Below are positions 1-64,000 of a DNA stretch of 64,000 bases, piece by piece. A model generated the notes under the pieces. It made no database searches. It saw nothing but the letters and a program-made list of their open reading frames with translations, and had not been told where the DNA came from. Position numbers and translations under genes: made by a program. Source of the stretch: Macrostomum lignano (lineage: Eukaryota); the NCBI GenBank assembly GCA_002269645.1, contig NIVC01001580.1, positions 1 through 64,000 on the forward strand. The letters run 5' to 3'. Positions within the stretch are counted from its first letter, which is position 1. The number at the start of each line of letters is the position of its first letter.

Positions 1-2580
1 GCTAAATTAATGCTTTTATCTTTAGCCTAGGCTAAAGCTTAGGTAGGCTTAGCTATTTTGAATCAAATATAGACTAATTAGAATATATTAATCCAAACCA
101 AATATACTAAATCTCTAATATTTGCTTATATGCTTAATTATTTATATTAGGCCTAGGCCTAGTAGGTAGGCTTCAAGTTTACTCACTAATTCATTAGTAT
201 AATAAATAGTATTATTAGGGTTAAACTTTTCTTTAGCCCTAGGCCTAGCACTATATATAACTTGGTATATATAAATTTTGGTAGGCTAGTATATTTAATT
301 TTAAATTTCAATTCTATTTAGCAATGATTTATTTTGGCTAGGCCTAGGGCTTAAATTAAATAGGTTTGATATCAAATCAAATAGTCAATTTTGTGTAAAA
401 TGGATTAAAAACTTAATAGGCCTACATTAAAATTAAGTCCTTAAAGCTATAGAGTTCTATCCTAGGCTAGATAGAATTAGGCCCTATACTACCATGGTCA
501 CGATCGTGTACCGCTGTACGCCGGAACGAAAATTGCTTCCGTAGCTCATGCACGCCAATGTACGCCAACGAACTTTTTATCGCATACAAAAATACGCCAA
601 AATAGAAATTACAAACTACAACTAATAATAAAAGCTTGCAAAATTTTAATATTTGATCAACCTATGTGTTAAAACTGAAAATCTTTTTACTAAACTGTAG
701 AGAACTAGTTCATTTTAACTAATTTTGTTTTACTTTTTCTTTCTTGGAAAGGTTAAGCCCGGTTTTTTAAATTTAGTTTTCTGTTTTTTTCGTAAAGGTT
801 TTTTTCGTATTCCGGAAAAGACACACTCATCAATAATTCATTTTTTCTCCTATAAACTTTGAAATTCAAAAGAGTTAGCGCAAAAAACAGTTACATTAAA
901 TGAGAAATTATTATTTTTATTGAAAAGAATCATCCCTGTTGCCTTAGTTTGTGAAAAATCGTTAACAGTATGAATTTGCGAAAAGTCGGTCAACTAACGA
1001 GGTTCATTTTTAGTATCACCCGTGTCACAACGATAAAGCGGTAAACTACGTGCGCATCGTGGCTTACAAAGCCACAGCCTACGCGTATAGTCGTAGCTTT
1101 ACGGGTAGTTTACCGCTTTCAATGCGGAACATATATGGTACTTTTACATAGGGCTGGGAATAAAGCGCTAATTTAAATGCGCTTATTCTAGGACAATTAA
1201 TTGGCTGGCTGACTAAGGATTCTTGAGAGGATTTTGCCTTTGGATTGTTGAGCATCATATAGGCCTAGACAAAGACACCTAGTTAATCTTTTGCAGTCGA
1301 TTTGCTTAATAGAAGAGAAACCTTTATTTCTATTAAGGAGAGAATAATATGTGGGTCTGTTTAAGATATAGTTTATTAATGAATTAAATATGGACAATGT
1401 CATAATTGCATATAGACCTAATATAGGCCTAGGCCTAGCACCTAGGCTATTGCTATTCAGATATTGTCATCATAATGAATATAGTCAGTGCTGGGCGTTA
1501 ACTAGTTATTTGTTTAACTAGTTAATTAACTAGTTAAATTTTTTAAAAATCGTTAAATTTTCGTTAAATTTTTTATGTATTAACTCAGCCGTGTCCCACT
1601 CGTGAGGCCATTCTATCCTCGGAAAACACGGTGTAGCGCTGCATGTATTTCTGGCTTTATTTTACGTTGTATTTAATACATTTTTTTAAAAGAATTAACA
1701 CCCGTGTTGACAGGATACGCCACTTTATAAAGCCAAATTGAACATGATCGCTGATTGCCTTTAAGCATGTTGCGAACAAGTTCTGTGTTCAAAGATCATG
1801 TTCACAAGGCCTACTAAAGCCAACTAATATTTAATTGGCTAGTAAAATTGCCGTCAATTTAAAATGAGCTAGGGGCCTGGACTATATAGTTTTAGGATAG
1901 GGTAAGGTTAAGTACACGAGTCGTTACAGTTTAATACAAAGCCATTTCATTATTGTTAACCACTAACAAGCCAGTAGTTAATCTTTACTAGGCTTAAATA
2001 CAACTAGACTAATTGACTAATAGGCCTAGCTCAAAAAGCTAGTTTTGATATCAAGCAACTAGGCCTATTTTATTGTTGGAATTGAATTGCACTGTATAGT
2101 ATATTGGCCAATTGACCTTTTCTGGTCTACTTTAGAATGACAGGGATATATTATCTTTATTTAAAAGGCTAGGATAGGCTATTATAGGTTATTAATGACT
2201 AGATAAGTTGATAAGTTCTTTTTTAATCTATATCTGGGCTTCTTGCTATCTTGGTTGAAATTTATACTATAGAGCCTAGCCCTAGGCCTATATATAGCAT
2301 ATGCTAGGCCTATGACTAGTCTTAGGTTTTTAGGTTTTTATTGTAGCCATGTAAAGGCAGGACTAGGCCTAGGTCTAATCAAGTATTATATATTATATGG
2401 ACATATAGCTCATATAGCTAAGTAGCTACTTTAGGCTATAAAAAGTTTTTGTTATTTATATTAGTGCTACTGCTAGTGCTAGGCCTAGTAAAATACTTGT
2501 AGGGCCTATATTAAAAATTTCTATTTCTAATTCTAGTATACCATATTATAAGCATTTAAAAAATATATTTTTGGTATAAG

Positions 2581-3115
2581 CCTTCCCAGGCAGCCCTCCC
2601 AGGCTACCCTTCCCAGGCTACCCTTCTAGGCAGCCCTCCCAGGCAGCCCTCCCAGGCTACCCCTCCCAGGCTACCCTTCCAGGCAGCCTTCCCAGGCTAC
2701 CCCTCCTAGGCAGTCCTCCCAGGCTACCCTTCCTAGGCAGCCCTCTTATCCTACCCCTCCCAGGCAACGCTCCCAGCCTACCCCTCCCAGCCTACCCTTC
2801 CTAAGCAGCCCTCCTAGCCTACCCCTCCCAGCCTACCCCTCCCAGCCTACCTTTCCCAGGCAGCCCTACCAGGCTATCCTTCCCAGGCAGCCCTCCCAGC
2901 CTACCCCTCCCAGGCAGCGCTCCTAGCCTACCCCTCCCAGCCTACCCTTCCTAGGCAGCCCTCCCAGCCTACCTTTCCCGGCCTACCCCTCCCAGCCTAC
3001 CCCTCCCAGGCAGCGCACCCAGGCTACCCCTCCCAGGCAGCCCTCCCAGGACCCTAGGCAGCCCTAGGCCCCTCCCAGACAGCCCTCCCAGGCTACCCCT
3101 CCCAGGCTACCCTTG
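2581..3115. repeat. Degenerate 13-15 bp C-rich minisatellite (CCCAGGCTACCCCT / CCCAGGCAGCCCT) in SF3B1 upstream intron
   Basis: Dozens of consecutive variant units visible directly. Confidence 0.9.
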
Positions 3116-3924
3116 ATTGGATTGGACTGTTGTTAGTTTGTCCATTGTTAGTTAAGGATTCAGTCAGGGTTCCTTATGCACAATGTGTAGAAGAGAATTC
3201 ATATGATTATATCTTATTATCATCTGCTTGTATCAATAATACATGTACATGTGTTACTGTTTTTTTTACTTGCACACGTAGTAATTATTTGGAGCTAGAA
3301 GCAAAATGACTACATGTACAAATGGCTAGAAATGTATAGTCATTTAATCTACCAAGAAAGAAGTAACTCAATGCAGCAAAAAATTTGGATTGTTACATTC
3401 ATATCATACATTGTAAAAGTATATCAATCCAATAAATAGCTAAAGCATCAAAGGTAAAGGAAAACACATTTTTTCACTCAGTATTCAAATATTGCACGTT
3501 AAAAATATACTACCATTTGAGTGAATCATTCAATGATTTTTACATTATATATAAGCATTTGAATAAAAAATTCTTGCAAAAAAACTAAGACTTACCAAAA
3601 TTGTTGATCTTGTTACAGTCGTTGAAACTTATGCATATTGTCGTAATTAACGATCTTCTAAAAAATACAATCTTTTGCATATCATAATTAACAATTTTTT
3701 GCATATGAAATAATTAAAATTGATCGACTAAATGACAAGACTGCTATTATTTACTTTGATATATATGTATTTGGTAAAAAATGTGTTGCTCTACAAGAAA
3801 AAAACTTAAAATGTAATCCCAATGATCCCGATATGTATCATCATCGGGATTGGGATCCCGACAACCCCTCGGGATCCCATGTTTCTGGGATCGGGATCGG
3901 GATCCCGTCCGACCCCTAGTTTCT

Positions 3925-4075
3925 GGGTTTAGTTGTTAGGTGCCTGCGGTGGTTGCTAGGGTGTTTATAGGATTGGTGGTTACTAGGGTGTTTATAGGTT
4001 TGGTTGTTAGGTGTCTGAGGTCGTTGCTAGGTGTTCAGGGATTGGTTTCTAGGTGCCTGGACTGGTTGCTAGGTG
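3925..4075. repeat. Short degenerate GGTTGCTAGG(G)TG-type tandem repeat
   Basis: Recurring ggttg(c/t)taggtg motif at about 20-25 bp spacing. Confidence 0.6.
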
Positions 4076-4159
4076 GCACTTTTTACACTAAAGTTTGATC
4101 ATAAGATATTAAGCTCATGTCAGATAAATGACATAAATGCTAACATGTAATTCTTCCAG

Positions 4160-6865
4160 ACCGGCTTCGAGGTGATGCCAGCACCCCATCGGCCAGCGGC
4201 GCCGCCACCCCGTCAGCCAGCGTGCGCCAGTGGGTGGAGACGCCCGGCCGCATCAGCGGTGGCGACGCCACGCCGGCACCGGGCTAATTAACAATCGGCA
4301 GTGGGCGGAGACGCCCGTACATATGTCAACTCGGGGTGAAACGCCGGGCCACTTCGACGCCACGCCGTCGGCTACAACACCGATGGGCCGGCGAAATCGA
4401 TGGGACGAAGCGACTCCCGGTGGCTGGGGCGAGACGCCGCGCGCGGACCGGACCGCCGCCGACCTGATTCAGGAGACGCCGCAGGCTGGCAAGCGGCGCT
4501 CGCGTTGGGACGAGACGCCGTCAAATGTCGCCGACGCAACGCCGAGCGTCGCAACGCCGGCGTCGGCCACGCCGAGCGGTTTTACACCTGGCGGGGTCAT
4601 GACCCCGAGCGGGGTGACTCCGATGGGCGTGAAGGCAATGAAGATGGCCACGCCCAGTGCAGCAGTTGCAACCTGCGCGGATAATATCTGCATCTGCTCC
4701 GGGGTCATGGCGGCGAAGGAGCTGGATGACCGCAACCGGCCGCTGTCTGATGAAGACCTGGACGCCATGCTGCCCGAAGGCTACAAGGTACTGGCTCCGC
4801 CGGCCGGCTATGTGCCGCTGCGAACGCCGCGTCGTTTGACTGCAACGCCGACTCCGCTGGCGACGCCCGGCGGCTTCAAGATGGCCACGCCGGATGTTCG
4901 GACGTCGACAGGCACAGCCTTGTCGGATATGCAGCCTAAAGGCACCAATCTGCCAATGCTGAAGCCCGACGATATGCAGTACTTCGACAAGCTGCTCACC
5001 GATGTTGACGAGGACAGCCTGTCGGCCGATGAGCTGCGGGAGCGTCGCATTATGACTCTGCTGTTAAAATCAAAAACGGCACGCCACCGATGCGCAAGTC
5101 CGCGCTCCGCCAGATCACCGAGAAGGCCAGAGAGTTCGGTGCCGGCCCGCTCTTCAATCAGATCCTGCCGCTGTTGATGTCGCCGACACTGGAGGATCAG
5201 GAGCGCCACCTGCTTGTGAAGGTGATTGACCGGGTACTCTACAAGCTGGACGATTTGGTGCGGCCGTTCGTCCACAAAATCCTGGTAGTGATTGAGCCGC
5301 TGCTCATTGATGAAGACTATTATGCTCGTGTAGAAGGCCGCGAGATTATTTCTAACCTGGCCAAGGCGGCCGGCCTGGCAACCATGATCACCACAATGCG
5401 TCCGGATCTGGAGAACATGGACGAATACGTGCGTAACACCACGGCCAGAGCTTTCGCTGTGGTGGCCTCAGCGCTAGGCATTCCCAGTCTGCTATTGTTT
5501 CTTAAGGCCGTGTGCAAGTCGAAGCGCAGCTGGCAGGCCAGGCACACTGGTATCAAAATAGTGCAACAGATTGCCATCCTGATGGGCTGCGCTGTGCTGC
5601 CGCATCTGCGCTCTCTAGTTGAAATTATCGAACTGGGCCTGGTTGACGAGCAGCAGAAGGTGCGAACTATCACCGCTCTGGCTCTGGCAGCTCTGGCCGA
5701 GTCCGCCACGCCCTACGGCATTGAGTCGTTTGATACCGTGCTCAAACCGCTATGGAAAGGCATCCGTACCCACCGAGGCAAAGGTCTGGCCGCTTTTCTC
5801 AAAGCCATTGGCTACCTCATTCCCTTAATGGACGCTGAGTACGCCAATTATTATACTCGCGAGGTTATGCTCATCTTAATCCGCGAGTTCCAGTCGCCTG
5901 ACGAAGAGATGAAGAAAATTGTGCTCAAAGTAGTGAAACAGTGCTGCTCCACCGAGGGTGTTGAGCCGGCTTACATCAAAAAAGACATTTTGCCGTCATT
6001 TTTCAAGCACTTCTGGACACAGAAGATGGCGTCGGACAGGCGGAACTACCGCCAATTGGTGGACACCACAGTCGAGATTGCCAACAAAGTTGGTTCTGCA
6101 GAGATTCTCAATCGAATTGTGGACGATCTCAAAGAGCCATCTGAGCAGTATCGCAAAATGGTCATGGATACGGTTGAGAAGGTGCTCAACAATCTGGGTG
6201 CCACTGAGGTTGACTCGCGTCTCGAAGAACAGCTAATCGATGGCGTAATGTTCGCCTTCTCGGAGCAGACAAACGAGGACGCTGTGATGCTGAACGGCTT
6301 CGGCACCCTGGTGAACGCTCTGGGCAAGCGGGTGAAGCCCTACCTGCCCCAGATCTGCGGCAACATTCTCTGGCGCCTGAACAACAAGTCGGCCAAAGTG
6401 CGCCAACAGGTGGCCGATCTCATTAGCCGCATAGCTGGCGTTATGAAAGCCTGCCAGGAGGAGCGCTTGATGGGCCATCTTGGCGTTGTGCTGTACGAGT
6501 ACCTCGGCGAGGAGTACCCGGAAGTCCTAGGCTCGATTCTAGGCGCATTGAAAGCCATCGTGAATGTCATCGGGATGAACAAGATGACGCCGCCAATCAA
6601 AGATCTGCTTCCTAGGCTGACGCCTATTCTAAAGAACCGGCACGAGAAAGTGCAGGAGAACTGCATCGACCTGGTTGGCCGCATCGCCGACCGCGGCTCC
6701 GAGTTCGTCAGCGTCAAGGAGTGGATGCGCATCTGCTTCGAGCTGCTCGAATTGCTCAAGGCGCACAAGAAGAGTATCAGACGGGCCACAGTTAACACGT
6801 TCGGCTACATTGCCAAAGCTATTGGTCCGCATGATGTGCTGGCAACTCTGCTCAATAATCTCAAG
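4160..6865 (+). CDS. SF3B1: Splicing factor 3B subunit 1, large penultimate exon (TP/RWD ULM region, p14-binding region, HEAT repeats); as assembled broken by two -1 frameshifts (about 4283 and 5069) and a micro-inversion (4671-4708)
   Basis: Translation matches SF3B1 family ([56 protein letters not shown]...LLNNLK). Acceptor ttcttccag ends 4159; donor AAG|gtgagg at 6866. N-terminal exons lie outside the window. Confidence 0.95.
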
Positions 6866-7159
6866 GTGAGGCCGATATTGCTTGCTTAACGATACACTTT
6901 GTACTTGAATATTATGTAGCTCGAGGCCTACGACTACTCAATTCCTGTAGCTAATATATGTTAAATCATACCATAAAGTTTTATTTTCTTGGAGTATCAC
7001 CGTTTTTTGTTGTCTTCTAGCTACTCAATAAGTAGTAAGTTGATAAAATATGGTCCTAAAAGGCTTTTTTCTGAGTAGTTGAGAATCGCCATCTTTAAAT
7101 CTCGTCTTAAAACAGAATCAAAGAATCGCTGTTTCAACCTCTATCCAACCCATCCGCAG

Positions 7160-7768
7160 GTGCAAGAACGCCAGAACCGTGTCTGCACAACAGTGGCCAT
7201 CGCTATTGTCGCTGAGAACTGCTCGCCGTTCACCGTATTGCCTGGCCTAATGAACGAGTACCGCGTACCTGAGCTTAACGTTCAAAACGGTGCACTGAAA
7301 TCGCTTTCATTCATGTTTGAATACATCGTCGAGATGGGCAAGGACTACGTTTACGCGGTGGTCCCTCTGCTGGAGGACGCCCTGATGGACAGGGACCTCG
7401 TGCACAGGCAGACGGCCATGTTCACCATCAGCCACATGGCTCTGAGTGTGTACGGTTTCGGCTGCGAGGACGCGCTCACTCACCTGCTTAATTTTGCCTG
7501 GCCAAACGTGTTTGAAACATCGCCGCACGTTGTGCAAGCATTCATGTCTGTTGTTGAAGGCTGCCGGGTCAGCCTGGGCCACACCCGGGTGCTGCAGTAC
7601 TGCCTGGCTGGCCTGTTCCATCCGGCTAGAAAGGTGCGCGACATGATGTGGAAGGTGTACAACACAGTATACATTGGCAATCCCGACTGTTTGGTCAGCG
7701 GCTATCCCAGCGTACCAGACGACGATAAGAACAGTTATAAGCGGCACGAACTCTTTTATGTCCTCTAA
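7160..7768 (+). CDS. SF3B1: SF3B1 terminal exon (C-terminal HEAT repeats)
   Basis: Acceptor catccgcag ends 7159; [19 protein letters not shown]...KRHELFYVL* continues LNNLK in phase 0 across a 294-nt intron. Confidence 0.95.
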
Positions 7769-7814
7769 CAATTATTATTATGTAACATGAGATAAACATT
7801 AGATAAATAGTCCA

Positions 7815-8170
7815 TTGACAAGTCTCGATTTCTCACGCGGTATACCTTCTGACCTTAGTCTGATTGATTAAAGTTAAACTGAACGAAGAACAGGCGTAGA
7901 TAGGAGTTGAGATACCTCACTGGCATATTCTCGATGTGGTCAGGTAAATTCTCCGCGCGTAGAAACTTTTAGTTTGCGAATATGCAATTCAGTTTGCTTA
8001 ACTGTCGACTTCCGTTTACTTTCTTGCTCCACATGATGTAGGCCAGCTTCTTCTTCTTCGGTCAATTAACGAAACAGGTTTCCAACGTGATCTTCCGGCG
8101 TAGGATTGCGTAGTTCCTCATCAATTGTAAAATTACTGGGCCATCCAGCTGGGCGCACCCAGATAACATT
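7815..8170 (-). mobile_element. Degenerate N-terminal fragment resembling Crypton/DUF3504-type tyrosine-recombinase proteins
   Basis: Manual translation across one frameshift and two stops: RKSTVKQTELHIRKLK-FLRAENLPDHIENMPVRYLNSYLRLFFVQ...G..Y, resembling the recalled xTxKxT...FL...IExxPxxxLNxYLxxFF...GxxY pattern. No catalytic domain seen. Confidence 0.4.
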
Positions 8171-9895
8171 TAAAGTTATAGTTATTTAATAATTGACTTT
8201 AACTTTTAATGTACGCAACAAAAGTACATGCTGAACTATTTTGCGATTGTCGACATTTTCTCTACTATACTACTATTGGTATTTTCATATATTAACCTGC
8301 CGTTTGTGTTTACGCGATTTGGCATTTATAAAATTTGTGTGTTTATGCGTCAGTTTCTGTTGCTACCGAACCCATGTTTCATTTCTATCGGTCTTGTTCA
8401 TCGTAAAAAAACTGATTAAGTCTCTCTGCTGCAGCTTGTCTTATCCAATAATTGCGTCAAATCCCCAACTCTTATTAGCTATGCCGTCAACTGTCGCGAA
8501 TTAACCTATTTTTTTATTTTCATTCGTTTTCGATTTTGTCTGTTTCTTTGTTTTTGTTGATTTGTTTGTTTGTTTACTTTTTGTTTGTCAAAACTGTCTC
8601 TGTTGCGCTGTTTGAATTTCATATGCAATTAGCTTAGGTTCGGCCTGTACTTTATAAACAGAAAAGTACAATTTGGTCTATGATATTGATACTCATAAGC
8701 TATATGTGAGTAGGGTGAGGCTGTGCGCTTCCCCATCAATACACGAGCGTAGTTTTGTCCATTCAGTTTTATAGTTAACTGCAGGTAAAGTAAAAAATTG
8801 CAAAGCAACAATAGTCTTAGCCATCATTTCCTGTCGCTCATTTTTAAATGATAATATCTTCTCTACCTATAAAAATCAAAACTCTGTCTGTCTGTGGACA
8901 AATTACTTCGCTATGGACTCCCAAACCGCTCAACCAAATTACACCAAACTTTACACCCACCCTAAACTTACTACGGAGAATGTCTTAGGCTACCTTTTAA
9001 TTTCCTAGACTCAAGTCTTCCTATCTAAAAGTACAAAAAACTGCTCAAAATGCGCGATTTTTTCACTAAATCCTCCATAGCGCCGCTCCACTTCTACCGA
9101 TTCTCTTCAAATTTGACACAGGCAATTTTCAACTATTTTGACACAATCGTGTAAAATTTCAAATCTCAAAGTTAATCCTGAAAGCCGCTGTGCACTTTTA
9201 AAGTTAGGCTGTTTTTTTCAGCGAGGCAGCCACCCCAACCTCCGCCCGCCTGCCTCTCTTTCCCGATCTGGGCAAAGGGTGTGAATAGGTTTTAAAATGA
9301 CTAACTTTCGGCTGCCATAAGTTTGCTCCACGTGAAGCGATTGACTTCTAACTTAACACAATTCTTCTTTGATTCATTCTCTGTCTAAATGTAAAGTTTC
9401 AACTCTCTAACTCAATCAGAACAGAAACTGTAAGCATGTGAAGTTTGTCTGCTTTTTCTGTTGTTTGTGCCACTCACTCACTCATTCCCCCAGCCCAGAC
9501 GAAGGGTCAGGCGATAGGGCTCAATGTACATAGCGAATGTACTGTGTTTTGGAATAACTTTTTAATAGCCTTCTCTGTACCCCCGCGCGTGGAGAGGCGT
9601 GGAGAGGAGAGAGTTTAGCGAGATTCAATTTCAAACCACTGTCCTCTGAATAGACAAGTCTGCAGCAGTTAAACAAGGATGGCAAATCAAGGCGATGTGG
9701 GATGGTTTGTAAAAATATCGAAAAATTAATGAATAACTGATTACAATGCAATCCTACTACTGGTAAATTAGTTACACCATGAAAATTTTAACATTAAGAT
9801 TCGCATAAGGTATTTTAAAATTTAAATGGCTTCCTAAGAAATGCGTATTTCCATGGTTGTTAGACTGCTGCAGACTGTGGTGGTGGGAGTACGAG

Positions 9896-10327
9896 ATCTG
9901 CTAGCAGGAAATCTGCTAGCCGAAGTTTGCTAGCGAGAAATTTGCTTGCCGAAATCTGCTAGCCGAAGTTTGCTAGCCGAAATGTGCTAGCCGAAATGTG
10001 CTAGCCGAAATCTGCTAGCCGAAGTTTGCTAGCCGAAGTTTGCTAGCCGAAATGTGCTAGCCGAAATGTGCTAGCCGAAATGTGCTAGCCGAAATCTGCT
10101 AGCCGAAATGTGCTAGCCGAAATGTGCTAGCCGAAATCTGCTAGCCGAAATCTGCTAGCCGAAGTTTGCTAGCCGAAATGTGCTAGCCGAAATGTGCTAG
10201 CCGAAATGTGCTAGCCGAAATCTGCTAGCCGAAGTTTGCTAGCCGAAATGTGCTAGCCGAAATGTGCTAGCCGAAATCTGCTAGCCGAAATCTGCTAGCC
10301 GAAATCTGCTAGCCGAAATCTGCTAAC
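9896..10327. repeat. 14-bp minisatellite CTAGCCGAAAT(G/C)TG / CTAGCCGAAGTTTG, about 31 units
   Basis: Direct tandem periodicity of 14. Confidence 0.95.
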
Positions 10328-10499
10328 CGTGGTGGTGGAGCTGGAGATATACAAATTTCTCTCAGGGCTGCTAATTGACCAGAAAGATGACGTGATTAAA
10401 GCATGAGAAATGATAACAACCATGATATACTACGTCCCACAAACTGGCTTTCGAAGCAGGGATCGGCAGATCGGCAGATACGGGCCAGATGAGAGTGAA

Positions 10500-11190
10500 A
10501 AGGAAAAGGAATAGACTATTAGAAAGGAAGGAGGGGCGAGAGGGGATAAAAGAAAAGATAGAAGATAACAGGAGAGACGTACGAGGAGGTTGAGGAGAGA
10601 GCAAAGAATATGGGACGAAGAAGCGAGAGGAGGGGAGAGAGAAGGGAGAGGAAATAGTAGAGGTGAGAAGATGGAGAGAGAAGAGGGGAGAGATGAGACA
10701 GAGGATCGATGAGAGAGGAGAGTAGAGAAGAGTGAGATGAGAGAACAAAGAGGAGATGAGAGTATCGAGAGGGGGGATTAGAAAGGATAGAGGGGAGGAG
10801 ATAAGAGGGGGAGAGACGAGTGAGAAGAGAGAAGAGAGAGAGAGTTGACAAAGAAGAGAGGACAAAGGAGAGATGATAGAGTAAAGGGAAGAGGAGATGA
10901 GATTGTAGAGATGAGTGAGATGAAAGGAAATATGAGAGAGTAGAGTAGAGATAAGAGATGAAGGAAGAGAGGGCAGAGTGCGGAGAGACGAGAAAAGAGA
11001 ATAGAGGGGAGAGAGTATAGAAGAGGGAAGAGAAGTAAGGAAAGAGAGGAGTCAGAAGAGGGGAAAGAGAAGAGTACACAGTAGAGAGGAGAGTAGAGAT
11101 GACAGAAGAGAGAGGGAAATGAGAGAGCAAAGATGAGAGTGAACAGACGATATAAGAGAGGAGAGAGGAGAGTGAGAGAGAAGAGAGAAT
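10500..11190. repeat. GA-rich low-complexity purine tract
   Basis: Nearly all A/G on + strand; minus-strand S/L-rich ORFs are a by-product. Confidence 0.9.
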
Positions 11191-12205
11191 TTGAGCTTTC
11201 CAGCGCTGGTTAAGGTCTTCTCATGCGGATTTCAGCTTTCCGGCGCGGATTCGGCGATCCTGGCGCCGATTTAGTGATCCTGGCGCCAAATTTGACTTCC
11301 GGCGCCAATTTGAGCTATCCTGCGCCGATTTGAGCTATCCTGCGCTAATTTAAGCTTTCCAGCACTGGTCCGGGCTTTTTGGCGCTGATTTCAGCATTCC
11401 GGCGCTGATTTGGCGATACTGGCGCCGATTTGGTGATCCTGGCGCCAAATTTGACTTCCGGCGCCAATTTGAGATTTTCTGCGCCAATTTAAGCTTTCCA
11501 GCGCCGGTCCGGGCTTTTTGGCGCTGATTTCACCTTTCCGGCGCGGATTCGGCGATCCTGGCGCCAAATTTGACTTCCAGCGCCAATTTGAGCTTTCCCG
11601 CGCCAATTTGAGTTATCCTGCGCCGATTTGAGCTTTCCAGCGCTGGTCCGGGCTTTTTAGCGCTGATTTCAGCATTCCGGCGCTGATTTGGCGATACTGG
11701 CGCCGATTTAGTGATCCTGGCGCCAAATTTGACTTCTGGCGCCGATTTGAGCTATCCTGCGCTAATTTAAGCTTTCCAGCACTGTTTCGGGCTTTTTGGC
11801 GCTGATTTCAGCATTCCGGCGCTGATTTGGCGATACTGGCGCCGATTTGGTGATCCTGGCGCCAAATTTGACTTCCGGCGCCAATTTGAGCTTTTCCGCG
11901 CCAATTTAAGCTTTCCAGCGCCGGTCCGGGCTTTTTGGCGCTGATTTCACCTTTCCGGCGCGGATTCGGCGATCCTGGCGCCAAATTTGACTTCCGGCGC
12001 CAATTTGAGCTATCCTGCGCCGATTTGAGCTATCCTGCGCCGATTTGAGCTTTCTAGCGCCAGTTTGAGCTGTCCAGCGCTGGTTAAGGTATTCTAAAGC
12101 TGATTTCAGCATTCCGGCGCTGATTCGGCGATTCTGGCGCCGACCGGCGCTGATTTGGTGATCCTGGCACCAAATTTGACTTTGGGCGCCAATTTGAGTT
12201 TTCCG
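11190..12205. repeat. Degenerate 19-20 bp GGCGCC-containing satellite with about 420-bp higher-order duplication
   Basis: ggcgcc(g/a)atttgagc-type units; blocks at about 11366/11785 and 11503/11921 recur. Confidence 0.85.
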
Positions 12206-12510
12206 CGCTGTTTTGGGCTTAAAGGCATGGCTTCAGGGATCAGCGCAGATTTATATCTATTTGGCACTATAAAAATCAAAAGTGTCATTTTTGGACTTGT
12301 TATTGTTGATTGTTTTGTTATTGATTATTTTTCAATAAGGTATACTCCATCTAGATCACTATTTGCTCAGAGTTCAGGATCTACTAAATATCTTTACTCA
12401 GCGACATTTAAAAGTCGCCACTCTATGCGCCAGTGAGTAATATCTCTTTGACTATTTTAAAATATTATAAATAAAAGATATGATATAAACTAATCGGGAT
12501 AGCTTTAATC

Positions 12511-12716
12511 CAGTGGTTCTCAATCTATGGGTCGCGACCCCCAGTGGGGTTGCGTGACCATTTTCTGGGGGTCGCAGCACTAAGAAATGTGTGAGTTTGT
12601 CATACATAATAATGCATTACATGTAGAATATATTGATTTTAAAAGGGGTCGCGAACATTAAAAAATGATGCGAGTGAATAAATTGGGGTCGCCTGAAAAA
12701 AGGTTGAGAACCGCAG
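12511..12716. mobile_element. hAT-superfamily MITE (206 bp)
   Basis: TIRs CAGTGGTTCTCAA...TTGAGAACCGCAG; perfect 8-bp TSD CTTTAATC at 12503-12510 and 12717-12724. Confidence 0.9.
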
Positions 12717-13689
12717 CTTTAATCCGTCCAACCCTCGCACACCGCTCCCCCACTGCATTCCTCAACTCAAGTCTGCCGCGTGGCGTAGCTGAGTTGCGTC
12801 ACTCGCAAAGATTCAGAAACTTTACCTGCGCTTTCAAAAGTGACGACCACAGACTTCTGTGATGGCGACTTTTCGATGTTGCTGAGTATATACGAAGTTA
12901 CTACCTTGTTATTATAATTGAGTTATGATTTGCTTTTACTACTTAATTGTGTAATGCCTTTGTCTTAATCTTTTACTCATTTTACTCACTTGATGCACTG
13001 TTAGTGATGAGTTATGTTGCCACACAGAATCGCCCATATCGCTTTTATCGCTTTTTATCACCTTCCTCCAGATCATTCAGTCATGCTACTCTCGTCCTAC
13101 CCTATAGGTAGTCTGTATCTCTACCTATTGTCCTATCTCGCGATCCTCTCCTTTACAGTACATCACTCTTCTGATATTTCATCACCCTAACCTACAGGAG
13201 TAGGGGGGGGGGGGAAGAAGATGTGGCGCATGAGGGCGGGAATCAGAGTTTTCGCAGACGTAAATCTTCATTATGAAGTTTATTAAGCCTTTGAATAGGC
13301 TTTTACCCCCCCCCCCAACTAAAACCGCACCTGCGTGTAATCCCACAAGGTGTAGTATATATAATGTTTGAAAGAATATTTGATGTTTGATGTTTGAATG
13401 TCTAATGTTTGAAAGACTGCCAGAAATCATAGAACCGAGAAAAGCTCATTTTTAATCTCAATCCCCGATTCGTAATTCCCTATCCCTGATTCCTCGATCA
13501 TGTTTGGAATCCGAATCCAAGATTCTTAATTCCCTTTCCCAGATAGGGCATATGGCACCTTTTGCGAGAAACTTGAAGACTGGGTCGGCTATCATAATTC
13601 ATAAGGCAGAGAGGAGCTTATGGCACCTTTTTCTAAATGTTTGAAAGACTGCCAGCTATCATAGAAACTGAAAGAAGCTCATTTTTAAT

Positions 13690-16368
13690 CTCAATCCACG
13701 ATTCCTAATCCCTATCCCTGATTCCTCATGTTGAAATCCGAATCCCCAATTCCTAATTCCATATCCCTGATTCCTAATGTTGGAATCCGAATCCCCAATT
13801 CCTAATTCCATATCCCTGATTCCTAATGTTGGAATCCGAATCCACAATTCCTAATTCCATATCCCTGATTCCTCATGTTGGAATCCGAATCCCCAATTCC
13901 TAATTCCATATCCCTGATTCCTAATGTTGGAATCCGAATCCCCAATTCCTAATTCCATATCCCTGATTCCTAATGTTGGAATCCGAATCCCCAATTCTTA
14001 ATTCCCTATCCCTGATTCCTCATGTTGGAATCCGAATCCACAATTCCTAATTCCATATCCCTGATTCCTCATGTTGGAATCCGAATCCACAATTCCTAAT
14101 TCCATATCCCTGATTCCTCATGTTGGAATCCGAATCCACAATTCCTAATTCCATATCCCTGATTCCTCACTTTGGAATCCGAATCCACAATTCCTAATTC
14201 CATATCCCTGATTCCTCACTTTGGAATCCGAATCCACAATTCCTAATTCCATATCCCTGATTCCTCATGTTGGAATCCGAATCCACAATTCCTAATTCCA
14301 TATCCCTGATTCCTCATGTTGGAATCCGAATCCACAATTCCTAATTCCATATCCCTGATTCCTCACTTTGGAATCCGAATCCACAATTCCTAATTCCATA
14401 TCCCTGATTCCTCACTTTGGAATCCGAATCCACAATTCCTAATTCCATATCCCTGATTCCTCACTTTGGAATCCGAATCCACAATTCCTAATTCCATATC
14501 CCTGATTCCTCACTTTGGAATCCGAATCCACAATTCCTAATTCCATATCCCTGATTCCTCACTTTGGAATCCGAATCCACAATTCCTAATTCCATATCCC
14601 TGATTCCTCACTTTGGAATCCGAATCCACAATTCCTAATTCCTTATCCCTGATTCCTCACTTTGGAATCCGAATCCACAATTCCTAATTCCATATCCCTG
14701 ATTCCTCACTTTGGAATCCGAATCCACAATTCCTAATTCCATATCCCTGATTCCTCACTTTGGAATCCGAATCCACAATTCCTAATTCCATATCCCTGAT
14801 TCCTCACTTTGGAATCCGAATCCACAATTCCTAATTCCATATCCCTGATTCCTCACTTTGGAATCCGAATCCACAATTCCTAATTCCATATCCCTGATTC
14901 CTCACTTTGGAATCCGAATCCACAATTCCTAATTCCATATCCCTGATTCCTCACTTTGGAATCCGAATCCACAATTCCTAATTCCATATCCCTGATTCCT
15001 CACTTTGGAATCCGAATCCCCAATTCCTAATTCCATATCCCTGATTCCTCATGTTGGAATCCGAATCCACAATTCCTAATTCCATATCCCTGATTCCTCA
15101 CTTTGGAATCCGAATCCCCAATTCCTAATTCCATATCCCTGATTCCTCACTTTGGAATCCGAATCCACAATTTCTAATTCCATATCCCTGATTCCTCACT
15201 TTGGAATCCGAATCCCCAATTCCTAATTCCATATCCCTGATTCCTCATGTTGGAATCCGAATCCACAATTCCTAATTCCATATCCCTGATTCCTAATGTT
15301 GGAATCCGAATCCACGATTCCTAATTCCATATCCCTGATTCCTCATGTTGGAATCCGAATCCACAATTCCTAATTCCATATCCCTGATTCCTAATGTTGG
15401 AATCCGAATCCACAATTCCTAATTCCATATCCCTGATTCCTAATGTTGGAATCCGAATCCACAATTCCTAATTCCATATCCCTGATTCCTCACTTTGGAA
15501 TCCGAATCCACAATTCCTAATTCCATATCCCTGATTCCTAATGTTGGAATCCGAATCCACAATTCCTAATTCCATATCCCTGATTCCTAATGTTGGAATC
15601 CGAATCCACGATTTCTAATTCCATATCCCTGATTCCTAATGTTGGAATCCGAATCCACAATTCCTAATTCCATATCCCTGATTCCTAATGTTGGAATCCG
15701 AATCCACAATTCCTAATTCCATATCCCTGATTCCTAATGTTGGAATCCGAATCCACAATTCCTAATTCCATATCCCTGATTCCTCATGTTGGAATCCGAA
15801 TCCACGATTCCTAATTCCATATCCCTGATTCCTCACTTTGGAATCCGAATCCACGATTCCTAATTCCATATCCCTGATTCCTCATGTTGGAATCCGAATC
15901 CACAATTCCTAATTCCATATCCCTGATTCCTAATGTTGGAATCCGAATCCACAATTCCTAATTCCATATCCCTGATTCCTCACTTTGGAATCCGAATCCA
16001 CAATTCCTAATTCCATATCCCTGATTCCTAATGTTGGAATCCGAATCCACAATTTCTAATTCCATATCCCTGATTCCTCACTTTGGAATCCGAATCCCCA
16101 ATTCCTAATTCCATATCCCTGATTCCTCACTTTGGAATCCGAATCCACGATTTCTAATTCCATATCCCTGATTCCTCACTTTGGAATCCGAATCCACGAT
16201 TTCTAATTCCATATCCCTGATTCCTCACTTTGGAATCCGAATCCACGATTTCTAATTCCATATCCCTGATTCCTCACTTTGGAATCCGAATCCACAATTC
16301 CTAATTCCATATCCCTGATTCCTCACTTTGGAATCCGAATCCACGATTTCTAATTCCTTATCCCTGAT
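13690..16368. repeat. 49-bp minisatellite (TTCCTAATTCCATATCCCTGATTCCTCACTTTGGAATCCGAATCCACAA), about 55 units
   Basis: Period 49 measured (14191 to 14240); variants CACTTTG/CATGTTG/AATGTTG. Confidence 0.97.
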
Positions 16369-16669
16369 AAGATGCACTTGTTTATATCCTTCAGAGGGGA
16401 ATGGTGAGGGGAAGCTTCTGACGTTCTAGTTGCTTTAGCTATACAAGTAAATATATATGTAGTCTTCGCATAAATTTTTATGGCAACTTTTATCGAAAGG
16501 TTTGAAAGCCTTTAATCGGTTTTCGGTAGAAGAAAATGACAAGTCAAAGTGGCTGTCAAACCATAAACTCAAGCCAGACTTGTCCACAAACGTGTCCGCA
16601 AAATTCGGCAAAAAGCCTTGGGACTGCGCCTGTATGTGTATTCTAATATCAAAACACAGCTAATAAAAG

Positions 16670-17210
16670 CAAAAAAAGAAGCGTCATGTAAACGATCACA
16701 GAAGCGTCATGCCAACAATCATGGAAGCGTCATGTATAAAATCATAGAAGCGTCATGTAAAAATCATAGAAGCGTCATGTCAACAATCATAGTAGCGTAA
16801 TGTAAAAATCATAAAAGCGTCATGTAAACAATCATAGAAGCGTCATGTAAAAATCATAGAAGCGTCATGTAAACAATCATAGAAGCGTCATGTAAAAATC
16901 ATAGAAGCGTCATGTCAACAATCATAGTAGCGTAATGTAAAAATCATAAAAGCGTCATGTAAAAATCATAAAAGCGTCATGTAAACAATCATAGAAGCAT
17001 CAGGTAAAAATCATAGAAGCGTAATGTAAGAAATCATAGAAGCGTCATGAAAAAATAACAGAGGCGTCATGTAGAAAAGAAAATAAGCTTTATGTAAAAA
17101 TGAAAAAATGTAAAAAAGAAGCACCATGTAAAAATCAATAAGCATCATGTAAAAAGAAGCGTCATGTCAAAAAGGAGCGTCATTTCAAAACTTAAAAAGC
17201 TTCATGTTGA
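16670..17210. repeat. 22-23 bp minisatellite AATCATAGAAGCGTCATGTAA(A/AC), decaying at both edges
   Basis: Direct tandem units. Confidence 0.9.
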
Positions 17211-17393
17211 AAATAAAAGAAGCCTTCCGTAAACTCTGCTGTGACTCTTTGGAAGAATTTCTGAGATTTTAAGGTTTACGGGGGGATTTTGAGATGTCAA
17301 GCCTTTTTGCTTTTTTTCAAGTCTTGTAAAAAATAATAGAAGCATCATGTAAAACACAAAGAAACGTCATGCAAAACATAAAGGAAGCAATGC

Positions 17394-17448
17394 TTTAGGG
17401 TTAGTTAGGGCTAGGGTTAGGGTTAGGGTTAGGCTTAGGGTTAGGGTT
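17394..17448 (+). repeat. Interstitial telomeric-type (TTAGGG)n, about 9 imperfect units
   Basis: tttagggttagttagggctagggttagggttagggttaggcttagggttagggtt. Confidence 0.8.
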
Positions 17449-17876
17449 GACAGATTTTTTAAGATTTCAAGGCTTATGGGGGTCATCGCTCAGATGTCAA
17501 GGGCGGAGTTTGATGTGTTAAGACTTGTGGGGGGAGGAATTGCTGAGATGTCAACGCTTACAAGCGATTGCTGAGGTTATTGCAAAGAGACACTACAATC
17601 TACATGTAGTTTATTAAAAAAAAACTTGTACTGCATTTTTTTGGCTCCCCAAGGGGGGGCGCTGATTGCTAGTTAAATTCTGAAAATATGAACCACGAAA
17701 AGACAGGAGCAGTTAAAACTGAAAAATAACAAAACTTAGTTCGTATCATATCGGCCATCGGGTGTTTCATAGTCTAAATCTGGGATAACAATAATCAAAC
17801 TGGTTTTAAATAAACATTCATCTGCTTCTCGTTTTCTATTAATGTTGCTATGGTAACCAAAGTATCCGGGTATCCA

Positions 17877-18068
17877 GGCGATATCCAAGTGCAGGTTTGT
17901 GGTGCCCCATGACATCGCAGCGGCCAGGCCATAGGCGTTGTACATCCTGGGCTCCAGGTCCGGCTGGACAAAGAATGCCGGCAGCCGAGTGGCCAGGTGG
18001 CAATCTCACCCGCTGCACTCCGGCAACGGCAGAGCGCGCTGGAAGCCCTCGTAGCGATCGGGCAGAAT
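17877..18068 (-). pseudogene. KDM3: Exon remnant of a KDM3/JMJD1-family JmjC histone demethylase
   Basis: After acceptor ctctctcattcag: [63 protein letters not shown], matching family motif LASRLP.YFVRPDLGPKMYNAYG...GTTNLHLD; internal stop and truncation after HxD. Confidence 0.75.
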
Positions 18069-18635
18069 CTGAATGAGAGAGCAAAATGTGTTTTTGACTG
18101 GTTAGTTTCGTTGCTTCGATACATGTCGGCTGTTTTGTGATATTAATTTACAGTTTATAAGGTTGTAACTTGTTTCATCAATGATTTAACGGCCCAGCGT
18201 CAAAAACTGTAGAATTTTAGCAAAGTAAATCACAGTATGTTGATTACTAGCCAAGGTAAATTCTAGTACCTAGGAAGAAGTACCTAGGTATCCAGGTAAT
18301 AAAAGTTCCTAGGGAGCGCTGGGAGGAGTGGCGCTCCCACCGGACCCCTAAATCCGCGCCCCTGGCTACAGCTGTTGCGAAAGATTTTAAAAGTGTCATT
18401 TTTAGTCAGTTACTTTAGTATTTCTGTTTTACTGAACTTTTATACTCGAAGTACCTCGTAATTCAATTTACGAGGGGTGTTAATTCATAAGTACAATTCA
18501 TAAGTACAATTCAGAATTTACGTTACAGTTGTAATCAGATAAGGATTTATGGATTCCGACTGGGGGTATTTGCTTTAGACGAGTCAATTATGGATGGAAT
18601 GTGCTCATCTGTTGTGGTGGGATGCAATAACTCAC

Positions 18636-18812
18636 TAGGCGGCGCCGCCAAGCATCAGAACGTGGCCGCCGGCCGGCCATCGTCGCGGAACGCCATCTTA
18701 GCGGACAAAATCAGCGATGGCCTCGTTCAGTCGGGGAGGTGAACTGCAGCGTCCCGAGTAGCCAAACCACGGCTAGCCAGCCATGAGGTCTGCTGGCAGC
18801 GGATTCTGTCAC
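18636..18812 (-). pseudogene. Possible preceding exon remnant of the KDM3-like fragment
   Basis: 177-bp GC-rich block bounded by cccgcag acceptor and A|gtgagt donor; ends DDGRPAATF*CLAAPP, weakly like KDM3 (D.DGKP.LLKLKDWPP); two TGA stops. Confidence 0.3.
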
Positions 18813-19019
18813 CTGCGGGTTGATTGCGGCGGATTGCGACTTTAGTGCAACCTGAGCAACTGTAAATTAATGTTAATATCTCATGTTAATGCTAATATTA
18901 GCTCAAAATATACACATAGTTTCTTTGTGCCCACTTGGGGCCATAGACAACTTTTGCTGGCGGGCAGACATCGTTGCTTTCACCCTCGTTTCGGCAGGCT
19001 TAGGACTGCTACAATTGCA

Positions 19020-21450
19020 TTTTTGTTTTAAAACGACGGGCTCAAAAAATCAGTTTTTCCCTTTGTTATTTTCGGTCTAATTATTTATCATCACAACGAT
19101 TGACTATTAAATTGAGATATATGTGCTAGACGACTGTATGAAATACATGTAAGAATTTGTTGAGTAAGACATGCCCTAGATTGTTTCAGTTTCAGTTTCA
19201 AGTAGTTTTTCTATTATTAGTTGTAACAATAATAATTGTTAGAGTCACCACGATTCTCAATGATAGTCAGAAAGTTTCGATGCAATTAAAAACTCTCTCG
19301 ATGCTTTGCGTATAAACGAGTAATCGATTGAATCAATTGTGCACTTGACTACGTAGCACGCAGAAACTGCAGGGTTTTCAGATGTTTTGACGCAAAAAAC
19401 GCAAATTATACTACTATCTGAAAATGAAGTAAGTAGTATACAAAAACGCTATCCTAAGCGTGATATGCCAATATGTAGTTGTAATAATCCATGTGCTCAT
19501 ATTAATTCCATGTACATTAATCCCTATCTATCTCAAAATGGATATGTACATTAATTCCATGTACATTAATCCCTATCTATCTCAAATTGGATATGTACAT
19601 TATTCCCATGTACATTAATCCATATCTCAAATTGTCTATCCCCAATTCTATATGTATGCAGTATGTGCATTAATCTACAGTGTCATCCCCAGCGCGCGCG
19701 CGCGCACCAAAATTACAACTCGAAAACCTACTACAAGTACAGTTGTACAATCCCATCTAAATGAGTCAACTAATTGTGTAGCCTACAACGTAAATGTATA
19801 TTTCCAATGTACATTTCTCAGACATTTGAATAATACGGGTCGGAGTCTATATGTACATCGATAGCCTCTATACTCATATCCGCTACATACCCCAAAAATT
19901 AGGTATGTACATTTTCACCCTCGGAGAATGTAGGTTTGAATATGCTGATAATTTATTCGAAATCACTTATAAAATACACATACTTTCATATAGAGGCGGG
20001 CCTGTACAAACTCTCGCCAAGCAATGGGGTGGAGGTTGCGTCATTCAAGTCTCTCCCAAGTCTGCCCCCCAAATACAAGACTGTGTTGAAGCAGTGCTTT
20101 ATATTTCTATATTGACAGTGTGGATGATACAAGACCTTTAATTGGTAATTATCAACTGCTACTGCTTTACGGTATATCCTCACCCCTCGAAGCCCCTATA
20201 CTGAATGTTGAATCACCCTTTAACTCGGACCATAGTCAAATTCAACCCTGTTCGAAAACAGCCACCCCTCCGATGTTTACCAGACACAGCGCAGACCCCA
20301 TAACAAATCGAGCTAAATTTTAACACTCGCCCCTGTTTTCTCTGTCCCCCCTTCTAAATGCCAAGGAATTTCGACCCTCTCTCCATTTTCAGTGTACAGA
20401 CAGATCTTTCCACAGCACAGACCATATATTAAACTTCAAAACCCCTCTCTTCTCCGATTACGTCATCCATGCCGCCCCAGTTAGCAAGAAACCAACTTTT
20501 AATGCACACATCAACCCCGCGAGCAAATCCGAGTCCGCCAACCTCTACCTGCATTGACAAACCCCAGCTGCATTTGTAAATGTACACAGCCTATGAATCA
20601 GTGTCTCCACCGCATGCAATTCTGATTTACTTGATTCTAAACTTTGTAAATAGTATAAGTCACCCTTGCGTTTACTAGAAGTAGTGAAGTCCACAAATTT
20701 AAATACGTGAGGCTATTCAATTCTGCCTCTCCCCTGCCTTCTCACTTCAAGCGTTCAGACTTGGTCTTTGAGACGGTTTAATCTGTTAGAAGCAGGAATG
20801 AATCATGCACTGACCTCTCCACACAAAGTAAAGTTGGAATTTCAAACAAGAAATTAGGTTATTTTGAAAGCTAAATGACTAGAAATGCACATTTTTTTTT
20901 CATTAAAATGCAGCTTTTCACCGTTTTTTTTACGATTTTAACCTTAAAATGCAGACTTTGTTGATCAAAATCAGTAGTTTCATCACTAGAAACCATACTT
21001 TTAACAGCTAATTTGTCCAAATATCGCTTTCAACTTGACCTTAGACAGCTTTTAAGCAGGAATGAACCCCACACAAACATCCACAAGCCAGCCCAAAATC
21101 AGCCAAAGACATGGCTATTGAAGCCTAAATTGCTAGAAATGCGCATTTTTTTCATAAGAAAATACAATTTTTCACAGTTTTTACGCATTTTTACGTTAAA
21201 ATGCAGACTTTATTGATCAAAATCAGTAGTTTCATCACTAGAAACCATACTTTCAACAGCTAATTTGTCCAAATATCGCTTTCAACTTGACCTTAGACAG
21301 CTTTTAAGCAGGAATGAACCCCACACAAACATCCACAAGCCAGCCCAAAATCAGCCAAAGACATGGCTATTGAAGCCTAAATTGCTAGAAATGAGCATTT
21401 TTTCATAAGAAAATACAATTTTTAACAGATTTTATGCATTTTTACGTTAA
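19020..21450 (+). repeat. Left arm of 2.4-kb inverted repeat
   Basis: Mirror ORFs give constant coordinate sum 45098 (19652+25446, 20120+24978); outer boundary 19020/26078. Confidence 0.95.
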
Positions 21451-22030
21451 AATGCAGACTTTGTTGATCAAAATCAGTAGTTTCATCACTAAAAACCACA
21501 ATTTTAACACAAAATTATCACAAATGCTACTTCTGGAACTCTGAGACAGCTTTGAGCAGGAATTATAATCGCACACGGATTACCCGAGCCAGTCCAATTT
21601 CCACTAAAACCATGATTTTTTTTAAAGCTAATTCTTAGAATTTCTCATTCTTTCGTTTAATAAAGGCCAATTTTCACAGTTTTATTATTTTCTAACGTTA
21701 AAATGCTAAATGCGAATTGATCAAACTTAGTAGTTTCATCCCAAAAACCATAATTTCAACCGCTAATTTGTCCAAATGCTGATTTCAAAGTTGGCAAGAG
21801 ACAGCTTTCGAGCAGGAATGAGTCACACACTGATCTCCATATGCACACCCCGCCCCAAGTTGGAATTCCACCCAAGGCATTTTCATTGAAAGCTAAATTA
21901 CTAGAAATTGCACATTTTCGTTTTAAAAAGGTCAATTTTCACAGTTTTAACTCTTTTTAACGTTAAAATGCTGACTTTATTGAACAAAATGAATCACTTC
22001 ATTCAGTAGAAACCATAATTTTTACAACTT
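20945..22030. repeat. About 252-bp tandem repeat: two near-identical units plus diverged units
   Basis: tgcagactt recurs at 20950, 21202, 21453; looser copies to about 22030. Confidence 0.85.
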
Positions 22031-23410
22031 AAAAATGCTGTTTCATCATCAAATGTGTGTATTTGGTACGTGTAATACCCCTCAAGAAGTCAGGGAAGGG
22101 ATTATTCTTGAATATTGGGTTAAAACGTACAGTTTGCTATAAACCTAGCTATAATAATTTTAACATATACAGTCGGCGAAGCGGCCCGTTGATTTCGATT
22201 GACATTTAAACTGTCCCTCCCAGACCTCTCTCTCTCTCTCCTTCTGCACCCACCGAGAAAAGTGACTCATGCGGCAAACAGCTGGACAGGTTTAGTATAT
22301 TACTGAATTGGCAAAACAGCCAACACCCAATGGTCATATTAGACTCGTCTTCACAGCACAGACCCATGTAGAACAGAACCACTCGTCCCTGTCTCTCTGA
22401 CCTTACCATTTCTAACTGTCAAGGAATTCCGACCCCTACCTCTCCAACTTCAGTGTACAAACAGATATCTTCACAGCACGGACCCATATATTGAGCCTCC
22501 TCCAACCAAAACCCTATCTTGATTACGTCATCCACCTCCCCATAGAAGCAGTTAGCAAGAAAAAAATTTCGATGCACATATATGAACAATGCGAACCAAG
22601 CAAATCCGCGCGTCTACCAAAGCCAACCCTACCCTGCGTGCTGTAATTGCATTTGTCAATGTACACACCCTATGAATCAGTGTCTCCTTCTTTGGAACAC
22701 ACGAAGGCATTAGTCAGAAAGTTTGGATGCAATTAAAAACCTCTCGATGCTTTGCGTATAAACGAGTAATCGATTGAATCAATTGTACACTTGACACATT
22801 TAATTACGTGCTGCCATGCAACGGAAAGACAGGATAATGGGGTGGGTGGTCACGCAGCCTCATTCTCTCTTTCCTACTGATTTTTCATTATCCATCAATC
22901 TCAGCTCTTTCCGGGGCAACTCGCGCATGTGTGCATAGTTCCTCATCAGATTTACCACATGTTCATTTACATGTGATGTACATATGCAAGCGGCAGCCGA
23001 TTTAAACCTGAGAAATGGTTGAAGCACTCCCCCGACTATGACTAAATGCACGTACGTTCAGTCAAATACAGGAAAATTTGATACCCGTAGTATGAAGATG
23101 TAATCTTCACGAAAGCTTCACATGTTTATCTTTCTCTGGGGAAATGACGATAGTTTCTCAATAAAAATCTGTCATAGGACCAATATAGCAGTTTAAATAT
23201 TTTCACGAAAATGTCGCATTCTTCCAAGAACTGATTTTTGCAAGCTCTACTGTCAGTAGGAAGATGAGTTTTCATAGAGACATTTTGTAAAACATAGACT
23301 AAACTTTCAAATCATTCGTTTACACGACCAACTGTCTATATTAATGGTGGGGTTATTATTACTTTACAGAAAAACGCAGGTCCTGTGTTACGACACTGCC
23401 TAGCAACCGT

Positions 23411-23629
23411 ATAATTTTTGCAGGTCAAGGAGCATTAATACATGAACTAACACTCCTATTTTACATTCATTGAGAGGCGGCGGCAGCGGGCGGAGGGTGG
23501 CCGGACCGTGACTGTGCGCAGCACAGTCCCTGTCTCTACTGCCGCCTCCGCCCGCGCCGCCGCCTCTCAATGAATGTAAAATAGGAGTGTTAGTTCATGT
23601 ATTAATGCTCCTTGACCTGCAAAAATTAT
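23411..23629. repeat. 219-bp palindrome/hairpin (about 85-bp arms, first about 70 bp perfect)
   Basis: ataatttttgcaggtcaagg...gagaggcggcggc mirrored by gccgccgcctctc...ccttgacctgcaaaaattat; inner gactgtgc/gcacagtc stem. Confidence 0.95.
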
Positions 23630-23649
23630 GCAAAAAAACCTGCAAAAAT

Positions 23650-26078
23650 TTTAACGTAAAAAATGCGTAAAAACTGTGAAAAATTGTATTTTCTTATGAA
23701 AAAATGCTCATTTCTAGCAATTTAGGCTTCAATAGCCATGTCTTTGGCTGATTTTGGGCTGGCTTGTGGATGTTTGTGTGGGGTTCATTCCTGCTTAAAA
23801 GCTGTCTAAGGTCAAGTTGAAAGCGATATTTGGACAAATTAGCTGTTGAAAGTATGGTTTCTAGTGATGAAACTACTGATTTTGATCAACAAAGTCTGCA
23901 TTTTAACGTAAAAATGCATAAAATCTGTTAAAAATTGTATTTTCTTATGAAAAAATGCTCATTTCTAGCAATTTAGGCTTCAATAGCCATGTCTTTGGCT
24001 GATTTTGGGCTGGCTTGTGGATGTTTGTGTGGGGTTCATTCCTGCTTAAAAGCTGTCTAAGGTCAAGTTGAAAGCGATATTTGGACAAATTAGCTGTTAA
24101 AAGTATGGTTTCTAGTGATGAAACTACTGATTTTGATCAACAAAGTCTGCATTTTAAGGTTAAAATCGTAAAAAAAACGGTGAAAAGCTGCATTTTAATG
24201 AAAAAAATGTGCATTTCTAGTCATTTAGCTTTCAAAATAACCTAATTTCTTGTTTGAAATTCCAACTTTACTTTGTGTGGAGAGGTCAGTGCATGATTCA
24301 TTCCTGCTTCTAACAGATTAAACCGTCTCAAAGACCAAGTCTGAACGCTTGAAGTGAGAAGGCAGGGGAGAGGCAGAATTGAATAGCCTCACGTATTTAA
24401 ATTTGTGGACTTCACTACTTCTAGTAAACGCAAGGGTGACTTATACTATTTACAAAGTTTAGAATCAAGTAAATCAGAATTGCATGCGGTGGAGACACTG
24501 ATTCATAGGCTGTGTACATTTACAAATGCAGCTGGGGTTTGTCAATGCAGGTAGAGGTTGGCGGACTCGGATTTGCTCGCGGGGGTTGATGTGTGCATTA
24601 AAAGTTGGTTTCTTGCTAACTGGGGCGGCATGGATGACGTAATCGGAGAAGAGAGGGGTTTTGAAGTTTAATATATGGTCTGTGCTGTGGAAAGATCTGT
24701 CTGTACACTGAAAATGGAGAGAGGGTCGAAATTCCTTGGCATTTAGAAGGGGGACAGAGAAAACAGGGGCGAGTGTTAAAATTTAGCTCGATTTGTTATG
24801 GGGTCTGCGCTGTGTCTGGTAAACATCGGAGGGTGGCTGTTTTCGAACAGGGTTGAATTTGACTATGGTCCGAGTTAAAGGGTGATTCAACATTCAGTAT
24901 AGGGGCTTCGAGGGGTGAGGATATACCGTAAAGCAGTAGCAGTTGATAATTACCAATTAAAGGTCTTGTATCATCCACACTGTCAATATAGAAATATAAA
25001 GCACTGCTTCAACACAGTCTTGTATTTGGGGGGCAGACTTGGGAGAGACTTGAATGACGCAACCTCCACCCCATTGCTTGGCGAGAGTTTGTACAGGCCC
25101 GCCTCTATATGAAAGTATGTGTATTTTATAAGTGATTTCGAATAAATTATCAGCATATTCAAACCTACATTCTCCGAGGGTGAAAATGTACATACCTAAT
25201 TTTTGGGGTATGTAGCGGATATGAGTATAGAGGCTATCGATGTACATATAGACTCCGACCCGTATTATTCAAATGTCTGAGAAATGTACATTGGAAATAT
25301 ACATTTACGTTGTAGGCTACACAATTAGTTGACTCATTTAGATGGGATTGTACAACTGTACTTGTAGTAGGTTTTCGAGTTGTAATTTTGGTGCGCGCGC
25401 GCGCGCTGGGGATGACACTGTAGATTAATGCACATACTGCATACATATAGAATTGGGGATAGACAATTTGAGATATGGATTAATGTACATGGGAATAATG
25501 TACATATCCAATTTGAGATAGATAGGGATTAATGTACATGGAATTAATGTACATATCCATTTTGAGATAGATAGGGATTAATGTACATGGAATTAATATG
25601 AGCACATGGATTATTACAACTACATATTGGCATATCACGCTTAGGATAGCGTTTTTGTATACTACTTACTTCATTTTCAGATAGTAGTATAATTTGCGTT
25701 TTTTGCGTCAAAACATCTGAAAACCCTGCAGTTTCTGCGTGCTACGTAGTCAAGTGCACAATTGATTCAATCGATTACTCGTTTATACGCAAAGCATCGA
25801 GAGAGTTTTTAATTGCATCGAAACTTTCTGACTATCATTGAGAATCGTGGTGACTCTAACAATTATTATTGTTACAACTAATAATAGAAAAACTACTTGA
25901 AACTGAAACTGAAACAATCTAGGGCATGTCTTACTCAACAAATTCTTACATGTATTTCATACAGTCGTCTAGCACATATATCTCAATTTAATAGTCAATC
26001 GTTGTGATGATAAATAATTAGACCGAAAATAACAAAGGGAAAAACTGATTTTTTGAGCACGTCGTTTTAAAACAAAAA
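23650..26078 (-). repeat. Right arm of 2.4-kb inverted repeat
   Basis: Reverse complement of 19020-21450 with few differences. Confidence 0.95.
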
Positions 26079-26082
26079 CAAC

Positions 26083-26300
26083 GTACACTAGTGACTGGGC
26101 GGTTCTTCACACCCAGCCTCTCTTCCCCAAGACGATGTACACTCGTGACTGGGCGGTTCCTCACACGCTAGACTCTCTTCCCCAAGACAATGTACACTCG
26201 TGACTGGGCGGTTCTTCACACCCCAGACTCTTTTCCCCAAAGCAATGTACAGTCGTGTCTGGGTGGTTCTTCACACCCAGCCTCTCTTCCCCAAAACAAT
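26083..26300. repeat. Four diverged units of the 55-bp satellite
   Basis: gtacact(a/c)gtgactgggcggttcttcacacccagcctctcttcccc, homologous to the 40225-49740 unit. Confidence 0.9.
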
Positions 26301-26864
26301 TGGCACTCAGCAGATAAGACGGTCTGTCCTACAGAAAATAAATAAATAAATAAATAAATATCGCGTCAGTTTAAACATATTTAGCATCATTGGAAGAGGC
26401 AGTCATTAAATTGAGTCCAGCTGAAGCGAGCTCTAAAGTATTTATTAACTCGTGAACAACAAAGTTCACAAACATTACAAACACGTATTGGGAACATAAA
26501 TATGTCAGGCTGCTATAATCGCTATGCATATGTTTAACAAGTTGATCTAACTCGAAGACTGCAACAACTTTAGGTGAAAAAAGATTGGAGGCACAAGCAA
26601 AAGGAACCCTTGGACAAAATTGGGATGAGATAAAGATCCCCTCAGACCCTGCGTGTGTGTCAGGCCCGGTGTCAGTCAGCCTTGATGAGGGAGCCGATGG
26701 AGCCTGGGATGCGTTGGCCCACGAGAGGGAGAGCAGAAGCCTTCCAGATCCCCGATGAAGGGGAGAACGCCTTCCAGTAGAATTGGCGAGATGCAGCAAA
26801 TATTAATTGCTGCCAGCAATGCACGGCTTTGCAGGTGAGTCACGCAGCCTTGAAGCTAATGGCA

Positions 26865-29428
<2,564 letters not shown>

Positions 29429-30328
29429 CTAAATTGTGTGATGAGTTTACATACAGGGACTTGCTAATTATTTCACTGACTATTACATCTATGGAAGAAA
29501 AAGTATCAAGGCACTCCGCATAGGCTGCTACGCTACGCAATGCTAGTTTAGAAAAACAAAAAATTAAATTTTAGTTGTATGGCTGCAAATTGTAGTCAAT
29601 TTCAGATAGCCGTATCTCCAACCCAGAAGTTGCAGTCTTAGAGAGAACAAAATTTCAAGCAACCTGCCGAAAATTTATCATGTCAAGCGCAGTTAATCCA
29701 GAATTATGAGCACTTAAATCTTAGGTGCAATGCTAACAAGTGAGCCTTCTAATAGTTTAACAAAATGGGTGTTGCTTCCAGATTACTTCTAGTGGTCCTT
29801 GCGCTGCCTACGCACTTTACCCGACTCACTATTGTAAGCTGGAGAAAATAGCTAACGCATTTGAAAGAATTTCATCTCGTCGCTTCTTGGGCATCACAGC
29901 ATCATGCCAAGGTGAAGCGCGCGACCATCTCTTTTTTCTTCTCTCTCCACTCCATCTCTCTCCACTCCAGCCCAAAAATAAACTGTACACCTATTCCAAG
30001 CTCAAACAGAATGAGTGCACTCACTTCGGCGCTCTCATTGCGGTATTAAATATGCTAAGAAGCCGGGATATTCCACACAGGATGCCGCGAATTTACGAGT
30101 TCGGAAATCCAAGATATCCGGCCTGAACAAAACCGGGAAACCTAACGTTTTTGTGAGTGGCAAAGATTTCGCTTTCGTCCCTCTTGCATATCCCTGAATT
30201 AAAACTGCATTATTGAATATATATACAGGTGAATTCACAGCAGTGTGTGTGCAATAAGCAGTGGCTACCGCACTGCTCAAGAAGCATTCTATCTGGAAAA
30301 TACAAATACTCCAAAATTGCTGCCCAAC

Positions 30329-31516
30329 ATGAGCAATTATAACAAGCTCGCCATCGGACTGGTTGTTCTCGCCCTGAGCCTGATTGCAGCCGCTGACTGG
30401 GCAGGTGAGAGCTAAAAGAAGGTCCCACATTTCCAAGAGTATTATCTTCTTTGAACCAGGTACCGCACAGATAGCTTTGTGCAAGCCTCTGATACCGCTT
30501 TGAACCGATTTCAGACCAGCCAGATTCAGACAAGCCAGCTTATCTGAAAAACTACCATCCAGTTTTCGGCTGGGACTGCATCGAGTCCAAGTACGTTTCA
30601 AGATTCGTTTTCATAAAATCGCGCAAGAGATGCGCAGCAGTCTGCAATTTATTCAAGACCTGCCAAGCCTTCACAACGATGGGTGGACACTGCAGACTGT
30701 TTTTGTTTGACAAGTGCAGCAAGAACGTGCGCAAGTGCAGCTGCAATCGCGCCGCCAGGCTGTACGTGAGGCGACAGCCGGGCTTGCGACCGGGCGCCTT
30801 GTGTCCGGCCGACTTTCATCACGACAGGTGCGTGCGTTTTTGCTTCGCTTAGCGCCCTGGGGTGTCTTTTGGGTTTCCTGTGTGCCAGCAAGCGAGTAGG
30901 AAGTGTTGCCGCTTTGCTGACCCATTGGCCGCCCTCGGTGCTTTGTCACTCTGTGCTTTCGGGTTGGTCCTCATAAACTCGAATTCCATGAATAGCCCCA
31001 GGCTGATTTTAACGAATCAAGAATCGAACGCAGTGTCCTTGTTACGAGAGTCAAAGGCGATAACGCTTCTCTACGCAACCCGTCGCCAGGTGTGGCGTGA
31101 AGTACAAGTTCGTTCGGCCGCGCTCGCGTCGCTGGGACTCGGCCTTGGCCAGCTGCAACGCGGAGCGGGGACTCACCATCATGGCCGAGCCGATCGACAG
31201 GGCCAAGTACTTTTACTTGAGGGAGCTGCATGCCAGATGGTTCAGACGGCCACGGGATTCCTGGAGCTTCTTCCTCGGAGGCCGTCAAGATCCCGGAAGC
31301 AAGGAACCGGCAGGCGGCTGGTTTTGGCACACCTGCCGGATCCCCATCGATCCCAGTCTGTGGCAGAAAGGAGAGCCTAGCGGAGGAACTGAGCATTATG
31401 CCTGCAGATGGAAAGGCTTTTCATTGCTGAACGACTGTCCGATGTCTCTGAAAAACAGCTATGACTACATAGATGGCACGTTTTGTGAATGCCTGTCACC
31501 ATTCGACATAGAATAG
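30329..31516 (+). CDS. Secreted PAN/apple-like plus C-type lectin protein, 271 aa; exons 30329-30404, 30515-30827, 31090-31516
   Basis: Signal peptide MSNYNKLAIGLVVLALSLIAAADWA; exon 2 CAAVCNLFKTCQAFTTMGGHCRLF; exon 3 WDSALASC, FFLGG, EPAGGWFW, WQKGEPSG, LNDCP, FCEC. GT-AG sites in phases 1 and 2; 816 nt open frame. Confidence 0.85.
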
Positions 31517-31754
31517 TGATTCTCTCCTCGAAGGCTCTACGCCTACTGTAGTTTACTAAAATGAACTTTTCGTCACTTGAGTTTGGAAACGCTCTAAATT
31601 TAGAAGATATTAGTAGTTCACGTTGTCGAAACTTTTAATCGACACAGTTTCGACATTCGAAGACATTCGAGTCGAAGACATTTTTTTGAATTTTATTATT
31701 CCAGACTCCAGCGATTTGGAGCTGCTCCAGTTTCGCCCAACTCAAATTCAATTA

Positions 31755-32240
31755 ACCCATTGGCCGCCCTCGGTGCTTTGTCACTCTGTGCTTTCAAGAT
31801 CCTGGAAGCAAGGAACCGGCAGGCGGTTGGTTTTGGCACACCTGCCGGATCCCCATTGATCCCAGTCTGTGGCAGAAAGGACAGCCTGATAATTATAACG
31901 ATAAAGGCATGTATGAAAATTTTGCGTGCAGTGTGAAGGTATTTCCATTGCTGAACGACTCTCCGATGTTTCTGAGAAGCAAACATCGCCATGTAGATGG
32001 CACGTTTTGTGAATGCCTGTCACTATTTGACATAGAATAGTGATTCTCACTTCAAAGGCTTTACGCCTAGTGTGGGTTACTAAACTGAACTTTTCGTCAC
32101 TTGAGTTCGGAAACGCTCTAAATTGAGAAGATATTAGTAGTTCACTTTGTTGAAACTTTTAATTCAAATATTTATTCAAGACATTCTTTGAATTTTATTA
32201 ATCCAGACTCCAGCGATTGGAGCTGCTTCAGTTTCGCGCA
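31755..32240 (+). pseudogene. Truncated diverged duplicate of lectin intron-2 piece fused to 3' half of exon 3 and 3' flank
   Basis: 31760-31795 matches 30925-30960 and joins aagatcc(t)ggaagcaagg matching 31287 onward; contains stops. Confidence 0.8.
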
Positions 32241-32499
32241 ACTCAAATTCAGTTAATATGCAAAGTGTGCCTGGTGAAATTGTTCAATCCAATGCTAAAT
32301 CTGCTGTATTTTCAAATATAGACTCGATTACTAAAGAAATAAAGGTCTGTCCAGAATCAACCCTGTTTGATGCCAAACTAGAATGCGTTTAAATACGAGC
32401 AAGTTTACATAAATAACTTCTACGGAGTACATTATAACATTTGTGAGAGGACACAAACAGTGACTTATTTGGCGGTCGCTTATCCTGCACTCTGACCTT

Positions 32500-33600
32500 T
32501 GCCTCAAGGTTCTCGAGGAGTGTAGCGGGCTCAACATCCTCACTACCCTCCTCCAGAGCCAAAGGTATAAGGTGACTATTCAGCCTTGACACGAGGCGAG
32601 TGACAGCTGGAGCGATTCCGAAGCCGACTGTTACACTGACGGCTCTATGAGGCATGGTCTTTCAGGCTTCGGAGCTTGCCTCTTCTTTAAGGAAGAAGTT
32701 GTGTGGAGCTACTCCCAGCACACTGGGCTCAACTCCAGTGTTTTTCGAGCGATGTGCTTGCCATCAGCTCCTGCGCGGCAGAGCTGCGCCGAAGGCAGCT
32801 TAGCGGTCGGATTTTTCACTCCGACAGTCAAGCAGCCCTTCGGGCCCTCTGCCGCAGCACCACCAGCTCCAGGTCCGTACTGGACTGCAACCCCAGATCA
32901 ACGGGCTTGCGCCAGGCAACCAGGTGGAGCTCAGATGGATCCCGGGCCACGCCGGTTTCCTCAACAATGAGCGCGCCGACCTGCTGGCCAAAGCTGGCTC
33001 CGCCGGCGTGCTGCTGGGGCCAGGCCCGGGGCCCCCATCCCCGCCTCGGTGATCAACTCCCGCGTTAAGCGCTGGACTGACTCCGAGCATCTCCGCAGGT
33101 GGCACGACCCCCGGAATTGTAGGCAATCCCGTGCGGCCGTCCACTGCCCCTCTCCTCTCCTGCGTAGAGCCCTCCTCAGGCTCAACCGCAGAGACCTCAG
33201 AGCAGTTAGCATGGCCCTCTCCGGGCATGGCTGCTTCTCTCGCCACCGCTTCCTCCAGGGCCAAGTACCCGAGGAGCGGTGCCCCTTCTGCCGCTCAGGC
33301 AGTGAAAACGCCGAGCATTTTATCTGCCACTGCCCGGTTTTCACCAGGGCCAGGCTCACTCACCTCCGACCAAACCTGGTTCTCTCCGACGTTTGCAAAC
33401 CCGAGAGCATCCCGCTGCTCGCCCGGTACATCAGGGACACGGGACGAGCTGAGTTCTTCCCCACCGTCGGTGAGGAGGACCGCGCTGTGGGTGAGACCGA
33501 CAAGTCCCCATGAGCGACATCACTTCAACGGAAGTCATTGGTCGCCAGGGACTAGCTGAATGGGCGGTCTCCTCCGCCTCCTCGCTGCATCCGCCGGACG
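32500..33600 (+). mobile_element. 3' fragment of RNase H-bearing non-LTR retrotransposon (I/LOA/R1 group)
   Basis: CYTDGS, HSDSQAALRAL, W(I)PGH-G--NERADLLAK, then LSGHG...CPFCRSGSENAEHFICHCP zinc knuckle; frameshifted. Confidence 0.8.
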
Positions 33601-33699
33601 CCCCATGAAGCTAGGTCACGTAAGTCAAGACATATTTGGCGAGTGCAAATTGAAAAACTGCAATATTTTCTCCATGTTTTCTTGCTATCGTTACTCTCT

Positions 33700-36073
33700 G
33701 AGTAGGGTGTGTTAGACTCGCCGGAGAGTCCCGCTGTACATGCCTCTGTACTACGGCGGGGGTTGAGGTATGAGGGTGTTGGCCTTGCCAGCCGGCTCAA
33801 AGCCTCTGCACCCCGGCCCGGCTTGTCTCTGCCGCCAGCCCAAAGCGACTCAACGTGTGCCAAGTCAAGCCAATTCAAGCCTGAGCTGCAAGACTGCAAG
33901 CTGCAAAAAACAGCTCGCAAAACGGTTGTCCACTGCACTCGGCTTAGAGCAAGCTGACGAAGACTTCAACGACTCCAAGATGACTTCTTCTACTCCTGAC
34001 GCCGAGGACAGCATCGGCGCCTCCGGGGGCGGGAGCGACCGGCTGGCGGCGCTGCAGTAGGATGTGGCGTTGCTCGAACTGCAAGTCCTGGAAGGCCGTC
34101 GTCAGGATCTTCAGCAACAGCTTCACACTCAGCAGCGCTTGACGGCTCAGCATCATCATCAGGTGAGCAAAAATTCAAATGCCGGTCTGCAGTTGCCCGA
34201 GGTTTTTGAACCTGAGATAAGGGAGGCGGCTCAGCTTCATGCCGCTAATTTTCAGGCTCCGAGTCGCAAGCTGCATCTGGCCCGAGACTTCATCGAGCTA
34301 TCCAGAAGACCCGGCTCAGCTAGTCAGGAGCAGTTGGTCGCTACATTAGAGAATTGCTCTCACACATTCAAAAAGCAGGAGCCGAAGCTGTCCTTGAGTA
34401 CAATCACAAGATTGGAGATTTTCTGGCTGCTGAGTACCCGGAGTCCGTAATCTGAGAGTTTGACGGGGACTACTGGAGGCTGGTGGCGGAGACGGGCATG
34501 GCGTGGGGTGAGGAGACCCCTCAGCTGAACCAAAAGCACCTCAACGCCCCCAGAAACCTGCGGTTCACGTTCGCTAAGCAGCCCAGCCAAATCCCGGCAG
34601 CAGCCAGGCCGATCTGTCTGCGCTTCAACTCCGAGTCCGGGTGCACCCGCCAGTACTGCAAGTTCCGCCACGTCTGCAAAATCCAAGGCTGCTTGGCATC
34701 GCACCCGGCTCATGCCCACACGCAGTCGCCCCATCCATCTCTCACCGAACAGCTGTCAGGTCACGTGACTGGTGCGAGTGGAAAAACTGATACCATTTTA
34801 TCCAGCTGACTGCTCAGCTTTATTCTGAGTTTTTTGTTTGCTGCCCATCTCGTCTGACCTGCAACCTGACGCCTGGAGTGCTCTGCTCAGCGACGACCCA
34901 GACTGCGACTTTCTGATGCAAGACGTCGTCAGCGGTTTCGCTCTCACCAATGCTGGCCAGCCACCTTTGACTTCGTCCAAGAACCACGCCTCCGCCCTTG
35001 CTGCACCGCTCTGCTGTCGAAGCCCAGGTCGAGGATTAGCTGCGCCTTGGGAGGTACATCCGGTGGAGCGGCCAGATCAACTTAAGTCAGCCCCATCGGC
35101 GCCCTTCCCAAGTCCGACGGGCGGGTCCGCCTGATCCATGACCTGTCCTATCCGACCGGCCAGGCTGTCAAGGACTTCTACGACCAACAGAAGCACATCA
35201 AGTACTGCACTGTCCTGCAGCTGGTCCGTCATCTCCGTCCGGGACACTACATGGCCAAAAGCGCCTACAGGTCCGTGCCAATCAGGCCTGTTGACTACCG
35301 GCTCGTCGGCCTCGCCTTGCGGTTTGACTCGGACAGGCAGGACAGTCTGCTCTGCGACACCAGGCTTTCCTTTGGCGCCAAAGCTGCTTGCGAAGTTTTC
35401 CAACGCCGCTGTTACCAGGCAAATGCACTTGCTAGGCTTTTCTGCTACGGTGAACTACCTGGATTACTGGGCAGTTGCTGGGAAATCTGAGTCCGAGGCT
35501 TTTGCTGCTTTCAATTGCCTGCTGGACATCTTGCAGCACCTCTGCTTGACCATCAACTGGGATAAGGTTGTCAGGCCTACGCAATGCATCGACTTCCTTG
35601 ACGTGCGCATCAACACCGCTACCGACACCAAGTCGCTGCTCGAGGAGAAGAATCTCGAGGCGACGAAGCTGCTGACTCAAACCTGCTCGGAGACTCGGGT
35701 GCACCTGCGTTCTGCTCAGAAGCTGATTGGCAAGCTTTGCTGGTTCTGTCAGATTGTCCCTCATGTCAGAGTCTTCCTGCGTCCGCCTTCGACTGGCTGA
35801 CAACTGCTGTTGTCTGCAAGCTTTGGGTGACCGATGAGACCCGCGCCAACCTGTCCTGGTGGCTCAGAGCCCTGGCTTGGCTCTCCCGGTGGCTTTGTGG
35901 CCGCGCTTTGATGAGGAGTTTGCCATGGAGACTGACAGCAGCCGGTCGGGAGCAGCCGCAGTCATCTGGGGTGCCGAGAGTTTCTGGAGTGCCATTGACT
36001 GGGAGCTGGACTGCGGTGGTGTGTTCAAGGATTTTCATATCAACTTCAAGGAGGCTCCGGCACCTTTGCTGAT
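33700..36073 (+). mobile_element. Decayed DIRS-order retrotransposon, 5' part (gag with Cys/His finger, RT, start of RNase H); 5' boundary approximate
   Basis: CLRFNSESGCTRQYCKFRHVCKIQGCLASH; W..LLSDDPDCDFL...GF; AKSAYRSVPI, DTRLSFG, NYLDYWAV; ETDSS...HINFKE. Multiple frameshifts. Confidence 0.85.
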
Positions 36074-36270
36074 TGTAGTGAGCGAGAGAAAGCCAGTCAG
36101 GTTTAGTCCAAAAAACAAAATTCAAACCCTCACCCGAAGGGTGGAGCTATTCTTATATTTACTCGAGAACACATGTACATATACAAACAGAGCGCGCATG
36201 TACATCGCATCCCTTGACCCCCAAACACCGACTAGCAAAACAAACCAGTGAGTAAACTCACTTTACAACA
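36074..36270 (-). repeat. 3' LTR
   Basis: tgtagtgagcg...ctttacaaca. Confidence 0.95.
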
Positions 36271-36718
36271 TTCACCCTCCTACTTAACAGTCACTAATTC
36301 CCTTCACAGCTGGCAATCAATGCGTCACGACCTGGCCGTACCACAACGGTGGTGCCCGCAGTCGCGTACTGCGCCGCAGCTCCGCGTCGGCCTCAGCGGT
36401 CGCCAGCGGCGGGTCCGTCGGGCCTTCTGGCGCTGCCGGCTCTGCAGCCACTGGCGGCTGTGGCGGCATTGCCGTTGCCGAAGTCGTGCTGGCACCCTCG
36501 GGCTCCGCATGAGGCATACAGAGGCTGGTGTGCCACCTTGAGCCGTCCTCTAACCTGACGATCGTCTGGCTGATGATGTCGCTGACCCGTAGAGGTGGTG
36601 ACACGTGGCTCTGCAGCTTGCCTCGCATCCGCGGAGATCGCACTCGCACCAGGTCGCCGACCCGGAATTGGGGCGGTCGGGTTCTTTGAGCACTTGAACT
36701 TCTTTTGAACCGACTCTC

Positions 36719-38164
36719 TTAAGCTGAGCGGCACTCTGCGCAACGGTTGAGCAGTCGTTGCACCGCGGGGTTGACTCGCGGCCTGTGCTGAAATCCTTTG
36801 ATGTGTCCGAGTCCCTGAGTCAACTGGTCGAACCGGCCTGGGATCCAGTCAGGCAGGGCTCTGGTGCCGACTGTCTGCACTCGCTCACCGTCTGCAGTGA
36901 CGATCCGCAGTCCCAGCTGATCCATGAGGTCGCACCCCAGGATGTCAGATCCGGTATTGACCACGCTAAGGTTGACGTAAGGCATTAAGTCAAGTACTTT
37001 GTCCTTGAGTTGCACCGAGGTCAGGATGTCACCAAGCACGCAGATCTTGCTGCCGTTGAAAGCGACCAGCTTCCGTGATGACGCCTGCAGGGGCACGTTG
37101 GACAGAAGTCTGTTGTACGTCGTCTTGGTGATGATGGAGACTCGCGAACCGGAGTCAACGAGCAGCTTGACAGGCCTCCCGTTCAGCAGCACTTCGCAGT
37201 GCTTGCTTGCTGCCGCAGCTGTCGACACAGTGCAGATGGAGTACTCATCCTGAAGCTGCCGCACTCGGTTGCCGCTCCTGCAGACTCTGGCAAAGTGCCC
37301 GCGCTTGCCGCAGGACTTGAACTTCTGCCCATTCGCTGGGCAAGTCTGTCCACGGAAATGCGCCGCTGAGCCACAGTAGCCGCAGCTCCGGCCGTCGGTT
37401 GTCGGCTTCAGTGCCTCGTGCTGTCTTGCCGCCGCTCCACTGTTCTTGGCCTTGCTGATCTGCTGGACTCCACACGAGCTGCTTGGGTCTGCGTGGCTGC
37501 CTCCCTTGATGGCCTGGGCCTCCAGCAGTCCAGTTTCCAGTCGCTCCGCCGACTGCACAGCTGTCGCCAAGGTCAGCTCCGGCTCCATAAGCAGTCGCTC
37601 CCTGATGTGGTTGCTGAGCACTTTCTCGACGAGCTGGTCACGCAGCATCTCCTCCTGGAAGGTCTTGAAGTCGCAGTTTGAAGCCAGGTTTCGCAGCGCG
37701 GCAACGAAGTCGCTGATCTTCTCGCCCGGTCGCTGAGCTCTCTGTCGGAATCTGTGCCTCTCAGAAACTACGTTGACCTTGGGTCTGAAGTGCGTGTCCA
37801 GGAGCTCCAGCGTGTCATCAACTGTTGATGGCGGTTGCTCTCCTTCCTCCTGATTGCTGCTGGCCTGTAGAGACATGTAGATGTTTTGTCCCTCTGCACC
37901 CAAACAGTGGATGAGCAACGCTTGTTTTCTTTGCTCCGGCAGATCGATGGCTCCCGATGCTAGCAGGTAATTGCTGAACATTGCTTTCCATCGGTTCCAT
38001 TCAATCAGCGGTGCTCCAGCGGCTGGCAGAAACGGCTGCGGTGGCGAAATGTTGATACTCATTCTGTTGGCTGTATCTCTGCTTGACTGTTGGGCTGCTG
38101 CTTGTTGGGACCCTCGCTGTGGGTCGCCAATTGCACTTGCATTTGCGCCTTCTGTGCTGCTCAT
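36719..38164 (-). CDS. Gag-protease of the LTR element (481 aa), running into a truncated RT start
   Basis: Gag core (W..W...F.NYL, RFRQRAQRPGE, MLRDQLV), zinc knuckles (second SCGKRGHFARVC lacks first Cys), aspartic protease LLVDSGSRVSII. Confidence 0.9.
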   Translation of the reverse strand: MSSTEGANASAIGDPQRGSQQAAAQQSSRDTANRMSINISPPQPFLPAAGAPLIEWNRWKAMFSNYLLASGAIDLPEQRKQALLIHCLGAEGQNIYMSLQASSNQEEGEQPPSTVDDTLELLDTHFRPKVNVVSERHRFRQRAQRPGEKISDFVAALRNLASNCDFKTFQEEMLRDQLVEKVLSNHIRERLLMEPELTLATAVQSAERLETGLLEAQAIKGGSHADPSSSCGVQQISKAKNSGAAARQHEALKPTTDGRSCGYCGSAAHFRGQTCPANGQKFKSCGKRGHFARVCRSGNRVRQLQDEYSICTVSTAAAASKHCEVLLNGRPVKLLVDSGSRVSIITKTTYNRLLSNVPLQASSRKLVAFNGSKICVLGDILTSVQLKDKVLDLMPYVNLSVVNTGSDILGCDLMDQLGLRIVTADGERVQTVGTRALPDWIPGRFDQLTQGLGHIKGFQHRPRVNPAVQRLLNRCAECRSA

Positions 38165-38244
38165 GACTTGGCAGATTTTAGAGTTCGCGCTTGTGCTGAA
38201 TCACGCTGGCCCAAATCAATTGATTTCTCCACGCGACGCCAAAA

Positions 38245-38441
38245 TGTAGTGAGCGAGAGAAAGCCAGTCAGGTTTAGTCCAAAAAACAAAATTCAAACCC
38301 TCACCCGAAGGGTGGAGCTATTCTTATATTTACTCGAAAACGCATGTACATATACAAACAGAGCGCGCATGTACATCGCATCCCTTGACCCCCAAACACC
38401 GACTAGCAAAACAAACCAGTGAGTAAACTCACTTTACAACA
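38245..38441 (-). repeat. 5' LTR
   Basis: Matches 36074-36270. Confidence 0.95.
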
Positions 38442-39135
38442 CTGATCATCCTGCACCGTCGCTCTCAGCTGAAAAACTGCAAAATTGTCATCTTCACCGG
38501 CATGATCAATCGGCTGAGCTGGCGTTACTCCCGGTTCCTGCAGGTGTACCAGACTGTGGCTCTGCTGTGCATCAGGAACAGCATCAGTTTGGAGGCCTTT
38601 CACCTACTTGGTCGCATGCAGATTTTTTCTGATGCCGCCTTCCGCATGTTTGCCTCGCAATCTGAGCTCAATAACTTTTGCTGCCGCTACTACCGTACGC
38701 TCGTGATCTGCCCGCTTCAGTTCGCGTTCTCTATCTCCTCTCCTTCTGCAGGTCGACCTCGCCCTCCGGAGACGCCGCCCGTCCCTCCGCTGTGTCCGCC
38801 GGACACCTGTGCCGCCTCGGCCTGGCGGAGAACTCCTGGCGATCCTACCTCAGCCAGCTGCGCTCCTTGGGAAGCCTTCTGTGCTAGCGCAGGCCGCCCT
38901 TCATCTCCACTGACCTCTTGTGCCGCTACATCGGGCACCTGCTGAGCACCTGGCTCCGTTCTTCTCCAGTCTCTGAGCCTGCGTCCACGCCGTCTCGTTT
39001 CTGCACCAAGTCACTAGCGCCCCTGACGCATCAAAAGTCTTCACCGTGCAGCTGGCTCTCCGCGGCGCCAAACGTCATCTGGGCGTGCTATGCAAACAGG
39101 CAAAGCCGCTGAGCATCGAGCGTCTCAAGAGCATG
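38442..39135 (+). mobile_element. Decayed DIRS-order retrotransposon, 3' part (rest of RNase H, N-terminal domain of tyrosine recombinase), truncated
   Basis: LLI|ILHRRSQLKNCKIVIFT resumes after TSD; RSYLSQL, LCRYIGHL, LALRGAKRHLG...KPLSIERL. Confidence 0.75.
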
Positions 39136-39490
39136 ACGTGGCCAGTCAGTCGGAAGTCGTCGCCCGCGAAGCAGGTCAGAAGGCCGCATCGGGCGCGCCT
39201 TTGCATAGAGCGCGGAAAGTGCGGCGTTGGTCTCGCTGCCTGGACCACTGCGCTCTCCGAACGTCGCACGCAGCGTCCAGCTGCATCTCAAAGGCATCCG
39301 TCAGGATCCAGGTCTCGGCGTTGTACAAAAAGACAGTCTCAACGACTGCCTGAACCAGCCGAGCCCTGTGTCGTCATCCAGGGCCTCAGAATAAAGCTCG
39401 GAGCGCACAGAACGAAACGCAGCCCAGGCCAGTCTTCGTCGTCTCGCCAGCAGGTCGTTGGCAATATCCGGCACCAGTGCCAGCACATTG
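39135..39490 (-). mobile_element. RTE-like LINE fragment (post-RT region)
   Basis: RRRRLAWAAFRSV...QAVVET-LYNAETWILTD...LRATFG...ETNAAL...SDLLRGRRLRLTGHV across frameshifts. Confidence 0.7.
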
Positions 39491-40224
39491 TTTAAAGTCA
39501 GCAAAATCCAAAAAGTCAACAAATGTTCCAGTGACAGTTGTTGCTTTTACAATCGTCGCATCTGAAATAGTGCTATAAAAACTGAGCCCATCGGAAAATT
39601 GTATACATAGAGTATATGGGATGCCATTTGCTCTACTCTGCCTCAGATAATTGACTGTAAGCATCATAGAACGTTGGTGATGTTGAAGTTAACCTAAATG
39701 TACTGATAAGAATACGTGCTTGAACAAGATTCAAAATATAACATTCTTTTTGTGCAAGGAATCGGAGGTGTTACCCCGAAAACGGCTTCTCTCTATTATC
39801 TAACGCTTTTTCCTTATTTAGAATTTCGAAATCGCACTGTGAGACACTGATTCTGTGCGGTTCTTCACTTTTTGCTTTGGAGTTGAAGAGTTAATGTACT
39901 TCAAGCACCAAATAGTTGGTTCAATTGATGAAAGTAAAAAAGTTTCATCAGTCGGTGCACTCGTAATTTTTATCGAAAATGTAAAAAAACTGCATCAATT
40001 TTTATATATAACAGATTTTATTTCCTTTTTGGACACTTATAAAGCTTTAATCTACAAGCTGCATGTAGAGTGGTGCTCGAAATAAAGATCGGTCTACCAA
40101 CTGCGATCGATTTTTATTCCGCATTTCTGTTCTGCGATCCGACATATCACATCTTAAGAAAGGACTGACAAATCTGACATCTGGACTGGCTTGTACTTCT
40201 GTGACTAAAACCTACTGCTTCCGC

Positions 40225-43200
40225 AAAGCAATGTACACTCGTGACTGGATGGTTGTTCACACAACAGCCTCTCTTCTCCAAAGCAATGTACACTCGTGAC
40301 TGGATGGTTGTTCACACAACAGCCTCTCTTCTCCAAAGCAATGTACACTCGTGACTGGATGGTTGTTCACACAACAGCCTCTCTTCTCCAAAGCAATGTA
40401 CACTCGTGACTGGATGGTTGTTCACACAACAGCCTCTCTTCTCCAAAGCAATGTACACTCGTGACTGGATCGTTGTTCACACATCAGCCTCTCTTCTCCA
40501 AAGCAATGTACACTCGTGACTGGATGGTTGTTCACACAACAGCCTCTCTTCTCCAAAGCAATGTACACTCGTGACTGGATCGTTGTTCACACAACAGCCT
40601 CTCTTCTCCAAAGCAATGTACACTCGTGACTGGATGGTTGTTCACACATCAGCCTCTCTTCTCCAAAGCAATGTACACTCGTGACTGGATGGTTGTTCAC
40701 ACATCAGCCTCTCTTCTCCAAAGCAATGTACACTCGTGACTGGATGGTTGTTCACACAACAGCCTCTCTTCTCCAAAGCAATGTACACTCGTGACTGGAT
40801 GGTTGTTCACACAACAGCCTCTCTTCTCCAAAGCAATGTACACTCGTGACTGGATGGTTGTTCACACAACAGCCTCTCTTCTCCAAAGCAATGTACACTC
40901 GTGACTGGATGGTTGTTCACACAACAGCCTCTCTTCTCCAAAGCAATGTACACTCGTGACTGGATGGTTGTTCACACAACAGCCTCTCTTCTCCAAAGCA
41001 ATGTACACTCGTGACTGGATGGTTGTTCACACATCAGCCTCTCTTCTCCAAAGCAATGTACACTCGTGACTGGATCGTTGTTCACACATCAGCCTCTCTT
41101 CTCCAAAGCAATGTACACTCGTGACTGGATCGTTGTTCACACATCAGCCTCTCTTCTCCAAAGCAATGTACACTCGTGACTGGATGGTTGTTCACACAAC
41201 AGCCTCTCTTCTCCAAAGCAATGTACACTCGTGACTGGATCGTTGTTCACACATCAGCCTCTCTTCTCCAAAGCAATGTACACTCGTGACTGGATGGTTG
41301 TTCACACAATAGCCTCTCTCTTCTCCAAAGCAATGTACACTCGTGACTGGATCGTTGTTCACACATCAGCCTCTCTTCTCCAAAGCAATGTACACTCGTG
41401 ACTGGATGGTTGTTCACACAACAGCCTCTCTTCTCCAAAGCAATGTACACTCGTGACTGGATGGTTGTTCACACAACAGCCTCTCTTCTCCAAAGCAATG
41501 TACACTCGTGACTGGATGGTTGTTCACACAACAGCCTCTCTTCTCCAAAGCAATGTACACTCGTGACTGGATGGTTGTTCACACATCAGCCTCTCTTCTC
41601 CAAAGCAATGTACACTCGTGACTGGATCGTTGTTCACACATCAGCCTCTCTTCTCCAAAGCAATGTACACTCGTGACTGGATGGTTGTTCACACATCAGC
41701 CTCTCTTCTCCAAAGCAATGTACACTCGTGACTGGATGGTTGTTCACACATCAGCCTCTCTTCTCCAAAGCAATGTACACTCGTGACTGGATGGTTGTTC
41801 ACACAACAGCCTCTCTTCTCCAAAGCAATGTACACTCGTGACTGGATGGTTGTTCACACAACAGCCTCTCTTCTCCAAAGCAATGTACACTCGTGACTGG
41901 ATCGTTGTTCACACATCAGCCTCTCTTCTCCAAAGCAATGTACACTCGTGACTGGATGGTTGTTCACACAACAGCCTCTCTTCTCCAAAGCAATGTACAC
42001 TCGTGACTGGATGGTTGTTCACACAACAGCCTCTCTTCTCCAAAGCAATGTACACTCGTGACTGGATGTTGTTCACACATCAGCCTCTCTTCTCCAAAGC
42101 AATGTACACTCGTGACTGGATGGTTGTTCACACAACAGCCTCTCTTCTCCAAAGCAATGTACACTCGTGACTGGATGGTTGTTCACACAACAGCCTCTCT
42201 TCTCCAAAGCAATGTACACTCGTGACTGGATGGTTGTTCACACAACAGCCTCTCTTCTCCAAAGCAATGTACACTCGTGACTGGATCGTTGTTCACACAA
42301 CAGCCTCTCTTCTCCAAAGCAATGTACACTCGTGACTGGATCGTTGTTCACACAACAGCCTCTCTTCTCCAAAGCAATGTACACTCGTGACTGGATGGTT
42401 GTTCACACAACAGCCTCTCTTCTCCAAAGCAATGTACACTCGTGACTGGATGGTTGTTCACACAACAGCCTCTCTTCTCCAAAGCAATGTACACTCGTGA
42501 CTGGATCGTTGTTCACACATCAGCCTCTCTTCTCCAAAGCAATGTACACTCGTGACTGGATGGTTGTTCACACAACAGCCTCTCTTCTCCAAAGCAATGT
42601 ACACTCGTGACTGGATGGTTGTTCACACAACAGCCTCTCTTCTCCAAAGCAATGTACACTCGTGACTGGATCGTTGTTCACACATCAGCCTCTCTTCTCC
42701 AAAGCAATGTACACTCGTGACTGGATCGTTGTTCACACATCAGCCTCTCTTCTCCAAAGCAATGTACACTCGTGACTGGATGGTTGTTCACACATCAGCC
42801 TCTCTTCTCCAAAGCAATGTACACTCGTGACTGGATGTTGTTCACACATCAGCCTCTCTTCTCCAAAGCAATGTACACTCGTGACTGGATGGTTGTTCAC
42901 ACAACAGCCTCTCTTCTCCAAAGCAATGTACACTCGTGACTGGATGGTTGTTCACACAACAGCCTCTCTTCTCCAAAGCAATGTACACTCGTGACTGGAT
43001 GGTTGTTCACACAACAGCCTCTCTTCTCCAAAGCAATGTACACTCGTGACTGGATGGTTGTTCACACAACAGCCTCTCTTCTCCAAAGCAATGTACACTC
43101 GTGACTGGATGGTTGTTCACACAACAGCCTCTCTTCTCCAAAGCAATGTACACTCGTGACTGGATGGTTGTTCACACAACAGCCTCTCTTCTCCAAAGCA

Positions 43201-46200
43201 ATGTACACTCGTGACTGGATGTTGTTCACACATCAGCCTCTCTTCTCCAAAGCAATGTACACTCGTGACTGGATGGTTGTTCACACATCAGCCTCTCTTC
43301 TCCAAAGCAATGTACACTCGTGACTGGATGGTTGTTCACACATCAGCCTCTCTTCTCCAAAGCAATGTACACTCGTGACTGGATGGTTGTTCACACAACA
43401 GCCTCTCTTCTCCAAAGCAATGTACACTCGTGACTGGATGGTTGTTCACACATCAGCCTCTCTTCTCCAAAGCAATGTACACTCGTGACTGGATGGTTGT
43501 TCACACAACAGCCTCTCTTCTCCAAAGCAATGTACACTCGTGACTGGATGGTTGTTCACACAACAGCCTCTCTTCTCCAAAGCAATGTACACTCGTGACT
43601 GGATGGTTGTTCACACAACAGCCTCTCTTCTCCAAAGCAATGTACACTCGTGACTGGATGGTTGTTCACACAACAGCCTCTCTTCTCCAAAGCAATGTAC
43701 ACTCGTGACTGGATGGTTGTTCACACAACAGCCTCTCTTCTCCAAAGCAATGTACACTCGTGACTGGATGGTTGTTCACACAACAGCCTCTCTTCTCCAA
43801 AGCAATGTACACTCGTGACTGGATGGTTGTTCACACAACAGCCTCTCTTCTCCAAAGCAATGTACACTCGTGACTGGATGGTTGTTCACACAACAGCCTC
43901 TCTTCTCCAAAGCAATGTACACTCGTGACTGGATGGTTGTTCACACAACAGCCTCTCTTCTCCAAAGCAATGTACACTCGTGACTGGATGGTTGTTCACA
44001 CAACAGCCTCTCTTCTCCAAAGCAATGTACACTCGTGACTGGATGGTTGTTCACACAACAGCCTCTCTTCTCCAAAGCAATGTACACTCGTGACTGGATG
44101 GTTGTTCACACATCAGCCTCTCTTCTCCAAAGCAATGTACACTCGTGACTGGATGTTGTTCACACATCAGCCTCTCTTCTCCAAAGCAATGTACACTCGT
44201 GACTGGATGGTTGTTCACACATCAGCCTCTCTTCTCCAAAGCAATGTACACTCGTGACTGGATGTTGTTCACACATCAGCCTCTCTTCTCCAAAGCAATG
44301 TACACTCGTGACTGGATGGTTGTTCACACAACAGCCTCTCTTCTCCAAAGCAATGTACACTCGTGACTGGATGGTTGTTCACACAACAGCCTCTCTTCTC
44401 CAAAGCAATGTACACTCGTGACTGGATGGTTGTTCACACAACAGCCTCTCTTCTCCAAAGCAATGTACACTCGTGACTGGATGGTTGTTCACACAACAGC
44501 CTCTCTTCTCCAAAGCAATGTACACTCGTGACTGGATGGTTGTTCACACAACAGCCTCTCTTCTCCAAAGCAATGTACACTCGTGACTGGATGGTTGTTC
44601 ACACATCAGCCTCTCTTCTCCAAAGCAATGTACACTCGTGACTGGATGGTTGTTCACACATCAGCCTCTCTTCTCCAAAGCAATGTACACTCGTGACTGG
44701 ATGGTTGTTCACACATCAGCCTCTCTTCTCCAAAGCAATGTACACTCGTGACTGGATGGTTGTTCACACAACAGCCTCTCTTCTCCAAAGCAATGTACAC
44801 TCGTGACTGGATGGTTGTTCACACATCAGCCTCTCTTCTCCAAAGCAATGTACACTCGTGACTGGATGGTTGTTCACACAACAGCCTCTCTTCTCCAAAG
44901 CAATGTACACTCGTGACTGGATGGTTGTTCACACAACAGCCTCTCTTCTCCAAAGCAATGTACACTCGTGACTGGATGGTTGTTCACACAACAGCCTCTC
45001 TTCTCCAAAGCAATGTACACTCGTGACTGGATGGTTGTTCACACAACAGCCTCTCTTCTCCAAAGCAATGTACACTCGTGACTGGATGGTTGTTCACACA
45101 ACAGCCTCTCTTCTCCAAAGCAATGTACACTCGTGACTGGATGGTTGTTCACACAACAGCCTCTCTTCTCCAAAGCAATGTACACTCGTGACTGGATGTT
45201 GTTCACACATCAGCCTCTCTTCTCCAAAGCAATGTACACTCGTGACTGGATGGTTGTTCACACATCAGCCTCTCTTCTCCAAAGCAATGTACACTCGTGA
45301 CTGGATGGTTGTTCACACATCAGCCTCTCTTCTCCAAAGCAATGTACACTCGTGACTGGATGGTTGTTCACACAACAGCCTCTCTTCTCCAAAGCAATGT
45401 ACACTCGTGACTGGATGGTTGTTCACACATCAGCCTCTCTTCTCCAAAGCAATGTACACTCGTGACTGGATGTTGTTCACACAACAGCCTCTCTTCTCCA
45501 AAGCAATGTACACTCGTGACTGGATGGTTGTTCACACAACAGCCTCTCTTCTCCAAAGCAATGTACACTCGTGACTGGATGGTTGTTCACACAACAGCCT
45601 CTCTTCTCCAAAGCAATGTACACTCGTGACTGGATGGTTGTTCACACAACAGCCTCTCTTCTCCAAAGCAATGTACACTCGTGACTGGATGGTTGTTCAC
45701 ACAACAGCCTCTCTTCTCCAAAGCAATGTACACTCGTGACTGGATGGTTGTTCACACAACAGCCTCTCTTCTCCAAAGCAATGTACACTCGTGACTGGAT
45801 GGTTGTTCACACAACAGCCTCTCTTCTCCAAAGCAATGTACACTCGTGACTGGATGGTTGTTCACACAACAGCCTCTCTTCTCCAAAGCAATGTACACTC
45901 GTGACTGGATGGTTGTTCACACAACAGCCTCTCTTCTCCAAAGCAATGTACACTCGTGACTGGATGGTTGTTCACACATCAGCCTCTCTTCTCCAAAGCA
46001 ATGTACACTCGTGACTGGATGGTTGTTCACACAACAGCCTCTCTTCTCCAAAGCAATGTACACTCGTGACTGGATGGTTGTTCACACATCAGCCTCTCTT
46101 CTCCAAAGCAATGTACACTCGTGACTGGATGGTTGTTCACACAACAGCCTCTCTTCTCCAAAGCAATGTACACTCGTGACTGGATGGTTGTTCACACAAC

Positions 46201-49200
46201 AGCCTCTCTTCTCCAAAGCAATGTACACTCGTGACTGGATGGTTGTTCACACATCAGCCTCTCTTCTCCAAAGCAATGTACACTCGTGACTGGATGTTGT
46301 TCACACATCAGCCTCTCTTCTCCAAAGCAATGTACACTCGTGACTGGATGGTTGTTCACACATCAGCCTCTCTTCTCCAAAGCAATGTACACTCGTGACT
46401 GGATGGTTGTTCACACAACAGCCTCTCTTCTCCAAAGCAATGTACACTCGTGACTGGATGGTTGTTCACACAACAGCCTCTCTTCTCCAAAGCAATGTAC
46501 ACTCGTGACTGGATGGTTGTTCACACAACAGCCTCTCTTCTCCAAAGCAATGTACACTCGTGACTGGATGGTTGTTCACACAACAGCCTCTCTTCTCCAA
46601 AGCAATGTACACTCGTGACTGGATGGTTGTTCACACATCAGCCTCTCTTCTCCAAAGCAATGTACACTCGTGACTGGATGGTTGTTCACACATCAGCCTC
46701 TCTTCTCCAAAGCAATGTACACTCGTGACTGGATGGTTGTTCACACAACAGCCTCTCTTCTCCAAAGCAATGTACACTCGTGACTGGATGGTTGTTCACA
46801 CATCAGCCTCTCTTCTCCAAAGCAATGTACACTCGTGACTGGATGGTTGTTCACACAACAGCCTCTCTTCTCCAAAGCAATGTACACTCGTGACTGGATG
46901 GTTGTTCACACAACAGCCTCTCTTCTCCAAAGCAATGTACACTCGTGACTGGATGTTGTTCACACATCAGCCTCTCTTCTCCAAAGCAATGTACACTCGT
47001 GACTGGATGGTTGTTCACACAACAGCCTCTCTTCTCCAAAGCAATGTACACTCGTGACTGGATCGTTGTTCACACATCAGCCTCTCTTCTCCAAAGCAAT
47101 GTACACTCGTGACTGGATGGTTGTTCACACAACAGCCTCTCTTCTCCAAAGCAATGTACACTCGTGACTGGATGGTTGTTCACACATCAGCCTCTCTTCT
47201 CCAAAGCAATGTACACTCGTGACTGGATGGTTGTTCACACATCAGCCTCTCTTCTCCAAAGCAATGTACACTCGTGACTGGATGGTTGTTCACACAACAG
47301 CCTCTCTTCTCCAAAGCAATGTACACTCGTGACTGGATGGTTGTTCACACATCAGCCTCTCTTCTCCAAAGCAATGTACACTCGTGACTGGATGGTTGTT
47401 CACACATCAGCCTCTCTTCTCCAAAGCAATGTACACTCGTGACTGGATGGTTGTTCACACATCAGCCTCTCTTCTCCAAAGCAATGTACACTCGTGACTG
47501 GATGGTTGTTCACACAACAGCCTCTCTTCTCCAAAGCAATGTACACTCGTGACTGGATGGTTGTTCACACATCAGCCTCTCTTCTCCAAAGCAATGTACA
47601 CTCGTGACTGGATGGTTGTTCACACAACAGCCTCTCTTCTCCAAAGCAATGTACACTCGTGACTGGATGGTTGTTCACACATCAGCCTCTCTTCTCCAAA
47701 GCAATGTACACTCGTGACTGGATGGTTGTTCACACAACAGCCTCTCTTCTCCAAAGCAATGTACACTCGTGACTGGATGGTTGTTCACACATCAGCCTCT
47801 CTTCTCCAAAGCAATGTACACTCGTGACTGGATGGTTGTTCACACATCAGCCTCTCTTCTCCAAAGCAATGTACACTCGTGACTGGATGGTTGTTCACAC
47901 ATCAGCCTCTCTTCTCCAAAGCAATGTACACTCGTGACTGGATGGTTGTTCACACATCAGCCTCTCTTCTCCAAAGCAATGTACACTCGTGACTGGATGG
48001 TTGTTCACACAACAGCCTCTCTTCTCCAAAGCAATGTACACTCGTGACTGGATCGTTGTTCACACATCAGCCTCTTTTCTCCAAAGCAATGTACACTCGT
48101 GACTGGATGGTTGTTCACACATCAGCCTCTCTTCTCCAAAGCAATGTACACTCGTGACTGGATGGTTGTTCACACATCAGCCTCTCTTCTCCAAAGCAAT
48201 GTACACTCGTGACTGGATCGTTGTTCACACAACAGCCTCTCTTCTCCAAAGCAATGTACACTCGTGACTGGATCGTTGTTCACACATCAGCCTCTCTTCT
48301 CCAAAGCAATGTACACTCGTGACTGGATGGTTGTTCACACATCAGCCTCTCTTCTCCAAAGCAATGTACACTCGTGACTGGATGGTTGTTCACACAACAG
48401 CCTCTCTTCTCCAAAGCAATGTACACTCGTGACTGGATGGTTGTTCACACATCAGCCTCTCTTCTCCAAAGCAATGTACACTCGTGACTGGATCGTTGTT
48501 CACACAATAGCCTCTCTCTTCTCCAAAGCAATGTACACTCGTGACTGGATGGTTGTTCACACAACAGCCTCTCTTCTCCAAAGCAATGTACACTCGTGAC
48601 TGGATGGTTGTTCACACAACAGCCTCTCTTCTCCAAAGCAATGTACACTCGTGACTGGATGGTTGTTCACACAACAGCCTCTCTTCTCCAAAGCAATGTA
48701 CACTCGTGACTGGATGGTTGTTCACACAACAGCCTCTCTTCTCCAAAGCAATGTACACTCGTGACTGGATGGTTGTTCACACAACAGCCTCTCTTCTCCA
48801 AAGCAATGTACACTCGTGACTGGATGGTTGTTCACACAACAGCCTCTCTTCTCCAAAGCAATGTACACTCGTGACTGGATGGTTGTTCACACAACAGCCT
48901 CTCTTCTCCAAAGCAATGTACACTCGTACTGGATGGTTGTTCACACAACAGCCTCTCTTCTCCAAAGCAATGTACACTCGTGACTGGATGGTTGTTCACA
49001 CATCAGCCTCTCTTCTCCAAAGCAATGTACACTCGTGACTGGATGGTTGTTCACACAACAGCCTCTCTTCTCCAAAGCAATGTACACTCGTGACTGGATC
49101 GTTGTTCACACATCAGCCTCTCTTCTCCAAAGCAATGTACACTCGTGACTGGATCGTTGTTCACACATCAGCCTCTCTTCTCCAAAGCAATGTACACTCG

Positions 49201-49740
49201 TGACTGGATGGTTGTTCACACATCAGCCTCTCTTCTCCAAAGCAATGTACACTCGTGACTGGATCGTTGTTCACACATCAGCCTCTCTTCTCCAAAGCAA
49301 TGTACACTCGTGACTGGATGGTTGTTCACACAACAGCCTCTCTTCTCCAAAGCAATGTACACTCGTGACTGGATGGTTGTTCACACAACAGCCTCTCTTC
49401 TCCAAAGCAATGTACACTCGTGACTGGATGGTTGTTCACACAACAGCCTCTCTTCTCCAAAGCAATGTACACTCGTGACTGGATGGTTGTTCACACAACA
49501 GCCTCTCTTCTCCAAAGCAATGTACACTCGTGACTGGATGGTTGTTCACACAACAGCCTCTCTTCTCCAAAGCAATGTACACTCGTGACTGGATGGTTGT
49601 TCACACATCAGCCTCTCTTCTCCAAAGCAATGTACACTCGTGACTGGATGGTTGTTCACACAACAGCCTCTCTTCTCCAAAGCAATGTACACTCGTGACT
49701 GGATCGTTGTTCACACCCCAGCCTCTCTTCTCTAAGACAA
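40225..49740. repeat. 55-bp satellite array 1, about 173 units (AAAGCAATGTACACTCGTGACTGGAT(G/C)GTTGTTCACACA(A/T)CAGCCTCTCTTCTCC)
   Basis: Direct; no spacers. Confidence 0.99.
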
Positions 49741-50302
49741 TTGGCACTCATCAGCTAAGACGGTCGGTCCTAAAGAATATCAATAAATAAATAAATAAAT
49801 ATCGTGTCAGATTTAACATAGTTAGCATCATTGGAAGAAGCAGTTTTTGAATTAAGTCGAGCTGAAGTGAGCTCTAAAGTATTAATTAACTCGTGAAAAA
49901 AAGTGTGCAAAACATTACAACCACTTATAGGGTACATAAATATGCGTTGTTAGGCTGCTATAATTGCTATGCATATGTTTAACAAGTTGGTCGAACACGA
50001 AGACTGCAATAACGTTAGAGAAGGAAAAATTGGGATCGCTAGAAAAAAAACGCCTGGACAAAACTGGGATGGGATAAAAATCCCCTCAGACCCTGCGTGT
50101 GTCAGCCCCGGTGTCAGTCACCCTTGATGAGGGAGCCGATGGAGCCTGGGATGCGCTGGCCCACGAGAGGGAGAGCAGACGCCTTCCAGATCTCCGATGA
50201 AAAGGGGAACGCCTTTCATTAGAACTAGCGAGATGCAGTAATAATTGCTGCTAGCAATGCATTGCTTTGCAGGTGAGTCACGCAGCCTTAAAGCAAATGG
50301 CA

Positions 50303-50459
50303 TCACCGATGTTGTTGCATCAGGGAGGCTGGCTGCATGCAGCTCCGATTCACGAACTCCACTATTGATTTGGCGGATGAGTCGAGGTTGCCGCCCAGCA
50401 CCAGACACGCGTTTTGATCTCCGTAGAAACCGTACTTCTTGACCAGCAGACCGAACAAG
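50303..50459 (-). pseudogene. Isolated extra copy of tensin-like terminal (PTB C-terminal) exon
   Basis: 49740-50637 nearly identical to 55040-55941; upstream exons replaced by the 273-bp array. Confidence 0.8.
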
Positions 50460-50636
50460 CTGAAGCAAAACGATGGAGACTCGTGCAGGGTCTTTGATTT
50501 TACAATTAGCTCTATGCAGATCCGATTATATTGTAATATTACTCGTTCAGTAGGCCTACCTTGATACAGTTTGTGTTCCAACAGTATCAGAATACCTATA
50601 AATTAATAAAATGGTAACGTAACAAATGCATACCGA

Positions 50637-50728
<92 letters not shown>
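50637..50728. repeat. (GATA)n, about 23 units
   Basis: Direct. Confidence 0.98.
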
Positions 50729-52196
50729 TAGATAGCGAGAAAGAGCGAGCGAAGCGAGCTCTTTCGAGCTTGCTTGCCGCAGCCAATCAAGCTGAAAGCA
50801 CGCACACAAGATCACCGGAAACGATTAAGGCAGCTGGAAAGCCAATGGGCGCGGTAAGCGCTTTTATCCAGAGGAACTACCTGCTGGAACCAGCCATGCC
50901 GAACGAAAATCAGACTACTCAAGTAGTGCAAAAGAGTACGTGCAACTACCGAGAAATCTAATTTTCGTAACCGCTCCGGTGCAGGTCCTGGCTATAGATA
51001 GTAGATAGCGAGAAAGAGCGAGCGAAGCGAGCTCTTTCGAGCTTGCTTGCCGCAGCCAATCAAGCTGAAAGCACGCACACAAGATCACCGGAAACGATTA
51101 AGGCAGCTGGAAAGCCAATGGGCGCGGTAAGCGCTTTTATCCAGAGGAACTACCTGCTGGAACCAGCCATGCCGAACGAAAATCAGACTACTCAAGTAGT
51201 GCAAAAGAGTACGTGCAACTACCGAGAAATCTAATTTTCGTAACCGCTCCGGTGCAGGTCCTGGCTATAGATAGTAGATAGCGAGAAAGAGCGAGCGAAG
51301 CGAGCTCTTTCGAGCTTGCTTGCCGCAGCCAATCAAGCTGAAAGCACGCACACAAGATCACCGGAAACGATTAAGGCAGCTGGAAAGCCAATGGGCGCGG
51401 TAAGCGCTTTTATCCAGAGGAACTACCTGCTGGAACCAGCCATGCCGAACGAAAATCAGACTACTCAAGTAGTGCAAAAGAGTACGTGCAACTACCGAGA
51501 AATCTAATTTTCGTAACCGCTCCGGTGCAGGTCCTGGCTATAGATAGTAGATAGCGAGAAAGAGCGAGCGAAGCGAGCTCTTTCGAGCTTGCTTGCCGCA
51601 GCCAATCAAGCTGAAAGCACGCACACAAGATCACCGGAAACGATTAAGGCAGCTGGAAAGCCAATGGGCGCGGTAAGCGCTTTTATCCAGAGGAACTACC
51701 TGCTGGAACCAGCCATGCCGAACGAAAATCAGACTACTCAAGTAGTGCAAAAGAGTACGTGCAACTACCGAGAAATCTAATTTTCGTAACCGCTCCGGTG
51801 CAGGTCCTGGCTATAGATAGTAGATAGCGAGAAAGAGCGAGCGAAGCGAGCTCTTTCGAGCTTGCTTGCCGCAGCCAATCAAGCTGAAAGCACGCACACA
51901 AGATCACCGGAAACGATTAAGGCAGCTGGAAAGCCAATGGGCACGGTAAGCGCTTTTATCCAGAGGAACTACCTGCTGGAACCAGCCATGCCGAACGAAA
52001 ATCAGACTACTCAAGTAGTGCAAAAGAGTACGTGCAACTACCGAGAAATCTAATTTTCGTAACCGCTCCGGTGCAGGTCCTGGCTATAGATAGTAGATAG
52101 CGAGAAAGAGCGAGCGAAGCGAGCTCTTTCGAGCTTGCTTGCCGCAGCCAATCAAGCTGAAAGCACGCACACAAGATCACCGGAAACGATTAAGGC
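50721..52196. repeat. 273-bp tandem array, 5 full units plus partial
   Basis: Identical ORFs at 50770, 51043, 51316, 51589, 51862, 52135; one visible SNP (unit 5). Confidence 0.98.
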
Positions 52197-52207
52197 TCAA
52201 CGATTAA

Positions 52208-55040
52208 GTTCACACAACAGCCTCTCTTCTCCAAAGCAATGTACACTCGTGACTGGATGGTTGTTCACACAACAGCCTCTCTTCTTCAAAGCAATGTACA
52301 CTCGTGACTGGATGGTTGTTCACACAACAGCCTCTCTTCTCCAAAGCAATGTACACTCGTGACTGGATCGTTGTTCACACATCAGCCTCTCTTCTCCAAA
52401 GCAATGTACACTCGTGACTGGATGGTTGTTCACACAACAGCCTCTCTTCTCCAAAGCAATGTACACTCGTGACTGGATGGTTGTTCACACAACAGCCTCT
52501 CTTCTCCAAAGCAATGTACACTCGTGACTGGATCGTTGTTCACACAACAGCCTCTCTTCTCCAAAGCAATGTACACTCGTGACTGGATGGTTGTTCACAC
52601 AACAGCCTCTCTTCTCCAAAGCAATGTACACTCGTGACTGGATCGTTGTTCACACATCAGCCTCTCTTCTCCAAAGCAATGTACACTCGTGACTGGATCG
52701 TTGTTCACACATCAGCCTCTCTTCTCCAAAGCAATGTACACTCGTGACTGGATGGTTGTTCACACATCAGCCTCTCTTCTCCAAAGCAATGTACACTCGT
52801 GACTGGATGGTTGTTCACACAACAGCCTCTCTTCTCCAAAGCAATGTACACTCGTGACTGGATGGTTGTTCACACATCAGCCTCTCTTCTCCAAAGCAAT
52901 GTACACTCGTGACTGGATCGTTGTTCACACATCAGCCTCTCTTCTCCAAAGCAATGTACACTCGTGACTGGATGGTTGTTCACACAACAGCCTCTCTTCT
53001 TCAAAGCAATGTACACTCGTGACTGGATGGTTGTTCACACATCAGCCTCTCTTCTCCAAAGCAATGTACACTCATGACTGGATGGTTGTTCACACATCAG
53101 CCTCTCTTCTCCAAAGCAATGTACACTCGTGACTGGATGGTTGTTCACACAACAGCCTCTCTTCTCCAAAGCAATGTATACTCGTGACTGGATGGTTGTT
53201 CACACAACAGCCTCTCTTCTCCAAAGCAATGTACACTCGTGACTGGATGGTTGTTCACACAACAGCCTCTCTTCTCCAAAGCAATGTACACTCGTGACTG
53301 GATGGTTGTTCACACAACAGCCTCTCTTCTCCAAAGCAATGTACACTCGTGACTGGATCGTTGTTCACACATCAGCCTCTCTTCTCCAAAGCAATGTACA
53401 CTCGTGACTGGATGGTTGTTCACACAACAGCCTCTCTTCTCCAAAGCAATGTACACTCGTGACTGGATGGTTGTTCACACATCAGCCTCTCTTCTCCAAA
53501 GCAATGTACACTCGTGACTGGATGGTTGTTCACACAACAGCCTCTCTTCTCCAAAGCAATGTACACTCGTAACTGGATGGTTGTTCACACATCAGCCTCT
53601 CTTCTCCAAAGCAATGTACACTCGTGACTGGATCGTTGTTCACACATCAGCCTCTCTTCTCCAAAGCAATGTACACTCGTGACTGGATGGTTGTTCACAC
53701 AACAGCCTCTCTTCTCCAAAGCAATGTACACTCGTGACTGGATCGTTGTTCACACATCAGCCTCTCTTCTCCAAAGCAATGTACACTCGTGACTGGATGG
53801 TTGTTCACACATCAGCCTCTCTTCTCCAAAGCAATGTACACTCGTGACTGGATGGTTGTTCACACAACAGCCTCTCTTCTCCAAAGCAATGTACACTCGT
53901 GACTGGATGGTTGTTCACACATCAGCCTCTCTTCTCCAAAGCAATGTACACTCGTGACTGGATGGTTGTTCACACAACAGCCTCTCTTCTCCAAAGCAAT
54001 GTACACTCGTGACTGGATGGTTGTTCACACAACAGCCTCTCTTCTCCAAAGCAATGTACACTCGTGACTGGATGGTTGTTCACACATCAGCCTCTCTTCT
54101 CCAAAGCAATGTAGACTCGTGACTGGATGGTTGTTCACACATCAGCCTCTCTTCTCCAAAGCAATGTACACTCGTGACTGGATGGTTGTTCACACATCAG
54201 CCTCTCTTCTCCAAAGCAATGTACACTCGTGACTGGATGGTTGTTCACACAACAGCCTCTCTTCTCCAAAGCAATGTACACTCGTGACTGGATCGTTGTT
54301 CACACATCAGCCTCTCTTCTCCAAAGCAATGTACACTCGTGACTGGATGGTTGTTCACACATCAGCCTCTCTTCTCCAAAGCAATGTACACTCGTGACTG
54401 GATGGTTGTTCACACAACAGCCTCTCTTCTCCAAAGCAATGTACACTCGTGACTGGATGGTTGTTCACACATCAGCCTCTCTTCTCCAAAGCAATGTACA
54501 CTCGTGACTGGATGGTTGTTCACACAACAGCCTCTCTTCTCCAAAGCAATGTACACTCGTGACTGGATGGTTGTTCACACAACAGCCTCTCTTCTCCAAA
54601 GCAATGTACACTCGTGACTGGATGGTTGTTCACACATCAGCCTCTCTTCTCCAAAGCAATGTAGACTCGTGACTGGATGGTTGTTCACACATCAGCCTCT
54701 CTTCTCCAAAGCAATGTACACTCGTGACTGGATGGTTGTTCACACATCAGCCTCTCTTCTCCAAAGCAATGTACACTCGTGACTGGATGGTTGTTCACAC
54801 AACAGCCTCTCTTCTCCAAAGCAATGTACACTCGTGACTGGATGGTTGTTCACACATCAGCCTCTCTTCTCCAAAGCAATGTACACTCGTGACTGGATGG
54901 TTGTTCACACATCAGCCTCTCTTCTCCAAAGCAATGTACACTCGTGACTGGATGGTTGTTCACACAACAGCCTCTCTTCTCCAAAGCAATGTACACTCGT
55001 GACTGGATCGTTGTTCACACCCCAGCCTCTCTTCTCTAAG
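52208..55040. repeat. 55-bp satellite array 2, about 51 units
   Basis: Direct. Confidence 0.99.
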
Positions 55041-55606
55041 ACAATTGGCACTCATCAGCTAAGACGGTCGGTCCTAAAGAATATCAATAAATAAATAAAT
55101 AAATATCGTGTCATTTTTAACATAGTTAGCATCATTGGAAGAAGCAGTTTTTGAATTAAGTCGAGCTGAAGTGAGCTCTAAAGTATTAATTAACTCGTGA
55201 AAAAAAGTGTGCAAAACATTACAACCACTTATAGGGTACATAAATATGCGTTGTTAGGCTGCTATAATTGCTATGCATATGTTTAACAAGTTGGTCGAAC
55301 ACGAAGACTGCAATAACGTTAGAGAAGGAAAAATTGGGATCGCTAGAAAAAAAACGCCTGGACAAAACTGGGATGGGATAAAAATCCCCTCAGACCCTGC
55401 GTGTGTCAGCCCCGGTGTCAGTCACCCTTGATGAGGGAGCCGATGGAGCCTGGGATGCGCTGGCCCACGAGAGGGAGAGCAGACGCCTTCCAGATCTCCG
55501 ATGAAAAGGGGAACGCCTTTCATTAGAACTAGCGAGATGCAGTAATAATTGCTGCTAGCAATGCATTGCTTTGCAGGTGAGTCACGCAGCCTTAAAGCAA
55601 ATGGCA

Positions 55607-58540
<2,934 letters not shown>

Positions 58541-58998
58541 CTGAATTGTGTGATGAATTCACATGCGCGGACTTGCTAATTATTTCACTGACTATTACAT
58601 CTATGGAAGAAAAAGTATCAAGGCACTCCGCATAGGCTGCTACGCTACGCAATGCTAGTTTAGAAAAACAAAAAATTAAATTTTAGTTGTATGGCTGCAA
58701 ATTATAGTCAATTTCAGATAGCCGTATCTCCAAGCCAGAAGTTGCAGTCTTAGAAAGAACAAAATTTCAAGCAACCTGCCGAAAATTTATCATTTCACGC
58801 GCAGTTAATGTGTCCAATCGGCGTTTGCTGATTGGTTGTAAACACCCAGCCCAAGTCCACCCCCCTCTGCACTGCACCCCTCCGCCGTGAGGCTTTTATC
58901 ACCTAGCTTTTACTCAGCCTGCCTCACCTTTCTCGCGCGCTGCATGAAATTTTTTTATCGTACGGAGTGGCGTGAGTGCTGCCTAGGCTGCAACTGCA

Positions 58999-60071
58999 AT
59001 GGCCAAGATTTCAATTGACCAAATGACTGCAAGGCAGCTTAGAGACCGTCTGCGCCAACTGGGACTGCCAAGTGGCGGTAGCAAGCGAGAGTTGCAAGTC
59101 AGACTGGAACAAGCCAGTTTCTCAAATCAAGCCAAGCGACGTGGACGGCCAACAGCCACTCACTCGAGCGAAATCGACCGAGTCAGCACCAGCAGCAGCG
59201 ACGACGATGAGGAAGCGACCCTGGACGAGGCTGGCGCCCCGCAGGGCACCGACGATCTGGACCAGAGGATCGCCCGCCAAGAGAAGCTGCTTCGGCTGAG
59301 GACTCTTCAACGTCAGACTGCTGAGATCAAGGCTGAGCTGGAGAACAAGCCTTGCCAACAGAGCCGTAAGTTGCGGAGCCCCTTGCCGATTGACCGGTCT
59401 CCTGCTGCCTATGAGCCGGAGCTGGGACTGCCAGACCTGAGCCCTCAAGGCCTCTACAGCACTTCTGCCAGGCCGTCGGGACCGTCAAAGCCCCTTCTGG
59501 TAAAGGACTTTATCAACCGTGATGGCGAGGAGCCTGCCTCTGGCGAGAAGTCCAGGGTCCGGACTAAGCAGATCTCGGCGGGTCAGTGGGTAGCAGGCAG
59601 CAACCGAATCCTGCTGAAACTCCTCGACGAGGGGTCCTTGGTCACCGTTAAGGATGGCGCGGTGGATCTTGAACAGCTGAAGGCCTACGTTCGCTACTGT
59701 GTGCAGTTCGGCGAGTTTATGCACCAGGGTTTCAGTCAGGCCGCCCTCAACTGTTACGATGAAGACTTCAGGATGCTGCAACACCAGTCGAGCGGCAGCT
59801 GGGAGCGGGAGTCGCTGCAGCTGCTATCCAAGCACATTCTGGCACCAAAGTCAATCAGGGCGGCAACGCGATCTCCCAGCGCACCAACTTCAAGCCCAGT
59901 AGGCCAAAGCAGCAGCCGTCCGGTTTCGTCGGCCCGATCGATCCTGAGGGGCGGGAGCTGTGCGTGAAGTTCAACCGCAACGGCTGCCTACGGCGCGACT
60001 GCAAGTTCAGGCACGTCTGCTCCGCCTGCTACGAGGCGCACCCGCGCCAGTTCTGCACTTCAAAAAACTAG
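58999..60071 (+). CDS. Gag-like ORF1: N-terminal SAP-like motif, C-terminal Cys/His finger in the -1 frame (shift between 59830 and 59940)
   Basis: QMTARQLRDRLRQLGLPSGGSKRELQVRLEQ; ELCVKFNRNGCLRRDCKFRHVCSACYEAHPRQFC ends TAG 60069-60071. Confidence 0.8.
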
Positions 60072-61680
60072 ATCGCGGCCGGCCGGGGGCCTCAACTGGC
60101 AGCGCAGCTGCCCCGGCGGAAGCCAAAGTCGAACCCCCGCTGCCCCCGGCTGGCCCTGTCCCAAGCCCCTCGAGTCCGTCGCTTTTTCATCCGACCTCGC
60201 CACAGCCGCCTGGGAAGCTGAGCTGACTGACGATCCTGACCGCGAATTCCTGCTGAATGGCATCCGCAACGGTTTCCAACTCACCTGCCCTGACCCGTCA
60301 GAAAGAGCCTCAACTATGTCAGAAATCCAGAACTACGTATTAGTCAACAGTTACCGGCAGCTGGTCGAGCAGCAGGTGCGAGAGGAAATCCTTAATGGCC
60401 GCTACGTTCAAGTCAGTGACAAACCGGAGGTCATCAGCGCCCTTGGCGCCATTCCGAAGGGCAACAACAAGATTCGACTCATCCACGACTTCTCTAACCC
60501 TCCGGGTCTCTCCCTAAACAGCCGATTTTCTTCCGACCACAGAATCAAGTTCGAGACCGTCAGTCACTTCACCGCCAAGCTGCAGCCCGGTTGGTTCATG
60601 GCCAAAGTCGACCTCGCCAATGCCTACCGAAGTGTCGGCATCAGCCCGCACAATTTTCGGCTCACCGGCTTGAAGTGGAAATTCAGCGACCAGCGCAGCG
60701 ATTCGTACATCTGCGACACGCGGCTCCCCTTTGGCGCTGCTGCCTCCGTAGAAGTTTTCCACCGCCTGAGCCAGGCTGTCAAGCGCATGATGCAGAGACG
60801 GGGCTTCAACGATATTGGCAGTTATCTCGACGACTTCGCCATAGCAGCCTCCAGCAAGGACGACTGCCAGCTCGCTCTCGACACCCTGCTCAATCTGCTG
60901 CAGAAGCTTGGCTTCTCCATCAACTGGAGCAAGGTGGTGGCGCCGTGCACCAGACTGGTCTACCTGGGCGTCCTCATCGACACCGTCAGCGGCCTGCTGG
61001 AGCTTCCGAAGGACAAGCTCAACGCCACCAAGTCTCAGCTGTAGTCCGCGCTCTCTCGCAAGCGCATCACCAAGCGCCAACTCCAATCGCTCTGTGGCCG
61101 CATCAACTGGGTCTGCCAGGTGGTCCGCATCGGGAGGTGCTTCCTGAGACCACTCCTGCTCGAACTCAGCGACCTGAAGCAGCAGCGGCACAAACTGCGC
61201 GTGCACAATGATCTCCGCGAGATCCTAAGCTGGTGGGACGCCTGCCTGGCCGCCTCCCCCAGCTGCAAAATCTAGCGTTCTAACAGGCCCAGCTGGGCCA
61301 TCGAGTCCGACGCGTCCAACTGGGGCGGCTGCGGCATCATCCGCGGCCCAGACATCACAAGCTGGCTCATCATGGACTGGCACCGCGACTCAACCGAGAT
61401 CGAGCCGCTGCACATCAACTTCAAGGAAAGTCTCGCGCCAGTGCTTACGGCTCTGCATTTCCAGCAGCAGCTGCAACCGGGCAGCCAGCTTGTGATCTAC
61501 TCTGACAGCACCGCCGCAGTCGGCGCCATCAACAAGGGCTCGTCGCCAAATCGGGTCGTCAACTCGGCTCTGCAACAGCTGATGCTCCTCGCTGCGCACA
61601 GCGACCTCTCCGTCCAGGCCTTCCACGTCCCTGGGACATTCCAGATCTTCGCTGATAGTGGCAGCCGAGCCGATGACATC
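59968..61680 (+). pseudogene. RT-RNase H frame with two in-frame TAG stops (61042 and about 61272)
   Basis: AWEAELTDDPDREFLLNGIRNGF, RLIHDFS, KVDLANAYR, RLPFG, SYLDDF; IESDAS, HINFKE, IYSDS, HVPG...AD..SR all in one frame. Confidence 0.9.
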
Positions 61681-61745
61681 AGCGAGCTGACAAACTTCCT
61701 GCTCCAGCTCTTTGGCTCTGCTCACGTTGACCTTAGCAACTATAG

Positions 61746-62789
61746 CGAGCACACCCTCTCGCCAGCCACCTGCAAATTTCTCGCCCTACAGATCGCCCGC
61801 CTCAAGTCCCGAGCGCGAACTTCAGCAAGCGCTACCGCGAGCTCTGCCACCTGGCCTTCGCTGAGACAACCGCGCGCTCTTACCGCTGCCAGATCGACTC
61901 CTGGAAGCGGTTCTGCAAGCAGATGCGCATCGACAGCACCAGACCGTCTCTGCAGCAGGTCGCGCACTACATCATCGCGCTGTCCGACCGCCTCTCCTCG
62001 CATGCCAGCGTCGATGCATACATTAACGCCGCAGACCTGCACTGCAAGCTCAAGACCGGCCGCGGCCTTCCTCGCGACCCCCGCATCGACCTGCTCCTCC
62101 GCGGTGTCCAGCGCAAACTCGCCAAGCCACCGGCGCGCAAGGCGCCCATCACTCCGGGTGACCTCCTCAAACCGCGAGGAACCCTGCGCCTGCAGCAGCC
62201 TCAAGATGCAGCCTTCTGGGCGGCGGTCCTGGTCGGATTCTGGGGCCTCCTGCGCCGCGCCAATCTGTGCTGCTCGAAACCGTTCCCACCAGCCGGCGAG
62301 GCGGTCACCTGCGGCGACCTGCAAGTATCACCGGATCTGGCCATCCTGCACATTCGGCGTTCCAAGACGAACCAGTTCCGCCAGCGAGTGCACCGCGTTG
62401 TCCTGCCGCGCCTCCGGCACGCGGTGCAGCACCCGCTCTGCCCGGTGGCAGCGCTGCTTCACCACCTGCGCATCAACCAGCCCGACCGCGCCGCTGCTGC
62501 CCACCTCTTCGCCTACCGAAGCAGCGGCGGCCTGACGCCTCTGACCGGCACCCGGTTCTGTCGCCTGTTTCAGCACGTCGTCCACCGTGCCGGCCTGGCA
62601 GACCGGTCTCTGTCCCCTCACAGCCTTCGACGCGGCGGCGCCTCGCTGGCGTTCCGCGCCGGTGTGCCGCTGCCGGTCGTCAAGGCACTGGGCGACTGGC
62701 GGAGCTCGGCAGTTGAGGTGTACCTGGGGCTGGAGAAGGGCTTCGATCTCCAGCTGGCGGCTGTTCGCAAACTGTCAAACTGCCTATAA
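61746..62789 (+). CDS. Tyrosine recombinase, apparently intact (start codon not defined; frame open from 61746)
   Basis: N-terminal AFAETTARSY...WKRFC; catalytic LLRRAN (R), RSKTNQ (K), HSLRRGG (HxxR), GDWRSSAVEVY (W, Y). Confidence 0.9.
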   Translation, partial: RAHPLASHLQISRPTDRPPQVPSANFSKRYRELCHLAFAETTARSYRCQIDSWKRFCKQMRIDSTRPSLQQVAHYIIALSDRLSSHASVDAYINAADLHCKLKTGRGLPRDPRIDLLLRGVQRKLAKPPARKAPITPGDLLKPRGTLRLQQPQDAAFWAAVLVGFWGLLRRANLCCSKPFPPAGEAVTCGDLQVSPDLAILHIRRSKTNQFRQRVHRVVLPRLRHAVQHPLCPVAALLHHLRINQPDRAAAAHLFAYRSSGGLTPLTGTRFCRLFQHVVHRAGLADRSLSPHSLRRGGASLAFRAGVPLPVVKALGDWRSSAVEVYLGLEKGFDLQLAAVRKLSNCL

Positions 62790-63772
62790 GTTTTTCGTTT
62801 GCCTGCTCTGGGTTGAAGCTGGTGTGCTGTCTGCTTTCTTTTTCCTCTGGCTTGGACTCAAATGCTCTGATTTTTTTTTCTTCTCAACTTCTTGCACTTT
62901 TTCTTATTTCGTATTTTATTTTTTTGCAATGATGACTGTTGTTTTATCGATTAAGTGCTGTTTTAATGACTGTTAATTTTATTTTGCTTGCAAGCGTGTC
63001 CCAGCATCCTGCGTGCCCCCCGTTTTTCTTTCACTATTTTCCCATCATTTTTCGGATTTTGGACCGTCGTATCCACTCGCACTGTACTCAATTCTCGCAA
63101 ACACTCGCGTCCGTCTTCCCTTCCCTTGGGGTGTGGTGTTTACCAGAATTATGAGCACTTAAATCTTAGGTGCAATGCTAACAAGTGAGCCTTCTAATAG
63201 TTTAACAAAATGGGTGTTGCGTCCAGATTACTTCTAGCGGTCCTTGTGCTGCCTACGCACTTTACCCGACTCACTATTGTAAGCTGGAGAAAATAGCTAA
63301 CGCATTTGAAAGAATTTCATCTCGTCGCTTCTTGGGCATCACAGCATCATGCCAAGGTGAAGCGCGCGACCATCTCTTTTTTCTTCTGTCTCCACTCCAT
63401 CTCTCTCCACTCCAGCCCAAAAATAAACTGTACACCTATTCCAAGCTCAAACAGAATTAGTGCACTTACTTTGGCGCTCTCATTGCGGTATTAAATATGC
63501 TAAGAAGCCGGGATATTCCACACAGGATGCCGCGAATTTACGAGTTCGGAAATCCAAGATATCCGGCCTGAACAAAACCGGGAAACCTAACGTTTTTGTG
63601 AGTGGCAAAGATTTCGCTTTCGTCCCTCTTGCATATCCCTGAATTAAAACTGCATTATTGAATATATATACAGGTGAATTCACAGCAGTGTGTGTGCAAT
63701 AAGCAGTGGCTACCGCACTGCTCAAGAAGCATTCTATCTGGAAAATACAATACTCTAAAATTGCTGCCCAAC

Positions 63773-64000
63773 ATGAGCAATTATAACAAGCTCGCCATCG
63801 GACTGGTTGTTCTCGCCCTGAGCCTGATTGCAGCCGCTGACTGGGCAGGTGAGAGCTAATAAGAAGGTCCCGCATTTCCAAGAGTATTATCTTCTTTGAA
63901 CCTGGTACCTCACAGATAGCTTTGTGCAAGCCTCTGATACCGCTTTGAACCGATTTCAGACCAGCCAGCTTCAGACAAGCCAGCTTCAGACAAGCCAGCT
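63773..64000 (+). CDS. PAN/C-type lectin paralog: exon 1 (63773-63848) and start of exon 2 (63960 to window edge)
   Basis: Identical signal peptide exon and splice sites to 30329-30404 / 30515. Confidence 0.85.

Follow-up and report, generated by a model that had tools for sequence, protein, structure and literature searches.

An insert on the + strand occupies positions 58810-63142 (4333 bp) of the window, i.e. the whole 64,000-nucleotide stretch of Macrostomum lignano DNA that was analysed, and represents a single mutated unit of a tyrosine-recombinase (YR) retrotransposon, probably of the Ngaro type, with its open reading frames between a left segment A and a right segment B. Its boundaries are evident from comparison of the filled site with a paralogous empty site (29668-29730, + strand; breakpoint 29697|29698). 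The flanks match the paralog at 28404-29697 and 29698-30541, the insert is missing there, and the empty site reads GCGCAGTTAAT|CCAGAATT, without any target-site duplication (TSD). The GC content is about 60% in the insert as compared to 30-50% around it, and relatives have collapsed unit circles of matching length (4303 and 4210). Directly to the left lies a T/A-rich core on the target side, TTAAT (58805-58809), which occurs once in the empty site and resembles the cores of relatives, namely TAAT, TAAA or TTAT in the P152 family, TTTAA in L021 and TTA in L008.

The original prediction of a tyrosine-recombinase retrotransposon inserted without TSD is borne out by both the coding content and the empty-site comparison. 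The element start had been placed at 58814; the strings described there are indeed present, but the insert begins 4 nt earlier, at 58810. Since the empty site sets the insert at 58810-63142, the GTGT difference previously left unexplained belongs to the element, representing its first four bases, which are missing from the empty site. The CCA thought to lie at both ends is, at 63143-63145, flanking DNA that is present in the empty site too. Recombination at this trinucleotide is not supported: it would leave GTGT unexplained, and both the empty site and the relatives point to TTTA|GTGT as the breakpoint; in the relatives, A begins with GTGA or GTGT and the shared core sits at the T/A-rich end of B.

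The coding content comprises ORFs on the + strand for a gag-like protein, reverse transcriptase (RT)/RNase H and YR. The gag-like ORF (58999-60071) has a SAP domain (Pfam SAP, E = 1.3e-7) and a Cys/His knuckle, one frameshift within 59763-59967, where the three-frame translation shows frames 1 and 0 overlapping, and a TAG stop at 60069-60071 that is kept in L003. The RT/RNase H ORF (60073-61800) matches Pfam RVT_1 (E = 1.5e-14) and RVT_thumb (E = 1.7e-5), contains in-frame TAG codons at 61042-61044 and 61273-61275 and a 1-nt deletion near 60147/60148 as compared to L003, and is 79% identical to P0037, with which its RNase H part aligns throughout; several relatives carry PF17917. In all, 561 RT homologues were found. 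The YR ORF (61812-62789, frame 0) is intact and has homologues at E = 4e-41. Its Pfam Phage_integrase score of 24.6 bits lies under the curated cut-off of 27.1, and residues R148, K185, H270-x-x-R273, W296 and Y304 are invariant in an alignment with four homologues. The frame change from RT/RNase H to YR is the same in P0037 and is therefore native.

The copy thus displays the features of the DIRS order: a retrotransposon-type RT/RNase H, a YR with the catalytic R-K-HxxR-H/W-Y in place of a DDE integrase, and, from the empty and filled sites, integration without TSD. No Pfam match to an integrase or protease domain was found in the element, nor to a methyltransferase domain, the pol ORF giving RVT_1 and RVT_thumb only. 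The YR ORF begins about 130 aa past the RNase H region with no methyltransferase between, as in Ngaro-like elements, and the window copy does not carry the Dam-like methyltransferase of DIRS1-like and PAT-like elements. The 3' untranslated region (62790-63124, + strand), equivalent to B minus the terminal segment R described below, holds no ORF and no repeats; the distance from the YR stop to the end totals 353 nt, as compared to 187-303 nt to the end of B1 in relatives. With two stops and at least two frameshifts, the copy itself is an ordinary decayed insertion, and its value lies in the empty-site paralog, which fixes both termini to the base.

Ngaro-like elements carry split direct repeats (SDRs) in the arrangement A1-[gag, RT/RH, YR]-B1A2B2 and have no methyltransferase domain (PMC9210276, PMC4157794, PMC8547959), while DIRS1-like elements combine inverted terminal repeats (ITRs) with a 3'-proximal internal complementary region (ICR; PMC3266345, PMC7192593), the ICRs overlapping on a 3-bp junction (PMC3266345). 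As had been predicted, neither ITRs nor SDRs are present in the window copy: a search of 58700-63250 for repeats, direct or inverted, revealed none above 31 nt at 71% identity. Within the element there is no internal direct copy of either terminus, and downstream of YR there is no A1 ... B1 A2 B2 arrangement. At the termini, the one inverted match is R/R' (17-18 nt), whose 5' partner is subterminal, and the copy does not have the two 3'-proximal ICRs that overlap on a 3-bp circular junction. Instead, counted from the 5' end, the complementary segment occupies nt 18-46, with its halves separated by TTG, which is non-complementary to GTGT.

The spacer GTGT (58810-58813, + strand) is followed by an inner hairpin with a 9-bp stem (58814-58835, + strand), in which the L arm CCAATCGGC (58814-58822) pairs across the loop GTTT (58823-58826) with the L' arm GCTGATTGG (58827-58835) through 8 Watson-Crick pairs and one G-T pair. 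After the 3' spacer TTG (58836-58838, + strand) comes R' (TAAACACCCAGCCCAAG, 58839-58855, + strand), which begins opposite the element's last base and is complementary, at 16/18 with one gap, to R, the 3'-terminal 18 nt (CTTGGGGTGTGGTGTTTA, 63125-63142, + strand) ending at the terminus fixed by the empty site. GTGT and TTG face each other unpaired in the minimum free energy structure. The first bases of relatives are GTGA (P152, L004), TGAGT (L009) and ATGGA (L006).

Shuffling of the sequence indicates that neither pairing is random: a 3'-end complement arose inside the first 60 nt in 1/20000 shuffles, and a 9-bp hairpin near the 5' end in 76/20000. With up to 3 edits allowed on either strand, the 3'-terminal 18-mer finds just one match inside the element, the inverted one at 58839. 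The DNA fold of the joined ends has an energy of −22.2 kcal/mol (z = −7.1) and the R:R' duplex one of −17.8 kcal/mol (p = 0.002); most of the stability gain is lost when B is swapped for genomic flank, e.g. −13.6 as compared to −0.9 kcal/mol in the window. All the strings of the original prediction were recovered at the stated coordinates, among them a 5'-located segment that complements both termini; its L'-R' order is the one that bridging of a 3'-5' junction requires. The splint is not continuous as had been supposed, because GTGT faces TTG unpaired, and the junction bases are not templated by the bridge, which reads CAA whereas the ends read GTGT. A bridge with such a bubble is a poor ligase substrate; therefore, a splint function is not straightforward.

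The best RT matches of the window element (40-46% identity) are elements of Ngaro-type layout with SDRs from molluscs, flatworms and metagenomes, and its relatives, at about 45% RT identity, are Ngaro-like in this layout. Repeats of the form A1...B1A2-X-B2 are present in the nearest relatives (L006, L008, the P152 family, L019, L020 and L021), including all five full-length copies among the seven of the P152 family. A compound structure at the B|A junction was observed, with differing sequences, in 7/8 families with independently defined ends, six of which carry the canonical A1...B1A2-X-B2 repeats too. Two collapsed-circle relatives (L009 and L004) also carry it, undivided, in their unit circles. 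Repeats and stem-loop are both absent from L018, which occurs as tandem units.

In this junction topology, the 3' end of B is paired with A from nt 25-36 onward, around a hairpin near nt 5. In all seven families R' begins at A nt 25-36 and the terminal base of B is paired, the hairpin lies at A nt ~5 in L006, L019, L008, P152, L020, L021, L009 and L004, and the integrated-DNA breakpoint coincides with the stem end in every family. Fisher combination over seven relatives gave p-values of 1.2e-6 (junction fold), 2.1e-4 (B-end:A duplex) and 0.005 (hairpin). The inner hairpin of L009 keeps AATCGG/CTGATT as in the window, while its outer stem is of wholly different sequence yet forms 13 pairs (−20.2 kcal/mol), as compared to 16 pairs in the window and 7-15 pairs (−8 to −17 kcal/mol) in repeat-bearing relatives. 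The far stronger outer stem in the window element and L009 could mean that this lineage relies on the stem more, L009 being known as a collapsed circle and the window family, with termini, from one copy.

The pairing is thus conserved beyond the window copy, recurring with different sequences in the junction folds of relatives. The proposed third, minimal architecture does not follow from it: the same junction stem-loop is found in Ngaro-like families with canonical SDRs, and therefore the splint coexists with repeats instead of replacing them. The splint is a conserved junction element of this clade, not shown to replace terminal repeats. Ngaro copies or consensus sequences without SDRs are common, other copies of the same family having SDRs (PMC9210276; PMC3783388).

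Downstream of the bridge lie a C-rich motif, CCACCCCCC (58857-58865, + strand), the sole CCCACCC-like site in the element, and a putative promoter core (58893-58917, + strand) read as a TATA-like CTTTTAT (58893-58899) and an Inr-like TCAG (58914-58917). Together with CCAAT and CACCC motifs upstream, these TATA-like and Inr-like elements would place the transcription start, we infer, about 105 nt inside the element. With such promoter-like motifs downstream of the bridge, the copy could not regenerate its own 5' ~100 nt and would therefore be a dead end. A CCCACCC-like motif also occurs in 5/6 SDR relatives, exactly at the first bases after A2.

The reading best suited to these observations, with a probability of roughly 0.6, is that of a unit-length, mutated Ngaro-like copy (A - gag/RT-RH/YR - B) whose ends are the separated halves of a clade-conserved junction stem-loop. 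Its integration, at TTAAT|CCAG, left no duplication. In the stem-loop, R, made up of the final 7-18 nt of B, is predicted to pair with nt ~25-50 of A (R') around a 6-11-bp hairpin that starts about 5 nt into A, with a small unpaired bubble separating outer and inner stems and the DNA breakpoint falling where the outer stem ends. Complete relatives have the structure whole at their internal B1|A2 junction, and at the B2-A1 circle junction it would form anew. Its likeliest function would be that of an ICR-like bridge holding and defining the two termini; it may also present the cut-and-join site of the recombinase, possibly on folded single-stranded cDNA. The missing A2-X-B2 module was probably lost through B1/B2 recombination or bypassed by integration of a unit circle, and the window copy is most likely a dead-end unit-length derivative.

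An unlikely alternative is a lineage autonomous without ITRs or SDRs, in which a transcript or cDNA, full-length or read-through, folds and the 5' bridge (L'-TTG-R') brings its termini together, leading to their joining into a circle and its integration by the recombinase, as a third end architecture. The insert is indeed a discrete, complete gag-pol-YR unit without repeats, its 16-pair bridge is exceptionally strong (z = −7.1), and that of its closest junction relative, L009, is strong as well. The L'-R' order is that of DIRS-1, whose ICR is experimentally essential (PMC7192593), and in L018 unit-length copies without repeats do occur, as tandems. However, the same structure stands alongside canonical repeats in six related families, the basis for a third architecture is a single mutated copy, and a second copy of the 5' end is absent from the element. 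If transcription starts about 105 nt inside, a 46-nt bridge cannot restore the missing 5' end, and the lack of a template for GTGT also speaks against it. The circle junction expected for such a lineage would read GGTGTTTA-GTGT-CCAATC. An unlikely variant is that the stem-loop, with the recombination breakpoint at its outer-stem end, is a Ngaro-type counterpart of the DIRS1 ICR that folded single-stranded cDNA offers to the recombinase, the stem having lengthened so far in the lineage of the window element and L009 (13-16 bp) that repeat-less unit copies can transpose, again a third architecture.

It is quite improbable that the pairings act in RNA and not in end-joining or recombination, with R, at the RNA 3' end, folding onto R' to self-prime the minus strand, or with the stem-loop as a signal for packaging or dimerisation; that the pairings coincide with the termini would then follow from the start point of synthesis. 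Reverse transcription in the DIRS order has no established priming mechanism, and for DIRS-1 a 3' hairpin primer has been put forward (PMC7192593). The whole B1|A2 stem-loop lies within the transcript of repeat-bearing relatives, and the G-T pairs in the stems of the window element and L006 are tolerated better in RNA. However, priming from R on R' in a unit-length copy would copy 29 nt only, and what lies at the stem end in every family is the integrated-DNA breakpoint, not merely a cDNA start, which points to a DNA-level event. That the complementarity is incidental, the hairpin arms being inverted promoter CCAAT boxes (CCAATCGG / CTGATTGGTT), whose consensus both arms fit and which a CACCC-like run and TATA-like and Inr-like motifs follow, with the 3'-end match arising by chance, is hardly credible against the 1/20000 chance level of that match and its start exactly opposite the terminal base, the hairpin at the same position without a CCAAT box, e.g. 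in L009 (GAATCGGTG/GCACTGATT), L006 and L021, and the combined p of 1.2e-6 over the relatives.

End rebuilding and joining in tyrosine-recombinase retrotransposons is known experimentally for DIRS-1 only, and for Ngaro, PAT and VIPER there are repeat-based paper models only. A structured junction element is conserved in shape, not in sequence, across about 10 Ngaro-like families, and no description of this stem-loop was found in the open literature searched, a scope outside which the original Ngaro papers lie. Confirmation would tie the split-repeat elements to the ICR logic of DIRS1 and offer a concrete substrate for recombinase biochemistry.

As compared to Ngaro-like elements, the window copy has the same gene order, gag - RT/RH - YR, in overlapping frames, a unit of about 4.3 kb, and neither methyltransferase nor TSD; common to both are a junction of the type T/A-rich B end | GTG... 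and the stem-loop that spans it, and its closest RT relatives (40-46% identity) have A1...B1A2(-X-)B2 repeats. It differs in consisting of one unit only, without A2 or B2, and in its much longer junction stem of 16 pairs. With DIRS1-like elements, whose DIRS-1 cDNA intermediates are single-stranded (PMC7192593), it shares an internal segment complementary to the 5' and then the 3' terminus, in the order L'-R', that can bridge the circle junction, and integration without TSD at a short T/A-rich core. In contrast to these, it has neither ITRs nor methyltransferase, its bridge of 9+17 nt (ICR halves being 36-88 nt in DIRS1-like elements) adjoins the left terminus at the 5' end, and between the halves lies an unpaired 3-nt/4-nt bubble in place of an overlap on a 3-bp junction. 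Folded single-strand sites are used by bacterial tyrosine recombinases, as in integron attC and CTX-phi attP(+). Arm lengths and spacing differ and no sequence or protein-family link extends past the general YR fold. The Ngaro parallel is an analogy; its substance is that two intrastrand-paired duplex arms flank an unpaired centre, with the cut at the border between arm and central region.

Self-comparison of the window revealed that 57500-58809 matches 28404-29697 at 93.8% and 63143-63986 matches 29698-30541 at 98.3%. At the empty site, the paralog has GCGCAGTTAAT/CCAGAATT; at the filled site this becomes GCGCAGTTAAT-GTGTCCAATC...GGTGTTTA-CCAGAATT, which delimits the insert to exactly 58810-63142 (4333 bp), without a target-site duplication. 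The segmental duplication holds both the empty (28404-30541) and the filled site (57500-58809 plus 63143-63986), with an asymmetry in identity between its left and right flanks. The GTGT which the original prediction had left unaccounted for forms the 5'-terminal four bases of the element, while CCA at 63143-45 belongs to the flanking DNA. A crossover at the CCA trinucleotide, as proposed there, is rejected, since it leaves GTGT unexplained and the core shared by the relatives lies at the T/A-rich B end (B and A being the 3' and 5' unit ends), followed by GTGA, GTGT, TGAGT or a like sequence. The P152 family (L010-L016; element 3325-8376 in L011) comprises seven copies of about 99.5-99.9% identity in one assembly; among these, the four bases to the left of GTGAT vary (TAAT/TAAA/TTAT) and the right end is TAAT in all, which locates the core to the B end rather than to CCA, and the sequence pattern suggests that the left-end T/A core is target-derived.

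Three products are encoded by the element: a gag-like one bearing a SAP domain as well as a Cys/His knuckle, a reverse transcriptase (RT) together with RNase H (Pfam RVT_1, E = 1.5e-14) and, in another frame, a tyrosine recombinase (YR) with each of the catalytic positions R, K, HxxR, W and Y conserved; no methyltransferase, protease or integrase was found in it. The change of frame from RNase H to YR recurs in P0037/L003, a relative of 79% identity, and is therefore native. The copy is mutated: gag needs a frameshift somewhere in 59763-59967, and pol has, by comparison with L003, lost 1 nt near 60147/8 and contains in-frame TAG codons at 61042-44 and 61273-75. The element is a member of a Ngaro-like lineage of the order DIRS. 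Repeat comparison within the copy recovered neither an ITR nor a split direct repeat, in agreement with the original prediction, and the copy thereby lacks the split repeats of the Ngaro-like layout.

The gag protein search returned nothing related to the element, and two metagenome scans, one with gag and one with an RT alignment, yielded no member of its family. L003 is the sole close relative (78% nt) and covers RT-YR only, without either terminus; the next nearest RTs, 40-46% identical, come from a flatworm, a scallop and many short metagenome/SRA contigs. The relatives on long contigs display the canonical Ngaro layout A1-gag-RT/RH-YR-B1-A2-(unique spacer X)-B2, present in L006, L008, L019, L020, L021 and in all five full-length copies of the P152 family. 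In L006, the start of spacer X, CCACCCTCCA (9015-9025), is complementary to the start of A, TGGAGGGTGG (4279-4288), so that a 10-nt inverted repeat encloses A2. In other relatives, short-read contigs are collapsed into unit circles, 4303 nt long in L004 and 4210 nt in L009. As these sizes match the insert, the window copy corresponds to exactly one unit (A-ORFs-B), opened at the B/A junction; the complete repeat-bearing form would be ~5 kb long. The relative L018 (1-8861), a head-to-tail tandem of 5584-bp units whose array stops exactly at the B end, has neither internal split repeats nor the junction stem-loop, and the Argopecten locus L017 is too satellite-rich for its element ends to be defined.

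A second, more distant Ngaro-like fragment lies at 34384-38645, with 30-46% amino acid identity to the element in gag and RT/RH. No YR was found in this fragment, whose UTRs show no similarity to those of the element and whose ends could not be delimited. An LTR-type gag-protease ORF on the minus strand (36719-38164; Pfam RVP, gag-asp_proteas) interrupts the fragment, and just upstream of the latter a GC-rich open frame with a Cys/His motif at its end (32700-33510) resembles, by eye, the 3' portion of a non-LTR retrotransposon. The window also contains a 55-bp satellite (40224-55036, about 269 copies, 85% matches), followed by an (ATAG)n array (55941-56517, 144 copies), and a host gene with long HEAT-repeat ORFs (4230-7768; Pfam HEAT_EZ, HEAT), which by eye we take to resemble splicing factor 3B subunit 1.

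A check of each predicted string located the terminal pairing as originally described. The inner hairpin comprises the arm CCAATCGGC (58814-22), a GTTT loop and the arm GCTGATTGG (58827-35); TTG follows, and then TAAACACCCAGCCCAAG (R', 58839-55), complementary at 16/18 with one gap to CTTGGGGTGTGGTGTTTA (R, 63125-42), the last 18 nt of the element. R' is the sole match of this terminal 18-mer inside the element, inverted or direct. A complement of the 3' end in the first 60 nt arose in 1/20000 shuffles and the 5' hairpin in 76/20000, and the termini joined end to end fold, with DNA parameters, into one compound hairpin (−22.2 kcal/mol, z = −7.1). The bridge formed by the second arm, TTG and R' reads ...TTTA-CAA-CCAATC and the joined ends ...TTTA-GTGT-CCAATC; this mismatch of CAA with GTGT rules out a continuous ligation splint, and a 4/3-nt bubble is left exactly at the breakpoint.

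The last 30 nt of B and the first 60 nt of A were folded for each family with ends defined independently of folding, via repeat boundaries or an empty site. The minimum-energy structure has the window-like topology in seven of the eight families: the B 3' end is paired to a stretch of A beginning at nt 25-36, and this pairing encloses a 6-11-bp hairpin that starts ~5 nt into A, with a few unpaired bases on either side and the last base of B paired in every case. For the seven relatives, shuffle p values combined by Fisher's method amount to 1.2e-6 (whole junction), 2.1e-4 (B-end:A duplex) and 0.005 (hairpin), and most of the stability gain is lost when the genomic flank of A1 is substituted for B. 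Both unit circles contain the structure uninterrupted, as ...CCTTCACCGGCAAA/TGAGTG-AATCGGTGC-GTGA-GCACTGATT-TGTG-GTTTGCAGGTGAAGG in L009 and ...TATAGCAAA/GTGA-TAATTTA-GGAA-TAAATTA-AGT-TTTGC in L004, where the assembly break coincides exactly with the predicted B end. The pairing is kept between families although their sequences differ almost completely; a scan of the relatives' UTRs for short-loop hairpins had missed the structure, which emerged on folding the defined B/A junctions. The predicted 5' splint is real and very probably functional. Searches of the accessible open literature, which did not extend to the founding Ngaro papers, found no account of a Ngaro junction hairpin or stem-loop or of a folded-ssDNA model; priority is therefore uncertain.

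The original prediction took the splint for a third, minimal end architecture, distinct from those based on long ITRs or split direct repeats. Splint and split direct repeats coexist in six related families, and the one is therefore not a substitute for the other. An autonomous repeat-less architecture is unlikely, and what probability it retains is due to the outer stem being much stronger in the window element and L009 than in the repeat-bearing relatives. The favoured reading, for this one copy, is a secondary, dead-end state reached via B1/B2 recombination or a unit circle. In Ngaro families, copies or consensus sequences without repeats commonly occur alongside repeat-bearing copies (PMC9210276, PMC3783388), the window copy is mutated, and promoter-like motifs (CCAAT, CACCC, a TATA-like at 58893-99 and an Inr-like at 58914-17) suggest a transcription start ~105 nt inside the element, downstream of the bridge. 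The segment upstream of this putative start has no second copy within the element, hence no source for restoring it.

CCCACCC(T) is an almost unique motif within the ~5-kb length of each relative, and it occupies exactly the first bases after A2, at the boundary with spacer X, in five of the six repeat-bearing families (L006, L019, L008, L011, L020). The sole CCCACCC of the window element is at nt 48 (58857-58865), directly after R'; in L009 the motif lies at nt 83. No consistent scheme emerged for a Tf1-like self-priming or PBS-like role.

In the folded junction, two duplex arms would flank a short unpaired centre and the breakpoint would fall where arm and centre meet, an arrangement that resembles the core site of a tyrosine recombinase. 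Such a geometry could form through intrastrand folding of single-stranded cDNA, and the fold would also hold both termini of a linear cDNA together, like an ICR. A recombination-site or ICR-like role at the DNA level is ranked above a role of the pairing in RNA, in self-priming or packaging, because the stem end is where the breakpoint of the integrated DNA falls. The reading of the hairpin as nothing more than two CCAAT promoter boxes is weakened by the persistence of the hairpin without CCAAT in L009, L006 and L021; the L009 hairpin retains AATCGG/CTGATT of the window inner hairpin, yet has no CCAAT box. Single-stranded cDNA is a known product of DIRS-1, in which ICR function has been shown to be essential (PMC7192593). 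The ICRs of DIRS1-like elements overlap on a 3-bp junction, with 36-88 nt per half (PMC3266345), whereas the bridge of the window element is non-continuous, being interrupted by its bubble at the breakpoint.
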